Source of the DNA: a virus
Taxonomy: Duplodnaviria > Caudoviricetes
Virus record (IMG/VR): IMGVR_UViG_3300020220_002267
Coordinates: 1 to 55,260 of that record
DNA length: 55,260 bases
Reading direction: 5' to 3' (one strand)
A program made the position numbers and the translations under genes. Under the pieces are notes generated by a model that was not told the origin of the DNA, made no database searches, and worked only from the letters and a program-made list of their open reading frames with translations. Position 1 is the first letter of the stretch. Every line of letters starts with the position of its first letter. Below, one piece after another: positions 1 through 55,260 of this stretch.

Positions 1-949
<949 letters not shown>

Positions 950-968
950 CCGTCCAGAAGGACCCAAT

Positions 969-1012
969 GAAGGGCCGCTTCCGGACACCCCGGAGGCGGC
1001 CCTTCTCGTTTC
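969..1012 (+). terminator. Rho-independent terminator after tuf
   Basis: 16-bp stem gaagggccgcttccgg/ccggaggcggcccttc (one G-U) followed by tcgtttc. Confidence 0.8.
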
Positions 1013-1027
1013 AGACCGACACCGACC

Positions 1028-1054
1028 GTTCAGACTTCACCCGTTCCTGCGTAG
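1028..1054 (+). promoter_or_regulatory. Class-1 promoter motif GTTCAG-N16-CGTAG upstream of VWA gene
   Basis: One of 13 copies of the same bipartite motif in this window, nearly all just upstream of a start codon. Confidence 0.7.
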
Positions 1055-1125
1055 GGACGGGAGACACCAGCGAGAACACTCGCCCCCTGTGAGGGGGGCA
1101 CTTGGAACTCAAGGAGACAGACCAC

Positions 1126-3015
1126 ATGAACAACGATCTTCAGAAGCGTGTCGAGGCCCTGGGCCCGGCCGAGCGGCTCATCCAGACGCTGCTCACCCAC
1201 CAGGACCACATGATCCACAACCGTCCGGGCATCGTGGTCCCGGCCCCGGGCACCGTCACGGGTGTCAAGTGGGAGGCTGCGTCGTACAAGGAGGAGGGTC
1301 CGGAGGGCGGGGCGAAGGAGAAGATCGCCTACTTCAACCGGAAGGTCGGGACCAAGACCCAGAAGGTTCGGGCGGGCGTCATCGGTGCGGACGGGAAGGT
1401 CCGTGACGGTGGCCGCATCGTCGGCGAGTACCGTCAGCCGGGGTTCTACCCGGAGGTCGCCTCGTGGGTGTACCGCCAGATCGCCGAGGTCTACAAGCTC
1501 GACAACGAGTTCGTGGCCCGGTGGGCTTCCTACGCCTTCGGCCAGGAGCACAAGGATCTGAAGGTCGCCCTGGCCGCGTTCCTCCTCGTTCAGACCCGCC
1601 GGGGTGATCCGGTGGTCGAGGACGGGAAGGTGCTGTTCTACGACGAGGACTTCCGCGATGTCGGTGAGGCCATGTGCCTCATCCGCCGGAACGACGGAAA
1701 GGATCTGAACCCGCGCCTCCTGCTGCGGGTCGGTGACCTCCTGCGTCTCCCGGGGATCGCGGCCATCAACCGTGAGCTTGGGTTCGGCCGTTCGGCCAAG
1801 AACCCGGCCCTCGGCCGGTGGGAGAAGGCCGTCGAGAAGTACCTCCGTCACCGGGAGGAGAACCCGAAGATGCTCGAGGGCATGGTGAAGGCGGGCATGC
1901 GTACCACGGTCATGGCCCTGGCGCGTGCCGTCCACTACAAGCCGGAGACGACTCGGTTCTTCGAGATCCTTCGCTGGAAGCAGGCTCAGTCCCAGGATGG
2001 TCGGCGTTCGCTGGCCATCGGGACCGAGGTGCAGGCTGCGGAGTCGTGGGAGGGTCTGACCGAGGCCGAGGTGTGCCAGAAGATCGTCGAGACGAAGCCG
2101 TCGTACAAGCGCATCGTGGGTCTGCTCCCGAAGGGGATGGGCCTCACCCGTGCGATCGTGGCGGCGGCGGTCGAGTCCGGTGCGATGTCCGACCAGGATC
2201 TCATCATCGCGACCCCGACCCTCGAGGATCTGGGCCTCATCAACGTGGAGCCGGTGAAGTCCCGGTGGGAGAAGGCTCTCGCCAAGGCCGAGAACCAGCG
2301 TGCGGTGAACATCGCCGCCCGCGTGAAGAACGTGGAGACGAAGGAGAAGCTGGCTGTCGCCGCCGACACCGCCGTCAAGAAGGCGGTCGAGGAGGTGATG
2401 AAGGGCCTCACCATCTACTTCATGGTCGACATCTCGGGCTCGATGCAGAACGCCATCGAGCAGTCCAAGGACTACATCGCCAAGCTCCTCGGCGGGTTCC
2501 CGCTCGAGAAGGTCAAGGTCTCCGTGTTCAACACGTCGGGCCGTGAGGTGCAGATCAAGCACGCTTCCTCGAAGGGTGTCGAGGCCGCCTTCCGTGGCAT
2601 CACGGCGAGCGGTGGCACCGACTACGGTGCGGGTGTCCGTGCGCTCCAGGCGTTCAAGCCGGGGGCGGACGAGGATGCCCTGTTCATCTTCGTCGGTGAC
2701 GAGCAGGCGGGGGAGTTCTCCCACGCGGTTCGTGGCTCGGGTCTCAACCCGGTCGCCTTCGGTCTCCTGAAGGTGTCGGGCGGGGAGCACGACCGGGCTG
2801 TCCGTCAGACGGCGGCCTCGCTCGGGATCCCGTGCTTCAACATCGACAAGGGCATCTTCGAGGACGTGTACTCGCTCCCGCGCACGCTCCGCAACATGAT
2901 CGCGGCCACCCCGGTCGTGCAGGGTGTTGTGGCGGCTCGCGCGGTCCCGCGTGTCTCCCTCGTCGAGCAGATCCTCAAGACGGACCTGCTCAAGAAGCCC
3001 CATTTCGCGCTGTAG
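1126..3015 (+). CDS. VWA (MIDAS) domain protein with long helical N-terminal region, possibly TROVE/Ro60-like
   Basis: C-terminal VDISGSM, GGTDY, FVGDEQ MIDAS motifs; AAGGAG Shine-Dalgarno before ATG 1126. Confidence 0.8.
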   Translation: MNNDLQKRVEALGPAERLIQTLLTHQDHMIHNRPGIVVPAPGTVTGVKWEAASYKEEGPEGGAKEKIAYFNRKVGTKTQKVRAGVIGADGKVRDGGRIVGEYRQPGFYPEVASWVYRQIAEVYKLDNEFVARWASYAFGQEHKDLKVALAAFLLVQTRRGDPVVEDGKVLFYDEDFRDVGEAMCLIRRNDGKDLNPRLLLRVGDLLRLPGIAAINRELGFGRSAKNPALGRWEKAVEKYLRHREENPKMLEGMVKAGMRTTVMALARAVHYKPETTRFFEILRWKQAQSQDGRRSLAIGTEVQAAESWEGLTEAEVCQKIVETKPSYKRIVGLLPKGMGLTRAIVAAAVESGAMSDQDLIIATPTLEDLGLINVEPVKSRWEKALAKAENQRAVNIAARVKNVETKEKLAVAADTAVKKAVEEVMKGLTIYFMVDISGSMQNAIEQSKDYIAKLLGGFPLEKVKVSVFNTSGREVQIKHASSKGVEAAFRGITASGGTDYGAGVRALQAFKPGADEDALFIFVGDEQAGEFSHAVRGSGLNPVAFGLLKVSGGEHDRAVRQTAASLGIPCFNIDKGIFEDVYSLPRTLRNMIAATPVVQGVVAARAVPRVSLVEQILKTDLLKKPHFAL

Positions 3016-3031
3016 TGCGCGAAGGAGGTGG

Positions 3032-3058
3032 GTTCAGACCCACCCACCTCAACCGTAG
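3032..3058 (+). promoter_or_regulatory. Class-1 promoter motif GTTCAG-N16-CGTAG
   Basis: gttcag-acccacccacctcaac-cgtag, 18 nt before ATG 3076. Confidence 0.7.
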
Positions 3059-3075
3059 TCCTCACAGGAGTTCTG

Positions 3076-3324
3076 ATGCGTTTCGTCCCCCTCATGTTCC
3101 TCATGGCCTGCTCCGAAAACGAGATGGCCAAGTCCTTCGGCGGGACGATGCACCTCGACCTGCCCTGCGGTGAGAAGCTCACCGAGATCACCTGGAAGGA
3201 CACGGACCTCTGGTACGCCTACCGCCCCATGCGGGAGGGTGAGGTGCCGGAGACCACCACGTTCAAGGCCGACACGGCCATGGGCGTAATGGAAGGCACG
3301 GTCATCGTGCAGGAGTGCCGCTGA
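3076..3324 (+). CDS. Small putative lipoprotein
   Basis: AGGAG SD; short hydrophobic N-terminus with lipobox-like LMAC; stop overlaps next ATG. Confidence 0.6.
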   Translation: MRFVPLMFLMACSENEMAKSFGGTMHLDLPCGEKLTEITWKDTDLWYAYRPMREGEVPETTTFKADTAMGVMEGTVIVQECR

Positions 3325-4334
3325 TGGGCTGGCAGGATCTGATCGCAAAGCCGGATGAGTCCGTCACCGTCCCTTGGACCGGTGGGCGGGAGATCCGTGC
3401 TCAGCGTCGGGTCCTCCAGGTCGAGGGCCGTCTCCCCAAGGAGCACGGCTGGCACGAGTTCAACATCACCGGGGGTCGCAAGGCTTCCTGGAAGGGACTC
3501 GTTGAGCCCAACATCGACGAGGTGTTCGCCGGGGCCAAGTTCTCGAAGGGCTACCTCGTCGGCGACCGCTTCATCCCGGACGGGGTGGCGGCGGCTGTCG
3601 AGCCGACCAAGATCATCGAGCAGACGGAGCCGGTTCACCTGGTTGAGCTTGGCCTGGAGCGGTTCGCTCGGGTCAAGGTGGCCCGGTGGGAGGATGGTCG
3701 CCTCATCTACGTGGGCCAGGAGTTCCCTCTCGGTCCCGAGGGCGAGGTGACCAACGCCTACCAGGACCGGAAGCCGTCGGTCAGCGACATCACCAACGTC
3801 ACGCCCGCTCTCGACCTGGCTTTCAGGTTCGAGTCGTGGAACCGTTCCGAGGGAGAGCGCCTTCGGGCGGAGGCCGAGCGTCTCGCACGGGAGGAGGAGG
3901 CCAAGAAGGCTGCCGAGATCCGTCGGGCCGAACTGGCTCGTCAGCTTGGGACCGGGGATGGTCGTCGCGAGATGGCGAAGCTCGACTTCGGGGCAGCCGC
4001 CAAGGCGGCTCTGGCGGTCGGTGGTGCCGAGCTTCTCGACTGGCGGGATTCCCGGGTCGCGGGCGAGGCCGTCGTCCAGTTCCGGTACTCGGGTCGTCGG
4101 TTCGAGTGCGTCGCCCAGAAGGAGACGCTTCGCATCATCGACTCCGGCATCTGCCTCGTCGATCACGGCTCGGGCGAGCGGGGCGACACCCGGTTCACGC
4201 TCGAGTCTCTCCCTGGGGTCATCGGACAGGCCCAGAGGGAGCGTCGGCTGGTGGTGTTCCGCCACGTCGATGAGCGTGGCGGGTACGTCCGCAACGATGA
4301 TGGAGATTTCCAAGACGAAGACGAGGACTACTGA
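3324..4334 (+). CDS. Hypothetical protein of the Ubl locus; C-terminal domain is a candidate divergent E2-like enzyme
   Basis: Coiled-coil middle; C-terminal IIDSGICLVD...FTLESLPGVI resembles the E2 GxICL and downstream helix pattern; lies between VWA and JAB. Confidence 0.55.
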   Translation: MGWQDLIAKPDESVTVPWTGGREIRAQRRVLQVEGRLPKEHGWHEFNITGGRKASWKGLVEPNIDEVFAGAKFSKGYLVGDRFIPDGVAAAVEPTKIIEQTEPVHLVELGLERFARVKVARWEDGRLIYVGQEFPLGPEGEVTNAYQDRKPSVSDITNVTPALDLAFRFESWNRSEGERLRAEAERLAREEEAKKAAEIRRAELARQLGTGDGRREMAKLDFGAAAKAALAVGGAELLDWRDSRVAGEAVVQFRYSGRRFECVAQKETLRIIDSGICLVDHGSGERGDTRFTLESLPGVIGQAQRERRLVVFRHVDERGGYVRNDDGDFQDEDEDY

Positions 4335-4543
4335 TGGACTGGGATGCGGACAACCTCCACTGGGAAGAGATCGACCGGGTGGAATCCCACGACAACGGGC
4401 CCTACGTGGTCACCGAGCGCACTTCTGTGCCCGGCGGCTACCTCGTCCGCATCATCGGCTACACCTGGGACGGGCTCCCGTCTCTCGGGGTCAGCATCAC
4501 GTTCGTCCCAGACCTCCCGGCAAAGCAGGAAGGTGCAGCGTGA
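4334..4543 (+). CDS. Hypothetical protein (69 aa)
   Basis: TGATG coupling at both ends, typical codon usage. Confidence 0.6.
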   Translation: MDWDADNLHWEEIDRVESHDNGPYVVTERTSVPGGYLVRIIGYTWDGLPSLGVSITFVPDLPAKQEGAA

Positions 4544-4926
4544 TGGAAGTCGGGGTCGTCATCGCCAAGGATGGCTCGGTCATCCACTGGCACCTGCCGC
4601 CCAACCGGACGAGCGTGGCTCTCCCGGACAGCCGCGACCTGTGGGACATCCTCTGGGAGAACCGGGATCGGCTGGCGGGCTTTGCCCACTCCCATCCGGG
4701 CAGCGGCCTCCCGGGGCCGTCGTACACGGACGTGACCACCTTCGCGGGTGTGGAGGCGGGCCTCGGGCGTCGCCTCCGCTGGTGGATCACAAGCACGGAT
4801 CGGCTCATCGAGCTTCGGTGGGAGGGTCCACACCAACACGAATATGTCGGGTGGGAGGTTCAGTCGGACCCCGCCCAGCGTATGTGGGTCGAAGAACTAC
4901 GTCGTCAATCCTATGAGCAGAGGTGA
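4543..4926 (+). CDS. JAB/MPN+/JAMM metallopeptidase
   Basis: N-terminal Glu (MEVG) and FAHSHPGSGLPGPSYTD JAMM motif (HxH-x7-S-x2-D). Confidence 0.85.
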   Translation: MEVGVVIAKDGSVIHWHLPPNRTSVALPDSRDLWDILWENRDRLAGFAHSHPGSGLPGPSYTDVTTFAGVEAGLGRRLRWWITSTDRLIELRWEGPHQHEYVGWEVQSDPAQRMWVEELRRQSYEQR

Positions 4927-4929
4927 AAA

Positions 4930-5229
4930 ATGGAGAACATCGTCGAGGGAATCAACCTGCCGGTCCGCGCTCTGGCGGACTTCGAGGCTCGTCTCAACGT
5001 GACCTTCGCGGGTCAGAACGGCGACCTGCCGGACCCGGTGGCGTTCGACGCCCCGGACGCTGACGTGAAGCGGTGGGCCACCGAGGCCGTCCGCAACGGC
5101 GGCATCCCGGGCATCGGGGCCAACGCGGGGGCGTCCTTCGACGACTTCGTCGTCGATCGCTTCCCGCCGAACGAGCAGCGGCCGTTCCGCCTGATCCAGC
5201 TTCGTCCGAAGACTCCGTTCGGAGCCTGA
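4930..5229 (+). CDS. Ubiquitin-like (beta-grasp) modifier precursor ending RPKTPFG-A
   Basis: 99 aa, final strand LIQLRP then penultimate Gly; directly downstream of JAB and upstream of ThiF/E1. Confidence 0.65.
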   Translation: MENIVEGINLPVRALADFEARLNVTFAGQNGDLPDPVAFDAPDADVKRWATEAVRNGGIPGIGANAGASFDDFVVDRFPPNEQRPFRLIQLRPKTPFGA

Positions 5230-5549
5230 TGACGATGCGGTTCATCGTGGAACTGCACCAGGACGGGGGTTGCGACTACACCATTGGGTGCGGGACGAAA
5301 ATCGTCCCCCTCAAGGCTGTGGATCGCACCTCCGCCCTCCGCGAAGTCCAAGAGCTTCTGGCGGACCGGTACACCGGGGAGTACTCGGTGGCACGGGCCC
5401 ACATCTACGCCGTGGCCGAGGACTTCCCCGCCGATGTGGGGGCCATCTACAAGGCCATCGCCGCCGAACGCCAGGCCGAGCAGGACGAAGAGAAAGAGGA
5501 AGAGGAGCGGGCCGAGTACGAGCGGCTTCGCCAGAAGTTCGGCAAGTAG
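5229..5549 (+). CDS. Hypothetical phage protein with acidic C-terminal coiled coil
   Basis: TGATG coupling; GCDYTIGCG motif; ends EYERLRQKFGK. Confidence 0.65.
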   Translation: MTMRFIVELHQDGGCDYTIGCGTKIVPLKAVDRTSALREVQELLADRYTGEYSVARAHIYAVAEDFPADVGAIYKAIAAERQAEQDEEKEEEERAEYERLRQKFGK

Positions 5550-5576
5550 GTTCAGAACCTCCCCTCTGATGCGTAT
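5550..5576 (+). promoter_or_regulatory. Class-1 promoter motif GTTCAG-N16-CGTAT
   Basis: Intergenic, followed by GGAGG and ATG 5595. Confidence 0.7.
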
Positions 5577-5594
5577 GAGGGTTGGAGGTTCCTG

Positions 5595-5870
5595 ATGGCC
5601 GAGCGTTCTGTCCCCTCGGACGTTTCCGACTACATCCACTTCGGGGATGTGGCCCGGGACCGCTGCGGAATGCAGTGTCAGTACGCCCGGCACTACCTGG
5701 CGGGTGAGCACGGCTCCGCCGACCTCGGGTCAGACCTGCGGTGGTTCGGCGAGACCGCCGACTATCACAAGCTCCAAATCCACCGAGAGGACGCTGACGA
5801 GTTCGTCCGCCGGGTCCGCAAGCACCGGACCGAGGGCGGCATGGGCTGGTCGGGCGAGAAGGAGTCCTGA
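5595..5870 (+). CDS. Hypothetical protein
   Basis: GGAGG SD, promoter motif upstream, GC3-rich codons. Confidence 0.65.
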   Translation: MAERSVPSDVSDYIHFGDVARDRCGMQCQYARHYLAGEHGSADLGSDLRWFGETADYHKLQIHREDADEFVRRVRKHRTEGGMGWSGEKES

Positions 5871-6163
5871 TGGACACGCTCATCACCACCTACGGGGGAC
5901 ATCCCGCGTACCGGGAGCCTGGGTTCGAGGTCGTGGCGTTCCCGTCCAGCCTCGTGGCGTTCGCCATCGACGAGACGGGCAAGCACCTCCGCCGAGTCGG
6001 GGACACGAGCCAGCCGCCTCACTGGGGCATCTGGCAAGGGACCGTCCACGTCTCCGCGTACAGCCCGGACACCTCCATCTTCGACCTCATGGAACTCCTG
6101 CGGAGAGGGCAGACCGCCCTCCGTTGCAAGGAGAACCGGCCCAACCTCAACCCGAGAAGGTGA
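5870..6163 (+). CDS. Hypothetical protein
   Basis: AAGGAG SD, TGATG coupling. Confidence 0.6.
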   Translation: MDTLITTYGGHPAYREPGFEVVAFPSSLVAFAIDETGKHLRRVGDTSQPPHWGIWQGTVHVSAYSPDTSIFDLMELLRRGQTALRCKENRPNLNPRR

Positions 6164-6195
6164 AGAGGCTCAAGGTGATCGACTTCGACGTTTGA
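6160..6195 (+). pseudogene. Remnant of the original 5' end of the ThiF/E1 gene (MKRLKVIDFDV*)
   Basis: GTGA overlap with upstream stop; LKVIDFD matches FRIVDMD of the intact E1; ends where the endonuclease insert begins. Confidence 0.55.
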
Positions 6196-6220
6196 CGTAG
6201 AGAGGAACACACGGTAAGCT
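6192..6220 (+). promoter_or_regulatory. Sigma70-like promoter TTGACG-N17-TAAGCT, probably giving leaderless mRNA
   Basis: -10 ends 6 nt before ATG 6227; no SD in between. Confidence 0.65.
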
Positions 6221-6226
6221 GTGCTC

Positions 6227-7171
6227 ATGCGGAAACCGTTCACACAGTCCGAGATCGCAGAGGTCGTCGCGAGCTATCAGTCGGGGCAGAGTGTTCGACA
6301 GATTGCAATACGGTTGAGCCGCGCCCCGAGTGCTGTGCAAGCTCATCTTCAAGAACAAGGGTTGCTGCGAACCCGCGAGGAGTACCTCGCGGCACGGGCC
6401 AACCACATTGAAATCACGCCCGAACTTCGGTCCATCCTTGACGGGATGCTCCTCTCGGATGCCTCGATTTCTTGTGGGAAAGGTCGTAAGAGTGCTGGGG
6501 TCACGCTCTGGCAGAGTCCTGTTCGGCGTGGGTGGCTGGAACAACTACAAGAAGAGCTTCGCACCCAGGGTGTGCTGTCCACCCTCGACGAGCGAACAAT
6601 CCAGCCCTCACAATTCAAAGACGGGCGGATGTCCCCTGGCGGGGACTACCTCGTCCTCAGAACACGAAGCTACGTCGAGTTCGTAGCAGAGCGGGAACGG
6701 TGGCACCTAAACGGAGCCAAAGCCCCTCCCCTCGATCTGCGGCTCACCCCCACGTCCCTTCGGCACTGGTTTTGTGGGGACGGCACGGGAGGCGACCAGA
6801 AAGGTACGCTTGGCCTTTACACCAACGGCTTCACCGCAGCAGATGTTGACCGACTGGTAGCCCTCCTTCAGTCGGATCTCAACATCGAAGCCACCCGCCT
6901 CGTCGACCAGCGGGGGCACTCGAGGATTCTCATCGGGAAGCGCGACATGGCTGTCCGCGTGCAAGACCTCATCGGGGTTCAGGTTGTGCCCTGTTGTGCG
7001 TATAAGTTCCAGCACGTTCGGCCCCTTCCAGAAACAGGAAAGGGTCGCCGTCTCCTGGAGTCAACTCTCATCGCCGTGAAGCAAGATCGAGGCACCTGCA
7101 CGATGCGCGAAGCGGCGAAAAGACACGGTGTTTCCGTGTCAAAGGTGTGGAAGCTATGGCACGAATCGTAG
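6227..7171 (+). CDS. LAGLIDADG homing endonuclease with N- and C-terminal HTH
   Basis: ILDGMLLSDAS and HWFCGDG motifs, LYTNGFT; terminal HTH segments; more AT-rich codons than neighbours. Confidence 0.85.
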   Translation: MRKPFTQSEIAEVVASYQSGQSVRQIAIRLSRAPSAVQAHLQEQGLLRTREEYLAARANHIEITPELRSILDGMLLSDASISCGKGRKSAGVTLWQSPVRRGWLEQLQEELRTQGVLSTLDERTIQPSQFKDGRMSPGGDYLVLRTRSYVEFVAERERWHLNGAKAPPLDLRLTPTSLRHWFCGDGTGGDQKGTLGLYTNGFTAADVDRLVALLQSDLNIEATRLVDQRGHSRILIGKRDMAVRVQDLIGVQVVPCCAYKFQHVRPLPETGKGRRLLESTLIAVKQDRGTCTMREAAKRHGVSVSKVWKLWHES

Positions 7172-7728
7172 TGGTGGGAGTGGGGGCTTTGGGGAGCCAT
7201 TTCCTGCTCTTCGCTCGAAACATCCCCGCACAATTCCGTATCGTGGATATGGATAGGGTGGAACGTAAGAACGTCATGAGCCAGTTCCACACGAACATGG
7301 CCGTGGGAAAGAACAAGGCCGACGCGCTCAAGCAGGCGATGCAGGGTCTGTTCGGCATCAAGATCGACGCCGTTCCGCACCGGCTCACCACGGACAACGT
7401 GGAGCAGCTACTGGGTGGGGCCGACCTCGTGGTGGACTGCCTCGACAACGGGGCCAGCCGGAAGATCATCCAGAACTACGTGCGGGCCAAGGGCATCCCC
7501 TGTCTCCACGGGGCCCTGGCTCCCGACGGCGGGTTCGGGCGGGCGGTCTGGAGTTCGAACTTTGTGATTGACAACGAGAGTGGGGGTGTGGCAACCTGTG
7601 AGGATGGAGCCCACCTTCCCTTCATCACCATCGTCGCCTCTCATCTTGCCTTCGCCGTGCAGCGATTCCTCGCCACCGGAGAGCAAGTCAATTTCAACAT
7701 CTTCCCTGGCGGGGTCTCGCGCTTCTAG
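7156..7728 (+). CDS. ThiF/MoeB/E1-like adenylyltransferase
   Basis: IVVVGVGALGS, DMDRVERKNVMSQ, KNKA, VVDCLDN; candidate catalytic Cys in ATCED; no CxxC Zn motifs. Confidence 0.9.
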   Translation: MARIVVVGVGALGSHFLLFARNIPAQFRIVDMDRVERKNVMSQFHTNMAVGKNKADALKQAMQGLFGIKIDAVPHRLTTDNVEQLLGGADLVVDCLDNGASRKIIQNYVRAKGIPCLHGALAPDGGFGRAVWSSNFVIDNESGGVATCEDGAHLPFITIVASHLAFAVQRFLATGEQVNFNIFPGGVSRF

Positions 7729-8686
7729 CCGAGAGAAACGAGCAGATCGACGCACAGCACATCTCGATGTAGCGGCTCTCATCGAGGGATATCGTTCCGG
7801 ACTCAGTTCGGCGGAGTTGGCTTGTCGATTCGGGGTCGGTCGATCCACCGTCCTTTCCCGATTGCGAGAGGCGGGTGTGCATGTTCGCCGTCCTTCGGAG
7901 TGGGAGGAAAAGCCACTTGCTCTGTCACCGGAGCGACTGGAACGTCTCACCGAGATCGTGGATGGGTTGATGCTAGGAGATGGGCATCTTCGCCGCCTTG
8001 GCGGCTTGAGACTTGAGCAGAGTCATGTTCGACGCGGGTGGGTCGAAGACGTTCAGCGTCACCTTGCGGATTTGGGAGTGTTGAGCACCCTCGATGAAGT
8101 GATCCGATCTGCCCGTGTTCGTCCTGATGGCCGTGTGCTCCCCCCATACACGGGATGCACCCTTCGGGTGCCTGCCTACGTCGAGCTTAGGGAGTTGCGA
8201 CAGCGGTGGTATCCCAACGGGGTGAAGTGTGTTCCAGAAGATGTGCGACTAACAGCAGCATCAGTCGCGGACTGGGTAAGCGGAGATGGGACCGGCAACT
8301 CGGCTGGGGGTTTGATCCTCTGCACGGATGGCTTCACGGAACAGGATGTTCGACATCTCATCTGCCGTCTCCGGGAGACATTCGGCGTGCGGGCTCGCAC
8401 AGTCTTCTCTGGCGGGGGGAGACCGAAGATCGGGATCCTTCGGAAAGATGATGTCCTCCATCTACGAGACATTTTGCTTCCCCACATGTCGGCGTGCTGC
8501 CACTACAAGTTTCGACACGCACGGGCTGCACAGAAACGAGGAACACTATCGGAGTTCGAAGTTCGAGACATCCGAGCGAGGTACGAAGCGGGGGTGGTGC
8601 TCGCCGTGCTCGCAAATGAATATGGGCTAAGCCGTGCAGCCATCAACAACATCGGGATGCGAAAAGTCTACAAATGGGTGCCCTGA
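7604..8686 (+). CDS. Second LAGLIDADG homing endonuclease with HTH domains (start uncertain, overlaps E1 3' end)
   Basis: IVDGLMLGDGHL, DWVSGDG, LCTDGFT, WYPNGVKCVP; similar to 6227..7171. Confidence 0.8.
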   Translation: MEPTFPSSPSSPLILPSPCSDSSPPESKSISTSSLAGSRASSREKRADRRTAHLDVAALIEGYRSGLSSAELACRFGVGRSTVLSRLREAGVHVRRPSEWEEKPLALSPERLERLTEIVDGLMLGDGHLRRLGGLRLEQSHVRRGWVEDVQRHLADLGVLSTLDEVIRSARVRPDGRVLPPYTGCTLRVPAYVELRELRQRWYPNGVKCVPEDVRLTAASVADWVSGDGTGNSAGGLILCTDGFTEQDVRHLICRLRETFGVRARTVFSGGGRPKIGILRKDDVLHLRDILLPHMSACCHYKFRHARAAQKRGTLSEFEVRDIRARYEAGVVLAVLANEYGLSRAAINNIGMRKVYKWVP

Positions 8687-8850
8687 TCGACGACGAGACG
8701 GGGATGGGTGCCGCCACCTGCGAGGATGGAGAACACCTGCCGTTCATCACCACCGTCTCGAGCTACATGGCTGCCTCGATTCAGCGGTTTCTGAAAGACG
8801 GCCGAAAGGTCGGCTTCCAGGTGCATCCCGGCGGAGTGATGGTCATCTGA
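8686..8850 (+). pseudogene. Displaced original 3' end of ThiF/E1 gene
   Basis: Translates IDDETGMGAATCEDGEHLPFITTVSSYMAASIQRFLKDGRKVGFQVHPGGVMVI*, colinear with the E1 C-terminus at 7567..7728. Confidence 0.85.
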
Positions 8851-8924
8851 GTTGAGGTGGGGGGTTGCCGCCTTCCACCAGTCGGGTAGTAGTGGATGTC
8901 AGAAGCGTTCTTCGACAACTCAAC

Positions 8925-9068
8925 GGCAGGGCCGCCCCGGAGTGGGGCAACCGGTACATAACCGGTCGCAACAGCGACCCGGCTCATCACACTCGCTCCT
9001 TCCTAACCCGAGGGAGCACAACGATGATCCTACAAGCCCGCCAGGTGCAACTCCTGGACCTGCCACCA
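8925..9068 (+). ncRNA. tRNA-like RNA, anticodon CAU, with a 74-nt structured insert in the variable loop and encoded ACCA
   Basis: Acceptor ggcagg/cctgcc+ACCA; D arm gcccc/ggggc; anticodon arm accgg-tacataa-ccggt; T arm ccagg-tgcaact-cctgg. Confidence 0.7.
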
Positions 9069-9209
9069 TTGACCGTCCACTTTGGCAAGCGCACAAGCAG
9101 GTTGGTTCAACTCCAACATTTTCCTCCAAAACTGGAAAATATGCTCCGTGGTGGAGCAATCGATTCATACTCGATCAAAAACAACACGCTTGCCTACTCG
9201 GATGGTCAA
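9069..9209 (+). ncRNA. Circularly permuted tRNA(CAU)-like RNA (3' half first), possibly Y-RNA-like
   Basis: Order: T arm 9101-9117, acceptor 3' strand+UCCA 9118-9128, spacer, acceptor 5' strand 9134-9140, D arm, anticodon arm atcga-ttcatac-tcgat; closed by 8-bp and 10-bp stems. Confidence 0.75.
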
Positions 9210-9245
9210 ACCCTTTCCTCGCCCACAACGGTAAGCCCACAAGCA

Positions 9246-9318
9246 GCGTGAGTAGCTCATCAGGTAGAGCGTCGGGCCAACAACCCGAAGGTAGCTGGTT
9301 CGAGTCCAGCCTTATGCC
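9246..9318 (+). tRNA. Atypical tRNA: initiator-Met-like body with anticodon loop CCAACAA (AAC); possibly a pseudo-tRNA
   Basis: Full cloverleaf: gcgtgag/cttatgc, tagctca..ggtagagc, tcggg/cccga, gctgg-ttcgagt-ccagc; C at position 33; no CCA. Confidence 0.7.
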
Positions 9319-9350
9319 CCGAAAACTTCCCAGGCTTTCCAACTCGGACG

Positions 9351-9468
9351 AGGACCCCTTTCCCTGCCCACTACGAAGTGCCCACACGCCGCCGGGTAGT
9401 CCGGCACCACTCTGCTAAAGTGAATTCTGTGGGTGCGAATCCCACCGTCCCTCTCGCAAGAGGGGGTC
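9351..9468 (+). ncRNA. tRNA-like element (GCU anticodon loop) with non-canonical acceptor region
   Basis: D-like gccgg/ccggc, cact-ctgctaa-agtg, T arm gtggg-tgcgaat-cccac; outer stem ggacccctt/agggggtcc. Confidence 0.45.
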
Positions 9469-9504
9469 CGGCACTTCAACTCGGACAGGGAAGCCCTTCG
9501 CGTC

Positions 9505-9546
9505 GAGCCCTCCCCCTTCCTCAAGGGGCGAGGGCTCCGCCTTTTT
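9505..9546 (+). terminator. Terminator of the tRNA-like RNA cluster
   Basis: gagccctc-cccctt/aagggg-c-gagggctc hairpin, then cgccttttt. Confidence 0.7.
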
Positions 9547-9581
9547 GGGCCTCGGTGATGTTCGCATAGCCACGGCGGGAC

Positions 9582-9980
9582 ATGGAGGTCCGCACCGTGG
9601 CCGAACGTCGGATCGACATCTACATCAACGAAGAAGGCTGGATTGTTGATGTGCTCGGCTTCCCCGAGGACACCGCTGGTTGGTTCGAGCATCTGGAACT
9701 ACTCGCACACGCCCTGGAGGTGGGAGTCACCCCGCACCCCGAGGCGACCAGCGGGGACGTGCAGCAATTCCGATCCCCGGCAGGGACACTGACCTACACC
9801 GAACGCATCACGGTCGTGGTGGACATCGACGGCACCTACGTGTGGTCCAGCCACAACCAGTATGCCACCCGCGCCCTCCTTCAAGACGTGCTCAACCTCG
9901 CTTCGGGGGGCATGGAGGGGTTCGCGATCTTCGATGGTTCGGGTACGGGTCTTCACCACATCCCCATCGGTGAAGCGTGA
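9582..9980 (+). CDS. Hypothetical protein
   Basis: 132-aa ORF, GC3 bias, GTGA overlap with next gene. Confidence 0.6.
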   Translation: MEVRTVAERRIDIYINEEGWIVDVLGFPEDTAGWFEHLELLAHALEVGVTPHPEATSGDVQQFRSPAGTLTYTERITVVVDIDGTYVWSSHNQYATRALLQDVLNLASGGMEGFAIFDGSGTGLHHIPIGEA

Positions 9981-10669
9981 AGCCCAAGCACATCGAAGCC
10001 CGAATCAAGCAGTGCATCGCCATCGCGGAGTGCTCCCCCTGCCCTCGGCGGAAGTTCGGAGCCTTGCTCCTGGAGCCGGTCCGCAACGTCCTCCTGATGG
10101 ACGGCTACAACGGCGGCCCTCGAGGCGGGGGTGGCATCTGTGGGGGAGACCGGTGCCTCCGAGATGGCCTCAAGCCCGAGGACGTCGAGATTCGGGGACC
10201 GAACGGTGTGGACGACCCCGACCCCGAGGACGCCTGGATCTACGTGAAGGGGAAGCAGGTGTCCCTCCCCATCGTCATCGACGGCGTCGAGCACTACAAG
10301 TCGCACGGATGGCGGGACGAGTGCCTGGAGTACCGCGAGAAGCTCCTGGCGGAGAACCCGCCCGTTCCCTCGGGCACCCGGTACGAGATCGGGTGTCACC
10401 ACGCCGAGATGAACGTCGTCACCAACGCCGCTGCCCAGGGTGTCGCTACGGCGGGGGCCTGGCTCATCGTCACCGGGGAGCCGTGCATCCTCTGTGCGAA
10501 GCTCATCCACCACGCGGGCATCTCGAAGGTCATCTGCGTGAAGGGCGGCTTCATGGGTGGAGACGAAGGCCCGAAGTACCTGCGGAAGCACCAGGTCGAG
10601 GTCGAGTACGTCGAGGGTCCGCCGGACCCCAGGCTCGTCCCGGTTCAGGCAAACACCTCGACAACGTAG
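9977..10669 (+). CDS. dCMP deaminase family protein with internal insertion
   Basis: SPCPRRKFGA, GYNG, HAEMN and PCILC Zn motifs. Confidence 0.9.
   Translation: MKPKHIEARIKQCIAIAECSPCPRRKFGALLLEPVRNVLLMDGYNGGPRGGGGICGGDRCLRDGLKPEDVEIRGPNGVDDPDPEDAWIYVKGKQVSLPIVIDGVEHYKSHGWRDECLEYREKLLAENPPVPSGTRYEIGCHHAEMNVVTNAAAQGVATAGAWLIVTGEPCILCAKLIHHAGISKVICVKGGFMGGDEGPKYLRKHQVEVEYVEGPPDPRLVPVQANTSTT
10643..10669 (+). promoter_or_regulatory. Class-1 promoter motif GTTCAG-N16-CGTAG
   Basis: In the 3' end of the deaminase gene, 22 nt before ATG 10691. Confidence 0.65.
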
Positions 10670-10690
10670 ACAGAGGCACAGGAGACTTGG

Positions 10691-11641
10691 ATGAGCGTCG
10701 AACTCCACATGAGACCGGACATCCCGCCCATGAGCGGGGAGGAGTTCCGTGCGATGGCGGGTCCGTTCGCCATCGCCATCGACGGGTTCGTGAAGGAAGG
10801 CCCCTGGTTTGATCCCGAGGGCCCCAGCAAGAACTTCAACCACCATGAGGGGGTTGCTCGCCTCGAAACCCGAGCCACCTGCGGCCAGGTGCTCATCTCG
10901 GTCCGCCAGGGGTTCTACAAGCGATTCCGGGATCAGAACGGGCCGAGGGCCGACGTTTACGCGAACGACTGCGACGAGGATGTGTGTCTCTCGTGGTTCT
11001 TGCTGAAGAACCACTCCATCACCGCGCAGACGATGAACCCGATGCTGAACCGGCTCGTCCACATGGTGGACCTGATGGACACGACGGCCGGAGCCTACCC
11101 GTTCCCGGAAGACCTCCAGTCGCTCCACGGGCTCGCGTGGGTGTTCGAGCCCTACCGGCGTTTCCGCTTCAGCGGAGGACTCGCCAGCCGCGACCCCAGC
11201 GCCTTCCGCTCCATCGTCACAGACGTGGAGCACCGGATCATGGCGTACATCTCCGGGCAGGGGCGAGAGATCCCCCTCGACACCCGCTACGAGATGTGGT
11301 CCTCCGAGGTCGGCTGGTCCCACGTCAAGGAGATCGGGACCCAGGCCCGCATCGGGATGTTCTCTGACGGCGTTCGAGCCTTCGTCTCATCGACCCCCTA
11401 CGGGACCGATGGCCGGTGGATGCACATCATCGGCCGGATGTCCGAGTACATCGACTTCCCCGTCATCAAGCTCCTCGAGGCCATGAACGAAGCCGAGGGG
11501 CTCACGGGAGCCGACCGCTGGGGCGGAGGGGACACCATCGGAGGTGCCCCGCGCATCGCAGGGTCGACGCTCTCTCCCCCTGAGGTGGCCGCCATCGTGC
11601 GCTCGGTGCTCGGGCGATCCGAATCCCCCCGTGTTGGGTAG
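10691..11641 (+). CDS. Hypothetical protein, possibly DHH-phosphoesterase-like
   Basis: AGGAG SD; NFNHHEG, NDCDED and C-terminal WGGGDTIGG motifs. Confidence 0.5.
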   Translation: MSVELHMRPDIPPMSGEEFRAMAGPFAIAIDGFVKEGPWFDPEGPSKNFNHHEGVARLETRATCGQVLISVRQGFYKRFRDQNGPRADVYANDCDEDVCLSWFLLKNHSITAQTMNPMLNRLVHMVDLMDTTAGAYPFPEDLQSLHGLAWVFEPYRRFRFSGGLASRDPSAFRSIVTDVEHRIMAYISGQGREIPLDTRYEMWSSEVGWSHVKEIGTQARIGMFSDGVRAFVSSTPYGTDGRWMHIIGRMSEYIDFPVIKLLEAMNEAEGLTGADRWGGGDTIGGAPRIAGSTLSPPEVAAIVRSVLGRSESPRVG

Positions 11642-11696
11642 GATCTCAACAGAGGTCGAGAAGCGGCGTAGCTCGCACTCTTGAGCCAGTGAAATG

Positions 11697-11732
11697 ACAA
11701 GGGGGGTAGGCAGTCGTGCCTACCCCCCTTGT
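11697..11732. terminator. Terminator hairpin between convergent genes
   Basis: Perfect 16-bp stem acaaggggggtaggca/tgcctaccccccttgt, 4-nt loop. Confidence 0.8.
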
Positions 11733-11749
11733 TCGTCAGCGGGAGCGGA

Positions 11750-12175
11750 TCAGCGCAGGTAGGCCATGCCGTAGGGGTCGTGTGACCCCTTCCAGGTCGA
11801 GGCGTCGTAGAGGTTCCCACGGGCGTGCCGGGCGGGCTTCTTCCACGACTCGGCCTTCAGGAGGTCACCGTTGCTCGTGTCGATGAACCCGAAGGCCGAC
11901 CGATCGTTGGGGCTGCGCTCCCGCACGATGCGGACGTACTTCTGACCCCACTCGAGCTTGATCTGCGGGACCTCGAGCGTCGGGAACTTCTTGGTGTAGT
12001 GATCCGAGACCGTGTCCTGAAGCTGAAGGCGGAACGCCTCGATGAGACGTGCCAACTCGGGGTCCACGACAGCGGCCTCACGGTCGGTCGCAGTCAGGAG
12101 CGGGAGCAACTCCTTGCGGAGTGCGGGGTTGGCGTGTGCCAACCGAATCACGCGGTCGCGAAGGGAGTCCGACAT
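11750..12175 (-). CDS. Hypothetical protein with shared IRLAH leader motif
   Basis: MSDSLRDRVIRLAHANPALRKELLPLL; C-terminal GQKYVRIV...LKAESWKKPARHARGN. Confidence 0.75.
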   Translation of the reverse strand: MSDSLRDRVIRLAHANPALRKELLPLLTATDREAAVVDPELARLIEAFRLQLQDTVSDHYTKKFPTLEVPQIKLEWGQKYVRIVRERSPNDRSAFGFIDTSNGDLLKAESWKKPARHARGNLYDASTWKGSHDPYGMAYLR

Positions 12176-12181
12176 GGCGGC

Positions 12182-12583
12182 CTACTTGCCCGACAGGAGG
12201 GGGAGCAAGTCCTTGCGGAACTCGGGGTGCGAGTGCGCCAGGCGGATGAGACGCGCACGGAGGGTCTGCTCGGAGGCGAACTTCCGGGGGGCATCGTTGG
12301 CCTTGCCGTCCGAGAACTCACCCGTCTCCTGGTCGACGAGCATCTCGGTCGACTCCTGCTGGGTGAACTCGCCCTTCATCCACGGCTTGTCCGCGTCGGA
12401 CTCCGTGGGGCCGTTGTCGCCCTTGCCCGTCACGCCCTCGGCCGAACCACCAGGCTTCACCTCGCCGATCGAGTCGGCCGGGAAGTCAGCAGCGGACTTG
12501 ATGAGGGGGAGAAGATCCTTGCGGAACTCCGGGTGAGCGTGAGCGAGCCGGATGAGGCCCGCACGAAGCAGCTTGTCAGACAT
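12182..12583 (-). CDS. Small acidic protein with IRLAH motif at both termini
   Basis: LRAGLIRLAHAHPEFRKDLLPLI and LRARLIRLAHSHPEFRKDLLPLL. Confidence 0.75.
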   Translation of the reverse strand: MSDKLLRAGLIRLAHAHPEFRKDLLPLIKSAADFPADSIGEVKPGGSAEGVTGKGDNGPTESDADKPWMKGEFTQQESTEMLVDQETGEFSDGKANDAPRKFASEQTLRARLIRLAHSHPEFRKDLLPLLSGK

Positions 12584-12620
12584 GGTGTGGGCTCCTGGGA
12601 GAAGTCACCCACCCAGAGAT

Positions 12621-12635
12621 ATAGGCTCGCCACCG
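12621..12635 (-). promoter_or_regulatory. Class-2 (probable late) promoter motif CGGT-N7-CTAT
   Basis: ATAG-N7-ACCG on plus strand; exact copies also at 16296, 18745, 23093, 25766, 32926, 33119. Confidence 0.65.
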
Positions 12636-12641
12636 CAAGCC

Positions 12642-12697
12642 GGTAGGATACCCGAACACCTGTACTTGACGGGGTACAGGTGTTCGGGTATCCTACC
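12642..12697. repeat. Perfect 24-bp inverted repeat with 8-nt loop, overlapping a sigma70-like promoter
   Basis: ggtaggatacccgaacacctgtac / gtacaggtgttcgggtatcctacc; TTGACG(12666)-N17-TATCCT(12689). Confidence 0.9.
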
Positions 12698-12701
12698 CGA
12701 A

Positions 12702-13322
12702 ATGAGCAAGCCTAAATCAGATCGGTGCCGCGTTTGTGGCGTCCATAGAGACGAAACCCCCTTTGCACCAAAAGCAGGAGGGGCGCGCTGCATGACCTGT
12801 TACAGGGCCGCCCGCAAAGTTCAAAGCCGCGCCTACAGAGAACGAGTACGCGGACAGGTACAGAGGACTTGCTTTCGATGTCGCGAAACCAAAAACGGTT
12901 CAGAGTTCCCAGGTGCAGGCCGTTATTGTAGTGCTTGTGACAAGAAATATCAGATGGAGTACCGCAACTCAACGCCCAGGCGTCACTTGATGAAGGTGCT
13001 CCACAGGATGCGAAGTAACGGAAAAGACAGGGGTGCCACCTGCACTGTAACGTTGGATCAACTCCAAGAGCTTTGGGAACACCAAAAGGGAGTGTGTTTT
13101 TACACAGGCACACCCCTCACTTTCAAAGGTGACAGAGCCCACAGCGCACTCAGTGTGGATCGAATCAACCCGGCTCTCGGGTACGAACCCGGTAATGTTG
13201 TCCTGTGTTGTTGGGCTTTCAACCGAATGAAAACCGATCTAACACTAACGGAGCTAGCAGAACTATGCCGCGCATTTCTGAAGCGAATTGAGGAACAACC
13301 AGCCGCCCTTCATGGAAAGTAA
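12702..13322 (+). CDS. HNH-type endonuclease with N-terminal CxxC zinc fingers
   Basis: CFYTG...SVDRINPALGYEPGNVVLCCWAFNRMK; several CxxC pairs; AT-richer than flanks. Confidence 0.8.
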   Translation: MSKPKSDRCRVCGVHRDETPFAPKAGGARCMTCYRAARKVQSRAYRERVRGQVQRTCFRCRETKNGSEFPGAGRYCSACDKKYQMEYRNSTPRRHLMKVLHRMRSNGKDRGATCTVTLDQLQELWEHQKGVCFYTGTPLTFKGDRAHSALSVDRINPALGYEPGNVVLCCWAFNRMKTDLTLTELAELCRAFLKRIEEQPAALHGK

Positions 13323-13324
13323 AA

Positions 13325-13636
13325 GTGGCGGGTCGACACTTGTATGTGTTTCAGGCTGCGGTCACGGGTGCCGTGAAGGTCGGGCGTTCGGACAACCCCG
13401 AGCGCCGGTTGAACGACCTCCAGGTGGGCTGCCCGTACCGGCTGAAGATCATCCTCGTGGCCCCCTCGCAGGGGCACAGCGAACGTCGCGTCCACGAGGC
13501 CATGAAGCACACTCGAACGCGGTTCATCAACGGGGAGTGGTTCCACGAGATCGGCATCGGGTCCATCCCCGACGACATCTGGGAGCACACCATCCCGTGG
13601 TATCGAGAAGATCCTGACTGGTGGAAAAGAAACTAG
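13325..13636 (+). CDS. GIY-YIG nuclease family protein (T5orf172/MUG113-like)
   Basis: LYVFQ, VKVGRSDNPERRLNDLQVG, ERRVH, GEWF. Confidence 0.8.
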   Translation: MAGRHLYVFQAAVTGAVKVGRSDNPERRLNDLQVGCPYRLKIILVAPSQGHSERRVHEAMKHTRTRFINGEWFHEIGIGSIPDDIWEHTIPWYREDPDWWKRN

Positions 13637-13663
13637 GTTCAGGTCTTCGAGGCCCGTGCGTAC
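13637..13663 (+). promoter_or_regulatory. Class-1 promoter motif GTTCAG-N16-CGTAC in front of a non-coding region
   Basis: No credible plus-strand ORF follows; a structured RNA does. Confidence 0.6.
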
Positions 13664-13670
13664 ATCAGGT

Positions 13671-13763
13671 GAGCGCGATGATGTGAGCGGTGGCGGGTCC
13701 CTCCGGGGGCCGTGGGTTCGACTCCCTCCACCCCCAGAAGGGTGCCGACACGACATCGCGGTC
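13671..13763 (+). ncRNA. Small tRNA-mimic / Y-RNA-like RNA
   Basis: Terminal stem cgcgatg/catcgcg enclosing a gtccc/ggggc hairpin, a T-loop ggg-TTCGACT-ccc and a closed hairpin caccc/gggtg. Confidence 0.55.
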
Positions 13764-13855
13764 AGAACCTGCAGGGTGTGGCTGCCCATCGGGGTGCTGG
13801 CGAGGGGGGCGACGGGAGAAGTGGAGCCACCCACTGATCCCCGAGCCCCCCGACT

Positions 13856-14536
13856 CTAAATTTCCTGACCCAGGTATCGCCGGGCCACACGGATGGGAGA
13901 AACCCCCGTGGGCCACATGTCGTACTCCTGGAACAGCTTCAACAGACCCTCCGGTGGACTTCCCTTCGGGATGTCGAGTTGGTCGTCCCGGTGGTCCCCG
14001 ATGAACTCGGCCTCGCCTTTCCGCAGGCCCACGAGAGCGTAGTGGTGTCGCTTGACCCCACGGTGCCGACTCTCGTAGAGCACCTGTTCGATGATGGCCC
14101 ACGGGCTGTCCGCCCCGGACGCCTTGGGCTCCCGCAGAAGCACCGCATCCCCGACTCGCTGCTTGGGGCGTTCGGGTAGCTCGGCCTCCTGTGCCTCGGG
14201 GACCTCGACGAGAACAGAGACGAAGGCGGGGACGTGCGTGTACCCGGCCTCGAGCGAAGCGTTGTAGCGGTGGATGCCATCCGAGATGTGGTACTTGCCC
14301 GCCGCGTCTTGGGAGAGTTCGATGGGCGGCAGGGCCGCCTTCTCCGCGATGCCCTCACGGATGTGCTTGATCCGGCTCGGGTGCCACACGGCCTCCGGAA
14401 CGATGTCCTGAATGGGCACCAGCCGGAACTCGGTGTACGAGTAGAACCCATCCTGCCGAGCGTCCTTGGCCTCCCGCTCGGGGTCTCGCTGGGTCTTTCG
14501 ACGAACGAGACCCCGGTCGTACCGGAAGTGCCGCAT
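13856..14536 (-). CDS. ParB/sulfiredoxin-like N-terminal domain protein
   Basis: LPPIEL...YHISDGIHRYNA; C-terminal IRVARRYL motif. Confidence 0.7.
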   Translation of the reverse strand: MRHFRYDRGLVRRKTQRDPEREAKDARQDGFYSYTEFRLVPIQDIVPEAVWHPSRIKHIREGIAEKAALPPIELSQDAAGKYHISDGIHRYNASLEAGYTHVPAFVSVLVEVPEAQEAELPERPKQRVGDAVLLREPKASGADSPWAIIEQVLYESRHRGVKRHHYALVGLRKGEAEFIGDHRDDQLDIPKGSPPEGLLKLFQEYDMWPTGVSPIRVARRYLGQEI

Positions 14537-16266
14537 CACACGCGGACGCTGGGATCACGGGCGTTCTTGCCCGCCGTCGTGATCTGGATGCCCGTGCCGG
14601 TGACCTTCACCAGGCCCTTGTCCACCAGGCCCTTGATGAGCGGGTTGTCGCCCTTGTAGAGCCCGAGGTCGTACCGCTGGAAGTACTCTCCCCGGTAGCC
14701 GGGCTTGAGGCTGTCCAGGATGGTGATGGCGAGCTTCTCCTCGCGGCTCAGTTCGATCTGGGCCGGGATCAGCGTGGCCATGTTGTCCGGGTGGACCTTG
14801 ATGGTCGCGTACACCGGCCTGCCGCCGCCCTCGCTGCCCTGGATGATGGCGGCGTTGAGGGGGATGGGGTGGTTCCGGTCGTCGGAGTCCACAAGGTTGC
14901 CACGGGTGTACGGGTTCGGACCGCCGAACGACCCCTTGGTCGTCTTGGACTGGCCCGTCTCCATGTTCACAATGCAGGTGAAGTCCCGCTTGCCGTCGTC
15001 CGCGAACGACTGGAACGAGAAGGTCGTGGCGGCCGACACCTCGATGTCCCGACGCCCGTACCCCAGGTCGCTCAAGGCGCTCTTGACGGAGGCGGGCAGA
15101 TCCTTCACCGCGACCCGGGTGCCCCCGAAGGCCGCCTTGTCCGTGGCCCGACGCTGGCCGCTCTCCATCGAGGAGGCGAAGCCGGGGTGGTCACCCAGCT
15201 TCTTGGCGACGTACCGCATCTCCACGAGCGACCAAGGACGCTCGAGCGGCGACAGCGAGGTCAGCGGACAGAACAGGACGAACTCGGAGCCGTCCGTGAA
15301 CGACATGTCCGACGGAGCCACGATCACGTCCCACGCGGCCTGGGCGTTGGACCAGTGGAAGTTGAACACCTTCATTTTCCCGGGCGGCTTGGGGATGTTG
15401 CGTGTTCCAACGCCGCCGAGCTTCGGGAGGAGGAATCGGGTCAGGGCCTTGGCGAGTTGGTCGGCATCGCCCGTGCCCGACACCGTGGCCGTCCCGAGGT
15501 TCGGGTTGATGGAGAGCTTCAGGCCATCCAGTTCCGCCTCGACCGCCGCCTGCCGGAGCAGGGGGAGCAACAGGGGGCGAAGCTCGGGCTTGGAGTAGGC
15601 AAGTCGAACGGTGCGCTGGTGGAGCGAAGAAGCCATGCGAAGGCTCTCCGCCAACTCCCGCGACTTCCACCGAGCGGTGTCCGCGATCATGTGATCGAGG
15701 ATGTCCTTGGCCGTCGAGGAATCACCGAACTCCTGTGCCAGGAACACTCCGAACCAGCCCGCCGCGTAGACCCCGTAGTCGAGAGCCACGCTGATGTCGC
15801 CCGTGTCCACGGACGACTTGTGGCCCGAACCCCCCAGAAGCCGGGTCAGCGAGTGGAAGTTCACGTCCTCGGCCACATCGCTCGCCACCGCTCGGGCTTC
15901 AGCCTTGTCGAAGCCCTCGGCACGAATCGTCGCCGCCACCTGCTTGGCGAGGGTCTTGGCCTCGGGTGGAGCCTTCTCGAGATCCTTGAGGGTGATCGTG
16001 GGGGTGAACATGCCCACGTTCTCGTACTTGTACGTGGGCTGCCGGCGGTGGTTCTCGTAGACGCTCAACTCGCCAGGCTTCCCCCAGGTGACCTGCACCT
16101 CGGTCTTGAGGGGCTTCCCGCTCTTGTCCACGAGCCGCACCCAATTCCAGCGACCGGGCGTCGGGGTCATCGTGCGACCAAACTGGTCCAACCACAGGCG
16201 GTTGTTGAACCTGATGTAGGGTCCAACCTCTCCACTCGCCGTCTTGGGGGTCTGCTGTTGGGACAT
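14536..16266 (-). CDS. Large multi-module hypothetical protein with internal IRLAH-type motif
   Basis: Start MSQQQTPKTA after GGAGG and class-2 motif; internal LHQRTVRLAYSKPELRPLLLPLLRQAA. Confidence 0.7.
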   Translation of the reverse strand: MSQQQTPKTASGEVGPYIRFNNRLWLDQFGRTMTPTPGRWNWVRLVDKSGKPLKTEVQVTWGKPGELSVYENHRRQPTYKYENVGMFTPTITLKDLEKAPPEAKTLAKQVAATIRAEGFDKAEARAVASDVAEDVNFHSLTRLLGGSGHKSSVDTGDISVALDYGVYAAGWFGVFLAQEFGDSSTAKDILDHMIADTARWKSRELAESLRMASSLHQRTVRLAYSKPELRPLLLPLLRQAAVEAELDGLKLSINPNLGTATVSGTGDADQLAKALTRFLLPKLGGVGTRNIPKPPGKMKVFNFHWSNAQAAWDVIVAPSDMSFTDGSEFVLFCPLTSLSPLERPWSLVEMRYVAKKLGDHPGFASSMESGQRRATDKAAFGGTRVAVKDLPASVKSALSDLGYGRRDIEVSAATTFSFQSFADDGKRDFTCIVNMETGQSKTTKGSFGGPNPYTRGNLVDSDDRNHPIPLNAAIIQGSEGGGRPVYATIKVHPDNMATLIPAQIELSREEKLAITILDSLKPGYRGEYFQRYDLGLYKGDNPLIKGLVDKGLVKVTGTGIQITTAGKNARDPSVRV

Positions 16267-16304
16267 GGGTGGAAGCTCCTCCACCCACGCACAGGATAGA
16301 AGCC

Positions 16305-17345
16305 CTACCGAGCCAGAGGAGCGGTCACTCCGGCGGACGGAGCCACCTCGGCCTCGAGCCGCTCGATGGCGTAGCTGAAGTGAGGCACGAGGTAGCCGCT
16401 CTCGTCGAGCGTGGCGTGGAGGATGCCCGTGCTGAACTTGTACTTCCGGCCCGTCTCGACCTGGGTGACCTCGACGTTCGAGATGTGCGGCGGGAAGTTC
16501 TCGGGGTAGGCGAGTTGGGGCTTGACCATGGCGAAGTCGGCGAACCAGCCGCTCACCAACACCTGGCTGCCCGACCCGCACCGCGTCTCGGTGTAGATGC
16601 GCTTCCAGAAGTCCACATCCACTTCGCCAGCGACGGCAGCCCGGATCTTCTGGAGGTGCGGACGAATTCTCGCGAACCACGCAGCCGCCTTGTCGAGCCG
16701 AGCCGCCACGGCGTCGAGGTGCCCGAGGAGGTTGTCCCAGTCCTGGACCGTCCCCTCGACCCGCACCTTGGAGATGCCGCACATCAGCATGCTGTAGTTG
16801 TAGTAGGGGCTCACAGCATCGCAGAAGGCCGCCGCAGCCGCGATGTCGTAGCTCTCGGTCGCCGTCGAGAACTCGGGGAGGAACAGGTCCACTCCCATCG
16901 GCACGATGTCCCGAAGCTGCCCCACGAAGTCGCGAGGGTCGATCCCGTCCTCGGCCCAGCCGTAGACGGTGATGTCCTTCTTGCCGGGGGAGTCGGTGAA
17001 CAGGGCGCGGTAGTGCTCCGTGTTCCTCTTGATGTGCCCCGCCATCTCGGCGAGCACGATGTACCAGATGACCGTGGGGCTGATCACGACCCCGTGGTGG
17101 GTGTTGTACGCATACGTCATGTAGTCGTAGTAGCCCTTGATGTAGGCGTCCGCGTTCTCCGGGACCGTGGACTTGATGATGGCCTTCTCCTTGAGCTTCT
17201 TGGGCCAATTCCTGACAGGCACCGGGATGTCGACGTACTCGGCACCCGTCAGGGTGTTCAGGAACTCGGCGCGGGTCTTCTGCTCCCTCCTGTGCGCGTG
17301 GATCTTGACCGGCTGGAGGGAGGCGTCGACAACGATCTCAGGCAT
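16305..17345 (-). CDS. DUF4419-like protein
   Basis: AYNTHHGVVISPTVIW, PEFST, YYNYSMLMCGISKVRVEGTVQDW, GSGSQVLVSGW. Confidence 0.7.
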   Translation of the reverse strand: MPEIVVDASLQPVKIHAHRREQKTRAEFLNTLTGAEYVDIPVPVRNWPKKLKEKAIIKSTVPENADAYIKGYYDYMTYAYNTHHGVVISPTVIWYIVLAEMAGHIKRNTEHYRALFTDSPGKKDITVYGWAEDGIDPRDFVGQLRDIVPMGVDLFLPEFSTATESYDIAAAAAFCDAVSPYYNYSMLMCGISKVRVEGTVQDWDNLLGHLDAVAARLDKAAAWFARIRPHLQKIRAAVAGEVDVDFWKRIYTETRCGSGSQVLVSGWFADFAMVKPQLAYPENFPPHISNVEVTQVETGRKYKFSTGILHATLDESGYLVPHFSYAIERLEAEVAPSAGVTAPLAR

Positions 17346-17375
17346 GAGGTGGACTCCTGGAGCCCACCTACGCAA

Positions 17376-18704
17376 TCAGGCCAGCTTGTCGATCGCCTGG
17401 CGGATTCGAACCAGCCCTGCCTCGAGGGCTTCCGTGCTCACCGCACCCACGGAAATGCGGAACCACCCCGTGTCTTCCGTCAACCCGAACGCCTGGAAGG
17501 CGACCAGAGCCACCCGGGCCTCGTGAAGCAGGTACTGCCGGATGTCGTTGTTGGTCTTGAGCGTCATCCCGTTGGGGGATGACAGCCCGAGCACGTCGAA
17601 TCGGACCGAGGTGTAGATGGCCCCTTGTGGAGCCACCACCTCGACGGGGAGCCCGGCGGACTTCATGCCCTTGAAGAACATGTAGACCATCCCGAGCCGA
17701 AGCTGGAGCTTCTCGTGGAGTTCGGTTCGGAACTGGCTGTAGGCGGGCTCGTCGGCCAGGAACTTCGCGGCAGACGCCTGGACGGCTCGAGGAGCCCATC
17801 CTCCGATGTGGCCCATGAGGTCCCGCACCGGGTCGTACAGGTGCGGGGGGACGACGGCCCACCCGAGCCGAAGCCCCGTGCCCACCATCCACTTCGAGAT
17901 GGCGTCGATGTAGATCGCCCAGGGGGCGATCTCGGGCACCAACTCGATGGGGTGGTAGAACTTGTACTCCCCGAACGCCAGGGGCCAGTACACCTGGTCG
18001 AACAGCATGTAGACGGGGCGACGGTCCGGCCCCCGCTTCATGTTCTCCGACACGATGGCATCACAGATGCTCCGCAACCCCTCCTTCGAGATGACCGTCC
18101 CGCAGGGGTTGAGCGGGCTGTTCAGACAGAACAGGTGGACATCGGGGTCCGAGATCGCCTCCGCCACCTGGTCGGGCGTCGGCATGAAGTTCGTCCCGGC
18201 CGAGGTCGGGAGAGGCACACACTCGGCCCCACAGAGCTTCGTGTAGTAGTCGTTGTTCCAGCTTGGGACCGGGTAGACGACCTTCTCCCCGGGCTTCAGG
18301 AGCGCCCGGAACACCCCGTAGATGGGAGGCCGGGCCCCACCACAGATGACCACGGACTTCGCGGGGAACCGGATGTTGAGTTCCCGCTCGTAGAAGTCCA
18401 TCACCGCCTGTTGAAGCTCGGGAAGCCCGTCGGACGGAGGGTACTGGTTGCGACCCGCCAGCACCTCTGAAGCGAGGTCCGACAGGAACGACTCGGGAGC
18501 CCGGAACTGCTCGGGGGCGAAGTCCCCCACCGTCAGGTCACAGACCTCGACCCCCGTGGCCTTCAGCGCCCTCGCCTCGGAAGCTGCCGCCAAGATGCGC
18601 GACCCCTCCATCGTCAGGACTTCGTGCGAGAGGGCCTTCTCCCGCAAGTCGCGGGTGGTGGCGGGGTCACTGCCGGGAAGGAAATCAGACACACGGATGG
18701 GCAT
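17376..18704 (-). CDS. PLP-dependent aminotransferase class I/II (aspartate aminotransferase-like)
   Basis: YPPSDGLPEL, LNSPLNPCG, FDQVY, ISKWMVGTGLRLGW, PQGAIY, WFRIS. Confidence 0.92.
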   Translation of the reverse strand: MPIRVSDFLPGSDPATTRDLREKALSHEVLTMEGSRILAAASEARALKATGVEVCDLTVGDFAPEQFRAPESFLSDLASEVLAGRNQYPPSDGLPELQQAVMDFYERELNIRFPAKSVVICGGARPPIYGVFRALLKPGEKVVYPVPSWNNDYYTKLCGAECVPLPTSAGTNFMPTPDQVAEAISDPDVHLFCLNSPLNPCGTVISKEGLRSICDAIVSENMKRGPDRRPVYMLFDQVYWPLAFGEYKFYHPIELVPEIAPWAIYIDAISKWMVGTGLRLGWAVVPPHLYDPVRDLMGHIGGWAPRAVQASAAKFLADEPAYSQFRTELHEKLQLRLGMVYMFFKGMKSAGLPVEVVAPQGAIYTSVRFDVLGLSSPNGMTLKTNNDIRQYLLHEARVALVAFQAFGLTEDTGWFRISVGAVSTEALEAGLVRIRQAIDKLA

Positions 18705-18751
18705 GGGTCTCCTGGGGCGGTTGGGGCGATGACCACCCGTACCCATAGGGA

Positions 18752-19387
18752 CTACACCGATGCACGAACCCGTGTTTGTCCCAGGATCGCGGACACGTCG
18801 ATGCTCTCTCCATCCGCACGGTCTCGAACGGCCTGCAGAAGCGTGTGCAGCGAGCCCAGTTTGGACTGGTCGTACCGGAAGATGTTGCCGGGAGCCATCT
18901 GCTCGACCCCCTCGTTCCACGACTGAGCGGAAACGATGACCACCCCCCGAGGGCGACGGGCCAGCCAGCCCATGAAGTACGGAGGCCAGTCGTCCACGAG
19001 GACCCGCCCGTAGGCGATGGACTTGTTCTCGGTGATGGTGATCTCGACCTCGGGAGGTAGGTGCGTCCGGCACCACTCGACCTTCTCCGACCATGCGGCG
19101 GGCTTCCGAGACGGCCCCTTCGTCAGCACATGGATGGCGAAGCCATGTGTCCGAAGTGCCCCGAGGATGTCGAACCCCATCTCGAGACGGGGAAGCGCCC
19201 GCCACCAACCAGGCTGGAGGGAGATGACCCTGCGACGCGCTTCGAGCCAGTCAGGGAAATCGCCTCCTGGAGAGGGCTCGTACTCGGGCTCGCCGGGTGA
19301 CCGGAGCTTCTCCAGGTCACGCCTCATCACCCCGTCGTAGTCCACCAGGGTGCCGTCCATGTCTACCAAGGCGATGCGGTTGCTCAT
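18752..19387 (-). CDS. HAD-family 5'(3')-deoxyribonucleotidase
   Basis: LVDMDGTLVD, EKVEWCRTHLP, VLVDDWP. Confidence 0.85.
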   Translation of the reverse strand: MSNRIALVDMDGTLVDYDGVMRRDLEKLRSPGEPEYEPSPGGDFPDWLEARRRVISLQPGWWRALPRLEMGFDILGALRTHGFAIHVLTKGPSRKPAAWSEKVEWCRTHLPPEVEITITENKSIAYGRVLVDDWPPYFMGWLARRPRGVVIVSAQSWNEGVEQMAPGNIFRYDQSKLGSLHTLLQAVRDRADGESIDVSAILGQTRVRASV

Positions 19388-19410
19388 GCCCACCTCTACC
19401 CCATCGAGCG

Positions 19411-19436
19411 GTTCAGCTTCCTGGTCCGTCACGTAG
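19411..19436 (+). promoter_or_regulatory. Class-1 promoter motif GTTCAG-N15-CGTAG
   Basis: Followed by AGGAGG and ATG 19455. Confidence 0.7.
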
Positions 19437-19454
19437 TAGAAGTAGGAGGCCCAG

Positions 19455-20045
19455 ATGCCCAGCGGCAAAGCAGAGTTCTTCAAGCTCATCGAGGCCACCC
19501 TCGACCGGAAGTCCGCGCTTCGGATCCGCTTTGCCTACCGGCTGGCCAAGGACATCCACCGCAACCAGCGTCGCAAGGCCGTCCGCGAGGGGGAGAACCC
19601 CCGCTACTTCGAGCACCCGCGTGAGGTGGCTCTCATCTCGATGAAGCACTCGATGGACCCCGACCTGATCATCGCGTGCCTTCTCCACGACACCATCGAG
19701 GACGGCGGAGGCGACATCCTCGACGCCGAGGAGATCGAGATGTTCCTGGGCACCGAGGTCATCACCATCGTCCGGATGGTGTCGAAGGTCCCCAAGGAAG
19801 GCTTCCACGAGCGGTTCGCCTCCTACTCGGACTGGAGGGCTCGGTGGGTCAAGGCGTGCGACCGCCTCCACAACCTCCGCACCCTGCCCCCAGGGGATGC
19901 GGCCTTCCGCCAGAAGCAGATCACGGAGACGATGACCCAGTACCAACCCCTGTTCGAGGAGATGGTCACGATGGTGCCCGAGACCTACAAGAAGGGCGCT
20001 CGAGCCATCGTGGACGGGATCTACCGCGCGATGACGATGCCCTGA
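19455..20045 (+). CDS. Stand-alone RelA/SpoT-type HD hydrolase (small alarmone hydrolase / Mesh1-like)
   Basis: HRNQRRK, YFEHP, CLLHDTIED, VKACDRLHNLRT. Confidence 0.85.
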   Translation: MPSGKAEFFKLIEATLDRKSALRIRFAYRLAKDIHRNQRRKAVREGENPRYFEHPREVALISMKHSMDPDLIIACLLHDTIEDGGGDILDAEEIEMFLGTEVITIVRMVSKVPKEGFHERFASYSDWRARWVKACDRLHNLRTLPPGDAAFRQKQITETMTQYQPLFEEMVTMVPETYKKGARAIVDGIYRAMTMP

Positions 20046-20049
20046 AACG

Positions 20050-20670
20050 CGAAACCCCGGCTGGGCTTCCCTTTTCAGGGTCCCAACCGGGGTTTCATCC
20101 CGCTCACCAGGGGCTCCCTTTCGGGAGGTTGGTGGTCCTCACCCTTTCGAGTGAGTCTGGCCTCCGAGGAGGATAGGGGGGGTGCCTTTCGGCCCGAGTC
20201 TCGGCTCCTGCTCACTCTCGGGCCTCACTGTGAGGGCCGATTCCCTCACTCCACCCGATCGTCTTGCAGGTACTCGGCGGTCACTCCACTCGGTCGCTTG
20301 TCGTCCTCTGCCTTTTGGGGCTTCAGCACGACCTCCGACTTGCCCGCCGTTACAACCCCTTTCGGGGAGCGGCGGTCCGAGACTTGTCATCCGGTCTCCC
20401 GGAGTGATGTCTCGGTCCCCGTGGTCCTGTTACATCGGGACCGTTGCCTGGTAGGTTTCTGTCCGACCGTCGCCGGACTCCCTTCCCAAGCGTCCGAGAG
20501 GTCTGCCGGTGGAAGATGTCGGCTTTCGCCGTTCCTCTACCGACCTCCCACTCCTCCGCTTTCGCTTCGGACTGGGCCCCCTCTCGTAGGGGTGGAGTGC
20601 CCTCGTTGGGGTGGGCTCTGTCTCCCCGATTGCTCGGCTCGACTTCGGCACCGCCCTTCCGTCTGGCCCC
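20050..20670 (-). ncRNA. Large highly structured non-coding RNA (~600 nt), GOLLD/ROOL-like size class
   Basis: No credible ORF; at least seven GNRA-capped hairpins on the minus strand; ends in gaaaccccgg/ccggggtttc terminator stem. Confidence 0.7.
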
Positions 20671-20737
20671 CACCAAGTAGCACGACCCCGGGATCGTGCA
20701 ACCCGCACCCCAAACTTTTCTCAACTTTCTTCAAACG

Positions 20738-22081
20738 CTAGGGTGGAGGCCGGAAAGAAGTTTCGAGGAACGCGGCCAGCCGATCTCGAACGCCCTCGGG
20801 GTCCTCTTTCACCTCGGACTCCCACACGATGAGACACGCGATCCCCACGCCCCTATAGGCGTCGATGAGGTCGGACTCGTGCTCGAACGGGGCCTTGCCC
20901 GTGAACATCCGCGAGTGCCAGAAATCACCGAACGCCTCGACCACGCGGGTGACACCCTTCTTCGGCTTCGCAGGGTCGGGACCGGGCACGATGAAGTCCG
21001 GGTTCTTGTAGTGTCCCAGCTTCGGGAGATGCCGCCACCATCGCCGATCTCCGGTATAAACGAGCGCATCGGGAGATGGGGCGAGGGCACAGACTTGGGC
21101 CTCCAACCCGTTCATCCCAGACTTCGGCCGGGCAAGCATCCCCGGCCACGCCAAATCCGGGAAGTTGACCTTGAAAGTGGTCAACACCCTATCCCACGCG
21201 CCCGGCGTCTTCATCCAGTGATCGACCCCGTATTTCTCGACGAGGACATGTCGAATCTCCTCCTTCCCCTCCTCCGACGCGAACCAGTGTGTGCCATACC
21301 TCGCGTGGTGCGTCTCCAACTGCTTCCGCCGCACCTCAGGGTCCATGCAGGTGTGAGGCACGCCATACCTGGCGAGGTTCGTTGCAACCACCTTCGCCTG
21401 CACCTCGGGTGTCCCTCCCGCGAATGCCGCCCCGTACCTCTCCAGGTTCGTCACCTCCGCCTTCGCCCGAATCACCGGGGAGCCGAGCAGTTCGCCCTCG
21501 TACCGTTCCTCGTTGGTGGCTTTCGTCCGAGCCCGAATCTCTGGCACCTGCTGCGGGTTCTCCGCCCCGTGTCTCTCCAGCATCGACTCGCGGATCCTCT
21601 CCCTCACCGACTCTGACGCAAACGGGTTCTCCGCCCCGTGCCTTGCCATGCACGTCGCCTTCCTCTTCGCGTTCGACTCGGGGATGTAGTCGTTGTGCTC
21701 GACCCCGTAGCGATCAAGCATCGTCGCCCGACTCCGGGCCTTGATCTCCTCCGACTGGAACAGGTTGTCCACGCCGTACTTGGCCTTCACGGTCGCCTGC
21801 CGCCGGGCCACCACATCAGGAGCCTGTGAGGCATCTTCGACCCCGTAGAGAGAGAGGTTCGTTGCCATCCGTCGCTCGGATGCCACGACCTCCACGTCTC
21901 GGGAGAGCCATGTTTCGCACGTCCTCCGGTGCCGCTTCATCTGGGTCAAAGACGTCGAGACGTGCCCGCAGAGACAAGGTGGGACAGTCGAGGAGCGCGA
22001 AGGATCGCAAACCGCGATGTGGCGGGAGTTTAGCTTCTCGCCGGGAAACTCACGAGAACAGTGCGGACATGTGGTTGGCAT
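20738..22081 (-). CDS. Free-standing endonuclease: Zn fingers, ~24-aa YGV repeats, C-terminal Vsr/PD-(D/E)XK-like domain
   Basis: About ten (Y/H)GVxN-like repeats; NPDF...VEAFGDFWH...LIVWESE; TTGTGC-N17-TATCCT promoter 7 nt before ATG. Confidence 0.75.
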   Translation of the reverse strand: MPTTCPHCSREFPGEKLNSRHIAVCDPSRSSTVPPCLCGHVSTSLTQMKRHRRTCETWLSRDVEVVASERRMATNLSLYGVEDASQAPDVVARRQATVKAKYGVDNLFQSEEIKARSRATMLDRYGVEHNDYIPESNAKRKATCMARHGAENPFASESVRERIRESMLERHGAENPQQVPEIRARTKATNEERYEGELLGSPVIRAKAEVTNLERYGAAFAGGTPEVQAKVVATNLARYGVPHTCMDPEVRRKQLETHHARYGTHWFASEEGKEEIRHVLVEKYGVDHWMKTPGAWDRVLTTFKVNFPDLAWPGMLARPKSGMNGLEAQVCALAPSPDALVYTGDRRWWRHLPKLGHYKNPDFIVPGPDPAKPKKGVTRVVEAFGDFWHSRMFTGKAPFEHESDLIDAYRGVGIACLIVWESEVKEDPEGVRDRLAAFLETSFRPPP

Positions 22082-22157
22082 ACCTCAGAGGATAGCCGAA
22101 GCCCATACACCGCACAATATGAGTCGTGTATTGTCTAGGGACAACGCCGAAAAAAAC

Positions 22158-23066
22158 TCAAACAAAGTTCCTCGGTGACAGCACACCCCGACCCACATGG
22201 GGGCCGAAGGCGGAGCGCACACCGATTCCGAACCGGGGCTGCTTGAGGCCGCGCATGAACTTGGTCGTGCGAGACTTCGCCTCGGTGAGCTTGTCCCACT
22301 GTTCTTCGGCGTTCCGCTTCAGGTCCATGTACCCGGCGGACTTGTTGATGTTGAGCGAGATGCCGCCGATGGAGTAGTCGAACTCGTCCGCCACCCAGTT
22401 GAACGCCAACGCCATCGCGGCATGGACCACAGCCCCCCACAGGAGAGCCGCCTTCCACGCGGGCTTGCTGGAGCAGATGGCGTTGAGGTCACACAGTTCC
22501 TCCGTCTCGGGAGGCTGCATGTTCCACTTGTCGAGAGCCATGCGGAGGAACTCGAGAAGCTCCTCGTCCGTCCAGATGTAGCCGAACACCTGGTTGTAGC
22601 ACCCGACCGTGGATTCGCTCTCCGGAGGGCGGAAGTGGTAGTTCTTGTCCGGATTGTTGTCGCGGAGCATGAACCGGAGCTTCCGCACCAGGTCCGCTTC
22701 ACACTGGGACATGACCGCCGTGCCCCCGCTCGAACCCACGTCGGTGGTCGTCGAGACGATGGCGAACTCCTGGACGACCTGCTGTGCGGGAGTGGCTGAA
22801 GTCTCCTGGAACGTCCAACGGATGCGGTAGTCACCAGGCTGTGCCGACAGGGGGACCATGAGCGAGGCGTAGTACTCGCCCACCGCTGGGTTCATCGGAG
22901 TGCGTGCCGCTGGCGGGATGAGCACTTCGACCTGCGTGGCGGGGTCCACGTAGTAGATGGCGTAGGTGAGGGAGTACGCATTGATCGCGTTCCCCGACGA
23001 ATTGGTGAGGAAGATGTCGAGGTCGCCTCGACTCAGCGTCTGGCCCGGCTGAAAGACGACGCCCAT
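22158..23066 (-). CDS. Probable virion structural protein (head-tail connector-like)
   Basis: GGAGG SD, class-2 motif at 23093; beta-rich N-terminus plus helical LRFMLRD...TDEELLEFL domain. Confidence 0.55.
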   Translation of the reverse strand: MGVVFQPGQTLSRGDLDIFLTNSSGNAINAYSLTYAIYYVDPATQVEVLIPPAARTPMNPAVGEYYASLMVPLSAQPGDYRIRWTFQETSATPAQQVVQEFAIVSTTTDVGSSGGTAVMSQCEADLVRKLRFMLRDNNPDKNYHFRPPESESTVGCYNQVFGYIWTDEELLEFLRMALDKWNMQPPETEELCDLNAICSSKPAWKAALLWGAVVHAAMALAFNWVADEFDYSIGGISLNINKSAGYMDLKRNAEEQWDKLTEAKSRTTKFMRGLKQPRFGIGVRSAFGPHVGRGVLSPRNFV

Positions 23067-23119
23067 CGCGGCTCCTCCACCTTTCTGTAGGGATAGGCAC
23101 GATACCGACCCCCGGTAGG

Positions 23120-24001
23120 ATGAGCCCGGAGGATCTCATGGCAGAGTTCGCCGCCTACCGGGCAACCAAGGCTTTCCACATCGGGCAGATCCGGGTTGAT
23201 GTGAAGCCGGGCGACGTGCTCTTGTTCGATGGGGTCTCCACCCAGATCGCGGGGGCCACTCACACGATCCCTCTCGTGGAGAAGGTCATCAAGGCGGGGT
23301 GGCTCGCCCCGGCCCCGGATGCCTTCGCCCTCGCGGTCCCTGTCCCCACGCCCGAGGTCGAGGCCAAGGCCGAACCCATCCCCTTCGCCTCGCCGGAGGC
23401 GAAGGCTGCGGACGGTGTTCGACCCGAGGCGGGCAAACAGCACGTCTGGGAGGGTGGCCCCAACGACTGGCTCAACTCCGGGGACGGAATGACGTGCAAG
23501 GTCTGCGGGGTCACGTTGTTGCCCGAGTGGAAGCTGATCCGGACTGACCGGATGCGTGGGAACGGGAAACAGCAGTTCCACTACCGGGACGCACACGGGG
23601 TTCAGTTCTCCTCGTTCACCGAACTCTCATGCCCGACCTACCTCGGGGACGCGGCCAGTGCGGCGGCACAGACCAAGGAGGTCGTCCGCAACGTTCGGGG
23701 CCAGGTGGATGCCGTCGAGGGGCGTGTGGGCGGCGTTGAGGACCGCGTGGAGACGGTCGAGGCCAGGTTGCAACGCCTCGAGGCGGAGAACGAACTCCTC
23801 ATGCAGCAACTGTCGGAGCGCCCCATGGTGGACGCCACCCAGGTGGCAGAGGCCCTCTACGCCATCATGGAGCGCAAGGTGGCCGAGTCCAAGGCTCTCG
23901 GGGAGGGCGGAGTGAAGTACCTGCCCTTGCCCAGCGTGGACGAGATGACACAGGAGATCCGCGTCCCTGTGCCCGTGGTCGTGCTGCGCGAGGACGAGTA
24001 G
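23120..24001 (+). CDS. Hypothetical coiled-coil protein; N-terminal domain paralogous to 29495..30514
   Basis: FHIGQ..GDVLLFDG..AGWLAPA; heptad VEGRVGGVEDRVETVEARL. Confidence 0.7.
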   Translation: MSPEDLMAEFAAYRATKAFHIGQIRVDVKPGDVLLFDGVSTQIAGATHTIPLVEKVIKAGWLAPAPDAFALAVPVPTPEVEAKAEPIPFASPEAKAADGVRPEAGKQHVWEGGPNDWLNSGDGMTCKVCGVTLLPEWKLIRTDRMRGNGKQQFHYRDAHGVQFSSFTELSCPTYLGDAASAAAQTKEVVRNVRGQVDAVEGRVGGVEDRVETVEARLQRLEAENELLMQQLSERPMVDATQVAEALYAIMERKVAESKALGEGGVKYLPLPSVDEMTQEIRVPVPVVVLREDE

Positions 24002-24002
24002 C

Positions 24003-24251
24003 TCAGCCGCTGTGGACGAGGGCCTTGAACGCCTTGATCTCTTCGGCGTAGGGGCGGGCCGCCACCTTCGAGATGTTGTTGAAGAACTGGAGCTTGAGGT
24101 CGTCCAGCCCTTCCTGGTCAGCGAACATGAAGAACGCCCGCTTTTCCTCTCGGGTGATCCCCTGGAACTCCACGCCTGCCACTTTCAGGTAGGCCGCCAG
24201 GTAGAGGTCCGAGGTGCGGAACTGCGACTTCGGCTTGTGTAGGGTGCTCAT
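24003..24251 (-). CDS. DUF5659-like small protein
   Basis: FRTSDLYLAAYL motif. Confidence 0.65.
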   Translation of the reverse strand: MSTLHKPKSQFRTSDLYLAAYLKVAGVEFQGITREEKRAFFMFADQEGLDDLKLQFFNNISKVAARPYAEEIKAFKALVHSG

Positions 24252-24279
24252 CGGGTTTTCTCCATAGGGTCTAACGACA

Positions 24280-24309
24280 AAGGGGGTGGGATTGGAGCCC
24301 CACCCCCTT
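24280..24309 (-). terminator. Terminator after 24334..24978
   Basis: 11-bp stem aagggggtggg/cccaccccctt. Confidence 0.65.
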
Positions 24310-24333
24310 CGCGGGGTTCACTCTACCGAGTGA

Positions 24334-24978
24334 CTACATCAGCGCGCCGGTGTCGTCGTAGACGACAACCGCTGCACCGGTGGTGCCACCGTACTCGAAG
24401 GAGGCGGACTTGAAGCCCGCCAGGTGCCCCTCGGCCGAGGAGATGTTCAGGGCGAACGAGTCGTAGGTCGCGCGGTAGGTGCCCGTGGTGAAGGCACCGG
24501 CCTGCGAACCCTTGAAGGCCGCACCGGAGTTCGCACCCGTGCCCTGCGGAACGACGTACTCACCGCCCGCGAGGATCTGGAGGAGTTCGGCGAGCGAGCC
24601 GACGGAGCCGTTTCCGTCCAGTTCGGTCGCCGCAACAACGGTTGCGAGGGCCGTGTTGACGTTGGCGAGCGTCATCGCCGTACCGGCGTCGAGCACCGCA
24701 ATGACGGCGGTGGCCATCGAGTTGGCCTGAGTCGCCGTGAGGGCGTTGCCCGTGCCACCGTGAGCCACGGAGTCGAGGATGTAGGCGGCCAGACCACTGT
24801 ACGCCGCCGACGTCACGTTCGACGACACGGCGACCGTGTCGTTCTGGAGCCGGTTGACGTACTTGGTCTGCCCGGCCGGGTCGTAGATGCTGTTCCGCAG
24901 CGACGTGTTGGGAACCAGGTCGAGAACCTGGAGGGTCCCATTGGGGATGTCGGAACGGATCATCGCGATGTACGGCAT
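24334..24978 (-). CDS. Probable virion structural protein (Ala/Thr/Gly-rich)
   Basis: AGGAG SD, class-2 variant at 25021, own terminator, strong codon bias. Confidence 0.6.
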   Translation of the reverse strand: MPYIAMIRSDIPNGTLQVLDLVPNTSLRNSIYDPAGQTKYVNRLQNDTVAVSSNVTSAAYSGLAAYILDSVAHGGTGNALTATQANSMATAVIAVLDAGTAMTLANVNTALATVVAATELDGNGSVGSLAELLQILAGGEYVVPQGTGANSGAAFKGSQAGAFTTGTYRATYDSFALNISSAEGHLAGFKSASFEYGGTTGAAVVVYDDTGALM

Positions 24979-25039
24979 GGTGAACTCCTGGACCTGCGGT
25001 CCTCTATGATGGGGAGGTTTATCGAACGACTACCGAACG

Positions 25040-25729
25040 TCACGCCATTTCGGCGTTGACGACAGCGAAGAAGACACTGAACGGAACGGTTGCTCCGTCT
25101 CCACGCACGAACACCTCGGACACCGCCCCATCTGGGAGAAGGATGGTTTGGTTCGCCAAGACCTCGAACTCTGGGAGTCCGGGGCTGAACGACACGTAGA
25201 TGGAAGCTGCTCCGCTGTTGGTGATGGTCGAGGAGTCCGCAAATCGCGGGAGGACGAAGTGGAGGGCTCCGGCTGGGGGCACACCCGTCGAGGAGGCCGC
25301 AACGTTCGGAGCCGTGCCCGAAACCGTGAGGTTCGGGCGTGTGGTGACGAAGAACCCTGGCGGAGGAACAATCAGAATGGGGCCCGCTGGCCGGAACGTC
25401 CCACCCGCGTTCCGCTCATTGACCCGGAGGTAGCCTCCGGCGGCATCGTGGGGGAGCGCCCCACCACCCACCCAGTAGTCCTCGGGGTCGTACTGGGCGA
25501 AGGTCAGCCCACGGTTGGTGTAGATCGAGCGACCCACCTTCCGGTCCCGGATGGAAGGCGACTGGAACGTGGCCCCTTGAGCCACCGTGAACATCGTCGT
25601 CGTGCCCGCAAAGGCGGCGTCCAACGTGTTGGATGCCCCAACACGATAGGCCATGACATCGGGCTTGTTGGTGAAAACAAGCTCGACGAAGCGTTCGTAT
25701 CGGTTGGTGAGGCGCGGCGAGGTGGGCAT
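25040..25729 (-). CDS. Probable virion structural protein (beta-rich)
   Basis: Class-2 motif at 25766; continuous ORF. Confidence 0.55.
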   Translation of the reverse strand: MPTSPRLTNRYERFVELVFTNKPDVMAYRVGASNTLDAAFAGTTTMFTVAQGATFQSPSIRDRKVGRSIYTNRGLTFAQYDPEDYWVGGGALPHDAAGGYLRVNERNAGGTFRPAGPILIVPPPGFFVTTRPNLTVSGTAPNVAASSTGVPPAGALHFVLPRFADSSTITNSGAASIYVSFSPGLPEFEVLANQTILLPDGAVSEVFVRGDGATVPFSVFFAVVNAEMA

Positions 25730-25787
25730 CGAGTGATCTACTCCGAAGCTCACCCAGCGCGGGGGATAGGCTGGCTACCGAACCCCC

Positions 25788-26174
25788 TTACTTCTTCAGG
25801 GCGGCCTCTTTCTTGACCATGGGTTCGTAGGACGCTCCGTCCTTCCCCTTGCTCTCGGCCAGTTTCTTGGCCTCACCCCAGGAGTCGACCCGCTCCCCAT
25901 CGACGTTGGGAACGAGCTTGACGTGGGGTTGGTTCCGGGTCCGCTCGTTCTGCTTCGTGGTGAGTGTCCGGTTCTTGGCGGCCATCTGCTTCTTGATGCG
26001 CTCGTTCTTCGACGGCCAGTCGTCCCCGGATAGGTTGAAGTGGACGGGGCTGATCAGCTTCTTGGCCACCGCCCCGCAGGTCTCACAGGTCTGTGGCTCG
26101 TCGTACCTCGAGATCGGAAGCATCCGATCGAAGTCTTCTTCGCAGGCTTCACAGCGGTAGGCGTAGATTGGCAC
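25788..26174 (-). CDS. FmdB-family zinc-ribbon protein
   Basis: (M)PIYAYRCEAC...CETCG...KKLIS; GTG start with AGGAG. Confidence 0.8.
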   Translation of the reverse strand: MPIYAYRCEACEEDFDRMLPISRYDEPQTCETCGAVAKKLISPVHFNLSGDDWPSKNERIKKQMAAKNRTLTTKQNERTRNQPHVKLVPNVDGERVDSWGEAKKLAESKGKDGASYEPMVKKEAALKK

Positions 26175-26175
26175 T

Positions 26176-28575
26176 TCAGTCTCCTGACGGGTCACCGTAC
26201 CCATCAGGAATGATCTCGGACCCGATGGGGAAGACGGGTCCGTCCCCCGCGAGCCGATATTTTTGGGCCATCCGAAGGGCAGCCGCGACGTGCTTGCACA
26301 CCCAGTGGTCGCCGTTCGGGTCCTTCTCGCCAGGTGCGGAAGCGGTGCCCCGAGGCTTCCCGAACAGGAACCCGTTGGCGAGAGCCCAGTGCTCCGGTCC
26401 CTGCCACCGGAAGAACTCGCAGTCGCACGACACGCGGATCTGTGCCTTCTTGACCTCTTTCACGTTGCCCTTGGCCGTGGCCTTCAGCCGGATGGTGTAC
26501 GCCTTGCCCTTGGACCCGCTGGCCTTGAACGTCCAGACGCCCTTCGAGGGGTCCGCTCGGGAGAGCCGGACCTGGACACCCTTGGACCGCTTCGTGACCT
26601 CGCCCGAGGTCCGGTTGGTCAGGTCATCCATCGTGGCCGCAGTCTTGTTGTGGCTGCGACGGTACGCCTGGATCTCGCGGATGATCTGCTGGGCGGCCTT
26701 GGTGGCCTTGGTCTTGCTCTCCCACTCGAGCCGAGGCATCCCGAGTCGATCCTGGACACGCTCGGCCCCGTTGGCGAGGGCGACCCGTTCGGCGATCTTC
26801 ATCTCGGGGTCGTCGTGGTTGCCCCCTTCACCGAGCACACCACCCATCATGTCCCAGTCGTAGTCCCACCACGCGAGGTACCACGTCGTCGCGAACCCCG
26901 TCTCATCCCCCTCCCACAGGCCGAGGTCGAAGTCCGACTCGGGAGTGCGGAGCCCCTTGAACACCCGCTCTGGAGACATGGAGGCGTGCTTCAGGTGGTC
27001 CGGGATGACCTTGCCCGAGCCCGCAGGGAAGTCGGCCTCGTTGGGCGGCACGAAGTCGGAAGGTGTCGGGTCGTGCGTGGGGGCGGGATCGGTCTTGGTC
27101 CACTGACCAGGCCCCACAGGACTCTCGGGGCGGTTGTCGTAGATGGGCCGCTCCCACTCGTCCGGGGACTTCCGCTCGATGAGCCCCAGGGCCCCTGCCC
27201 GCTTGAGCCACCTCGAGGCCACTCGAGCCCCCATCCCCGAGAACGAAGCGCCGGGATGGATGACCTCTCCGTAGTAGAAGTTGTCGTCCGTCGGGTCCAC
27301 CAAGTCCTCCTGGAACTCGTCTTCGGGGTCGAAGGTTGACCGCTCCCCCCAGTAGCGCATCGACTCCTCGACGAGGCTGTAGGAGATGTGCGAGATGACC
27401 GCCGGAGAGGCCGTCTCGATGTCCTCCACGTCACCCAGTCGCAAGCAGACATCCCGGAACTCGTCGCTGTCCGGAGAGATGCCGTAGAGGGAGGCGCACT
27501 GGCGAAGCCCCTCGGGCTTCAGGTCCGCGTAGGCGGCCTCGCCCACCTCGACATCGATCAACTCGAACATCGCGTCCGCGTCCTCGTCGGAGAGGAACAC
27601 CACCGCGTTCAAGAAGGCCATGGCGGGCATCGAGAACATGCTCGAGCCACCCACCACCGGTCCCGTGAGCACGATCGTGACCAGGCCCGTCATGGGGGAC
27701 ACGGAGTGGACGTAGCCGATCTGCATGTCGCGGCCGACGACGAACGCAATCTCGGGTGCCGTGAGCACCGAAGCCGGACGCATCCTGAACCGAGAGGGAT
27801 TCTGGCGACGCATCTTCTGGCGACGCTTGAAGGCGGGCTTGTTCTTGTTCTTCTGGTACCAGAGGCGGTGCTTCACCTTCGCCCGAGCCCGGTTCTTCCG
27901 GTACTCCCGACGACGCTTCTGACGCTCGGGGCCACGGTGACGATGACGACGCTGCCCCATCGACCAGGGCGTGTACCCCTCACGCATCAGCGTGGCGATG
28001 ATCTCCCGTGCCAGCGGATGGTCCGACCCGACCTTCCTGCGCTCGTACTTGCTCGGGTTCTCACGACGCTTCTCTTTCTGTTTCTGGAAGGTCCGGTTCT
28101 TCGAGACCGACTTGTACCAGACCTTGAGCCGCTGCTTGATGCGGGACTTGTTCTGCCGGTAGTACTGCTTGTCCTTGAGCTTCTTCCACGTCCGTTGGCG
28201 CTTCTGACGCCGCCACGGGATGCGGGCCTTGTACGCTTCCTTGTCCGACCCCTCCATCGAGCGGCGGGTGGGCATGTTGTAGTCGTACTTGGTGGGGCTC
28301 CCCTCTTGCTCTCCCGGCGTCGGGAGCGTGCGGGGATGTTCGGCGGGACCTGGCTCCCCTGTCCCGGGACCGTTGAAAGCGGGCTGCTTGAGATGACGGC
28401 CGTTCCCGTCAGCGGAGTCGTCCTTCTTGACGGTCTTGGGCGTCGCAGCCCCCGGGGGGAGGGGGCGCTTGTCCGGGTCGGAGTCAATGGGCAAGCCGTC
28501 CTTCGACTTGTCCGTGACAACGGTGGTCACCCCAGAAAGCGATTCCTCGGGGATGTAGCCCTTTAGAGTTCGCAT
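26176..28575 (-). CDS. Large protein with two basic repeats and C-terminal SWIM zinc finger
   Basis: Arg/Lys-rich duplicated segment; VSCDCEFF...VCKHV; internal RVASRWLKRA. Confidence 0.65.
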   Translation of the reverse strand: MRTLKGYIPEESLSGVTTVVTDKSKDGLPIDSDPDKRPLPPGAATPKTVKKDDSADGNGRHLKQPAFNGPGTGEPGPAEHPRTLPTPGEQEGSPTKYDYNMPTRRSMEGSDKEAYKARIPWRRQKRQRTWKKLKDKQYYRQNKSRIKQRLKVWYKSVSKNRTFQKQKEKRRENPSKYERRKVGSDHPLAREIIATLMREGYTPWSMGQRRHRHRGPERQKRRREYRKNRARAKVKHRLWYQKNKNKPAFKRRQKMRRQNPSRFRMRPASVLTAPEIAFVVGRDMQIGYVHSVSPMTGLVTIVLTGPVVGGSSMFSMPAMAFLNAVVFLSDEDADAMFELIDVEVGEAAYADLKPEGLRQCASLYGISPDSDEFRDVCLRLGDVEDIETASPAVISHISYSLVEESMRYWGERSTFDPEDEFQEDLVDPTDDNFYYGEVIHPGASFSGMGARVASRWLKRAGALGLIERKSPDEWERPIYDNRPESPVGPGQWTKTDPAPTHDPTPSDFVPPNEADFPAGSGKVIPDHLKHASMSPERVFKGLRTPESDFDLGLWEGDETGFATTWYLAWWDYDWDMMGGVLGEGGNHDDPEMKIAERVALANGAERVQDRLGMPRLEWESKTKATKAAQQIIREIQAYRRSHNKTAATMDDLTNRTSGEVTKRSKGVQVRLSRADPSKGVWTFKASGSKGKAYTIRLKATAKGNVKEVKKAQIRVSCDCEFFRWQGPEHWALANGFLFGKPRGTASAPGEKDPNGDHWVCKHVAAALRMAQKYRLAGDGPVFPIGSEIIPDGYGDPSGD

Positions 28576-29450
28576 CCACCGTCTCCTGGTGGGCGGGGGT
28601 CCGACTCGCCCTCCCAGTAGGTGGTCACGAGCTTCGCGTCCGCACCGTAGATGGCGAACACGATGGTGAGCCCCAGATTCTTGTCCGTCCAGACGATGGA
28701 CTCGGAGCGGGCGAAGTTCTCCTCCCACCGGCGACCCAGTGGAGACTTCCGGCTCTTCTCGTCGAAAAACGCCTTGAAGAAGGTCTTCAAGGCAGCACGG
28801 ACAGCGGGCACGTTGACGCGGCGCAAGTCCATCCGGTACTGGGCGTGCGGGCCGATGAGGAGCCGCTTGAACTTGATGCCCGACGGCATCCTCTCCACGT
28901 CGAGGTTGTAGACCTGGGCCGCGTCTGGGTTGGAGAGCGAAGTCCCCACCTCGATGTCGTCGATGATCTCCTCGCGGAGTCGAGGGTTCTGCACCTCGTT
29001 CTGCACCCGCTCGATGACATGACAGGGACCGCCAGGCCAGCCTAGCGGGGGGTCGAGGTCCGCCTCCTTGCTCGACCACCGCTCTGCCACCCGGAGAGCC
29101 GACCGGTTCAGCATGGGGCCGAACAGCGGCTTGGCCTTCTCCACGGACTCGTCCACGATCTTGCGGTCCGCCAGAGGGAGCCGGTCCCGGAGATGGTCTT
29201 CCCCGATGACGGACAAGGCGTAGGCCGTCCGGTCGAGGTCCGTCTCGAGGGCCTCCAGCCGTTTGGGTGTGGCCTGGAGGATGTCCCCCGCCACCTCGTA
29301 CAGGTGCTCCTTGGCGGGGGAGTTCTCCACGAGCTTCAAGGCGCGTGTCACCAGGTGGCGGAGGCGATGGGCCTCCAGACGCGCTGAAGTGACTCCTTCA
29401 GTGAGGAGCGCCCACGCGGCCTGGCTGCTTCCGGCTTCTTTTCGTGCCAC
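28563..29450 (-). CDS. Hypothetical protein
   Basis: GTG start, class-2 variant at 29486; internal RVAERWSSKEA. Confidence 0.65.
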   Translation of the reverse strand: MARKEAGSSQAAWALLTEGVTSARLEAHRLRHLVTRALKLVENSPAKEHLYEVAGDILQATPKRLEALETDLDRTAYALSVIGEDHLRDRLPLADRKIVDESVEKAKPLFGPMLNRSALRVAERWSSKEADLDPPLGWPGGPCHVIERVQNEVQNPRLREEIIDDIEVGTSLSNPDAAQVYNLDVERMPSGIKFKRLLIGPHAQYRMDLRRVNVPAVRAALKTFFKAFFDEKSRKSPLGRRWEENFARSESIVWTDKNLGLTIVFAIYGADAKLVTTYWEGESDPRPPGDGGCEL

Positions 29451-29494
29451 GGCTCACTCCGAAAGAGTCTCTCTTCGGAGTGGGTATAGGCTCC

Positions 29495-30514
29495 TCAACG
29501 CGCCAGAGCAGCAGCGATGTGCTTCTTCACCGTCTCGGTTTCGACCGAGAGGATGCCGTTCAAGTAGAGGGGGTTCTTCCCGTAGGTCTTGATGGCCTCC
29601 GCCACGCGGACCTTCCAAGGCCGGGTGAGGTCCCACTCGAACTTCGGGATGACCGCCCGCACCAGAGCGACCTTGGCCGCCAGGGTAGCGAAGTCCACCT
29701 GTTCCTCGACCTCTCCGGCCGGGGGTGCCTCGGCCGGAGTCGGAGCCGGAGCCTCCGAGGCTTCGACCTGAGCCTTGCGGGCCTTCCGTGCGGCCTCAGC
29801 AGCCGCAGCCGCACGCTGGGCCTTCTCATCCACCGTGAGGTGCGGGGAGTTGCCCTCACCCGCCGGCCCCGGAGCCGGAACCTCGGAGGAGGTCACGGAG
29901 TCCCCCAGAAGCTCGTCGAGGGCGTCCGCCACTCGAGCTTCCTGGACATCCCCCGTGGCGGCAACCTTCACGGGCACCGCGAGCCGGTCGGTCGTGCCCT
30001 GCACGTTGTCGATCTTGTTGATCTCCTGGGCGACCCGAGTGGCGTTCTCGGCCGTGAGCACCGTCTTCTGGACGGCGGCCCGCTTGAGCTTGCCGACAGG
30101 CACCCCGTCCGAAGAAGCGTCCTCGCCCTGGACCTCACGGCGAACCACACCGTCACCACGGTCCCGGACGGTCTTCAGGTTGCCGAGGTCCCGCTCCTCG
30201 TCGTGAACCGTGCGGACTTCACGCGGAGCCCCCCGATCCCGGTCGGTGGCCTGGGCGGGACGCACATCCATCTTGGCGGGCTGTGGACGGTAGGGCTCCG
30301 ACGCCGCCGAGGAGTCCGCCGGAACAAGCCAGCCCGCACGAACGGCGGCACCGATCTGCTGTAGGTTGTGTTCCTTCCCGCCGATCTTGGCGACCTCGCC
30401 GTCGAAGTAGATGACATCCCCCTGGTTGATGTCCTTCTCGATGGAACCGAGATGGAACTTCGTCCGAGCCTTGAGGGCCACGAACTTGCCAGACTCGAAC
30501 TGAATTCCGCTCAT
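29495..30514 (-). CDS. Hypothetical protein; N-terminal domain paralogous to 23120..24001
   Basis: GGAGG SD; FHLGS..GDVIYFDG..AGWLVPA. Confidence 0.7.
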   Translation of the reverse strand: MSGIQFESGKFVALKARTKFHLGSIEKDINQGDVIYFDGEVAKIGGKEHNLQQIGAAVRAGWLVPADSSAASEPYRPQPAKMDVRPAQATDRDRGAPREVRTVHDEERDLGNLKTVRDRGDGVVRREVQGEDASSDGVPVGKLKRAAVQKTVLTAENATRVAQEINKIDNVQGTTDRLAVPVKVAATGDVQEARVADALDELLGDSVTSSEVPAPGPAGEGNSPHLTVDEKAQRAAAAAEAARKARKAQVEASEAPAPTPAEAPPAGEVEEQVDFATLAAKVALVRAVIPKFEWDLTRPWKVRVAEAIKTYGKNPLYLNGILSVETETVKKHIAAALAR

Positions 30515-30559
30515 GTTTTCCTCCGACCTGCTGGTCGCTCTGCTTTCACCATACCCACG

Positions 30560-30880
30560 TCATTGCTCTTCCTGTAAGGAGTCGAGCAGAACAACCCTAC
30601 CGTCGGCCACCCGCATCAGGGTGTCTCGGACGGCGGACTGTTGGTTGATCTCCGACAGGGCCTCGCGGATTCGCTCTCCCACCAGGGGGAGAAACCCCGG
30701 TGTGATCCGAACTCGGGAGACCACCTCGGCGTGGTTGTCCTTGGACGAATAGCGGCAGAAGTCGAGAATCACCGAGCCGTCTTCTTCAGGCAAGACCCGA
30801 AACGCATTCGCGGGGGTCCCCACCCGAACGTCCTCAGTGCGTATATCCACGACGCAATCGACTCGCGGGACGCCCTTCAT
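30560..30880 (-). CDS. Hypothetical protein
   Basis: GGAGG SD; PANAFRV...ILDFCRYS...VVSRVRI. Confidence 0.6.
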   Translation of the reverse strand: MKGVPRVDCVVDIRTEDVRVGTPANAFRVLPEEDGSVILDFCRYSSKDNHAEVVSRVRITPGFLPLVGERIREALSEINQQSAVRDTLMRVADGRVVLLDSLQEEQ

Positions 30881-30916
30881 CCGTCCTCCACGGGCGACAC
30901 TACCCGCGAGGACGAG

Positions 30917-31660
30917 CTACGCCCCGAAGTACTTCTTGGCTGCCTCGTACCCCTTGTTTCGCCGTTCCCGCGTCAGAGCAGGCGAGAAGTCCAAGGGATC
31001 TCCCAGAGAGTCCAGCGGCATGATGACATCGAGCTTGATGGGCTTCTTCCCCTGGGCGGACGGGTGACCCGACTCCACCAAGAGGTTCCACAGCCGGATC
31101 TTCTCGAGGTCCCCGAGAGCCACCTCGGACCCCATCCCGTCGAGGCATCGTGCCCCGAGGGTCAGCACCGACGGAAGGTCTTCCTTCTTCACCACGGTCG
31201 GCATCTTGGGGTTCCGGCACACCACCGCCAAGATGTGCTCACACCCACCCTTGATGAGACGACCCGCAGGGGCGATCTCGGTGATGCCTCCGTCCGTACA
31301 GTAGTGGGGCCCCACCTGCTCCGGAGGGAACGCCAGCGGGAACGAGGAGGACGCCGCGATGTACGACACCAGTTCACGCACGTTCTTGGCCTCGTTGAGC
31401 GAGAAGTAGAGCGACTCCCCGGACAGAAGGTCCCAAGCGGCCACCTCACAAGGAGTCCCTGTGCCCAAGTCCTTGAAGGTGAGGGTCAGAAACTCCTCGA
31501 GCAGTGCCTTGAGGGGGTCGTTGTACCCGATCGAGGGATTCCACAAGGCCGACAGGTACGGCGGGAACCGCAACTTCCAAACGTCGGAGGTCTTGGTGAG
31601 CCGATCCCAGCACTTCACCAGGTACTCGGTGAAGAACGGGATCTGTCGAGGACCCGGGGG
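30917..31660 (-). pseudogene. N-terminally truncated patatin-like phospholipase
   Basis: AASSSFPLAFPP and DGG motifs present; GGGxxG and GxSxG absent; upstream ATG 31764 is in another frame. Confidence 0.6.
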
Positions 31661-31765
31661 GATGCCCCGCCCAGAACGTCCATCCCGTCCCGGATGTCCG
31701 AGACATGGATGGAGTCGCCGGCTTTTCCTGTGTGCGTGACGCGAAGGAGGAGGCCGTAGCCCATG

Positions 31766-32461
31766 CTACACCTCCGAAGGAGCCGCGTTACCCTCGGTCA
31801 CCCGCCAGATGTCGATGGCCCGCTCGAGACTCAGCCGAAACTGCTCGTCGTTCTCGAACGTTGACTGGTACCGGATCAGGATCATGTAGAGCGAGTCCTT
31901 GATGCGGAACGCCTCACGAACTCGCATCTTGGCCCAGTCCGACACCTGGTCCTTCGACATGCCCAGTTGCAGCATGCGGGTCATCTCGGGGGCGAGGTCC
32001 ACGTCGAATTCGTGCTGCGTGCGGCTCGTGACGAACACCCCGGACCCGAAGTCCGTCAGGGTCGTCGGCGGAGGAGCCGAGAAGGTCGGACCCGTCGGGG
32101 CGGCGGGAGCGGCGGGAGCGGCTGGGGCCGCCGGGGCTGCGGGCATCGCTCCGGGCATGACGATGACGGGAGCCGGAGCCGGGGCGGACTGGAAGATGAC
32201 CGGCGAGGGCTGGGGTGGGGACTGCAACACGAACGGCATGGCACCCGGAGCCATCATCTGAACCGGAGGAGCCATCATCGGAGCCGGAACGGGAGCCGTC
32301 ATCGGAGCCGGAACGGGGGCCATCATTGGGGCCGCCGGAGCCGGAGGAGCCACGGGGTTGCTACCCTCGGGGGGCATCAACAGTGGCAGGAGGTGTGGGC
32401 GCAGATCCGCCCGGCGGGAAGCCAGGCGGACGACTGCGGCTCTGAGGTTGGAGTGGGCCAC
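31766..32461 (-). CDS. Pro/Ala-rich protein with IRLAH-type leader
   Basis: NLRAAVVRLASRRADLRPHLLPLL; PVPAPM(M/T)A and APA repeats. Confidence 0.7.
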   Translation of the reverse strand: MAHSNLRAAVVRLASRRADLRPHLLPLLMPPEGSNPVAPPAPAAPMMAPVPAPMTAPVPAPMMAPPVQMMAPGAMPFVLQSPPQPSPVIFQSAPAPAPVIVMPGAMPAAPAAPAAPAAPAAPTGPTFSAPPPTTLTDFGSGVFVTSRTQHEFDVDLAPEMTRMLQLGMSKDQVSDWAKMRVREAFRIKDSLYMILIRYQSTFENDEQFRLSLERAIDIWRVTEGNAAPSEV

Positions 32462-32514
32462 GAACTCTCCTCATCTCGGCGAGCTATAGGGTGAGTAGTG
32501 GTTCCCGTGGCATT

Positions 32515-32898
32515 TCACGGAAGGGCCTTGAAGTACGCCTCGGCCTTCTCGGCCAAATCCTTGTAGGTATCCGCCAAGGCCGAGTACACCGCCGTCCGCG
32601 ACAACTCCGGCTTCCTGTCCACACCCTTTAGCTGCAGCAACTCCGTTCCGAGATGCTTCCAAGAAACCTTGGCGTGCGACTTCACTTGTTGCACCACCTC
32701 CTTGACCTCGGAGGCCATGTGGGCTCCGGCGGGTTCGGCCCCATCACCTCGGAAACCGAAGTCGATGAAATCGTCCGGGATCCGAAGCCACGCCTCCTTT
32801 GTCCGCGCATCCTTCGACAGAAGGGGAAGCAGGTGGGGACGAAGGTCGGGCCGGCTGTGCGCCAGGCGGATCACCTTGGCGCGGAGGTCATGGGACAT
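32515..32898 (-). CDS. Small protein with IRLAH leader
   Basis: MSHDLRAKVIRLAHSRPDLRPHLLPLL; class-2 motif at 32926. Confidence 0.7.
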   Translation of the reverse strand: MSHDLRAKVIRLAHSRPDLRPHLLPLLSKDARTKEAWLRIPDDFIDFGFRGDGAEPAGAHMASEVKEVVQQVKSHAKVSWKHLGTELLQLKGVDRKPELSRTAVYSALADTYKDLAEKAEAYFKALP

Positions 32899-32942
32899 GA
32901 AGGACTCCGTTGCCTCGCGGGGGGTATAGTCGGCGTACCGGC

Positions 32943-33095
32943 TCACCCCCGAGGCGAGCCCTTGGGGGCGGAACCCGCGTTGTCTCCGGGCAGTTGGGAC
33001 GCCTTCTGAGAATGGGTGTCCCGCTTCGGAAGCGGACGCCCATCCTTGTCCGCCACATCCGGCTTCGAGATCCCGTCGCTCGTCTTCTTGAACAT
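32943..33095 (-). CDS. Small hydrophilic protein (50 aa)
   Basis: GAGGTG SD and class-2 motif at 33119. Confidence 0.5.
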   Translation of the reverse strand: MFKKTSDGISKPDVADKDGRPLPKRDTHSQKASQLPGDNAGSAPKGSPRG

Positions 33096-33118
33096 ACGCA
33101 CCTCACTTCTCGATCGGC

Positions 33119-33167
33119 ATAGGGACGCTACCGACAACAGGTTCAGAATGTGGGTGCTGTCGCGTAG
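33119..33167. promoter_or_regulatory. Back-to-back class-2 (minus, 33119-33133) and class-1 (plus, 33141-33167) promoter motifs
   Basis: atag-ggacgct-accg and gttcag-N16-cgtag at a strand switch. Confidence 0.7.
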
Positions 33168-33184
33168 AGCGTGCGGGGGCACCG

Positions 33185-34003
33185 GTGGCCATTCTTCGTC
33201 GCGTCGAACCAAAATCCCACCCGCACCTCAACGTTGAGGCGCGAACGAACATCCCCGGCCACGAAGCCGGCCGAATCCTTCACGGGGGCTCCTGTCCGCT
33301 TCGGGGGCAGGTGCAGCACGGCGGAGTCCGGGGACCGTTCTGCGACTCGGGGTGCGTCGGACCCACACCCCCGGTCTACGTTGAGTCCACCTACGAAGGG
33401 CTCGTGCTGGCCGTCGAGGGAGATCAGGTCTGGGTATGGGACTTCCTCACAAAGAAGCCCGACGCCATCACGCTGGAGCCAGACCCGATCTTCCCCATGC
33501 AGGCGGAGGTGGATGCCACCCCCGACCTCGTGAAGCTCCACGACGAGTGGCTGACGTGGCGGAAGTTGGAGCTTGATCTCAAGAACGAAGCCGCTCGGAA
33601 GGCCGAAGAAGCCAAGAAGATCGCGAAGGAAAAGGCCGAGGAGGCTCGACGGGCGGCCGTCGATGCCGCCCGACGGGCGGAAGAGGAGAGGGAAGCTGCA
33701 CGGCAGAGGGCGAGGGACTCGCGGATCCGGGCGGGCGTGAAGCTCCGCATCGTGGCCGACCCCCCGGGCTTCGCGGAGAGGAACCAGAAGCTCAAAGCCA
33801 GGAATCGCACCCCGTCCATGGTGGGTCTGACCGTTCACTGCTGTGATCCGGGCTTCGAGCAATACGTGTTCGTCCGCCTCCCTGACGGCTCGACAGCACG
33901 GCTTCTCCGCACTCAAGTCCGAGTCGTGCTCAAGGATGGCTCGTTGGGCGACGAGGACCGGTCTCCGGGTGTGGGACGAGGTTCGGTGTTGTCGGACGAC
34001 TGA
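33185..34003 (+). CDS. Hypothetical coiled-coil protein
   Basis: Promoter motif upstream; E/K/A/R-rich helix. Confidence 0.6.
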   Translation: MAILRRVEPKSHPHLNVEARTNIPGHEAGRILHGGSCPLRGQVQHGGVRGPFCDSGCVGPTPPVYVESTYEGLVLAVEGDQVWVWDFLTKKPDAITLEPDPIFPMQAEVDATPDLVKLHDEWLTWRKLELDLKNEAARKAEEAKKIAKEKAEEARRAAVDAARRAEEEREAARQRARDSRIRAGVKLRIVADPPGFAERNQKLKARNRTPSMVGLTVHCCDPGFEQYVFVRLPDGSTARLLRTQVRVVLKDGSLGDEDRSPGVGRGSVLSDD

Positions 34004-34049
34004 CGTTCAGAAACCTCCCCCCACAGCGTAGGGAGGTCAGGAGGTTCCC

Positions 34050-34322
34050 TTGATCGATCTCGGTTTCGGCCTCATCGGCCTCGGTGTGGTTCTGCTCGTC
34101 GCCACCTTCATCGCCTTCGGCGTCGTGGCTTTCGGGTCCTTCAGCTTCGCGGTCAAGAACATGACCGACTCGTCGAAGGACTTCGATGAGAAGTCCACAA
34201 ACCACGGGAAGGCGATGGGAGGCATGGCCTCCAGCGGGCTCGTCCTCGTGATCGGCGGGGGGCTCGGACTCCTCTCGCTGGCAGGAGGCATCCTCACGCT
34301 GTTGTACGACTGGGCCGCGTAG
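34050..34322 (+). CDS. Small membrane protein (2 TM)
   Basis: Class-1 motif at 34005, AGGAGG SD, two hydrophobic stretches. Confidence 0.7.
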   Translation: MIDLGFGLIGLGVVLLVATFIAFGVVAFGSFSFAVKNMTDSSKDFDEKSTNHGKAMGGMASSGLVLVIGGGLGLLSLAGGILTLLYDWAA

Positions 34323-34344
34323 ACGGGGGGAGAGGAACCACTCG

Positions 34345-35538
34345 ATGTCTGCACCCCGAGTTCTCATCACTGCTGGAGCAGTCTACGGACCCCTCGACGA
34401 CAACAAGATCGTCGGCAACCGCGTCCGTGGCATCTGGGCGACCCGTTTTGCCCGCTGGCTGGCCGAACGCCACTACCCGGTCACCGTGCTCATCCCGGAC
34501 ACGATGACCGGAGTGACGGCCGACCTTCTCGTCGGTCTACCGCGTGATGCTCAACTCGAAGTGGTCAAGCACCGGGGCTACTGGGACTACGCCACCAAGT
34601 GCGAGAAGCTGGCTCGCACCCACGATGTCGCCGTCATGGCCGCAGCCGTCGTGAACTGGATTCCCGAGTTGCCGTTTCCAGGGAAGATGCCCACCAAGGG
34701 CTACAACGAGGGGGACACCATCAACATCCCCTTCGTCCTCGCACCCCGGGTCATCAACCGGATGCGGGAGTGGAACCCCGACCTCACCCTCATCGGGTGC
34801 AAGATGCTCATCGGGGCGTCCCAGGACGAACTGATCGAAGCGGCCTACCACGTCGTCCTCACCGCCAAGTGCAATGTCGTCCTCGCAAACGACATGGGCC
34901 ACGGGCTCAAGCGGAAGCAACTGGTCTTCCAGGACCGCACCGTCATCGACTTCGACGATGACTTCGAGCGGCTGTTCCGGACTCTCCAAGGAGTCATCGA
35001 CGACAAGCACTTCGCCACGTTCCGGTCAGGGCCGGACATCAGCGAGATCAAGGGCGACCCCCGCTTCAAGAACTCCGTCGGCTTCTTCGACCGCATCGTG
35101 GACCGATACCGGGAGCGGTTCACCCACCGTCAGGCGGGGAACGACCGGGTGTTCGGCGGCCTCCTCGTGCCCACCATGGCCGAGGGGTATCTCCTGTCCC
35201 CGCGTGAAAAGGGGGAGATGTTCACCTCGGGGGACGCCGCCTGGGCTCCTGCACAGCAGGAGTTCTCCCAGCACCGCATCTACGTGGCTCCCGGACCCAA
35301 GGCCACCCTCAACGCCCCACTCCTCATCCGGTTCTGGGAGAAGTGGAAAGACCACCCTCGAGCCACCGCCGTGCTCCATCTCCACGAGCAGCTTCCGGGC
35401 ATTCCGACCGTCCCCTATGCCCCTCCAGGGACCGAACGGGACAACCTGCGGGAGCTTCCGGCCGTCCCGGCCTTCAACATCGCGGGGCACGGGTTCGTGG
35501 CCTGTGTGGACGCCGACGGGGAGATCATCTTGCGATGA
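34345..35538 (+). CDS. CoaB/DFP-like (phosphopantothenate-cysteine ligase) domain fused to a possible class II aldolase-like domain
   Basis: VLITAGAVYGPLDDNKIVGN, MAAAVVNW, LIGCK, VVLAND; C-terminal VLHLH...YAPPGT...GHG. Confidence 0.65.
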   Translation: MSAPRVLITAGAVYGPLDDNKIVGNRVRGIWATRFARWLAERHYPVTVLIPDTMTGVTADLLVGLPRDAQLEVVKHRGYWDYATKCEKLARTHDVAVMAAAVVNWIPELPFPGKMPTKGYNEGDTINIPFVLAPRVINRMREWNPDLTLIGCKMLIGASQDELIEAAYHVVLTAKCNVVLANDMGHGLKRKQLVFQDRTVIDFDDDFERLFRTLQGVIDDKHFATFRSGPDISEIKGDPRFKNSVGFFDRIVDRYRERFTHRQAGNDRVFGGLLVPTMAEGYLLSPREKGEMFTSGDAAWAPAQQEFSQHRIYVAPGPKATLNAPLLIRFWEKWKDHPRATAVLHLHEQLPGIPTVPYAPPGTERDNLRELPAVPAFNIAGHGFVACVDADGEIILR

Positions 35539-36245
35539 ACCTGTTCTCTTGCACCACAGAACGGTACGACCTCCTGTACGCCCGCTGGCTCGTGAAGCCC
35601 GGGGAACTTCTCGACCTCGCGGGCTACCAGCCAGGCATGAAGCTCCTCGACCTGTGTGGCGGAACAGGGGCCGTGACCCAAGAAGCACTCCGTCGAGGTG
35701 CGGACCCCAAGAGCATCACCCTCTACGACCTCAACCCGAGGCTGAAGGGGGCTTCAGGGGTGCGTTGTGTTCGCGGAAGGGCCGAACGGATCCTCGACGT
35801 CATCCCCGAACGAGACACCTACGACCTCATCATCTGTCGTCAGGCCATCGCCTACATCGACCTCAAGCACGAGTCCCACAGACCGCCCGTCGGAGGTGAC
35901 TTCACCCACGCCATCTGGAACCTGCTGCGACCTGGCGGCAAGTTCGTCTTCAACTCCTTCGTCCGCCCTCGCTGGGCCTTGAAGTCCTACGAACACGAGG
36001 GCCGTCAGTACGTGGAGGCGTCCGGGTGGATCCCCGACCTTCGAGGGGGACGGGTCGGGCATCTACAGTGGTGTCGCGGACAGGGGGCCGACATCACGAT
36101 GTTCCGCTGGCACCCCGAACTCGAACTGCACCTCGCGCTCGAGCGGTTTCGGGTCGACCTTCACCGGTCAGAACGAGGACTTCGGTGGGTCTGCACGCGC
36201 CCCCGCGAAGAATCTCACCCGCAGAGGTTCAGCCCTGGGGTCTGA
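35535..36245 (+). CDS. Class I SAM-dependent methyltransferase
   Basis: LLDLCGGTG, YDLIIC, LLRPGGKFVF. Confidence 0.85.
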   Translation: MNLFSCTTERYDLLYARWLVKPGELLDLAGYQPGMKLLDLCGGTGAVTQEALRRGADPKSITLYDLNPRLKGASGVRCVRGRAERILDVIPERDTYDLIICRQAIAYIDLKHESHRPPVGGDFTHAIWNLLRPGGKFVFNSFVRPRWALKSYEHEGRQYVEASGWIPDLRGGRVGHLQWCRGQGADITMFRWHPELELHLALERFRVDLHRSERGLRWVCTRPREESHPQRFSPGV

Positions 36246-36273
36246 CCGCGTAGTGAGGGTACAGGAGAATCCG

Positions 36274-37137
36274 ATGGCCCTCACCAAGATCGACCGCAAG
36301 TGGGACGACGCCACCAAGACCACCGTGGTGGTGGTCGCGAATGAGTCCGAGCACGTTGGTCGCGTCCTCGACATCTACTCGAAGGTCGAGCGGATCATGT
36401 CCGACGTGTGGGACGACGTGTCCTACGCCGTCGTCCTCCTCGACGACGGTTCGACCCAGACCATCCACCTCGGCACCACCGAGTTCGGCTGGAACTACAA
36501 GGCCGAGATCGACGCCCCCGCCCAGGTCATCGCTGACTGGAAGGCCCGTGTCGAAGCGGCGGCCAAGGCGGCCCACGAGGCCCGCATGAAGTACGAGGCC
36601 GAGGAGCGTGCCAAGCAGTACGAGGCGGACTGCAAGCGTTCCGCCCTGGCTCCGACCAAGGGCCGCACCGTCACGGTGGTCAAGGGCCGCAAGGTCCCGG
36701 TCGGGACGGCGGGCGTGGTCGTGTGGGAAGGCTCGGACTCCTTCCGTGGGGAAGCCCGCATCGGCATCAAGGACGCCTCGGGCCACGTCCACTACACCGC
36801 CGCCTCCAACGCGACGGCCAACGTCACCAAGCCCGACGGGCTGACCTGGGCCGAGTTCGTCGAGGGCCAGCGGAACTCCCGCCCCGTCCGCGACTCGGGG
36901 GCCAAGATCCTCGCCACGGGTCAGGTGGGCCTCTGCTTCTTCTCCCAGGACGACCGCTTCGGCATCGCCCTCACCAGCCGCAAGGTGCAGGGTCGCTATG
37001 CGGACGTGGTGTGGGCCAACAGCGGCGAGGCGGTCCGGGTGGAAGGCCCGGTCACCCTCCCGACGGGCGAGCCCGAGGTCAAGGCCGCCCCTTCTCCGAA
37101 GGCGAAGGCGAAGGACGACGTGGTGGTCCCGTTCTGA
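36274..37137 (+). CDS. Hypothetical protein
   Basis: Class-1 motif at 36227, AGGAG SD; VTVVKGRKVPVGTAG KOW/SH3-like segment. Confidence 0.7.
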   Translation: MALTKIDRKWDDATKTTVVVVANESEHVGRVLDIYSKVERIMSDVWDDVSYAVVLLDDGSTQTIHLGTTEFGWNYKAEIDAPAQVIADWKARVEAAAKAAHEARMKYEAEERAKQYEADCKRSALAPTKGRTVTVVKGRKVPVGTAGVVVWEGSDSFRGEARIGIKDASGHVHYTAASNATANVTKPDGLTWAEFVEGQRNSRPVRDSGAKILATGQVGLCFFSQDDRFGIALTSRKVQGRYADVVWANSGEAVRVEGPVTLPTGEPEVKAAPSPKAKAKDDVVVPF

Positions 37138-37140
37138 CCG

Positions 37141-37623
37141 CTACCGCTTCCGGACGGCGGGCGTGATGCCCACTTCCTCGAGGGCCAGCTTCGAGAGGGC
37201 GTCCGCCCTCTTGTTCTGTTCTCGGGGCACCCACTCCCACCGGATCTCGAAGGCACAGGTGTCCACCACCGCCCGAACCTTCTCCAGCACGCGGATGTAG
37301 GCCCCCTGGCGAGCCTGCCACTCTCCGCGCATCTGCATCACGACCAGCTTCGAGTCGCCCCGCAGCAAGAGCGGACCGGGCCGGTTGAGTTCCTTGTAGG
37401 CTCTGACCGCCATCCCGGCCGCCACGTACTCCGCCACGTTGTTCGTCGTGTTGGGTCCAGCGGCGATGCGCCCGTGCTCTTCCTTGAGCACGACCCCCGT
37501 GAAGTCCCGGATCACAAACCCCCAACCGCCGGTCCCGCCGGGGTTCACAGGCTCGCACGCACCATCGAAGTAGCAGATGGCGTCGGGAGGTGTTGGGGGT
37601 TGGGTAGGGTCGAAGAAGCTCAC
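37141..37623 (-). CDS. rnhA: Ribonuclease HI family protein
   Basis: YFDGACEPVNPG, TNNVAEY, GDSKLVV, WVPREQNKRADAL. Confidence 0.92.
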   Translation of the reverse strand: MSFFDPTQPPTPPDAICYFDGACEPVNPGGTGGWGFVIRDFTGVVLKEEHGRIAAGPNTTNNVAEYVAAGMAVRAYKELNRPGPLLLRGDSKLVVMQMRGEWQARQGAYIRVLEKVRAVVDTCAFEIRWEWVPREQNKRADALSKLALEEVGITPAVRKR

Positions 37624-37646
37624 CCCCTGTATTACCCGAGGACACC

Positions 37647-37970
37647 GTGGACATCACCCCCGACACCTTTCAAGCCGAGGTTCTTGAGTCCACTGTCCCC
37701 GTGTTGGTGGACTTCTGGGCCGACTGGTGCGCTCCGTGCAAGGTGCTGTGGCCCCAAGTCGAACGAGTGGCCAAGGAGCATGCTGGGGTACTGAAGGTCG
37801 TGAAGCTCGATGCGAGCAAGTACACAGACTTCGCCCGGGAACACGGGATCACAGGTCTGCCCACGTTGCTGTTGTTCGTGGGAGGTCAGGTGGTGGATCG
37901 GAAATCCGGCGCACAGGGTGGCTACGCGGCGGTGAAGCAACTCGTCGCTCCACACCTCCCACAGTCCTGA
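37647..37970 (+). CDS. trxA: Thioredoxin
   Basis: PVLVDFWADWCAPCK, GITGLPTLLLF. Confidence 0.92.
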   Translation: MDITPDTFQAEVLESTVPVLVDFWADWCAPCKVLWPQVERVAKEHAGVLKVVKLDASKYTDFAREHGITGLPTLLLFVGGQVVDRKSGAQGGYAAVKQLVAPHLPQS

Positions 37971-37972
37971 CG

Positions 37973-38389
37973 ATGTACCAGTACGTCGTCGGGATCGCCT
38001 TTGCGGACGACCTTCGCACCATCCTTCTCATCAGGAAGAACCGTCCCGCGTGGCAGGCCGGCTTCCTGAACGGGGTGGGTGGGAAGCTCGAGCCGGGGGA
38101 GGACTTCCTCCCCGCGATGGTGCGGGAGTTCAAGGAGGAGACGGGGCTCGATGTGCCCGCCGAGAAGTGGCATCACGCGGTCACGTTCACGGGACCAGAC
38201 TACGAGCTTCGGTTCTTCTACACCGCTACCGACGCGATCTTCGAGGCCGCGTCCACGACGGACGAGCCCATCGAGAGACACGACATCTCCTCTCTCTGGA
38301 AGATCCCCGTGATCTCCAACCTTCGGTGGGTCATCCCGCTGTGTCTCGAGCGCGAGGTCAAGTTCCCCGTCGAATTCGGACGGCCGTAA
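37973..38389 (+). CDS. Nudix hydrolase
   Basis: GGKLEPGEDFLPAMVREFKEETGL Nudix box. Confidence 0.9.
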   Translation: MYQYVVGIAFADDLRTILLIRKNRPAWQAGFLNGVGGKLEPGEDFLPAMVREFKEETGLDVPAEKWHHAVTFTGPDYELRFFYTATDAIFEAASTTDEPIERHDISSLWKIPVISNLRWVIPLCLEREVKFPVEFGRP

Positions 38390-38442
38390 GGTTCAGTTCT
38401 CGGGTGACCGTGCGTAGTAGGGGGTGTAAGGGAGACACCCAC

Positions 38443-39162
38443 ATGTCCTGCTACGAATCGGAACACGGCTCGATCATCATCCCGACGGCCGAGTGGACTG
38501 CTTTCCGCAAGACGCTCATCAAGGCCCACAACGACGCCCAAGAGCGCGACCTCGCGGACGCCCTGAAGGCCCTCGAGGCCATGAAGGCGGCCTCCAAGGG
38601 CAAGCGTGGGGACAACCGCGCTTCGGCCGAGAAGGAAGCCCTGGCTCGGTTCAGCGGCTGTCGGATGGACCGTTTCGGGATGGAAGGCTCCGAGCAAGCC
38701 CTGTCGCGGCACAGCCGGCTGTTCAACCTCCTCTACACGGTGGCGGAAGGGGCGAAGCCCTGGGCCGAGAAGACCGTGCTCCGCACCCCGAAGAAGAAGG
38801 ACTTGAACCTCATCGCCCTCACGGGTGATGCCCAGTTCGACTGCGGCGACGGCTGCATCACCCTCCGCAACGCGGACCGCACGGTGGTCTGGTCGGTGTC
38901 GGAGAACAACCACGCCATCGAGCACGCTCGCGCCTACCCGATGGCCAAGCTCCTGTTCGGGCTCCTCGGCAAGATCGAGTGGACTCGGGGTTCGGGCGGC
39001 AAGATCGTCGGAAACGACGAATACAACCGGGACAATCGTTCCGAGGGCGGCGGCGGCAACTACGTCACCCAGGAATTCCGCCCGCTCACCAAGGCCGAGA
39101 AGGAGGCCAAGGCTCGGGCGGCCCGTTCCTACAGCTACGGCGGCTACGGCTACCGCTGGTAG
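38443..39162 (+). CDS. Hypothetical phage protein
   Basis: Class-1 motif at 38391; WSVSENNHA...WTRGSGGKIVGNDEYN. Confidence 0.7.
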   Translation: MSCYESEHGSIIIPTAEWTAFRKTLIKAHNDAQERDLADALKALEAMKAASKGKRGDNRASAEKEALARFSGCRMDRFGMEGSEQALSRHSRLFNLLYTVAEGAKPWAEKTVLRTPKKKDLNLIALTGDAQFDCGDGCITLRNADRTVVWSVSENNHAIEHARAYPMAKLLFGLLGKIEWTRGSGGKIVGNDEYNRDNRSEGGGGNYVTQEFRPLTKAEKEAKARAARSYSYGGYGYRW

Positions 39163-39462
39163 TCAGCCCTCGTTGTCGAACGCGAACTCGACCTTCTCTC
39201 CCTCGGGGCGGGGCTTCACCCACACCGAGTCCACGGCACGGAAGGTCGAAGACTCGACCTTCACCGCGTAGCGAACCTTCCCGGTGGCGAAGGCGACGGT
39301 TCGGATGTGGCCCGCCAGGCGTTGCCCCTGGATTTCGATCCACACGGGGTCACCGATGTCGAACAGCGAGGGGAACAACGCCGCCAGGAGCACCCTCTGG
39401 AGGGGCGATCCTGGCGACTGCTGTGCCGCCAGTCGGACGACCTTGGCCCGTAGATCGGCCAT
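39163..39462 (-). CDS. Small protein with degenerate IRLAH-type leader and SH3-like domain
   Basis: MADLRAKVVRLAAQQ; FDIGDPVWI...VRYAV. Confidence 0.6.
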   Translation of the reverse strand: MADLRAKVVRLAAQQSPGSPLQRVLLAALFPSLFDIGDPVWIEIQGQRLAGHIRTVAFATGKVRYAVKVESSTFRAVDSVWVKPRPEGEKVEFAFDNEG

Positions 39463-40088
39463 CAGTGACCGAAGCCCGAGGCCGTCTCGTACTTGGGCTT
39501 CCCGTCCCACCGGCTGGCGTGATGCCCTTCGATCTTGAGGGTGTTGCCCATCTGCGGCACCTTGGTCTGCGGAGGCCCCACGTAGGCCCCGGGCACGGCG
39601 GACACGTAGTCGGCCCCGCGCTCCTCGCGGACGGTCTTGGAGGCCACTTCGCGGACGACGACGGCCTTCGGCTTCAACGCCGTGACCTCGAAGAAGTCCA
39701 CGTTGGTCTGGTCGTAGCCCCACGAGGTGTAGAAGATGTCCCCGACCTTGATGTCGTGCTGGAAGTCCTTCCGCTCCTGGAGCCGGTCGGCCTTGTACTT
39801 GAGCGTGGACTTGCGGGCGGCGATGGTCTGATCGATCTCCCGCTGACGCCCAGCATCATCCCGGAAGCGGTAGTGCCACAGAGGCTTGTCCGACTTCCCC
39901 TGGAAGGCGATGCCCATGAACCGGTCACCGTCCTCCCACACCCAGATGGCGAGGTCCGTGCCCTCGGGCTGGACGAGACGAGCCTGGTCCCGCATGTGGG
40001 TCGGGATGTAGGAGGAGCGTGGCATCGGCGGAAAGCGGATGGCTTCCAGATGCCGGGCTGCGACGCGGGAGGCACTCGGGGTAGTCAT
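39462..40088 (-). CDS. Hypothetical protein with N-terminal RVAARHL motif
   Basis: GGAG SD; VGDIFYTSWGYDQTNVDFFEV. Confidence 0.7.
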   Translation of the reverse strand: MTTPSASRVAARHLEAIRFPPMPRSSYIPTHMRDQARLVQPEGTDLAIWVWEDGDRFMGIAFQGKSDKPLWHYRFRDDAGRQREIDQTIAARKSTLKYKADRLQERKDFQHDIKVGDIFYTSWGYDQTNVDFFEVTALKPKAVVVREVASKTVREERGADYVSAVPGAYVGPPQTKVPQMGNTLKIEGHHASRWDGKPKYETASGFGH

Positions 40089-40100
40089 GGGAACTCCAGA

Positions 40101-41951
40101 TCAGCAGGAAGCGTAGCCGTAGAACAGCCAGCCCTTGGTTTCACCCAGAACCACCTGCTTCCGGTTGGCGGTGACTTCGTAGGTGGAGACACGGGGGCCA
40201 CCGCCGGTCTTCTTGACGACGACCTTCTCGACCGTCACGGACGCCTTGGGGGGGATGCGTCCCGTCGCCTTGATGCGAAGCGTGCCCTGTCGCACGGCAT
40301 CTGCATCGTTTCGAGCCTCGACGATGACCGTGACCTTCTCCTCCTTGAGGAGCCGCTCCTCGGTCACCGGAACAGCGAAGGCGGGGCCCCACTTGTCGTT
40401 CTTGTCCATGTCCTTGTGGGCGAAGTCATACGCCTGGGACCGGGTCATCGGGTCGCGGCTGCGGATCTCGTAGCTGTGCTTCTCGTTGATGGTGCCCGAG
40501 TAGCTGTCGTGGCCCTTCATGTAGCGGGACTCCTCGACCGCCTCGCGGAACGCCTTCTTCGGATCCGCACCGTCCACGTAGTTGTCGAAGCCGCATGCAC
40601 CCGCCGTGCGGTTCTGGAAGTAGGCGTCCGCGACCCGCTGTGCGGCGGTACGGCTCGACTCCCTCACCATGTTGAAGCGCAGGGTGTAGCTCTGACGGAT
40701 CGAGTTGAAGCCCTTGTTCTGGAGTTGGAGCGCCCGCTCGATTTGGGACGGACTCCGACCCATCGGAGCGGGGTCGATTCCGCGTGCTCGAGCGATGGTG
40801 CGCCATTGGTCGAGCGTCCGCTTGTTGCTGCTTCGCTCGGGGAACTTGGTGTCGACCAGCTTGGTGATGTCGGCCTCGGTCGTGACATTCACGCCGCTCC
40901 AACCCTGGCCGTTCTCACGAAGCGTCACCGTCCAGTTCTGAACGACAGGCGTGACCCGCCAGGTGGCCTTGGCCGTGGTCACCGTGAACGGAGCCGCCAT
41001 CCGGTCGCGCTCGGCGACCAGAGAGCGGAACTTGGACGACAAGAACTCGTCGTTCATCGGCGCGGGGAAGTCCCAGCCCCACCCATTGAACGCCACGGCA
41101 CCCGACCCGGTGCCACCCTCTACGCCCACCCGTGTCGCCCAAGTCACTTCCTTCAGCCCAGTCTTGGCGGACTTCAGGTGCGCTTCGATCAACTGCGTCA
41201 ACTCGGCCGCGACCTGGGCCGGGTCTTCGATGGTCAGTTCGACCTTCTTCCGCGAGCGGAACACCCCAGTCGCATCCGTGTCGTCGAGCGCCTTCACCTG
41301 CTCGACCAACTCCCGGACGAACTTGGGGAGCTTCGTGCGCCCCGTCTTGGTGACGATGTTCTTGAACGTCTTGTACCGCTTCCCGGACTCGATGCTGCCC
41401 CAGTAGAAGTCGTCCACGGCGCGGTAGCCGATCGTCAGCACATACGCCTTCGCGGTCCCCTTCTTGAGGATGACCGAACCCACCCCGTAGGCCGGGTTCG
41501 TGTCCAGGGACAGGTCCGTCTTGAAGTCGATGTCCACGTCGTCGGCCAGGTCGAAGTCGAGCACGGCATGACGCACCGCCTCGAACGCCTCCTGGAAGTG
41601 CTCGCCCACGAGGAGATCCTCGTACTTGGCGATGGCATCCTGGGCCTGCTTCAGATCGTCCTCGAACTTCTTGAGTGCCTTGGCCGCCTTCGCCTGCAAG
41701 GCCCCCATGTCATCCCTCAGTTCCGAAGGGATGTCCCGCACGCCGTAGAGGGTGCCCAAGAACGTGCGGAGCTTCGTCGTGTTGGACGTGAAGTCCACCA
41801 CGACCCGCTGTGCATCCGCCAGAGGCATCAACCCACGGGGGAGGGCCGCCAGACGAAGCCCGAACCCCTTGGCCTCAACCGAGAGAGCCGCATGCTCGTC
41901 GAGGATGTCCTGGAACAACTCCTCGGCGCGCTGTAGGTCGAATGCAGGCAT
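40101..41951 (-). CDS. Large multi-module hypothetical protein
   Basis: Class-2 variant at 41980; internal QRVADAYFQNRTA preceding a GHDSYSGTINEK domain. Confidence 0.7.
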   Translation of the reverse strand: MPAFDLQRAEELFQDILDEHAALSVEAKGFGLRLAALPRGLMPLADAQRVVVDFTSNTTKLRTFLGTLYGVRDIPSELRDDMGALQAKAAKALKKFEDDLKQAQDAIAKYEDLLVGEHFQEAFEAVRHAVLDFDLADDVDIDFKTDLSLDTNPAYGVGSVILKKGTAKAYVLTIGYRAVDDFYWGSIESGKRYKTFKNIVTKTGRTKLPKFVRELVEQVKALDDTDATGVFRSRKKVELTIEDPAQVAAELTQLIEAHLKSAKTGLKEVTWATRVGVEGGTGSGAVAFNGWGWDFPAPMNDEFLSSKFRSLVAERDRMAAPFTVTTAKATWRVTPVVQNWTVTLRENGQGWSGVNVTTEADITKLVDTKFPERSSNKRTLDQWRTIARARGIDPAPMGRSPSQIERALQLQNKGFNSIRQSYTLRFNMVRESSRTAAQRVADAYFQNRTAGACGFDNYVDGADPKKAFREAVEESRYMKGHDSYSGTINEKHSYEIRSRDPMTRSQAYDFAHKDMDKNDKWGPAFAVPVTEERLLKEEKVTVIVEARNDADAVRQGTLRIKATGRIPPKASVTVEKVVVKKTGGGPRVSTYEVTANRKQVVLGETKGWLFYGYASC

Positions 41952-42001
41952 GGCGTGTCCTCTCTCTGCCTCGGGGCGTATAGACGAAACAACGACAGGG
42001 A

Positions 42002-42793
42002 CTACCGCTTGAGAGTGCGGTCTCCCGCCACAACCATGAACGAGGAGTAGTTGGCGTTCTGCTTGCCGGACTTCCCGGCTTGCCAGTCAGAACCGATCCA
42101 ACACTCGCGGAAGTAGTTCTCGGCGGGCTCGTTGTTCCCGAGCACCTGTGTGGCGGTGACCAACGTGCCGCCCCACTCCTTGACCCGTACCGCCGCGTCC
42201 GCCACCAGGTAGATGTGGACCGGTGTGCGAACGATGGCCGTGTCCGAGGTCGTCAGCGCCTCGGAGAAGGTGGCCCCCTTCTTCCAGGCGTCCATGAAGC
42301 CCTTGAAGCGAGTCGGGTAGAAGTTCACGAACCGGCTTCCCGCCGCCGCCTTGGCTCCCAGCTTCATCCAGGTCGGGTTCATCGTCGAGCCGTAGCAGTT
42401 GCACTGCCACACCGCCCGGAGGCACGGGTACTTGACGTTCGCCTCGATGTACGACGCCGACACGGAGCCGTTGTCCCCGTAGGTGCCGTTCGACACCCGG
42501 AACTTCTTGTTCCACCCGTGGGAGAACACGTACAGGTCCACCTCGAAGCCCTGGGCCCCGAGGTCGTTGAGGTGCTTGACCAGGTTCTCCTTGGTCGGGA
42601 TGTCCACCACGTCCGCGTGCTTCGCGTCCGCATCCGACACCTGGAAGGGGCCCATGCTGGTGGCGTGATGGAGGAGGACCGCCTTGTCGTAGCCCTCCAG
42701 CGCGAGCTTCAGAGGAACCGTCTCCTGCGCGAGGCGGTTCACGTAGCTCTCCTCGCCGAAGTAGAAGAAGACCAGCGACGCTCTCTTGGACAT
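42002..42793 (-). CDS. Hypothetical protein, possible clan CD (caspase-like) His-Cys peptidase fold
   Basis: LYVFSHG and AVWQCNCYG motifs each after a beta strand. Confidence 0.45.
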   Translation of the reverse strand: MSKRASLVFFYFGEESYVNRLAQETVPLKLALEGYDKAVLLHHATSMGPFQVSDADAKHADVVDIPTKENLVKHLNDLGAQGFEVDLYVFSHGWNKKFRVSNGTYGDNGSVSASYIEANVKYPCLRAVWQCNCYGSTMNPTWMKLGAKAAAGSRFVNFYPTRFKGFMDAWKKGATFSEALTTSDTAIVRTPVHIYLVADAAVRVKEWGGTLVTATQVLGNNEPAENYFRECWIGSDWQAGKSGKQNANYSSFMVVAGDRTLKR

Positions 42794-42829
42794 GCCTGCC
42801 TCCCATGCTTTGGGAGGCGCATTGCCTCT

Positions 42830-43633
42830 TTACCGCCAAACGGTTGGGACGTAGTCGTAGCCGATCTTGTTCCTGTTCAGAAAGTCCTTGAACTGGCTTT
42901 CGTTCATGGCTTTCACGGCCTCGGGATCTGCCTTCAGCAACTTGAACAACTTGCGAGCCCCACCGGCGGACAGGGACTTGTAGAACGCCTGCATGCCTTC
43001 TGTCTGCCGCATGAACTCATCGTCGTCCTTGTCCGCGTAGAACTTGAACTCGTTCCACTTGGCGGTCCCGCCGAAGTCCTTGCCTCGGAACTGCACGGGC
43101 TTGTAATTGGCAGGCTCAACTTCGAGGAAGCTAACCTCGTCGTTCCACACGATGGACCGTGGGAAGCCCAGCTTCGTGAAGTCCGCCTCGGAGTAGACCT
43201 GGTAGGCCGCATGAGGGTACTTCTCACGGGGGTACTTCTCGACCAGTTCCAACGACTCGGCGATGAGACGGTCCTTGGCGTCCTCCAACGCCTTGTCCAT
43301 CGCAGACACCACCTGGTCGAACCCCATCCCGCTCGACAGCTTCGCGTCGTTCTTGATGTTCTCCATCAGGAACGCACTCCCGGGGTGGAACCACTGGACG
43401 TACTGGCCCGTGTTGTACGTCCGCTTCCGCAGCCGCCGCTTCACAGGCTTCCCAGGCATCTCCTGGACTTCCATGCGGTTGTCCGGGTGGTCGGCCCATG
43501 TGACCCGCACCTTGTCGTTCTCGATGAGGGTGTCCATCTCGCCCCGAGCCTGCTTCACCAAGGGCAACAAATGAGCCCTGAGCGATGGGTTCTGGTGGGC
43601 AAGACGGATCACGGCGGAACGGAGATTCGACAT
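42830..43633 (-). CDS. Protein with IRLAH leader
   Basis: MSNLRSAVIRLAHQNPSLRAHLLPLVKQA. Confidence 0.72.
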   Translation of the reverse strand: MSNLRSAVIRLAHQNPSLRAHLLPLVKQARGEMDTLIENDKVRVTWADHPDNRMEVQEMPGKPVKRRLRKRTYNTGQYVQWFHPGSAFLMENIKNDAKLSSGMGFDQVVSAMDKALEDAKDRLIAESLELVEKYPREKYPHAAYQVYSEADFTKLGFPRSIVWNDEVSFLEVEPANYKPVQFRGKDFGGTAKWNEFKFYADKDDDEFMRQTEGMQAFYKSLSAGGARKLFKLLKADPEAVKAMNESQFKDFLNRNKIGYDYVPTVWR

Positions 43634-43681
43634 GAGGGCTCCAGTGGATGACTTCTCATCCACAGGAGCCCTATCAAACCT

Positions 43682-44677
43682 CTATCGAGCCAGGAACCAC
43701 TCCCGAGCCCTCGTCTGGACCGCCTTTTCGACCTGGTTCCACACGAGCCCGGAAGCCTCAAGCTCAGCCTCCGACTCCTTCTTCACGTCCGCCGTGACCC
43801 ACTGGAGGAACTTGCCCGTGAGCTTCGGGTCCTTGATGTCACCACACGCAACGGTGAGGCCCTGCCCGAGCCGGGCATCCGTGACCATCAGGCCCACGAA
43901 CCCTCCGACCGACGTGACCACCTCGGGGGCCACCTGGACGGCCTCCTTCACCCGCGTCGTGCGGTGCTTCTCGCCCTTGGCCTTGAACATGAGCCGAGCG
44001 AGCCTCTCAGGCATACGACCATTGGCGACCGACACCGGGTAGAGCACCACGCCCTCCCCCATGCCCGTGACGCCGAAGGCAGCCTTCACCCACGGGTCCT
44101 CCTTCTCGACCGCTTCCACAACCCCGTTGAGGAGGTCGGCAGCGACCTGAAGGCTTCCCTCGTTGGCGTAGTCGAGCCAGAAGTGAACCCCGTCCATCCA
44201 CGGGAGCACGTAGACGCCCGGGATGACGTGCGGGTTGACGTAGGACGCGATCTCCATCGGGTCGGTGACGACCACGGCTCCCTCGCCGTCCCCCACCTGG
44301 ATGGCGAACACGGCGAAGAGCTTGCCGGGGAGAGCGGAGATGGCCATCCCCGGCTCGACACCGGGGCCACACCACTCACCGAACACCGTGAAGCCCGCAG
44401 GGAGCTTCCGGAACGCCGCCTCGTGGAGATGAGCCCACTTCGAGAAGCCCTTGAGGTCGGCCTCAGGCGTGAGGATGGTCTCCCGGCTCTGGGTCACGAT
44501 GCCATCGGCGTGAACCTGCACGGCACAATTCGTCCCGTGGAGCTTGACCTTCGCCTTGTAGAGCACCTTGGGGAGTGGAGCACCGCCCTCTTCGGGAGTC
44601 AGGGCGGCGAGGTGATTGAGCGTGCGAACGACGTTGTGGAGAAGCTCGATGCTGCTCCATGCGATGTGCGTAGCCAC
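43682..44677 (-). CDS. RNA ligase (Rnl2-like nucleotidyltransferase)
   Basis: KLHGTN, QSR, FGEW, VFAI, EGVV, FKAK motifs. Confidence 0.85.
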   Translation of the reverse strand: MATHIAWSSIELLHNVVRTLNHLAALTPEEGGAPLPKVLYKAKVKLHGTNCAVQVHADGIVTQSRETILTPEADLKGFSKWAHLHEAAFRKLPAGFTVFGEWCGPGVEPGMAISALPGKLFAVFAIQVGDGEGAVVVTDPMEIASYVNPHVIPGVYVLPWMDGVHFWLDYANEGSLQVAADLLNGVVEAVEKEDPWVKAAFGVTGMGEGVVLYPVSVANGRMPERLARLMFKAKGEKHRTTRVKEAVQVAPEVVTSVGGFVGLMVTDARLGQGLTVACGDIKDPKLTGKFLQWVTADVKKESEAELEASGLVWNQVEKAVQTRAREWFLAR

Positions 44678-44746
44678 AGGACACTGTCTTCGATATTACC
44701 TGCCGTACCTTCAGGCAGGCCCACCAGTCCTCTCGGACACCCTACT

Positions 44747-44772
44747 CTACGCCGGGCACGAGAAATCTGAAC
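44747..44772 (-). promoter_or_regulatory. Class-1 promoter motif GTTCAG-N15-CGTAG on minus strand
   Basis: ctacg-N15-ctgaac on plus strand, upstream of the RNA ligase. Confidence 0.65.
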
Positions 44773-44793
44773 CCGGCGGACCCAACTTTCCCA

Positions 44794-45546
44794 TCAAGCC
44801 GACGCGGCCAGGGGCTCGTTCTTGGCCTCCTTGGCCGCCTTCTTGGCCGCCGCAGCCGCTTGCTTGGCCTCCCGCTCCGCCTGCTTGCGAGCCTTCTCGG
44901 CGTCCTTCAGAGCCTTGGCCTCGACGGCGGCCTTCTTCTTGGCCTCCTTCTCGGCAGCCAGACGGGCTTTCTCCTCCGCCTTCAGGCGCTTCGCCTCGGC
45001 CTTGAGAAGTTCCTTGGCGGCGTTCTCCTCCCGCTTCGCGATCTGCTTCAGGGAGGACTCGGAGAGCTTCCGGAGGTCGTCATCGGTCAGCCCTGAGAGG
45101 AGCCGCACGATCTTGCTGTACGAGTAGGCGGAACGCTCGATGCGAGCCCTCGCGGCCGTCTCATTGGGGTGCTCGAGGGCGAGGCTGGGGCCACCATCGG
45201 CGAGCCACTTCTCGACCATCTCAGACGCCTCCTCCTTCGTCTTGAAGATGGTCGCGGTCTTCACGGAGGAGGGGCGGACGTGGCCGTCCTCGCCGACCCG
45301 GAGGCCGAAGCACATCTCGTACTCGGGGGAGGCTCGGCCGATGACCTTGTACTGGTCCCACTCGTAGTGGCCTCGGTTGTAGTACCAGGACGGGGAGCCC
45401 GGCGACACATGGTCCTGGACGTACCAAGAGGGGCCGACCCCTTCGAGTCGAAGTTGGCCGTCCCCCTTGTTGTGGTCGGTCAGGTGGATGACGGTGTTGT
45501 GTGGGGAACCCAGAAAGGACTCGTGCGCGTTCCGCTTCTTGATCAT
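44794..45546 (-). CDS. Hypothetical protein with Ala/Lys/Glu-rich C-terminal helix
   Basis: AGGAGG SD; low-complexity AEKEAKKKAA tail. Confidence 0.65.
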   Translation of the reverse strand: MIKKRNAHESFLGSPHNTVIHLTDHNKGDGQLRLEGVGPSWYVQDHVSPGSPSWYYNRGHYEWDQYKVIGRASPEYEMCFGLRVGEDGHVRPSSVKTATIFKTKEEASEMVEKWLADGGPSLALEHPNETAARARIERSAYSYSKIVRLLSGLTDDDLRKLSESSLKQIAKREENAAKELLKAEAKRLKAEEKARLAAEKEAKKKAAVEAKALKDAEKARKQAEREAKQAAAAAKKAAKEAKNEPLAASA

Positions 45547-45638
45547 CGGATATGCCTCCTGCCCTCCCTACGCGGAAGGGGTTCCGTTTAGACCGACCGT
45601 GTGCGTAGGTAGAGCATGAGGGGAGGACTCGACTTCGG

Positions 45639-46073
45639 ATGGATCGCCGCCAAGCCAAGCAACACTGGACCAACCGGACGAACGAGTGGAAAACCTGGGC
45701 CCAGAGCCTCATCGCAGACATACAGACCCTCGAAGACCCTGCCTTCCGGCACTGCGTGGCGGGAACGCTCGATGCCTGTGCTTCAGGATGCGGAAACGTC
45801 ATCGTTCGGCGACTCAAGGCGGACAAGCTCAGCCTGGTCGGCATCTCGCTCGACCCTGAAGTCAGTGAGGCTTTGGAGCGTGGGGTTCGCTCGCTGAACG
45901 AGGACGTGGACTTCCCGAAGCTCCTCGGGGATGCGGATGCGCCGTCTACTTCGCCTTGCGGAACACGAAGATGGGATCGGATCGGTCTTTGGCTTGTTCC
46001 CCGAATGACCCCTTCTGCATTCGCCACGTCTCCGCAAGAACAAACCCCGAGCCCGTCCCATCATCGACCGTGA
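45639..46073 (+). CDS. Hypothetical protein; 3' end overlaps the convergent gene
   Basis: GGAGG SD; plausible sequence for about the first 100 aa. Confidence 0.45.
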   Translation: MDRRQAKQHWTNRTNEWKTWAQSLIADIQTLEDPAFRHCVAGTLDACASGCGNVIVRRLKADKLSLVGISLDPEVSEALERGVRSLNEDVDFPKLLGDADAPSTSPCGTRRWDRIGLWLVPRMTPSAFATSPQEQTPSPSHHRP

Positions 46074-48150
46074 TCTGTTCCAAAGGAACCACCTTGCCCC
46101 CGTCCCGGACATCCGCGACATGCACCGCGAAGTGAGCACCGGGTTGTAGCACCCCTGCTACCCGACGAAACATCGGTCGAAGGAAGAACTCCCGCCAAGC
46201 ACCCACCCCCAGACTCTCTCGGGCCCCCTCCCCGTACACCTCCTTCGTCCAGAAAGGAGGGGATGTCAACGCAAAGTCTGCCGAAATCCCAGTGAGATCA
46301 GCACTCTGAATCTCCGCGTGGATGAGACGCACCAAACCCCGGTCGAGGCCCGCCGTCTCACACACCCGCATCCCCAGTTGGTAGAGGCAGGCGTGCGTTT
46401 TCGTCACAGGCTCCACCCCGATGTAGCCACGCCCTGAAGATAGAGCACCAACCATTCGACCGCCCCATCCAGCACAGGGATCAAACACCACCCCGCCAAT
46501 GGGACACCACTTGTCCATGAGTGCCCGAGCGACGGCCGGACGGAAACACGCAGGAGTCCGATTCAGTGCAGTGAGAGCCGAACGGACATGCCCCGCCGTG
46601 AGTCCAGGTTTCTTCCCACGAAGACTGAACCGAAGTGCCTTCAAGAAGCGGCCATCATCCGCAAACGCCCCCAACGCGGAGAAGTCGGCATCCGAGTTCC
46701 GGGTGTTGAACCTGTGGGGCATGTAGGCCGAGCACAACCCCAGCCCCACAGGATCCGGTTTGAGGGTTCGACCCTCCGCCCGATACTCGTTGAGTCGAGC
46801 GATGTCACTCAACAGGTGCTTGTCTGAGGGGATGCTCGGATAGGGGAACCCGAGCACTCGATGATACGCCATCGCCCGTCGAACGAGCACGTCCCGTTCT
46901 GCCTCGGACATACCCGCCACAAGGGCTTCCGTCAGCCCGGCGATCTCGATGTGGACAGCCTCCAGATCGGACACCCCCACGAACGTCGTGACAGCACATG
47001 GGAGGTCCAAGGGGACACGGTAAGCATCCCACTTGGAAGGGCCACCCACCGAAACAGAGAGGCCGTGCGCGGGCATGTCCACGGCAGGGACACGGTACAC
47101 GGCCTGCACCTCCTGTGCCGTTCGATCAACCCCAATGAAGTAGTAGGTATCGGCAGTACATCCTGGTGACCGGAAGAACGTCCAGCGGTTCGGCCCACTC
47201 TCCCGTTCGGACCATCTCCGAACACGCACGTTGATGGTCTCCCCACCTACGTCCTTGAAGTCGTAGGTGGCGGTCGGATCTATGGCGGATTCGTGGTGTG
47301 CGTCTGGGTGAAGCCTACGGTAGATGGCCTCCCCGATCTTCCCCAAGACAATCCGGTCATAGTCCACCCGAGGGGTAGCTTCTTCGGGGGGTGCTTGCTG
47401 TGCAGATCGAAGAGTTTGGAGTTTTCGGTCAAGGAGTAGCACCTCCCCATCAGAGACCTCGTGTCCGAGGGTGTACTCCCGTGATGCAGGGGACATCACC
47501 TTGAGACGTTCGGGGAGGAAAGTCACGGGGACAAGCCAAGCACGCAGCACCTTCGTGCGTTCGGGGTCAAGTCCAATGAAAAAAGCATGATCACAGTTCT
47601 CTCGCACCCCCTCGATCTGGAACTTCCATGCGGGGAGCCCATGCGATGTCTGATATTGCCCCGCCGTCTTTACGTTGACCCGTCCGTGCTCGGGATGCTG
47701 TGCATCAAACGGGGCTCGATTGCCATACTCGGCCACCACATCAGAAGCTGAGGGGAACAGGTGGATGTATAGGAGTTCGCCTACTCGACCCCACCACGAG
47801 TTCGTGCCCGCTGTCATCGTCCGAAGGTCGTCCGCTCGGCCCCCCTCACCCCGACGGACTCGTCCCCTACGATCTACGTCCTTGGACTCGGAGATGCCCA
47901 CCCGCACAGCGGTTGCTGGGGGCTGACACACGTCACAGTATCGACGTGTGTTCTTGTCAGATGCGTCCCGGTAAGGGGACTGACACTTGCGGCAGAGCTT
48001 GTGCCGCGACTTCTCCCTACATGCGGGACACCGGATGTTCTGCTCGTCAGGGGGGAGGTAGAACGTCTCCCGACAAGTGTTGCATGTGCGCCGCCGTCCG
48101 TTTGTCGCAACAGACGTACACGGGAGCGCAGGGTCGGAGGGGGTGGTCAT
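45946..48150 (-). CDS. Fusion: Zn fingers + two PD-(D/E)XK-like nuclease repeats + amino-type DNA methyltransferase
   Basis: GRVGELLY..FD..NVKT and GKIGEAIY..YD..NVRV repeats; VFDPCAGWGGR and FALTSPPF MTase motifs. Confidence 0.75.
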   Translation of the reverse strand: MTTPSDPALPCTSVATNGRRRTCNTCRETFYLPPDEQNIRCPACREKSRHKLCRKCQSPYRDASDKNTRRYCDVCQPPATAVRVGISESKDVDRRGRVRRGEGGRADDLRTMTAGTNSWWGRVGELLYIHLFPSASDVVAEYGNRAPFDAQHPEHGRVNVKTAGQYQTSHGLPAWKFQIEGVRENCDHAFFIGLDPERTKVLRAWLVPVTFLPERLKVMSPASREYTLGHEVSDGEVLLLDRKLQTLRSAQQAPPEEATPRVDYDRIVLGKIGEAIYRRLHPDAHHESAIDPTATYDFKDVGGETINVRVRRWSERESGPNRWTFFRSPGCTADTYYFIGVDRTAQEVQAVYRVPAVDMPAHGLSVSVGGPSKWDAYRVPLDLPCAVTTFVGVSDLEAVHIEIAGLTEALVAGMSEAERDVLVRRAMAYHRVLGFPYPSIPSDKHLLSDIARLNEYRAEGRTLKPDPVGLGLCSAYMPHRFNTRNSDADFSALGAFADDGRFLKALRFSLRGKKPGLTAGHVRSALTALNRTPACFRPAVARALMDKWCPIGGVVFDPCAGWGGRMVGALSSGRGYIGVEPVTKTHACLYQLGMRVCETAGLDRGLVRLIHAEIQSADLTGISADFALTSPPFWTKEVYGEGARESLGVGAWREFFLRPMFRRVAGVLQPGAHFAVHVADVRDGGKVVPLEQITVDDGTGSGFVLAETWRMQKGSFGEQAKDRSDPIFVFRKAK

Positions 48151-48203
48151 ACACTATCCGCGAGAGGGTTCTTTGAGAATCTACCCGACGGATTGTGAAA
48201 CGA

Positions 48204-48239
48204 CAAGGGGTCCGTTGAACTGAATCAACGGACCCCTTG
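48204..48239 (-). terminator. Terminator after major capsid gene
   Basis: Perfect 15-bp stem caaggggtccgttga/tcaacggaccccttg, then tcgtttc on minus strand. Confidence 0.85.
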
Positions 48240-48271
48240 GGTTGTGGGCGGGGAACCCGCCTTACGACCGA

Positions 48272-49147
48272 CTACCGAGTGATCGTGAGCCGGGTCAACC
48301 CCTTCGGATTGTACGCCCCGATGCCGAGATTCTCGAAGATGCTGAACCCAATGGTCCGCGCCTTCGGGTCGTCGGCGGAGAGGACCGTGAGTTCGGTGCG
48401 GACGGGGATCCGGCCGAACATCTCGGGCTCACAGCAGACGTACACGGTGCCGACCGGGACGAGACGGCTGACGATGATCTGGGCTCCCCAGAGGTTCGCC
48501 ATCAGACCGGTCTTGAGCAGGTCACGCTGCGACTCGATGTCCAGGATGTCGCGACCGAACTTGCGGAGGTCCGCGTAGTCCCGGGCGTTCATGAACACGC
48601 GAGCGACCCGGAGGTCGTGACGCTCGATGAGGGCGAACGCATCCGCGAGGACCGCACCGGAGACCGGGGCGACGACGGGAACGTCCGGGTTCTCACCACC
48701 AGCGATCGAGTCGAACCCGTTCGTGGCGATGGCATCGAGAACCGCGAACACGCGCTCGTCCTCGGCCGCCTGGATCTGGGCCCGACCGAGATCCTGGGCG
48801 CGCTCGATGAGATCGTAGCGACGCTCCTTGATCTGGGTGAGGGGGATCTCGGGGTTCGAGGCGATCTCGAAGAGGGGGAAGATCACGCGACGCGGCTTGG
48901 TGATGGCGAGGATGTTCTCCCCCTCCTCACCGACCACGTAGGCGGTCACGTCCGGATCCTTGTCGTAGATCGGGAGCGCACCGTCCGGAAGCTGCTCGAC
49001 CAGGAAGGTCTTGCGGCCGACGGCGGTGTAGTCGCGGCGCAGCCGGAGAGGCTGCGTCATGGAAGCGGCGAGCTTCGCACGACCCTGGGGGGTCTTGATG
49101 TAGTCGCCGATGATCTTCGCCTTGACGGCGTTTGATGCACCAGTCAT
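48272..49147 (-). CDS. Major capsid protein (HK97-fold, probable)
   Basis: 291 aa, GGAGG SD, strong codon bias; VGEEGENI, IQAAEDERVF, VFMNARDYADLRK, GLMANLWGAQIIVS; downstream of scaffold and protease genes. Confidence 0.8.
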   Translation of the reverse strand: MTGASNAVKAKIIGDYIKTPQGRAKLAASMTQPLRLRRDYTAVGRKTFLVEQLPDGALPIYDKDPDVTAYVVGEEGENILAITKPRRVIFPLFEIASNPEIPLTQIKERRYDLIERAQDLGRAQIQAAEDERVFAVLDAIATNGFDSIAGGENPDVPVVAPVSGAVLADAFALIERHDLRVARVFMNARDYADLRKFGRDILDIESQRDLLKTGLMANLWGAQIIVSRLVPVGTVYVCCEPEMFGRIPVRTELTVLSADDPKARTIGFSIFENLGIGAYNPKGLTRLTITR

Positions 49148-49157
49148 GGGTTCCTCC

Positions 49158-49829
49158 TCAGATCCGCTGATCGAACACGATCTCGTTCCGGATCGAGTCC
49201 GCAGGCATCTTGAGGATGCCGATGGTGGTGGATGCCGTGAGCCCGTGCTCGACTTCGGCGGTGATGGTGGCGGCGTCGAGAGAGACGACGGCGGCACCGG
49301 CGGTGTTGATGGCCGTGCGGGGCATCAGGTAGCCGTTGCGCGAGGCAACGAGTTCCTGGCCGACGGTGTACCGGAGGTCATCGCCCTGGGCGATGCCCGC
49401 AACCGCTGCGAGAGCCTGGGTCTCGTACAACTGGTTGCCGTAGGTGCCCTGCGCCGAGACGTAGGGACCCTTGCCCGAGGCCGCTGCGGGCTGGTTCTCG
49501 TAGGCGTTGCCCGCCGCCGAGTTGATGAACAACCCGAGGGGACGAACATACGTCTCGAGAAGAGCGGACGCGAGCGACTCAGCGTTGCCGCCGATGTAGT
49601 TCGAGCCCTGGTCGGGACGGGTGAAGGCCACCGAGCCGGAGAGAACGCCGAGCACCGAGGTGTCGACCTTGTCCGAGATGGTGGAAGTGGTCGTGACGAT
49701 GGGGGGGTTGGTCTGGGTGAACGCATCGTCGGTCAGGATGCCCACGGTGTTGCGAACACCAACGTGGAGAATCCGGAGGGCCGATGAGGACTCCGTGAAC
49801 CCGCCGCTCGCCTGTCCAAGCATTGGCAT
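49158..49829 (-). CDS. Probable capsid decoration/cement protein
   Basis: Immediately upstream of capsid gene; PLGLFIN..YENQPAAASGK; class-2 variant at 49923. Confidence 0.6.
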   Translation of the reverse strand: MPMLGQASGGFTESSSALRILHVGVRNTVGILTDDAFTQTNPPIVTTTSTISDKVDTSVLGVLSGSVAFTRPDQGSNYIGGNAESLASALLETYVRPLGLFINSAAGNAYENQPAAASGKGPYVSAQGTYGNQLYETQALAAVAGIAQGDDLRYTVGQELVASRNGYLMPRTAINTAGAAVVSLDAATITAEVEHGLTASTTIGILKMPADSIRNEIVFDQRI

Positions 49830-49983
49830 GTGTGCCTCGCTCTTTGTTTACAGGAAGTGGTGGAACGGTTCTGGTGGGCAGGCGGATTCCTGACCAACCT
49901 TCTCGTCTATAGGGTCTGATTTATAGGGTCTTTATCGAAGGTTTCTTGGCGAAGGTTTGAAGTTCGTTCGGAAACCCCGGAAC

Positions 49984-50018
49984 TCGACTCGGAGGGGAAC
50001 TTGCCCCCTCCGAGTCGA
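49984..50018 (-). terminator. Hairpin after scaffold gene (terminator or processing site)
   Basis: 14-bp stem tcgactcggagggg/cccctccgagtcga. Confidence 0.6.
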
Positions 50019-50024
50019 ATCAGA

Positions 50025-51335
50025 TCAGCCCTTGAACGCCCCGCTGACATCGGGAGCGGACTCCCAAATCTTCGAGAGTTCGGCGATGTCGGCACGAGCC
50101 CCGGCGGTACGAACCTGCGTACCGACGGTCTTGGCACCGGCGTTGGCCTTCTTCGGCTGGGGACGGAGGTTCGCGGAAGCGGCCTTGGCGACGGCGGCCT
50201 TCTTGCCCGCATCCTCCTCGGCAGCCTCGTCCTCGATCTCCTCGTCCTCACCCTCGGCGGCGTCGTCGCCCTCGTCCTCGACCTCTTCCTCGTCCTCGGC
50301 CTTCTTGGCGACCTTCACGTCCGAGGCGAACAGCGACGCGAGGATCTCGTCGTCACCGCCCTGGAGCATCGGGTCACCGAGCAGGCCCATGGGGTCGTCG
50401 AGGGAGTCCATGGAGATGTCCATGTCGTCCTCGAGGTACTGGGCGAGGGACTTGCCGGCCTCGACCGGAGCGGCCTGGGCCACCGGAGCCGCCTGCTCCG
50501 CGAGCATGGCCTGGAGCATCGCCTCGGCTTCGGCCTCGGCGTCCACGGGGGCCTCAGCCACCTTGGCTTCCTCGGCCATCATCTCGGCGAGCATCGCCTC
50601 CTCGGCATCGACGGGGGCCTCGGCCTTGTGGCCGGTGCCAGCCTTCATCTCAGCCAACTGCGCCTGGAGGGCAGCCAGCATCGACATGACCTCGCCCATC
50701 TTGTCGTCGGAAGCCTTCTTGGAGGCGGTCTCCTCGACCTCTTCCTCCTCCTCGACCTCCTCCTCGCCGTCCTCGCTCGCGAGCATCTTGCGGAGCAGGC
50801 TCTCGGGGTCTTCCTTCGCGGCCTCGAGACGACGGAGGGTCGCCGCGAGACGGGCATCGGGGAGATCCATGAAGTCGAGGGCCTGGTCCTCGATCATGCC
50901 GGTCGCGATCTTGTCGCCGGCCTCGGCCGCTGCCGTGATCTCGGAGCCGAGCATCGCGGAAGCGATGCGGAGGCACTTGGCGGCCTTGTGCTCGACCGCC
51001 GCGCGGAGGTCGGAAGCGTTCTTGGCCGGAGCGCCAGGCTGGGTGGCCGGGTGCTTGTAGCCACCGTCGTCCACGGGGACGGCGGGAGCCGGGCTGGTGC
51101 GGTACGGACCGGGGTGCGGATCCTCGGCCCACGAGGACGTGTCACCGTTCTCGTAGGCAGCGGGCTGCGTCGGGTCCGGGTAGCCAGCCGGGTGGGTGAT
51201 CCCCTCGTCGGGGGTCTGGGGGTGAGCGGACGCACGCTTGGCCTCAGCAGCCTTGCGAGCAGCTTCCTCAACGGGAAGGACGGGGCCGGTGGCCGACTTC
51301 CCGCCCCATGTCATGCGTTGACGATTCATCGTCAT
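50025..51335 (-). CDS. Probable capsid scaffolding protein
   Basis: Very acidic Ala/Glu-rich helical protein between protease and capsid genes; AGGAG SD. Confidence 0.65.
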   Translation of the reverse strand: MTMNRQRMTWGGKSATGPVLPVEEAARKAAEAKRASAHPQTPDEGITHPAGYPDPTQPAAYENGDTSSWAEDPHPGPYRTSPAPAVPVDDGGYKHPATQPGAPAKNASDLRAAVEHKAAKCLRIASAMLGSEITAAAEAGDKIATGMIEDQALDFMDLPDARLAATLRRLEAAKEDPESLLRKMLASEDGEEEVEEEEEVEETASKKASDDKMGEVMSMLAALQAQLAEMKAGTGHKAEAPVDAEEAMLAEMMAEEAKVAEAPVDAEAEAEAMLQAMLAEQAAPVAQAAPVEAGKSLAQYLEDDMDISMDSLDDPMGLLGDPMLQGGDDEILASLFASDVKVAKKAEDEEEVEDEGDDAAEGEDEEIEDEAAEEDAGKKAAVAKAASANLRPQPKKANAGAKTVGTQVRTAGARADIAELSKIWESAPDVSGAFKG

Positions 51336-52834
51336 CTCCTGTTCTTTTCGGGGGTGGAATTGCGGTTGGCAACGCCTTCCGCGTTGGTGAGGATCCGACC
51401 AAGTCGGAGCAGAGCCCGACCCTCGGACAATCCGAGGGCCCGGCCCATCGCATCCCGACATGCGGTGAGAAAGGTCTCGGTCGAACTGAACTTGGACAAA
51501 GGCCCCACGGTCAGAGCCGCACGGTACACGCCCACCGGGGCCTTGACCCCGAAGGACTCATCCAGGATGGCGATCTTGTTGACCAGGTCCGCATCCGAAG
51601 ATGCGGTCCGGATCATCGCCATCACGGAAGCTGCATAGGCGGTACGAGCAACCCGGGTTGCATGGGCCACCTGAACGTTGTCGTTGAGGTGCGCGGTGGA
51701 GTCCTCGGGAGAGGGCTTCCGGTCCTTCTTCGCAACCTCGTCCGACACCTTCTTCTCGATCCGCTCCATGATGGTTGAGAGGATGCGATCCTCCAACTCA
51801 TCGAACTTGGTAGGAGGAGCCGGAGACGGTGCGGCTTCGGCCTCACCACCACCCTCCTCACCACCATCGAACTGCGCCCGGCGGTCAGAGACTTTCCCGA
51901 CCACCGCTCGATCTTGAACCAGCACTTCGGCCTCGGATGCGGCCTTGACGCGGACATCCGAACCGTTCACCCACTGTGGCGGGGGAGAGGAGAGGACTTC
52001 CTGCAGCTTGTTCGCGGTCCGAGCGTTGAGCGCCTCGGGGGAGATGATGTTCCGCATCACCGCACCCGTGAACGCCGGAGAGGCGACCCACGAAGCCTCG
52101 ATGAAGGTCACACCGCCCGTCGGATCCTCGGAGTGATGCCCACAGAGTTCGGCGATGCGGTGACGACGACCACGCTCGTCGAGGAACACGTTCCCCTTGG
52201 CGTACTTGATGTGGTCGCACAGTTCGGTCTCATCGACCGCAACGTTGCCGCACTGCGTACAGGTGGTGAACTCCACCGAGCAGCCCATCGAGAGCGTGCC
52301 CAGTCGCCCGCTCTCGATGTCGGCCACCAGGTCCGCGTGCTTGCGGTCGGTGGCGACGAGGATGTCCACATAGATGGAGTCGCCGATGTCGCGGGCAACC
52401 GCGTCGATGACCCGACCCTTGGAGAGATCCTCCACCTGAACGTGCTCGAGGAAGTTCTGGGCCCCGATGAGCGTCCGGTAGGACTTCAACAAGACCTGGC
52501 GGGAGAAGCAGTCCAGGTTGTTGTTGATGTACTTGTCCGTCTCCGCCGTGACCCGGTAGTCCGCGAACTTCCGGTGGATGCGGCGGTTGCCGTCCTTGAC
52601 GGAGCCGAGCTTCACACCCAGAACTTCGATCGCATCGACCGAAGCCACCAGGGTGCAGTGGCTCAACAGGTACTGCTCGGGGTTGAAGGCATGACCCAGA
52701 ATCTCGGAGGCTTGAGCCGCGAGGTTCTGGTTCGGTTGCCCGTTGACCTTGGCCGCCGTGCGGACCTTCGTCCAGCCACCCGGGGTGGCCCGGGGGTGAA
52801 GGACGATAGCGTTAGCAGTTCGGAGGAATGCCAT
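51332..52834 (-). CDS. Probable prohead maturation protease with Zn-binding insert
   Basis: NFLEH, GRVIDA, LSMGCSV, CTQCG..CDH, FIEASWVASPAF, matching the His/Ser and E-S-V-P-A pattern of phage prohead proteases. Confidence 0.7.
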   Translation of the reverse strand: MAFLRTANAIVLHPRATPGGWTKVRTAAKVNGQPNQNLAAQASEILGHAFNPEQYLLSHCTLVASVDAIEVLGVKLGSVKDGNRRIHRKFADYRVTAETDKYINNNLDCFSRQVLLKSYRTLIGAQNFLEHVQVEDLSKGRVIDAVARDIGDSIYVDILVATDRKHADLVADIESGRLGTLSMGCSVEFTTCTQCGNVAVDETELCDHIKYAKGNVFLDERGRRHRIAELCGHHSEDPTGGVTFIEASWVASPAFTGAVMRNIISPEALNARTANKLQEVLSSPPPQWVNGSDVRVKAASEAEVLVQDRAVVGKVSDRRAQFDGGEEGGGEAEAAPSPAPPTKFDELEDRILSTIMERIEKKVSDEVAKKDRKPSPEDSTAHLNDNVQVAHATRVARTAYAASVMAMIRTASSDADLVNKIAILDESFGVKAPVGVYRAALTVGPLSKFSSTETFLTACRDAMGRALGLSEGRALLRLGRILTNAEGVANRNSTPEKNRR

Positions 52835-52836
52835 GG

Positions 52837-53394
52837 CTACGCCTTGTCCCCAAGGATGGAGTCCCGCTCGATGAGGAACAGACAGGAGGGGCAGCCGTAC
52901 AGCCGCTCGCTCTTGCCCTTCATCCGACGGTAGATGGCTCGCTTGAGAGCCGCCTTCTTGCACTTCGGGCAGTTGTAGTGGCCCGATTCGAGTTCTTCGG
53001 CGGTGGCCTTGTAGCGACGGTCAGCAGCCGCCCAGTAGAGCGCCTGCTTCACGAACGCATGGGCAACACGGTCCACGGACACCGGGGAAGGCTTGTGCTG
53101 AACCTGGGCCTGTGCGACAGGTCCCCCAGGGACAGACACCGTTCCCGCACCACCAGGCACGTAGCCGTCGTGCGGAGGATTGGGCTCGCCCTCATGGTTG
53201 AGGCGCTGAAGCTCCTCCACTCCGTACCGCTTCGCACCCTGCGGGAACTCCACGTCCACCATCCCGATGCCCGGCCACACCGCTACCACGCGACCCGCAA
53301 GGTCACGGCTCGCCCCGTAGGGGATCACGCGATCCCCCACACGGAACTCGGCCGCGAGGGCCTGGTAGTCAGCACCGGCAGAACGGTTGGTCAA
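52837..53394 (-). CDS. Hypothetical protein with SH3-like N-terminus and C-terminal zinc ribbon
   Basis: FRVGDRV; CPKC...CPSC; RVAHAFVKQA. Confidence 0.65.
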   Translation of the reverse strand: MTNRSAGADYQALAAEFRVGDRVIPYGASRDLAGRVVAVWPGIGMVDVEFPQGAKRYGVEELQRLNHEGEPNPPHDGYVPGGAGTVSVPGGPVAQAQVQHKPSPVSVDRVAHAFVKQALYWAAADRRYKATAEELESGHYNCPKCKKAALKRAIYRRMKGKSERLYGCPSCLFLIERDSILGDKA

Positions 53395-53405
53395 CGTTGC
53401 TCCCT

Positions 53406-54662
53406 TCAGCGGGCGAACAGGTCGTAGCCGTACTTCTGGGCGAAGGCGGTCTTCTCGACCTCCTCCTCTTCGACTTCCTCGACCTCTTCCTCGGCCGTCT
53501 TGTTGGAGGCTTCCTTGGACTCGACCTCCTCGACCTCCTCGACCTCCTCGACCTCCTCGACCTCCTCGGCCGTCTTGGAGGCTTCCTTGGTCTCCTCGGC
53601 CTTCTCCTCGGCCTTCTTGGAGGCTTCCTTGGCGGCGTCCTCCTTCTTGCCGAGTCCCTTCACCGCGTCAGCGACGATGGACGCGCCGAGGGCCACCAGT
53701 TCCTTGAGGGAGCCTCCGCCCACCATCTTCTGGAACTCGAGGAGAGCCACGGGGGACGAGCCGTCCACACCGGCCACGACTTCCTTCAGGTAGGGGATCT
53801 GCTCGGTGACGGCCTGCACAACCTTGTCGGTCGCGACCACCACATCGGACTCGACGATGCCGGTCGCCTGCTGGACGAGCGACAGGTCGCGGAGCTTGCT
53901 GACCGCCTCGGACTGCTTCTTCACGTCGCCAGCCAGAGCCTTGATCTCGGTCATGTCCGAGGCCGCGAGCTTCGCGTGGAGCATCGTGAGAACGTCGGCC
54001 AGGTCGGAGAGGGCCGACATCGCCGCCAGGCGACGGAGGCGAGCCTTGCTGGCGGAGACGAAGAACCCGATGTCCCCATCCTGCTGCTTGTCGCGAAGCT
54101 GCTGGAAGTTCACCTGGGAGAAGTGCCCGGCCATCCAGGACTCGACCGGCGGGGTGATGATCTCCTGGGGGCCGGACTTCAGGTCGCCGATGGCGTTGGC
54201 GTCGAAGCCGGACTCGCCGTGGTCCACAGAAAGACCCGTCTCATCTTCCTGGGCCTTCTTGCCACGAGCCTTCTTCGCCTCGACTTCCGCCCTGGCGTCC
54301 GCCTCACCCTTCTTCTTGGAGGACTTCTTGTCCTCAACCTTGTCCTCGGCCTCACCCTTCTTGGCCGACTTCTTGTCCTCGACCGGAGCTTCCGCCTTCT
54401 TGGCAGCGGTCTTGGCCGAGGCTTCCTTGTCCCCCTCCTCCGCCGCGACTTCCTCACCGTCCGCCTTCTCCTCGGCCTCGGCGAGCTTGACCGCGTGCTT
54501 CTCGACGTGGTCGGACATCGCGTCACAGTAGTAGGCGAACCGGAGCGCGTACTCCTCGGGGATGCCGAGGACCGCGTGCTGCTCCTGGAACAGGGCCGCG
54601 ATGCGATCCAGGTCGGAGGTGACTGCGCGGGCACCAAGCCGGGTCAGGTGTGGGGTAGTCAT
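53406..54662 (-). CDS. Acidic low-complexity protein, probable prohead core/scaffold component
   Basis: AAGGA SD, class-2 variant at 54745; many KxA and EEV repeats. Confidence 0.65.
   Translation of the reverse strand: MTTPHLTRLGARAVTSDLDRIAALFQEQHAVLGIPEEYALRFAYYCDAMSDHVEKHAVKLAEAEEKADGEEVAAEEGDKEASAKTAAKKAEAPVEDKKSAKKGEAEDKVEDKKSSKKKGEADARAEVEAKKARGKKAQEDETGLSVDHGESGFDANAIGDLKSGPQEIITPPVESWMAGHFSQVNFQQLRDKQQDGDIGFFVSASKARLRRLAAMSALSDLADVLTMLHAKLAASDMTEIKALAGDVKKQSEAVSKLRDLSLVQQATGIVESDVVVATDKVVQAVTEQIPYLKEVVAGVDGSSPVALLEFQKMVGGGSLKELVALGASIVADAVKGLGKKEDAAKEASKKAEEKAEETKEASKTAEEVEEVEEVEEVEEVESKEASNKTAEEEVEEVEEEEVEKTAFAQKYGYDLFAR
53521..53565. repeat. 9-bp tandem repeat (tcgacctcc) x5 encoding EEV repeats
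   Basis: Directly visible in the sequence. Confidence 0.9.
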
Positions 54663-54853
54663 GGAATCCTTCCTCCGGAAGCGGTGGGGTCTGAGCGCGG
54701 GCGGGCCCGAAGACGGCAGACCCTTTCGCTGATATGGGCCCGGTATAGACAGACTATCCAAAACCGAGATGAAGTTTCTGGGGGTTTGGAGTTAGGGCCG
54801 CCAGCCTGAAACTCCGGAGCGGGACTTTACCCAGCCACACAAGGTTGGGGGTC

Positions 54854-55258
54854 TCAACCTCCCGTATCCTTGTAGTTCAAGGACAGATCCTTGTCTTTCC
54901 CATCGACATCCGGATCGTCCTGCACTTTCATGCGCTCCCGCTTGCTGTCGTCCCGAGATGGCTTCTTCGACGGGCTCTGCCGCACCAGCCGTTCCGCCTC
55001 TGCCTCCTCCCGTTCGCCTTGAGTCTTGGTTGCCACTCGTTGGAACCATGCAGTGACCACGCGCTCGACCGACGCATCTTTCAGATTGTCGATGACGGTG
55101 CCGTCCTTCATGAAGGCATCCTCGAGCCCCGGCACGAGGTACTGGGTCCGCAACGTGGATGCCTCGTGGCCCACGGCTTCGGCGGTCGCCTCGAGGGCCT
55201 TCTTGAACTCATCCTTGAGGATCTTGTCCTTGTCCTTTCGACCCTTGGGGAGTTCGGG
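54854..55258 (-). CDS. DNA topoisomerase IB C-terminal part (5' end outside window) with extra tail
   Basis: KKALEATAEAVGHEASTLRTQYLVP resembles the GH(T)xxxxRxxY catalytic-Tyr motif of viral/bacterial TopIB. Confidence 0.6.
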   Translation of the reverse strand, partial: PELPKGRKDKDKILKDEFKKALEATAEAVGHEASTLRTQYLVPGLEDAFMKDGTVIDNLKDASVERVVTAWFQRVATKTQGEREEAEAERLVRQSPSKKPSRDDSKRERMKVQDDPDVDGKDKDLSLNYKDTGG

Positions 55259-55260
55259 CC

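Follow-up and report, generated by a model that had tools for sequence, protein, structure and literature searches.

A phage E1 gene flanked by two LAGLIDADG endonuclease genes, with both ends apparently replaced and native-type ends stranded outside

The E1 gene described here is a three-part chimera, with a foreign N end, a native core and a foreign C end. It lies between two LAGLIDADG endonuclease genes (HEG1 and HEG2), each of which is bordered on its outer side by a fragment of an E1 end. The history that we regard as probable comprises two endonuclease-driven, one-sided gene conversions, each of which would have introduced the E1 end adjacent to the donor's endonuclease gene and left the native end stranded. 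A first-pass annotation of the same DNA had already proposed that a replacement E1 end came in with each of two endonuclease genes and that the native end was left behind; the GC3 mosaic, the four combinations of end types among relatives, the native-type remnants and the link between HEG2 and one type of C end all bear this out. The window, that is, the whole stretch analyzed, covers positions 1 to 55,260 of IMG/VR record IMGVR_UViG_3300020220_002267 (55,260 nucleotides). The features discussed below are as follows.

5870..6163, plus strand: upstream neighbor ORF, 97 codons, GC3 of 0.89; stop codon TGA shared in part with the GTG of the mini-ORF that follows (GTGA)
6163-6189, plus strand: native E1 5'-part remnant KRLKVIDFD, 9 codons, equal to E1 residues 25-33 (strand beta-2 and DxD)
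6221-7171, plus strand: HEG1, endonuclease gene (LAGLIDADG_2), HTH regions at either end; gene-caller start at 6227
7156-7728, plus strand: E1/ThiF gene of the ubiquitin-activating type, 190 codons, stop TAG at 7726-7728, flanked by HEG1 and HEG2
7156..7266, plus strand: E1 codons 1-37, foreign 5' end ("A type," ..FARNIPAQFRIVDMDRVE), GC3 of about 0.61
7267..7551, plus strand: E1 codons 38-132, native core, GC3 of about 0.92
7552..7728, plus strand: E1 codons 133-190 and TAG, foreign 3' end ("X type," ..NFNIFPGGVSRF), GC3 of about 0.69
7730-8686, plus strand: HEG2, endonuclease gene (LAGLIDADG_2), lying in frame +1 with respect to E1; frame open from 7568
8683-8850, plus strand: native E1 3'-end remnant ("Y type," LIDDETGMGAATCEDGEHLPF...GGVMVI-stop), 55 codons, equal to E1 residues 137-190, still open, GC3 of 0.79
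9246..9320, plus strand: tRNA-Val, listed for context; relatives likewise have the tRNA region marked by it after E1

The intact E1 scored 91.7 bits against the ThiF profile (cut-off, 28.1), and its AF2 model (pLDDT, 92.5) is predicted to form an E1-like domain over the whole length, with Foldseek TM values of 0.76 to 0.83 against MoeB, ThiF, UBA5, Cap2 and UBE1L. The foreign 3' end contains the loop with Cys148, helix 154-174 and a beta-hairpin. Cys148 is invariant in 19/19 sequences and sits in a low-confidence loop of the model (residues 141-150); sequence matches to solved E1s end at residue 123. The first-pass annotation had placed the second insertion just before the catalytic Cys. The C junction, at codons 132-137, does precede an invariant cysteine, although by about 11 codons, and Cys148, a candidate catalytic residue, shares its invariance with Cys95 and Cys116. 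The setting is a giant (jumbo) phage, and a neighboring gene at 4930-5229 encodes a Ubl-like protein. No homologue of the upstream neighbor ORF was found in any of the related loci examined, and a promoter and terminator scan of 5800-9300 gave results at chance level.

The composition of E1 changes sharply along its length. GC3 is 0.605 for codons 1-38, 0.918 for codons 39-135 and 0.691 for codons 136-190 (Fisher p of 4.8e-5 and 5e-4), and the maximum-likelihood breakpoints fall after codons 37 and 132 (7266 and 7551), almost exactly where the ends had earlier been described as AT-richer than the middle (about 7270 and 7550). These breakpoints coincide with the limits of the stranded fragments, as the upstream fragment stops at codon 33 and the downstream one starts at codon 137. 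Four relatives, compared as proteins, show the same division into segments:

P0002 versus window E1: N 21/38, middle 93/97, C 51/54; remnant versus P0002 C end 31/55
P0003 versus window E1: N 32/38, middle 90/97, C 31/54; remnant versus P0003 C end 49/55
P0004 versus window E1: N 21/38, middle 86/97, C 32/54; remnant versus P0004 C end 51/55
P0142 versus window E1: N 21/38, middle 90/97, C 32/54; remnant versus P0142 C end 50/55

Codons 39-135 are thus identical at 90 to 93 of 97 positions to P0142, P0002 and P0003, and the segment identities show that each N type occurs with each C type, in all four combinations. The in-gene ends had previously been thought to be recoded versions of the native ones. 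With 32/54 (C) and 21/38 (N) residues identical to the native-type P0142, they are instead the ends of divergent foreign alleles.

The downstream fragment, reported in the first-pass annotation as a copy of the E1 C terminus beyond the second LAGLIDADG gene, was recovered by tblastn of E1 against the record as a second match at 8680-8838 (60% identity to residues 136-187, E of 2.3e-16) and scored 108 bits against an HMM of the C end. At the DNA level its homology begins at 8683, at cTGAtcgac, in which the TGA is the stop codon of HEG2; HEG2 hence takes its stop from the first codons of the remnant. The earlier description of this copy as start-less was inexact, as an in-frame ATG at 8674, within the final HEG2 codons, gives a 58-codon ORF that is called by gene callers (P0141). 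The remnant ORF and full-length P0142 fall into one 90% cluster. A 9-mer repeat at 8674/8704 was considered as a microhomology join at this junction; it does not fit the simple form of such a join because the 21 bases between the two copies have been retained.

The upstream fragment is much shorter. It sits inside the mini-ORF MKRLKVIDFDV (6160-6195) and ends after DFD, followed by V and a stop. The mini-ORF had been matched to the N-terminal strand of E1; it is indeed an E1 fragment but corresponds to residues 25-33. When KRLKVIDFDV was scored at all E1 positions, residues 25-34 gave 21.2 bits, the runner-up gave -3.0 and the N terminus gave -16.6 to -31.5. Of all 94,889 9-mers without a stop that the window's six frames contain, RLKVIDFDV ranked second (24.8 bits) against a profile of 61 relatives, between E1's own motif (25.9 bits) and the third-ranked 9-mer (17.4 bits). 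A plain HMM search did not list the fragment at an E value of 20 or below. Its KVIDFD is identical at 6/6 positions to P0142 and P0002, while the in-gene counterpart reads RIVDMD. Judged by these identities, both remnants are of native origin and match the P0142/P0004-type allele. Native E1 codons 1-24 are absent upstream of HEG1; their loss is not explained by resection from a break and calls for an additional deletion. HMM and tblastn scans of 45 IMG/VR loci, L003, 38 GTDB loci, L051 and L090 revealed no further partial copies of E1, and an all-against-all comparison of the window ORFs found no further partial duplicates next to mobile genes.

Both flanking genes had been called LAGLIDADG endonucleases from the letters alone, and both exceed the Pfam LAGLIDADG_2 cut-off of 25 (HEG1, 57.2 bits; HEG2, 70.9 bits). 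PADLOC likewise reported "HEase" for HEG1 and HEG2 (6e-14 and 3.5e-13). With LDGMLLSDAS and WFCGDGTG in HEG1 and VDGLMLGDG and WVSGDGTG in HEG2, both are two-motif LAGLIDADG genes; D84 and D186 of HEG2 are invariant in 10 homologues. The GC3 values of HEG1 (0.66) and HEG2 (0.57) are below those of the neighboring genes (0.80 to 0.89). The last 16 bases of HEG1 overlap the first E1 codons in a different frame. At the position where its homologues start, HEG2 has no ATG, GTG or TTG, with GAG where L090 has GTG, and lacking this start codon HEG2 may now be inactive. Its possible starts are 7568/7604 and an internal GTG at 7876.

Endonuclease genes beside E1 also occur in relatives. In L090, an X-type E1 (4421-4990) precedes a gene at 5001-5975 that encodes a protein identical to P0123; no remnant is present, and LAGLIDADG genes lie on both sides of E1. 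The homology between the window and L090 DNA stops directly after TGGGTG(C/G)C at 8682. P0121, which is 86% identical to HEG2, and P0002 are each on one Logan contig of 10,273 bases; P0123 pairs with P0026 (15,326 bases) and P0126 with P0027 (123,704 bases), these three co-locations being read from equally sized contigs. The C ends of P0026 and P0027 are of the X type. An X-type C end and an HEG2 homologue therefore occur together in four independent contexts (L090 directly, three from equally sized contigs), which on gene neighborhood links HEG2 to the X-type C end. A LAGLIDADG gene lies directly upstream of E1 in 5/46 related loci (45 from IMG/VR and the Rctr197k locus L003), and the upstream gene of L019 is 54.5% identical to HEG1 and overlaps the E1 start in the same way. 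Because no HEG1 homologue above 57% identity was among the matches listed, the association of HEG1 with an N end of the A type draws on the window itself and on a weak trend toward slightly higher N-end identity in loci with an upstream endonuclease gene (one-sided Mann-Whitney p of 0.028). In the six other loci with endonuclease genes no remnants are present; such genes thus do not regularly leave stranded ends.

No endonuclease gene was found beside E1 in the GTDB loci (0/38), and the JGI contig L051 gave one weak partial match. L051 (54%) was the one relative among the matches listed in the JGI metagenome scan, and the IMG/VR single-protein scan yielded no close-relative DNA for the E1 region. 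Neither megablast of 4500-9500 nor tblastn of HEG2 matched any phage record, and no HEG1 or HEG2 homologue among the matches listed comes from a contig of the same length as that of P0142 (140,300 bases).

Ordinary homologous recombination among co-infecting phages could also build a mosaic E1, with the endonuclease genes as passengers at the exchange boundaries. Phage genomes are mosaic, and nuclease genes at exchange boundaries are known from the sections cited of PMC10448857; HEG2 lacks the usual start codon, and cleavage by HEG1 and HEG2 is only inferred. However, a clean homologous exchange strands no ends, whereas both remnants here lie directly against the outer side of an endonuclease gene and have their start or end no more than 5 codons from a GC3 breakpoint. 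Together with the recurrence of X-type C ends beside HEG2 homologues in four independent contexts, this makes passenger status unlikely. Alternatively, the E1 ends might have been duplicated in place and have diverged before endonuclease genes were inserted between the copies, which would suit two C-end copies that share their orientation and 60% identity. Yet a sister relationship between the remnant and the in-gene C end was rejected by an AU test (delta lnL of 50.2, p of 0.008). A single clade of both C ends with P0002, P0003, P0004 and P0142 was not rejected (p of 0.09), in a test whose groups were defined with the identities already known. The remnant matches the C ends of P0142 and P0004 at 50 to 51 of 55 positions versus 32 of 54 for the in-gene end. 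The latter is nearest to P0026, P0056 and P0037 (70 to 72%), whose middles are only 57 to 66% identical, and the in-gene ends have a foreign GC3. Duplication in place is accordingly very improbable.

LAGLIDADG genes are often found in group I introns and inteins, as the cited portion of PMC3943268 describes, and HEG1 and HEG2 could in principle be intron or intein ORFs within a split E1 joined by an intron, an intein or trans-splicing. We give this hardly any credence, as E1 is complete at 7156-7728, is colinear with 190-amino-acid relatives, retains all 56 invariant residues and is predicted to adopt a whole E1-like fold. Rfam found no intron family in 5000-10000 (E of 1 or below), in line with the splicing-free arrangement suggested by the first-pass annotation. 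Neither endonuclease gene shares the frame of E1, stops separate both from it, and they contain LAGLIDADG and HTH domains only, with no Hint domain in either. An assembly chimera of two strains is extremely unlikely as well, even though the record is a metagenome assembly and Y-type and X-type alleles could share one sample. The E1, HEG1 and remnant proteins were recorded on 7, 7 and 8 contigs, respectively. Runs X1 to X5, which together with the others may belong to one campaign, contain all sampled 31-mers of 5600-9200, and X6 to X8 contain fractions of 0.96, 0.92 and 0.83. Separate per-run contigs span 6100-6328, 7074-7236 and 7698-8000 without any difference; the junction at 8683 lies outside these pieces. 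Four low-share lake-water runs (X11, X13, X16 and X18) gave short contigs only, all identical to the window and without joints, and are uninformative either way.

The two one-sided gene conversions might have proceeded as follows. The native E1 of this jumbo-phage lineage would have been of the P0142/P0004 type (N end ..IKVIDFDRIE; C end ..DETGMGAATCEDGEHLPF..GFQVHPGGV) and would have been invaded twice by free-standing LAGLIDADG homing endonucleases resident beside E1 in other phages of the family. The usual place of HEG2 would be just downstream of an E1 with an NFNIFPGG-type C end, and that of a HEG1-type gene just upstream of E1, overlapping its start. HEG1 is predicted to cut endonuclease-free E1 alleles near codons 33-37 (DxD-RVE), and HEG2 near codons 132-137. 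The donor would then serve as repair template. On the inner side, repair is proposed to have used homology in the E1 core, so that the donor's adjacent E1 end was co-converted with the endonuclease gene. On the outer side, where no usable homology would have existed, the join was presumably illegitimate, and for this reason the recipient's own end, from the break onward, would have been stranded beyond the endonuclease gene. The outcome is an intact hybrid E1, presumably immune to cleavage, with no splicing required.

Each remnant might also provide outer homology to native alleles, through which a foreign end and its endonuclease gene could later home together as a cassette. We tentatively suggest, as a possibility about which we have more doubt than confidence, that HEG1 with the foreign 5' end and the foreign 3' end with HEG2 are such remnant-bordered, splicing-free cassettes, homing into the intact E1 of co-infecting jumbo phages and each time swapping a module (the nucleotide-binding start or the Cys-loop end). 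They might then be the phage counterpart of fungal mORFs and the first 5'-end form of these, and the E1 of a ubiquitin-like system might be a hot spot of repeated homing within this family of phages.

The locus appears to retain the outcome of homing-endonuclease invasion together with its leftovers, which is seldom caught. It suggests that invasion of a protein-coding phage gene by a free-standing endonuclease gene is possible without an intron or intein when the invader carries a substitute end, at the 5' as well as the 3' side, and that such elements may exchange modules of a conserved enzyme between jumbo phages. As there are two predicted target sites (E1 codons ~33-37 and ~132-137) and natural donor (L090), recipient (P0142 and P0004) and intermediate (P0002 and P0003) alleles, the mechanism is directly testable in vitro.

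Several of the proposed steps have precedents in phages. For T4, the sections cited of PMC2988022 describe as established both one-sided homing with illegitimate repair and intronless homing accompanied by co-conversion, and intronless homing in T4-type phages involves free-standing endonucleases such as the Seg and Mob enzymes (parts of PMC2988022, PMC2790892 and PMC2330249). As described there, a free-standing endonuclease gene adjoins a conserved gene, the cut falls in that neighbor in endonuclease-free phages and flanking markers are co-converted; this plain T4-style arrangement is seen in L090, L019 and four other loci. However, the T4 enzymes are of the GIY-YIG or HNH type, whereas HEG1 and HEG2 are LAGLIDADG genes, and clean homing strands no gene ends. 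One-sided homing, with homology on a single side and little or none at the other junction, is the step proposed for both outer junctions. Its precedent is an engineered intron system, in contrast to the natural, free-standing case inferred here from sequence. Genes split by endonuclease genes, such as Aeh1 nrdA/mobE and T4 gene 60/mobA (sections of PMC2988022), and fractured genes with split inteins (part of PMC2677866) have also been described. These cases likewise place an endonuclease gene inside or against an essential conserved gene, but there the host gene yields two polypeptides that reassemble, while here E1 stays whole because the invader supplies a replacement end. In the literature searched, we found no phage in which an endonuclease gene is accompanied by a stranded gene end.

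The closest parallel is provided by the hybrid genes of fungal mitochondria. Their mORFs, reported in the cited sections of PMC3630166 for Allomyces macrogynus atp6, Glomus sp. atp6, atp9, cox2 and nad3, Rhizopus atp9 and Mortierella cox2, consist of a LAGLIDADG or GIY-YIG ORF that comes with a foreign C-terminal segment, and the native C terminus is duplicated downstream. In those sections, as here, the native copy is closer to a near relative's gene than the inserted one, and splicing is unnecessary. Duplicate gene ends lie beyond the endonuclease ORFs at the C end (8683-8850) and at the N end (6163-6189) of E1, and the stranded copies are the ones closer to relatives at both the C end and the KVIDFD motif. 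Unlike some of the fungal mORFs described there, the endonuclease ORFs are out of phase with the host gene, as E1 keeps its own stop and HEG2 lies in the +1 frame. The fungal cases in the cited part of that report are C-terminal only, whereas here, in a phage genome, the 5' end has been replaced as well, with an N-terminal remnant upstream, and both events affect one 570-bp gene. Overall, the kind of event resembles what is known from fungal mORFs and phage intronless homing; what is new is its occurrence in a phage, at the 5' end also and twice in one gene.

The virus record has a CheckV completeness of 11%, which for a 55-kb fragment indicates a very large phage. The genes considered here lie in the 4549-9320 stretch, as follows.

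First gene of the stretch, plus strand: JAB-like gene (22.1 bits, under the Pfam cut-off of 25)
4930-5229, plus strand: small gene with terminal ..RPKTPFGA
Between the 4930-5229 gene and the mini-ORF, plus strand: three small ORFs
6160-6195, plus strand: mini-ORF
6221-7171, plus strand: HEG1, the upstream endonuclease gene (LAGLIDADG_2, 57.2 bits)
7156-7728, plus strand: E1, 190 residues (ThiF family, 91.7 bits)
7730-8686, plus strand: HEG2, the downstream endonuclease gene (LAGLIDADG_2, 70.9 bits)
8683-8850, plus strand: partial E1 copy (C-end remnant)
9246-9320, plus strand: tRNA-Val

HEG1 and HEG2 are 35% identical, and helix-turn-helix (HTH) regions are present in both. The E1 AlphaFold model (pLDDT 92.5) matches MoeB, ThiF, UBA5 and Cap2 over its full length (TM 0.76-0.83). 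E1 belongs to a conserved module with the JAB-like gene and the small ..RPKTPFG(A) gene (window 4549-5229 and 7156-7728; related loci L003, L009, L024, L031 and L034). The ..RPKTPFG(A) product, with its C-terminal Gly, is a possible ubiquitin-like substrate; the Rctr197k version (L003) is extended at the C-terminus. Downstream of E1, a tRNA-like stretch at 9391-9445 (25.1 bits, below the Rfam cut-off of 29; no ARAGORN call) may be a decayed tRNA in a tRNA region.

The first-pass annotation had described both ends of E1 as AT-rich, and GC3 values bear this out: 0.605 for codons 1-38, 0.918 for codons 39-135 and 0.691 for codons 136-190 (Fisher tests, p 4.8e-5 and 5e-4), with optimal breakpoints after codons 37 and 132. 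GC3 is 0.80-0.89 in neighbouring genes and 0.66 and 0.57 in the endonuclease genes. A search for E1 in a large protein collection returned 1,754 relatives, each roughly 190 residues long, and segment identities were obtained as follows.

Identity of the window's E1 (N end, residues 1-38; middle, 39-135; C end, 137-190) to its closest relatives, and of the C-end remnant to the C end of each
P0002: N end 21/38; middle 93/97; C end 51/54; remnant 31/55
P0003: N end 32/38; middle 90/97; C end 31/54; remnant 49/55
P0004: N end 21/38; middle 86/97; C end 32/54; remnant 51/55
P0142: N end 21/38; middle 90/97; C end 32/54; remnant 50/55

Thus, on one common core, each N type is found with each C type, four combinations in all. 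After P0002, the relatives nearest to the in-gene C end are P0026, P0056 and P0037 (70-72%), whose middles are just 57-66% identical. In a 55-column tree, with groups chosen after the identities were known, forcing the remnant to group with the in-gene C end cost 50.2 log-likelihood units (AU p 0.008), while grouping the remnant with P0003, P0004 and P0142 was not rejected (AU p 0.73), nor, at 0.05, was placing all six rows in one group (AU p 0.09). Judged from these comparisons, the window's E1 is a chimera of three parts, whose native ends survive as the remnants. All 56 family-invariant residues are retained in the hybrid.

P0142 was found solely because the 58-residue remnant ORF represents its 90% cluster; the homologue search missed this full-length, native-type protein because that representative lay outside the searched length range. 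Length-filtered searches may likewise hide a full-length homologue behind a short cluster representative.

The C-terminal E1 copy noted in the first-pass annotation is confirmed: it is 60% identical to E1 residues 136-187 (E 2.3e-16) and scores 108 bits with a C-end HMM. Its DNA homology starts at 8683, and the HEG2 stop codon falls within its first two codons (cTGAtc). The upstream mini-ORF, previously matched to the N-terminal strand, does derive from E1, but from a different part: KRLKVIDFDV corresponds to residues 25-34, which in the model comprise strand beta-2 (predicted at residues 26-30) and the invariant D31-x-D33. Position-specific scoring gave 21.2 bits at this position, -3.0 at the second best and -16.6 or worse at the N-terminus, and a 61-relative profile placed the 9-mer second of 94,889 in the window's six frames, right after E1's own motif. 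Because the fragment was absent from the hits of a plain HMM search at E<=20, its assignment to E1 depends on the position-specific scoring and on its placement 26 bases upstream of HEG1. P0142 and P0002 share its KVIDFD exactly; the window's E1 has RIVDMD there. The sole two copies of ATGGGTGCC in the 55-kb window lie 30 bases apart at 8674-8682 and 8704-8712, one in the last codons of HEG2 and one within the remnant (G-M-G-A), with the first 21 remnant bases between them; a simple microhomology join does not account for this pair.

HEG2 homologues accompany C ends of the window's in-gene type (X type, ..NFNIFPGG..). P0121 (86% identity to HEG2), P0123 (62%) and P0126 (61%) pair with P0002, P0026 and P0027, respectively, by source and exact contig size (10,273, 15,326 and 123,704 bases), and all three E1 relatives have X-type C ends. 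No HEG1 or HEG2 homologue among the matches listed in two protein searches shared the contig size of P0142. In the IMG/VR contig L090, an X-type E1 (4421-4990) is followed by a gene (5001-5975) whose product is P0123, and no E1 remnant was found. DNA similarity between the window and L090 covers the end of E1 with its TAG stop, continues across the endonuclease gene and breaks off at 8682, directly behind TGGGTG(C/G)C and one base ahead of the remnant. L090 also has a second LAGLIDADG gene upstream of E1 (2991-3953); this 146,769-base contig is thus a second phage with E1 between LAGLIDADG genes (2991-5975). This endonuclease family seems to have settled at E1 repeatedly. At the start used by its homologues (M-R/C-R-G-x-RRTAHLD), HEG2 lacks ATG, GTG and TTG (GAG in the window, GTG in L090); its reading frame extends without a stop as far upstream as 7568 and overlaps the 3' end of E1. 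The HEG2 that gene callers predict begins at an internal GTG (7876) and has 269 aa, with the N-terminal HTH left out; they treat P0121 likewise. The missing start could be due to decay, to use of a non-canonical start or to coupling with E1.

The link of HEG1 to the window's N-end type (A type) is weaker than that of HEG2 to the X type. The best HEG1 homologue among the matches listed has 57% identity, and where an endonuclease gene precedes E1, N-end identity is just slightly higher (p 0.028). Such a LAGLIDADG gene lies directly upstream of E1 at 5 of 46 related loci (45 from IMG/VR plus L003); at four of the five (L009, L024, L031 and L034) its immediate neighbours are the ..PKTPFG gene and E1. 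The upstream gene of L019 (54.5% identity to HEG1) terminates within the first E1 codons, as in the window. None of 38 GTDB loci has a LAGLIDADG gene next to E1, the JGI contig L051 gave one weak, partial LAGLIDADG match, and no partial E1 copies were found in the surveyed loci (IMG/VR, L003, GTDB, L051 and L090). Overall identity between HEG1 and its homologue P0132 is 54%, but their 28 C-terminal residues (..DRGTCTMREAAxRHGVSVSKVWKLWHES; window 7085-7171) agree at 27 positions, which suggests that the endonuclease gene's 3' end and the overlapping E1 start move as one block. Many E1 relatives in L052-L076 are on contigs binned as Myxococcota MAGs, and a 799-kb scaffold of the isolate Paraliomyxa miuraensis carries another; this hints at the host, at prophages or at mis-binning.

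The simplest account combines two established processes. As described in PMC2988022, free-standing phage endonucleases cut a neighbouring gene of endonuclease-free phages and are copied in with flanking markers (intronless homing), and in T4, where homology exists on one side only, repair is finished by an illegitimate join opposite. Here, the core-side end of the break would invade the donor, and the outer end would be joined without homology, retaining native sequence outward from the break. HEG1 would have cut near codons 33-37, after beta-2/DxD, and HEG2 near codons 132-137, where strand 128-132 gives way to the Cys148-bearing loop. One-sided repair predicts the remnant positions: each abuts its endonuclease gene on the outer side and starts or ends at most about 5 codons from a GC3 breakpoint. 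The cuts, the immunity of the hybrid and the repair route are what we infer, and this route does not account for the loss of native codons 1-24. Since the mini-ORF GTG overlaps the upstream gene's stop, like E1 starts in relatives, the fragment may, speculatively, be the old E1 start joined to codons 25-33 by internal deletion.

Recombination without endonuclease action could have made the mosaic E1, but gives no account of stranded ends at both outer junctions. Duplication of the E1 ends in place is rejected, being contradicted by the tree test and the GC3 pattern. A whole E1 gene has no need of splicing, and neither an intron nor a Hint domain was found at the locus. An assembly artefact is unlikely, although none of the independent assembled pieces listed bridges the 8683 junction.

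Among known systems, a mORF-like hybrid in a phage, its 5'-end form and two such events in one gene appear to be new, none having been found in the literature searched. The C-end form and the flanking arrangement are already known. Phage intronless homing has the same plain flanking arrangement of the endonuclease gene, and the fungal mitochondrial mORF gene hybrids, as described in PMC3630166, match the C-end half of the locus in every feature except reading phase.

What the first reader, a model, noticed from the sequence alone, without database searches (positions are those of the whole stretch)
8925..9546. Polycistronic array of four non-canonical tRNA-like RNAs, three related to tRNA-Met
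Seen: four elements back to back (8925, 9069, 9246, 9351) and one terminator, with no ordinary tRNA among them. Two have CAU loops and one has an initiator-type anticodon stem. The window also encodes a divergent EF-Tu, an RNA ligase and a possible Ro-like protein. Inference: a translation-directed module, either decoys/replacements against host anticodon nucleases or an alternative Met-delivery system.
Basis: inference. Interest (0 to 1): 0.7.

Follow-up and report, generated by a model that had tools for sequence, protein, structure and literature searches.

The report
Phage array of Y-RNA-like tRNA mimics
Four tRNA-shaped non-coding RNAs, each fused to the same conserved helix but wired in a different order, sit in one operon of a giant-phage fragment just downstream of a hidden relative of the RNA-binding Ro60 protein, so they most likely form phage Ro/Y-RNA-type particles and are not ordinary tRNAs.

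Summary
The four elements and the single terminator are real (8925-9546, + strand). One claim fails: element 3 is called as a tRNA by ARAGORN and by Rfam (59 bits), although it has C33 and an anticodon that differs in an 82%-identical relative.

All four share one helix, "module M": two stems around an internal loop, with 3' NCUCG-G and 5' CC-AC. It is joined to a tRNA-like body in four topologies:
- e1: open acceptor with ACCA, M as a closed giant variable arm.
- e2: circularly permuted, acceptor closed by a loop that starts U-CCA.
- e3: M formed by the leader and trailer around a whole tRNA.
- e4: M entering at the D arm, with an acceptor-like hairpin.

The family recurs in more than 20 jumbo-phage contigs with very strong covariation (25 of 28 pairs compensatory; 0 of 500 shuffles). 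It always follows a cassette of VWA protein, p339, p99 and a ThiF-like gene. The VWA protein (1102-3015) is missed by Pfam TROVE, but its fold matches Ro60 best.

Best reading (about 0.55): a divergent phage Ro60/Y-RNA (YrlA-like) system. It is not a YrlA member (Rfam 9.9 bits against a cut-off of 69). Binding and expression are untested. This is a new variant of a known kind.

The parts
8883..8924 (+). Conserved leader upstream of e1; its role is unknown (a promoter of a non-sigma70 type, or a processing site)
   Evidence: Nearly identical to L178, with 3 differences in about 42 nt, while the sequence further upstream diverges. No sigma-70-like promoter was found in 8500-9900.
8925..9068 (+). 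e1, 'type H' tRNA-like RNA. Parts: open acceptor GGCAGG/CCUGCC followed by an encoded ACCA; D-like hairpin 8934-8948; anticodon-like arm 8950-8966 (loop UACAUAA, A33); giant variable arm holding a closed module M (..CACUCG-hairpin..); UACAAG linker; T arm 9041-9057 (loop UGCAACU).
   Evidence: Read. In L178 the acceptor pair changes A-U to G-C on both sides, and the variable-arm loop varies while its stems hold. In a family of 23 type-H RNAs, 20 of 23 RNAalifold pairs have compensatory changes. NCCA tails occur in 13 of 34 selected units. ARAGORN and Rfam do not call it.
9069..9209 (+). e2, 'type 1' circularly permuted tRNA mimic. Order: module M from the 5' and 3' ends (9069-9091 with 9187-9209); CACAAGCAG linker; T arm 9101-9117; 7-bp acceptor closed by loop UCCAAAACU (9118-9140); AU; D arm 9143-9157; anticodon-like arm 9159-9175 (UUCAUAC).
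   Evidence: R1 gives 101.1 bits, but e2 was a seed sequence. In the 30-unit alignment, 96.5% of cells are paired, 25 of 28 pairs have double changes and 0 of 500 shuffles reach this. L178 changes the D stem U-A to C-G and swaps 4 of 5 anticodon-stem pairs.
9217..9353 (+). e3, 'type 2': module M formed by leader (9217-9237) and trailer (9333-9353) around a complete cloverleaf tRNA at 9246-9320 (anticodon loop CCAACAA, C33, GGG/CCC stem).
   Evidence: ARAGORN; Rfam tRNA 59.3 bits. R1 matches the full model at 30.7 bits, E 1.1e-6, and e3 was not in the seed. In L178 the body is nearly invariant but the loop is CCACAAA and the discriminator changes C to A.
9360..9492 (+). e4: module M (9360-9382 with 9470-9492); CACACGCC linker; D-like hairpin 9391-9405; anticodon-like arm 9407-9423 (CUGCUAA); T arm 9429-9445 (UGCGAAU); acceptor-like closed hairpin 9448-9465.
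   Evidence: Rfam tRNA partial match 25.1 bits, below the cut-off of 29, model positions 10-63. R1 matches the full model at 26.5 bits, E 1.5e-5, not in the seed. In L178 the hairpin becomes UCCCCC-GAAA-GGGGG with paired changes. A related head with a different hairpin is seen in other lake contigs.
9505..9546 (+). Intrinsic terminator that closes the array
   Evidence: Terminator scan. In L178 the stem changes in a compensatory way.
1102..3015 (+). Ro60-like protein, 637 aa: an alpha-helical repeat N-terminal part (with a beta-rich insert at about residues 43-111) plus a C-terminal VWA domain with a DxSxS MIDAS motif
   Evidence: VWA_2. Pfam TROVE is negative. AF2 model pLDDT 80.7. The Foldseek PDB top 10 are all Ro60/TROVE entries. 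The N-terminal part alone has Ro60s as the top 3 of 48,161 chains, at Z 8.8, 7.8 and 6.1. BFVD hits include Ro-like and TROVE phage proteins.
3315..4334 (+). p339, a conserved cassette gene of unknown function
   Evidence: No match in Pfam, NCBIfam or PHROGs. It follows the Ro-like gene in 11 related loci.
4930..5229 (+). p99, a conserved cassette gene of unknown function
   Evidence: tblastn finds it in 12 related loci, between p339 and ThiF. No family match. The protein atlas returns only unnamed viral clusters.
7147..7728 (+). ThiF-family (E1-like adenylyltransferase) gene, which lies immediately upstream of the RNA array in relatives
   Evidence: Pfam ThiF 4.1e-26; NCBIfam hits are all below their cut-offs; synteny.
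2..949 (+). EF-Tu, with its 5' end cut by the window (context only)
   Evidence: NF000766, 404.8 bits.
43682..44677 (-). RNA ligase, Rnl2-type family (context only; 34 kb from the array)
   Evidence: Pfam RNA_ligase 1e-11; phrog_548 7.9e-39.

Best explanation
The array is one transcription unit that encodes four tRNA-derived non-coding RNAs. They are neither ordinary tRNAs nor decaying ones. Each joins a tRNA-shaped body to the same roughly 20-bp irregular helix, module M: stem, then an internal loop with 3' NCUCG-G and 5' CC-AC.., then a second stem, then a YACA(A/C)GC linker. The strand is wired differently in each element:
- e1 has normal tRNA ends plus ACCA and carries M as a closed variable arm.
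- e2 is the circular permutation of that plan.
- e3 holds a whole tRNA between the two strands of M.
- e4 enters at the D arm.

Inferred mechanism. As in Ro60/Y-RNA particles, and most closely the bacterial YrlA RNAs, module M would be the docking site for the phage's own divergent Ro60-like ring protein (1102-3015). Possibly other products of the conserved cassette (p339, p99, the ThiF-like enzyme) bind there too. The tRNA-like body would be the part presented to tRNA-recognising machinery. In units with a 7-bp acceptor and an encoded NCCA, RNase P and CCA-end handling could open the closed acceptor, as documented for Mycobacterium smegmatis YrlA.

What is shown: the structures, their conservation and covariation, the permutations, the gene linkage, and the Ro60-like fold. 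What is inferred: binding of M by the Ro-like protein, processing, and the downstream effect (for example recruiting or blocking a host exonuclease, or another tRNA-binding factor, during infection).
For: RNA family is real.
- R1, built from 23 permuted units, finds e3 and e4 (not in the seed) over the full model at E 1.1e-6 and 1.5e-5. Nothing else in the 55 kb reaches E <= 0.1.
- It finds 27 units of 80 bits or more in 33 related loci.
- On 30 units, 96.5% of cells are paired and 25 of 28 pairs change on both sides. No shuffle of 500 reaches this, and slid controls give 33-50% paired.
- For type H, 20 of 23 pairs are compensatory.
- The 82%-identical relative L178 keeps all four elements at 91% identity, with paired changes in e1, e2, e4 and the terminator.

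Bodies are tRNA mimics and not decoders.
- The anticodon triplets of e2 and e3 differ in L178.
- Only 11 of 30 type-1 loops have U33 plus R37.
- Relatives carry full sets of ordinary tRNAs beside the array: 36 in L070 and 35 in L074.

tRNA-end mimicry.
- N-CCA directly follows the 3' acceptor strand in 12 of 30 type-1 units, where about 0.5 would be expected.
- It does so in 13 of 34 selected type-H units.
- This parallels M. smegmatis YrlA, which has a 7-bp acceptor, is cut by RNase P and gains CCA in vivo (PMC4201824, section 8, read).

Ro60-like protein.
- The Foldseek PDB top 10 are all Ro60/TROVE entries, E 1.3e-8 to 2.6e-6, over 534-578 aligned columns.
- For the N-terminal part alone, the three Ro60 representatives rank 1-3 of 48,161 chains: Z 8.8 with 250 aligned, 7.8 with 266, and 6.1 with 288. 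The next chain scores 5.6.
- BFVD hits include 'Ro-like RNA binding protein' (Gordonia phage VanLee) and 'TROVE domain-containing protein'.
- The VWA domain has invariant D443, S445 and S447.

Linkage.
- The order Ro-like, p339, p99, ThiF-like, RNA array is conserved in loci that share only 50-60% protein identity.
- The protein is present in 13 of 15 records reached through the RNA; the 2 misses are fragments 18-28% complete.
- Full-model R1 hits occur in 14 of 15 protein-positive records and in 1 of 8 protein-negative records; that one is a 27%-complete fragment.

Precedent. Ro60 with adjacent Y-RNA-like genes is known in phages (PMC4201824; PMC12135203, passages read).
Against: - No binding or expression data exist. 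No RNA run holds the stretch.
- Pfam TROVE does not match the protein. A PDB profile search finds only weak VWA hits.
- The Ro60 structural matches have low TM (about 0.2) and large rmsd (14-16 A). Foldseek on the N-terminal model alone (pLDDT 67) gives nothing at E <= 0.001, only generic helical repeats. Z values of 6-9 are in the range common for helical repeats.
- The RNAs lack the GNCGAAN0-1G / CGAA motif that marks known bacterial and phage Y RNAs. Only e4 has ACGAAG, and L178 loses it.
- Rfam YrlA scores 9.9 bits against a cut-off of 69.
- Co-occurrence and synteny could simply reflect shared descent within one phage clade.
- In e3-type units the same helix flanks what looks like a normal tRNA. 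In L070 and L074 it is a tRNA-Met(CAU). That fits a processing signal as well as it fits a protein platform.
- In one record (G028) the best type-1 RNA lies about 230 kb from the Ro-like gene.
Confidence: 0.55

Rival explanations
1. Processing-signal model. Module M is a double-stranded cleavage signal (RNase III-like, or a phage endonuclease possibly acting with an RNA ligase) that cuts the polycistronic transcript. The products mature into working tRNAs. The permuted e2-type genes would then become tRNAs either after RNase P and 3'-end processing (two-piece tRNAs held together by M) or after end-joining.
For: - M is made of transcript-flanking strands about 20 bp long with an internal loop, around units that include genuine-looking tRNAs: window e3 and tRNA-Met in L070 and L074.
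- The permuted units have a 7-bp acceptor and a D arm with GG, preceded by two linker nt (UA in most units; AU in e2). N-CCA sits at the right place in 12 of 30.
- About half of the type-H loops look canonical and carry varied triplets (read by eye).
- The window encodes an RNA ligase.
Against: - 19 of 30 permuted units lack U33 plus R37 or a 7-nt loop.
- Several acceptors are capped by plain tetraloops (UUCG, GAAT, GAAA) with no CCA.
- The anticodons of e2 and e3 drift between close relatives.
- The phages already carry full ordinary tRNA sets without M.
- In type H (e1), M is a closed internal arm, so cutting it would destroy the molecule.
- The loop nucleotides NCUCG and the closing CC:GG pairs are conserved in sequence, which points to specific recognition more than to a generic dsRNA cut.
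- By eye, the loop is not a bulge-helix-bulge motif.
Confidence: 0.2
2. Stand-alone decoy model. The RNAs are tRNA look-alikes that soak up host tRNA-targeting defence nucleases (anticodon nucleases, VapC-type toxins) or replace cleaved tRNAs, with no involvement of the Ro-like protein.
For: - The bodies are tRNA-shaped, with conserved arms but free anticodon triplets.
- They sit in the tRNA/translation region of jumbo phages.
- An RNA ligase is present in the window.
Against: - A decoy for an anticodon nuclease should keep the targeted loop, yet the loops are the least conserved part.
- The model does not explain the conserved module M, the permutations, or the fixed linkage to the four-gene cassette.
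Confidence: 0.15
3. The elements are decaying pseudo-tRNAs, or chance folds left over from a former tRNA array.
For: Three of the four are not called by tRNA finders, and e3 has C33.
Against: - The array is 91% identical to L178, higher than the 82% of the wider region that includes flanking genes, and the changes are compensatory.
- The family recurs in more than 20 contigs, with 25 of 28 covarying pairs.
Confidence: 0.02

Closest known systems
Bacterial/phage YrlA-type Y RNAs with Ro60 (Rsr), especially Mycobacterium smegmatis YrlA (Chen et al. 2014, PMC4201824; Rfam RF02553)
   Same: - The non-coding RNA is encoded near a Ro60-type gene.
- A stem is made from the 5' and 3' ends, and it carries a tRNA-like domain in the order T arm, closed acceptor stem, D arm (e2).
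- The acceptor is 7 bp. In M. smegmatis YrlA it is opened by RNase P and receives CCA.
- Several such RNAs are processed from one precursor.
   Different: - There is no GNCGAAN0-1G motif, and RF02553 scores 9.9 bits against 69.
- The basal helix leaves from the variable-loop position, and a full anticodon-like arm is kept. In YrlA the basal stem takes the place of the anticodon arm (section 6).
- The conserved loop is NCUCG on the 3' strand.
- The same helix occurs in four topologies within one operon.
- The partner protein is not recognisable by Pfam TROVE.
Thermus phage phiLo Ro60 with Yrl1/Yrl2 (PMC12135203; PDB 9KOP, 9L5Y)
   Same: - It is a phage-encoded Ro60 with two adjacent Y-RNA-like genes.
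- It is the best structural match of the window protein's N-terminal part: 9l5y_B, Z 8.8, and 9kop, E 1.3e-8.
   Different: - Sequence identity in the structural alignment is 17%.
- The Yrls are described as stem-bulge-stem RNAs with a CGAA motif (passages). They are not described as tRNA-shaped.
- The window protein is larger (637 aa against about 460) and has a beta-rich insert.
Circularly permuted tRNA genes (Cyanidioschyzon merolae type; review PMC3978253, search listing only)
   Same: In e2-type units the 3' half (T arm, 3' acceptor strand, N-CCA) lies upstream of the 5' half (5' acceptor strand, D arm, anticodon arm). The transcript ends pair with each other.
   Different: - By eye, the paired ends do not form a bulge-helix-bulge motif.
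- The break lies in a long variable arm.
- Many units have non-canonical anticodon loops or plain tetraloop caps.
- Such genes are known from eukaryotes and archaea, not from bacteria or phages (recalled).
Ordinary phage tRNA arrays
   Same: They share the genomic neighbourhood and strand. e3 is called as a tRNA, and its orthologues are tRNA-Met in some relatives.
   Different: The elements carry module M, are permuted, have unstable anticodons, have G at T-loop position 55 in e1 and e4, and are not called by ARAGORN or Rfam for 3 of the 4.

Membership tests
Canonical decoding tRNA | Cloverleaf recognised by tRNA finders or the covariance model | tested here: inconclusive
   e3 is recognised (ARAGORN; Rfam 59.3 bits). 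e4 gets only a partial match of 25.1 bits, below the cut-off of 29. e1 and e2 are not called.
Canonical decoding tRNA | 7-nt anticodon loop with U33 and purine 37 | tested here: not met
   e3 has CCAACAA (C33) and e1 has UACAUAA (A33). e2 (UUCAUAC) and e4 (CUGCUAA) conform. Family-wide, 11 of 30 type-1 units conform.
Canonical decoding tRNA | Anticodon kept between close orthologues | tested here: not met
   Against L178, e2 changes CAU to CAC and e3 changes AAC to ACA. e1 and e4 are unchanged.
YrlA / bacterial Y RNA (RF02553) | Match to the Rfam covariance model at the gathering score | tested here: not met
   Best score 9.9 bits against 69, covering a T arm only. No Y-RNA family appears at E <= 10 in 8700-9700, and none at gathering score in 10 related loci.
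YrlA / bacterial Y RNA (RF02553) | 5' motif GNCGAAN0-1G / CGAA (proposed Ro60 contact) | tested here: not met
   The motif is absent from e1-e3. e4 has ACGAAG without the leading G, and L178 has AAGAAG there. The motif is as defined in PMC4201824 section 6.
YrlA / bacterial Y RNA (RF02553) | tRNA-like module in the order T arm, closed acceptor stem, D arm, inside a stem made of the RNA's two ends | tested here: met
   This holds for e2 and 29 further units, with covariation in every helix. The extra anticodon arm and the different exit point are differences from YrlA.
YrlA / bacterial Y RNA (RF02553) | Encoded next to a Ro60 orthologue | tested here: inconclusive
   The array lies 6 kb downstream of a protein that is Ro60-like only at fold level, within a conserved cassette.
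YrlA / bacterial Y RNA (RF02553) | Physically bound by Ro60 | not testable with these tools
   Testing this needs EMSA, RIP or CLIP.
Ro60 / TROVE protein (for 1102-3015) | Match to the Pfam TROVE HMM (PF05731) | tested here: not met
   No match at E <= 1. The control search rings in D. radiodurans and B. thetaiotaomicron. The PDB profile search finds no Ro60.
Ro60 / TROVE protein (for 1102-3015) | Helical-repeat (HEAT) ring domain of the Ro60 fold | tested here: inconclusive
   Ro60s are the top 3 of 48,161 chains for the N-terminal model (Z 8.8, 7.8, 6.1; rmsd 14-17 A) and the top 10 in Foldseek for the whole model. However, TM is about 0.2, and Foldseek on the N-terminal model alone is not significant.
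Ro60 / TROVE protein (for 1102-3015) | C-terminal von Willebrand A domain with a MIDAS motif | tested here: met
   VWA_2 at residues 439-519. D443, S445 and S447 are invariant. Z is 14 against VWA domains over residues 432-601.
Circularly permuted tRNA gene | 3' half lies upstream of the 5' half, with the acceptor strands joined by a short intervening sequence after N-CCA | tested here: met
   In e2, AUUUUCC-UCCA-AAACU-GGAAAAU. N-CCA is in that position in 12 of 30 units.
Circularly permuted tRNA gene | Bulge-helix-bulge motif formed by the transcript ends, and maturation to a decoding tRNA | tested here: not met
   The paired ends form a loop of about 5 x 5 nt plus a 1-nt bulge, not two 3-nt bulges 4 bp apart (by eye). 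Maturation is not testable here.
tmRNA | tRNA-like domain plus a tag reading frame, detected by ARAGORN or Rfam | tested here: not met
   No tmRNA is found in the window.

The most novel reading that the evidence does not exclude
These are 'handle-bearing' tRNAs that are really used. Type-H RNAs such as e1 have an open 7-bp acceptor, A73, an encoded CCA and a CAU triplet. They, and RNase-P-opened permuted units such as e2, would be CCA-ended and aminoacylated. They would then be carried, through module M, by the phage Ro60-like ring and its cassette partners (the ThiF-like enzyme, p339, p99). Perhaps they are handed to the phage's own EF-Tu. The result would be a private pool of tRNA-like adaptors, protein-tagged and nuclease-protected, that the phage uses during takeover of translation. 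That would be the first circularly permuted or two-piece tRNA system in the bacterial virus world, and a new job for a Ro60-type protein.
Probability: 0.1. Interest if true: 0.92.

Novelty: new variant of a known kind. Interest (0 to 1): 0.7.

Why it matters
Ro60/Y-RNA particles are conserved from bacteria to humans, yet what the tRNA-like part of bacterial Y RNAs does remains open. If the reading is right, three things follow.

- A large clade of Ro60-like proteins has been hidden. More than 1,500 homologues turned up in metagenome searches. They are invisible to Pfam TROVE and PHROGs, and the one GenBank record annotates the protein as 'conserved hypothetical'.
- That clade is tied to a new RNA family in which a single helix is grafted onto a tRNA body in several circular permutations. 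This is a natural experiment that separates 'what must be a tRNA shape' from 'how the strand is threaded'.
- Jumbo phages would be investing an operon in tRNA mimicry next to their tRNA arsenals. This bears on how they take over or protect host translation and RNA decay.

The family also gives annotators a covariance-model target. These RNAs are unannotated in the one public phage record that has them.

Tried and rejected
- blastn of the array against GenBank phages: no match.
- RtcB: none in the window.
- TadA idea: I asked whether the deaminase at 9977-10669 could edit A34 of the 'Val(AAC)' tRNA. NCBIfam places it with ComEB / dCMP-dCTP deaminases, all below their cut-offs, and not with TadA, so I dropped the idea.
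- phmmer and profile searches of PDB with the VWA protein: only weak VWA hits.
- VIA second look at the whole model: filled by VWA domains at residues 433-602, so it says nothing about the N-terminal part.
- Foldseek on the N-terminal model alone: nothing at E <= 0.001.
- Protein atlas for p339 and p99: no usable hit, or only unnamed viral clusters.
- PHROGs: no family for the Ro-like protein, p339 or p99.
- p99 as a ubiquitin-like partner of the ThiF-like enzyme: its C-terminus is ..KTPFGA, with no GG, so the idea is unsupported.
- Sigma-70 promoter scan over 8500-9900: 0 sites.
- Expression: no RNA holder is listed for the stretch. All 24 listed runs are DNA or of unknown kind, and 22 carry lake-water or freshwater labels. 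The contigs laid on the stretch gave no ends or levels.
- R1 on e1: 7.9 bits, E 1.6, not significant. This is expected, because e1 is the permuted form.
- R1 partial hits covering model positions 37-111 fall across two adjacent ordinary tRNAs (for example L070:3188-3262 over tRNA-Lys and tRNA-Gln). I did not count them as family members.
- I did not build a separate covariance model for type H, because MAFFT mis-set the 5' ends. The type-H acceptor pairing therefore rests on my script's selection and on the A-U to G-C change in L178.
- No known ribozyme or other Rfam family appears in 8700-9700 at E <= 10, apart from chance-level rows.
- Supplementary tables of PMC4201824, which list phage YrlA RNAs, could not be seen. 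They might hold related phage RNAs.
Full report
WHAT IS THERE

The window is a complete IMG/VR record of 55,260 bp, about 64% G+C, which CheckV estimates at 11% of a genome. It is therefore a fragment of a jumbo phage. Runs that hold the stretch are labelled lake-water metagenomes.

Between the end of a ThiF-family gene and a 132-codon ORF lies a 620-nt non-coding stretch on the + strand. It folds far better than shuffles: -265.2 against -217.2 +/- 8.2 kcal/mol, z = -5.88, 0 of 20 shuffles as good. It ends in a terminator hairpin with a T run.

ARAGORN finds a single tRNA in the whole window, at 9246-9320, 'Val' AAC. Rfam confirms it at 59.3 bits. A permissive Rfam scan of 8700-9700 adds only a sub-threshold partial tRNA match at 9391-9445 (25.1 bits, D, anticodon and T arms) and no Y-RNA, tmRNA or ribozyme family.

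ANATOMY

These assignments were read and guided by the fold.

Elements 2, 3 and 4 are each enclosed by the same irregular helix, which I call module M. Its order is:
- stem 1;
- closing CC:GG pairs;
- an internal loop, 5' (C)AC.. and 3' (A/U)ACUC;
- stem 2;
- a single-stranded CACA(A/C)GC linker.

What sits on top of M differs in each element.

- e2 (9069-9209): T arm, then a 7-bp 'acceptor' closed by the loop UCCAAAACU, then AU, then a D arm, then a 5-bp/7-nt anticodon-like arm (UUCAUAC). This is a circularly permuted tRNA whose ends lie in an opened, very long variable arm.
- e3 (9217-9353): a complete cloverleaf (9246-9320) with C33, anticodon AAC and an initiator-like GGG/CCC stem.
- e4 (9360-9492): D-like hairpin, anticodon-like arm (CUGCUAA), T arm (UGCGAAU), then a closed 7-bp hairpin that can stand in for an acceptor.
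- e1 (8925-9068): the inverse of e2. It has an open acceptor GGCAGG/CCUGCC followed by an encoded ACCA, a D-like hairpin and an anticodon-like arm (UACAUAA). Its roughly 70-nt variable arm is a closed copy of module M (..CACUCG-hairpin..), followed by UACAAG and a T arm.

IS IT MORE THAN CHANCE, AND IS IT CONSERVED?

Homologues of the neighbouring VWA protein led to six jumbo-phage contigs of 142-436 kb. There blastn found e2-like and e3-like pieces, and reading the sequence showed many units of the same plan.

A degenerate pattern scan of IMG/VR gave 96 stretches. Regex filtering left 84 distinct hits, many of them ordinary tRNAs, and then 40 candidates. I picked 21 clear permuted units from these and added the window's e2 and one from L070.

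RNAalifold on these 23 units predicts 28 pairs, 24 with compensatory changes.

The covariance model R1 gave the following in the window:
- e2: 101 bits (a seed sequence);
- e3: full model, 30.7 bits, E 1.1e-6 (not in the seed);
- e4: full model, 26.5 bits, E 1.5e-5 (not in the seed);
- nothing else in the 55 kb at E <= 0.1.

R1 found 27 units of 80 bits or more in 33 loci. On 30 units aligned to the model, 96.5% of cells pair and 25 of 28 pairs change on both sides. No shuffle of 500 reaches this, and slid controls give 33-50% paired. The alignment is fitted to the model, which favours pairing, but the independent MAFFT/RNAalifold result agrees.

A metagenome scan brought in L178, a 140-kb contig that is 82% identical over 1,329 nt across the locus. 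Within the array, identity is 91%. The changes there are telling:
- e1 acceptor: A-U becomes G-C.
- e2 D stem: U-A becomes C-G.
- e2 anticodon stem: 4 of 5 pairs are swapped, while the triplet goes CAU to CAC.
- e3: the body is almost invariant, but the loop goes CCAACAA to CCACAAA and the discriminator C to A.
- e4 extra hairpin: UCCCUCU-CGCA-AGAGGGG becomes UCCCCC-GAAA-GGGGG.
- The terminator stem is compensated.

For e1, a script that looked for a 7-nt 5' partner of the strand after YACANG-T-arm sites returned 52 rows. I kept 31 rows of 111-143 nt and added the window, L178 and L069 by hand. RNAalifold on 23 of them gives 23 pairs, 20 of them compensatory, in the D-like hairpin, the anticodon-like arm, both stems of the closed module M and the T arm. 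NCUCG and ACA.G are invariant. MAFFT mis-set the 5' ends, so the acceptor is not in that consensus.

DECODERS OR MIMICS?

- In the 30 permuted units, 23 anticodon-like loops have 7 nt, and only 11 have U33 plus R37. The triplets are unrelated.
- e2 and e3 change their triplets between close relatives.
- The related phages carry 35-36 ordinary tRNAs next door.
- On the other hand, tRNA-end mimicry is kept. N-CCA directly follows the 3' acceptor strand inside the 'closed' acceptor in 12 of 30 permuted units, where about 0.5 would be expected by chance; e2 is one of them (U-CCA). Type-H units end in N-CCA in 13 of 34.

I conclude that these are tRNA mimics under selection for shape and ends, not for decoding. 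A minority with canonical loops leaves some room for real tRNA function.

THE NEIGHBOURING PROTEIN

ORF 1102-3015 (637 aa) has only a C-terminal VWA_2 hit. Pfam TROVE is negative. More than 1,500 homologues turned up in metagenome searches, and the top 120 are at least 60% identical.

- An AF2 model from 28 sequences has pLDDT 80.7.
- Its ten best Foldseek PDB matches are all Ro60/TROVE entries: the phage phiLo Trove domain at 1.3e-8, Xenopus Ro with RNAs at 2e-7, and human Ro60. They span 534-578 aligned columns, ahead of VWA-only hits, and D. radiodurans Rsr ranks 15th. However, TM is about 0.2 and rmsd 14-16 A.
- The VIA second look was swamped by the VWA domain.
- The N-terminal 431 residues, folded alone from 6 sequences (pLDDT 67), gave no significant Foldseek hit.
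- An exhaustive VIA search of 48,161 chains ranks the three Ro60 representatives first, second and third (Z 8.8, 7.8 and 6.1, with 250-288 aligned). The next chain scores 5.6.
- BFVD hits include 'Ro-like RNA binding protein' of Gordonia phage VanLee and a 'TROVE domain-containing protein'.

I read this as a very divergent Ro60-type protein. The evidence is at fold level only, and the scores are modest.

LINKAGE

tblastn shows a conserved order: Ro-like, p339, p99, ThiF-like, RNA array. It holds in L069-L072, L074, L080, L088, L126, L160 and L178, and partially in L073 (no ThiF-like hit) and L172. Protein identity among these loci is only 50-60%.

- The protein occurs in 13 of 15 records reached through the RNA pattern. 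The two misses are fragments 18-28% complete.
- It occurs in 3 of 11 records reached through an unrelated deaminase gene.
- Full-model R1 hits (E <= 1e-5) occur in 14 of 15 protein-positive records and in 1 of 8 protein-negative records. That one is a 27%-complete fragment.
- All ten records with units of 80 bits or more have the protein.
- In nine of those ten, such a unit lies within 10 kb of the gene. G028 is the exception.

These records are related to each other, so this is linkage, not proof of interaction.

The one GenBank phage record with the protein (Virus Rctr197k, 55% identity, 'conserved hypothetical') has an unannotated 82.6-bit unit downstream of its ThiF-like gene.

COMPARISON WITH WHAT IS KNOWN

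Ro60 with adjacent Y-RNA-like genes is established in bacteria and in several phages (PMC4201824 abstract and sections 3, 5, 6, 8, 10; PMC12135203 passages; PMC7824862 section 3.4.9 passage).

YrlA RNAs have a basal stem plus T arm, closed acceptor and D arm. M. smegmatis YrlA has a 7-bp acceptor, is cut by RNase P, and gains CCA in vivo.

The present RNAs work like that on paper, but they are not YrlA members:
- RF02553 scores 9.9 bits against 69.
- The GNCGAAN0-1G / CGAA motif is missing.
- The basal helix leaves from the variable-loop position, and the anticodon arm is kept.
- The same helix is used in four topologies.

Searches of the paper library for Ro60/phage/Y RNA/TROVE, for permuted tRNA/phage/tRNA-like, and for huge phages/tRNA-like/Ro60 turned up no description of such RNAs. 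The supplementary tables could not be seen.

VERDICT

The best explanation is a divergent phage Ro60/Y-RNA-type module, with confidence about 0.55.

The main rival is that module M is a processing signal and that some units mature into real, even permuted, tRNAs (about 0.2). Ro-independent decoys come next (about 0.15). Decay is excluded.

Novelty: a new variant of a known kind. Interest: 0.7.

Noticed in passing
window 6221-8850: Two LAGLIDADG_2 homing-endonuclease ORFs (6221-7171 and 7568-8686) flank or overlap the ThiF-like gene (7147-7728). The last 55 or so codons of ThiF are present twice. The copy at 8674-8850 is 91% identical to L178, which has one uninterrupted ThiF gene and no endonuclease. 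This looks like a homing-endonuclease insertion with a partial gene duplication. G+C drops to 0.59-0.60 across 6-10 kb.
   Followed up: partly
L070 and L074 (for example L070:12282-12361, 16648-16729, 18184-18267); L073:2234-2308: The related jumbo phages encode tRNAs with A34 anticodons beyond Arg(ACG): Ser(AGA), Leu(AAG) and Ser(ACT) (ARAGORN). Such tRNAs would normally need A-to-I editing with a broader specificity than bacterial TadA has.
   Followed up: no
L080:8566-8658: A bacterial small SRP RNA (Rfam 57.7 bits) is encoded directly after the Y-like RNA array in a 497-kb phage contig. A tRNA-Sec-like gene lies at L096:1856-1937.
   Followed up: no
window 13690-13745: An intergenic T-arm-like element (GUGGGUUCGACUCCCUC), followed by CCACCCCCA, gives weak hits with R1 (11.7 bits, E 0.16) and with YrlA (9.5 bits). 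It may be a tRNA 3' remnant or a minihelix.
   Followed up: partly
L069:16560-16620 and 16900-16960: Short acceptor-plus-T-arm 'minihelix' units that end in ..CCGGCACC or ..AGAGCACC lie between the larger units. A similar GUCCGGCAC string occurs twice in window e4 (9399-9407 and 9466-9474), which allows an alternative pairing of GCCGG (9391-9395).
   Followed up: no
window 9977-10669: This cytidine/dCMP-deaminase-family protein (230 aa) carries a large insertion: profile positions 5-101 are spread over residues 7-188. It has 66 relatives in viral contigs. Its best NCBIfam hits are ComEB and the anti-phage dCTP deaminase, both far below their cut-offs.
   Followed up: partly
window 9368-9449, in runs X11-X13: Other contigs from the same lake samples carry a related e4-like head with different flanks. 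They differ at 9407 (C to T, turning the C.A mismatch of the stem into U-A), 9410 (C to T) and 9416 (T to G, in the loop), and they have a different capped hairpin after the T arm.
   Followed up: no
window 2-949: The phage encodes a near-canonical EF-Tu (NF000766, 404.8 bits over the 315 residues present) directly upstream of the Ro-like gene. This adjacency is not seen in the related loci examined.
   Followed up: partly

Follow-up and report, generated by a model that had tools for sequence, protein, structure and literature searches.

A candidate large structured RNA on the minus strand of a huge-phage fragment

In an intergenic stretch of phage DNA we identify what is best read, on the strength of its sequence, as a new, lineage-restricted large structured RNA. 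The RNA would run on the minus strand from about position 20705 (possibly 20751) to about 20050 of the window, as we call the whole 55,260-bp virus record analysed here, and its ~650-700 nt appear to be kept for their fold. Substitution in the stretch is far slower than at neutral sites; the changes that have occurred maintain minus-strand base pairing, and GNRA loops continue to cap the hairpins even where the letters of the loops differ. We consider it highly probable (roughly 85%) that the stretch functions on this strand as a structured RNA or RNA element. A preliminary description had proposed a high-GC RNA either belonging to the GOLLD/ROOL class or representing a new one; the comparisons below uphold its view of a non-coding, structured RNA on the minus strand, and do not uphold membership in GOLLD or ROOL.

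A slowly evolving intergenic stretch and its relative

The window is an IMG/VR virus record of 64% GC with an estimated completeness of 11%, which implies that the phage itself is much larger and the record a fragment of it. Its supposed phage origin is supported by this provenance and by its relatives among the huge phages, with contigs of up to 618 kb carrying homologues of its genes. Among the 24 runs listed with the stretch, those that contain large shares of it are lake-water metagenomes, and no RNA run is among the 24. The gap of about 690 bp without a credible ORF, from which the preliminary description had started, indeed exists: it spans 692 nt (20046-20737) between a plus-strand gene for an HD-domain protein that ends at 20045 and a minus-strand gene that ends at 20738, and it displays no codon periodicity. 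GC content by codon phase over 20050-20700 lies between 0.52 and 0.76 with no phase dominant, the third-position GC of both flanking genes being 0.82-0.94. The minus strand of the gap is rich in A and poor in U, the plus strand having ~11% A and ~25% T.

An alignment of homologues of the HD protein led to one homologue of the stretch, in a 140-kb metagenome contig (L049). This contig is collinear with positions 16262-20756 and 22146-25434 of the window at 87-88% identity and lacks the 1389 bp that in the window hold an endonuclease-like gene, so that a gene for a 302-aa protein there abuts the RNA. Since the RNA is present in L049 without the endonuclease gene, it is independent of that gene. 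In addition, a biofilm run contains a diverged, L049-like third variant on a 6.3-kb contig, which matches positions 19432-20756 of the window with 121 substitutions and 16 gaps; the match spans the HD gene and the whole gap and stops at the start of the endonuclease gene. The RNA is known, accordingly, from two sequence lineages plus this L049-like variant.

Across eight flanking genes, the divergence between the window and L049 at four-fold degenerate sites ranges from 0.167 to 0.402. The gap as a whole has diverged by 0.118 (81 substitutions), and it has done so unevenly, with values of 0.018 in a 5' block (20592-20705; 2 of 114 positions), 0.164 over 20293-20415, and 0.236 in the region of the terminal stem. 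Substitutions are spread over the three phases as 31/26/25, one-base indels shift the frame at several points, and the two copies do not share their open frames. The even phase spread, the indels and the non-shared frames, taken with the low divergence, indicate that the stretch is constrained, though not as protein; neither the codon periodicity nor the frame conserved between relatives that mark a protein-coding gene is present.

The substitutions themselves point to the minus strand. Its minimum free energy in the window is -336.4 kcal/mol, and it still reaches -329.6 kcal/mol once the 76 real substitutions are introduced, whereas 200 random substitution sets of equal base-change spectrum average -292.7 +/- 8.9 kcal/mol and none of them is as stable. 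The plus strand shows the effect less clearly: 2 of 150 random sets match the real one in stability, and the cost of random substitutions is 12.3 kcal/mol there as compared with 43.7 for the minus strand. Slow evolution and pair-preserving substitutions, the two general signs of a conserved structured RNA, are thus both found, in a comparison of two sequences that limits the statistical support for individual helices.

Evidence of a different kind comes from the loops. A scripted scan of both strands of 20046-20737 for GNRA loops closed by at least four pairs recovered seven hairpins, all of them on the minus strand: a GCAA loop at 20626-20637, a GAGA loop at 20390-20403, and GAAA loops at 20520-20531, 20356-20367, 20138-20155, 20114-20127 and 20069-20080. 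In 1000 dinucleotide-preserving shuffles the mean was 0.71 such hairpins (sd 0.83, maximum 4), and nowhere else in the 55-kb record does a segment of 692 nt contain seven on either strand. The GAAA and GCAA hairpins of the minus strand reported in the preliminary description are largely recovered in this way, except that those at 20184-20193 and 20558-20565 have stems of just 3 and 2 bp, while the GAGA hairpin was absent from its list. Three hairpin loops switch from GAAA to GCAA in L049, and thereby remain GNRA. The gcc-CCAAAA-ggc element noted earlier at 20310-20321 is present in the window and is not conserved in L049.

Folding z-scores of the gap were -7.58 and -7.04 in two runs on the minus strand, and -3.28 and -6.55 on the plus strand (the latter with 15 shuffles). 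Nine coding windows of equal length gave +0.40 to -6.11 over both strands; as coding sequence thus reaches about -6.1, the z-score of the gap is not distinctive and we place no weight on it. The coding window nearly as extreme as the RNA (z -6.1) is 43000-43691 on the minus strand, which overlaps 42830-43663 (-).

The RNA appears to be narrowly distributed. The HD alignment recovered four loci among metagenome contigs, with the RNA in L049 only; in two of the others (L050 and L051; HD proteins 70-75% identical) ordinary coding sequence stands beside the HD gene and no such RNA was found. The HD protein and an aminotransferase had no relatives in the viral contigs searched. A blastn search of a phage GenBank collection at a distant setting gave no match to the RNA, and neither blastn nor nhmmer found similarity to it in 13 loci with endonuclease homologues or in their 13 whole records. 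The same was true of 26 loci with homologues of the 302-aa gene, and L049 is the one locus with more than five GNRA hairpins per 700 nt. A covariance model built on one domain of the RNA (R1, from domain D1 described below) matched only the window (217.5 bits) and L049 (202 bits) among 52 sources, and had no matches in 34 related huge-phage records, a set that does not contain the record of L049. Two DNA patterns taken from the conserved block returned two matches and then two viral and nine genome matches, all of which we attribute to chance; those inspected (L056, L064 and L065) fall in coding-looking sequence. The homologue search proposed in the preliminary description yielded L049, with compensatory double changes in five pairs.

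Predicted architecture and ends of the RNA

A consensus fold of the two sequences computed with RNAalifold comprises 216 pairs, none of them broken, with five changed on both sides and 14 on one side. As this consensus is derived from the same two sequences on which it is scored, we also checked the minimum free energy structure of the window alone against L049: 194 of its pairs are unchanged, 11 are changed on one side and five on both, 20 are broken and six gapped. Substitutions fall in 42 of the 472 paired columns of this structure versus 41 of the 256 unpaired ones. Slid controls gave 0-2 double changes versus the five observed and 5-7 further pair types versus 19, and a shuffle control, weak with two rows, reached the observed values in 18 of 500 shuffles. 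With two lineages, the covariation rests on five pairs.

The 5' end of the predicted RNA is formed by an almost invariant block. This core block (20592-20705) contains the conserved hairpin H1 (20675-20704), the GCAA hairpin at 20626-20637, a tandem motif, and the 5' strands of three predicted long-range helices, namely H2 (20647-20656), H3 (20628-20642) and H5 (20592-20605). The two copies of this motif, CCACCCC[A/U]ACGAG, are spaced 19 nt apart within the block (region 20583-20614, minus strand). The 3' strands of the long-range helices lie at 20275-20289 (H5), 20189-20202 (H3) and 20177-20186 (H2), in a region (20177-20289) where they enclose a long hairpin, H15 (20204-20273), with 11 differences in 70 nt. 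These three 3' strands together have one difference in 39 nt relative to L049, and both strands of H2, H3 and H5 differ at one of 78 positions. No covariation is seen in these helices in the two-sequence alignment; hence their pairing, and with it one large fold in place of a row of separate hairpins, is a prediction.

Between the strands of the long-range helices lie domain D1 (20417-20591), predicted by RNAalifold as a multi-helix junction, and three peripheral hairpins (20293-20415). D1 comprises H8 (20547-20576), which has a GAAA tip, H9 (20505-20544), H10 (20446-20491) and H11 (20423-20442); H9 combines a compensatory change from U-A to G-C with a switch of its tip from GAAA to GCAA. The peripheral hairpins, which display 16.4% divergence, are H12 with the GAGA loop (20377-20415), H13 with a GAAA/GCAA loop (20344-20375) and H14 (20293-20339); H12 and H14 have one compensatory double change each. 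Three further hairpins, supported by RNAalifold and the GNRA scan, occupy the 3' part (20105-20176): H16 (20157-20176), H17 (20138-20155), whose sequence including the GAAA loop is identical in the window and L049, and H18 (20105-20134), also with a GAAA loop. The differences are concentrated in peripheral elements such as H9 (11 of 40), H13 (9 of 34) and the terminal stem (13 of 42). Large functional RNAs combine a conserved core with a periphery that varies and is compensated, and the fold predicted here would likewise have an invariant core, made of the three long-range helices and their junctions, ringed by variable hairpins.

Two further candidate interactions were noted. Positions 20351-20355 may pair with 20264-20268, judging by two double changes and one single change that turn UUGUA/UGCAA in the window into UCACA/UGUGA in L049. 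Further, GUGGAGUGA occurs twice in the region 20246-20296 of the minus strand, and both copies are complementary to one upstream strand, GGCACUCCAC, which makes alternative or intermolecular pairing possible.

The 3' end is marked by a terminal stem-loop, H19 (20044-20101), that abuts the stop codon of the HD gene. Of the 13 pairs in its main stem (20053-20094), two are changed on both sides in a compensatory way and one on a single side, and its apical loop reads CCCUGAAAAGGG in the window and CCCGCAAGGG in L049. A terminator had been proposed at 20051-20096: the stem is real and compensated, while it has no U tract and a terminator scan is silent there. H19 probably stops transcription from both sides without the aid of a U tract and would serve both converging transcripts. 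At the other end, the weak TTGCAC/TACTTG promoter suggested earlier is not supported, as no sigma-70-like site was found there by the scan and both hexamers lie inside the conserved hairpin at 20675-20704. More generally, the scan for sigma-70 promoters and terminators returned no recognisable promoter and no canonical terminator at the RNA. Just upstream of the RNA lies an A/U-rich island (20712-20735, minus strand), one of ten AT-rich islands in the 55 kb, whose motif occurs once in the window and is identical in L049 but for one extra A; by its sequence it could be a promoter or a processing site. RNAalifold also predicts a possible outer helix, H0, in which 20742-20751 would pair with 20665-20674 through ten pairs, one of them changed from A-U to G-U. 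The 5' strand of H0 is intergenic in L049, where it starts 8 nt past the stop codon of the 302-aa gene, and in the window it now coincides with the final codons of the inserted endonuclease gene.

Genomic setting and comparison with known RNA families

The RNA-bearing gap lies at a junction of convergent transcription in a variable part of the genome. On one side is the converging plus-strand gene (19455-20045) for an HD_4 phosphohydrolase (Pfam HD_4, 9.7e-17), whose product is similar to small (p)ppGpp hydrolases. On the other is the endonuclease-like gene on the minus strand (ORF 20738-22081, 447 aa; Pfam DUF7487, 1.7e-35; PHROG 3339 'homing endonuclease'), carried by an insertion spanning 20757-22145. 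Its absence from the collinear L049 identifies it as a free-standing insertion in the window. Short T-rich/GGC microhomology is seen at both junctions of the insertion (window 20757-22145; L049 5286-5300), and the last codons and stop of the endonuclease gene are borrowed from older intergenic sequence: the letters that form the end of the endonuclease gene in the window are found in L049 a few bases beyond the stop of the 302-aa gene.

The 302-aa gene (22158-23066) lies upstream of the RNA on the same strand, in a block conserved among huge phages. Its complete ORF closes ahead of the RNA and can be aligned from end to end with 16 homologues. A structural model of the protein (mean pLDDT 68.9) has an N-terminal Ig-like sandwich, and its comparison with known structures gave no informative match. 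In several related huge phages this gene is split by inserts of about 0.45-1.5 kb, located near residue 137 (L002/L044, L009, L011/L040, L042) or near residues 223-238 (L004, L006/L012, L045, L046), where L011 and L040 are the same contig. Those split genes whose pieces are in one frame suggest inteins, and those with a frame change suggest introns or inserted genes; the loci concerned yielded no intron family at Rfam gathering scores.

What comes after the 302-aa gene varies. In most relatives it is the endonuclease gene, and in two related contigs the slot held here by the large RNA is occupied by tRNA-Asn and tRNA-Ser genes; in both, the endonuclease gene is immediately followed by tRNA-Asn(GTT) and tRNA-Ser(GGA) (L024, 5331-5505; L040, 8113-8288). 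The sole tRNA of the window, tRNA-Val (9246-9320, plus strand), lies 10.7 kb from the RNA and has the anticodon AAC, which is unusual in bacteria and phages. AT-rich islands are present just upstream of it, at 9115-9187. Two long regions of the window, 6131-9636 and 12521-13401, combine weak codon periodicity with lower GC (0.55-0.62) and may contain small genes or more non-coding elements.

This tRNA-Val was the only match to Rfam at gathering scores over the whole window. With the threshold relaxed to E = 10, a search with all 4227 Rfam models returned no match beyond scattered sub-threshold noise both in the window (19900-20900) and in L049 (4500-5400). This search covered the families against which the preliminary description had proposed to check the RNA (GOLLD, ROOL, RNase P, introns, OLE, raiA), and as none of them matched, a new kind of RNA stays the preferred interpretation and membership in GOLLD or ROOL is not supported. 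RNase P RNA, tmRNA, 6S, SRP RNA and rRNA fragments were also rejected as candidates, there being no Rfam match to them and no tmRNA found by ARAGORN in the window or L049. In the literature searched, no report of such a large RNA in huge phages was found.

Given that no Rfam family matches, a comparison with ROOL and GOLLD is one of analogy, of kind and not of sequence. Both are described (PMC12286853) as phage or prophage RNAs, often located near tRNA islands, whose assemblies are bridged by kissing loops and A-minor contacts. ROOL is characterized as several hundred nucleotides long and highly elaborate in secondary structure, with neither a protein partner nor a function known, and GOLLD as having one conserved and one less conserved part and a name that refers to a lake origin (PMC12286853). 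The RNA of the window resembles ROOL in being phage-borne, ~650 nt long and GNRA-rich; it differs in that the ROOL covariance model fails to match, that no tRNA island adjoins it in the window, and that it is known from two lineages only. With GOLLD it shares carriage by a phage, an origin in lake water, judging by the runs that contain large shares of the stretch, and an uneven conservation, with an invariant 5' block and variable hairpins. The conserved part of GOLLD, however, is its 3' region and not, as here, a 5' block with its pairing strands; many GOLLD members exceed 800 nt, whereas the window RNA is smaller and has no embedded or adjacent tRNA; and the GOLLD model, too, fails to match.

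Alternative explanations and a possible role

Among the alternatives to a new large RNA, the one that survives best, though we hold it to be unlikely, is a cis-acting 3' UTR of the transcript of the 302-aa virion-block gene, which would stabilise the mRNA against exonucleases and insulate it from the HD gene. The arrangement in L049, where the structure lies on the strand of the 302-aa gene and begins 8 nt past its stop codon, would fit such a tail, as would the failure of the scan to find a separate promoter and the strong stem-loop, common to the converging gene, in which the element ends. A length of 650 nt with an almost invariant 114-nt core nevertheless far exceeds the needs of mRNA protection. 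Moreover, in the window a 1.4-kb gene has been inserted between the 302-aa gene and the RNA with no relaxation of conservation, and 26 relatives of the 302-aa gene are without such a tail.

A ribozyme, or the relic of a self-splicing or mobile intron possibly tied to the neighbouring homing endonuclease, is improbable. Phage group I and group II introns are large GNRA-rich folds with a conserved core and a variable periphery that often come with homing endonuclease genes, and the present RNA recalls such ribozymes in its size, its GNRA loops, its core-plus-periphery conservation and the endonuclease gene that adjoins it in the window; the inserts of 0.45-1.5 kb that split the 302-aa gene in several relatives also favor this possibility. 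Against it, the group I and group II models are without a match even at a threshold of E = 10, and the RNA interrupts no gene, the 302-aa ORF being intact. The GUGCG at 20704-20708, which could recall the conserved 5' GUGYG of group II introns, reads otherwise in L049, where the endonuclease gene is missing as well, and the inserts in the 302-aa genes of relatives share no similarity with the RNA. The juxtaposition of a structured RNA and a nuclease gene is also reminiscent of the HEARO/omega RNAs of IscB and TnpB, but here the pairing is not constant, with the RNA lacking the gene in L049 and the gene lacking the RNA in 13 loci; the HEARO model of Rfam did not match the window between 19900 and 20900.

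We likewise give little credence to an element that acts as DNA (a replication, packaging or recombination site) or a spacer with terminator-like hairpins. Such an element would be in keeping with the position, where transcription converges and the genome is variable, and with the plus strand, which also forms hairpins (the z-scores of -3.28 to -6.55 given above) and retains its stability under the real substitutions better than under most random sets. It is at odds with the confinement of the GNRA hairpins to the minus strand, the higher cost of random substitutions there, and the many G-U pairs and A-U to G-U changes, which are mismatches on the other strand; furthermore, neither iterons nor AT-rich origin features were seen beyond the one 24-nt island. 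Still less probable is a very divergent, high-GC member of GOLLD, ROOL, OLE or raiA that the models missed: carriage by a phage, lake water, a similar size range and an ornate predicted structure would agree with it (PMC12286853), while neither copy matched any of the 4227 models in searches of ~1 kb at E up to 10. Finally, a missed protein-coding gene, for instance one with frameshifts or another genetic code, is effectively refuted despite the long open frames of either strand, which reach 196 aa on the plus strand, given the lack of periodicity, the frames that differ between copies and the even spread of substitutions over phases, and since the 196-aa frame, when searched as a protein for miscalled homologues, recovered a single cluster identical to the L049-type sequence itself.

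As to the role of the candidate RNA, we see about even odds that it is, by analogy with ROOL and GOLLD, a stable, trans-acting architectural RNA. In such a scenario its transcription would accompany or immediately follow that of the conserved upstream virion-block gene and would stop at the terminal stem-loop. Its GNRA loops might then dock into helices of its own or of sister molecules, and this docking would build a compact particle or an RNA-protein scaffold during infection; the RNA would not be a cis-regulator of a neighbouring gene. More tentatively, it might be the first representative of a new class of giant ornate RNAs, restricted to a lineage of freshwater huge phages, where it would take up a slot that related phages fill with tRNA genes. 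Such an RNA would either fold by itself, via its GNRA loops, into a compact particle or a symmetric multimer, or be a new large ribozyme.

To our knowledge, the bacterial and phage RNAs that exceed 500 nt and have conserved, elaborate folds make up no more than a handful of classes. Those studied so far have proved to be ribozymes, ribonucleoprotein cores or, recently, RNA-only cages (PMC12286853). The candidate is practical to test in view of its defined ends, its stable, high-GC fold and a size suited to cryo-EM. If its identification is correct, a new class would extend this short list to the huge phages, whose non-coding content is almost unexplored.
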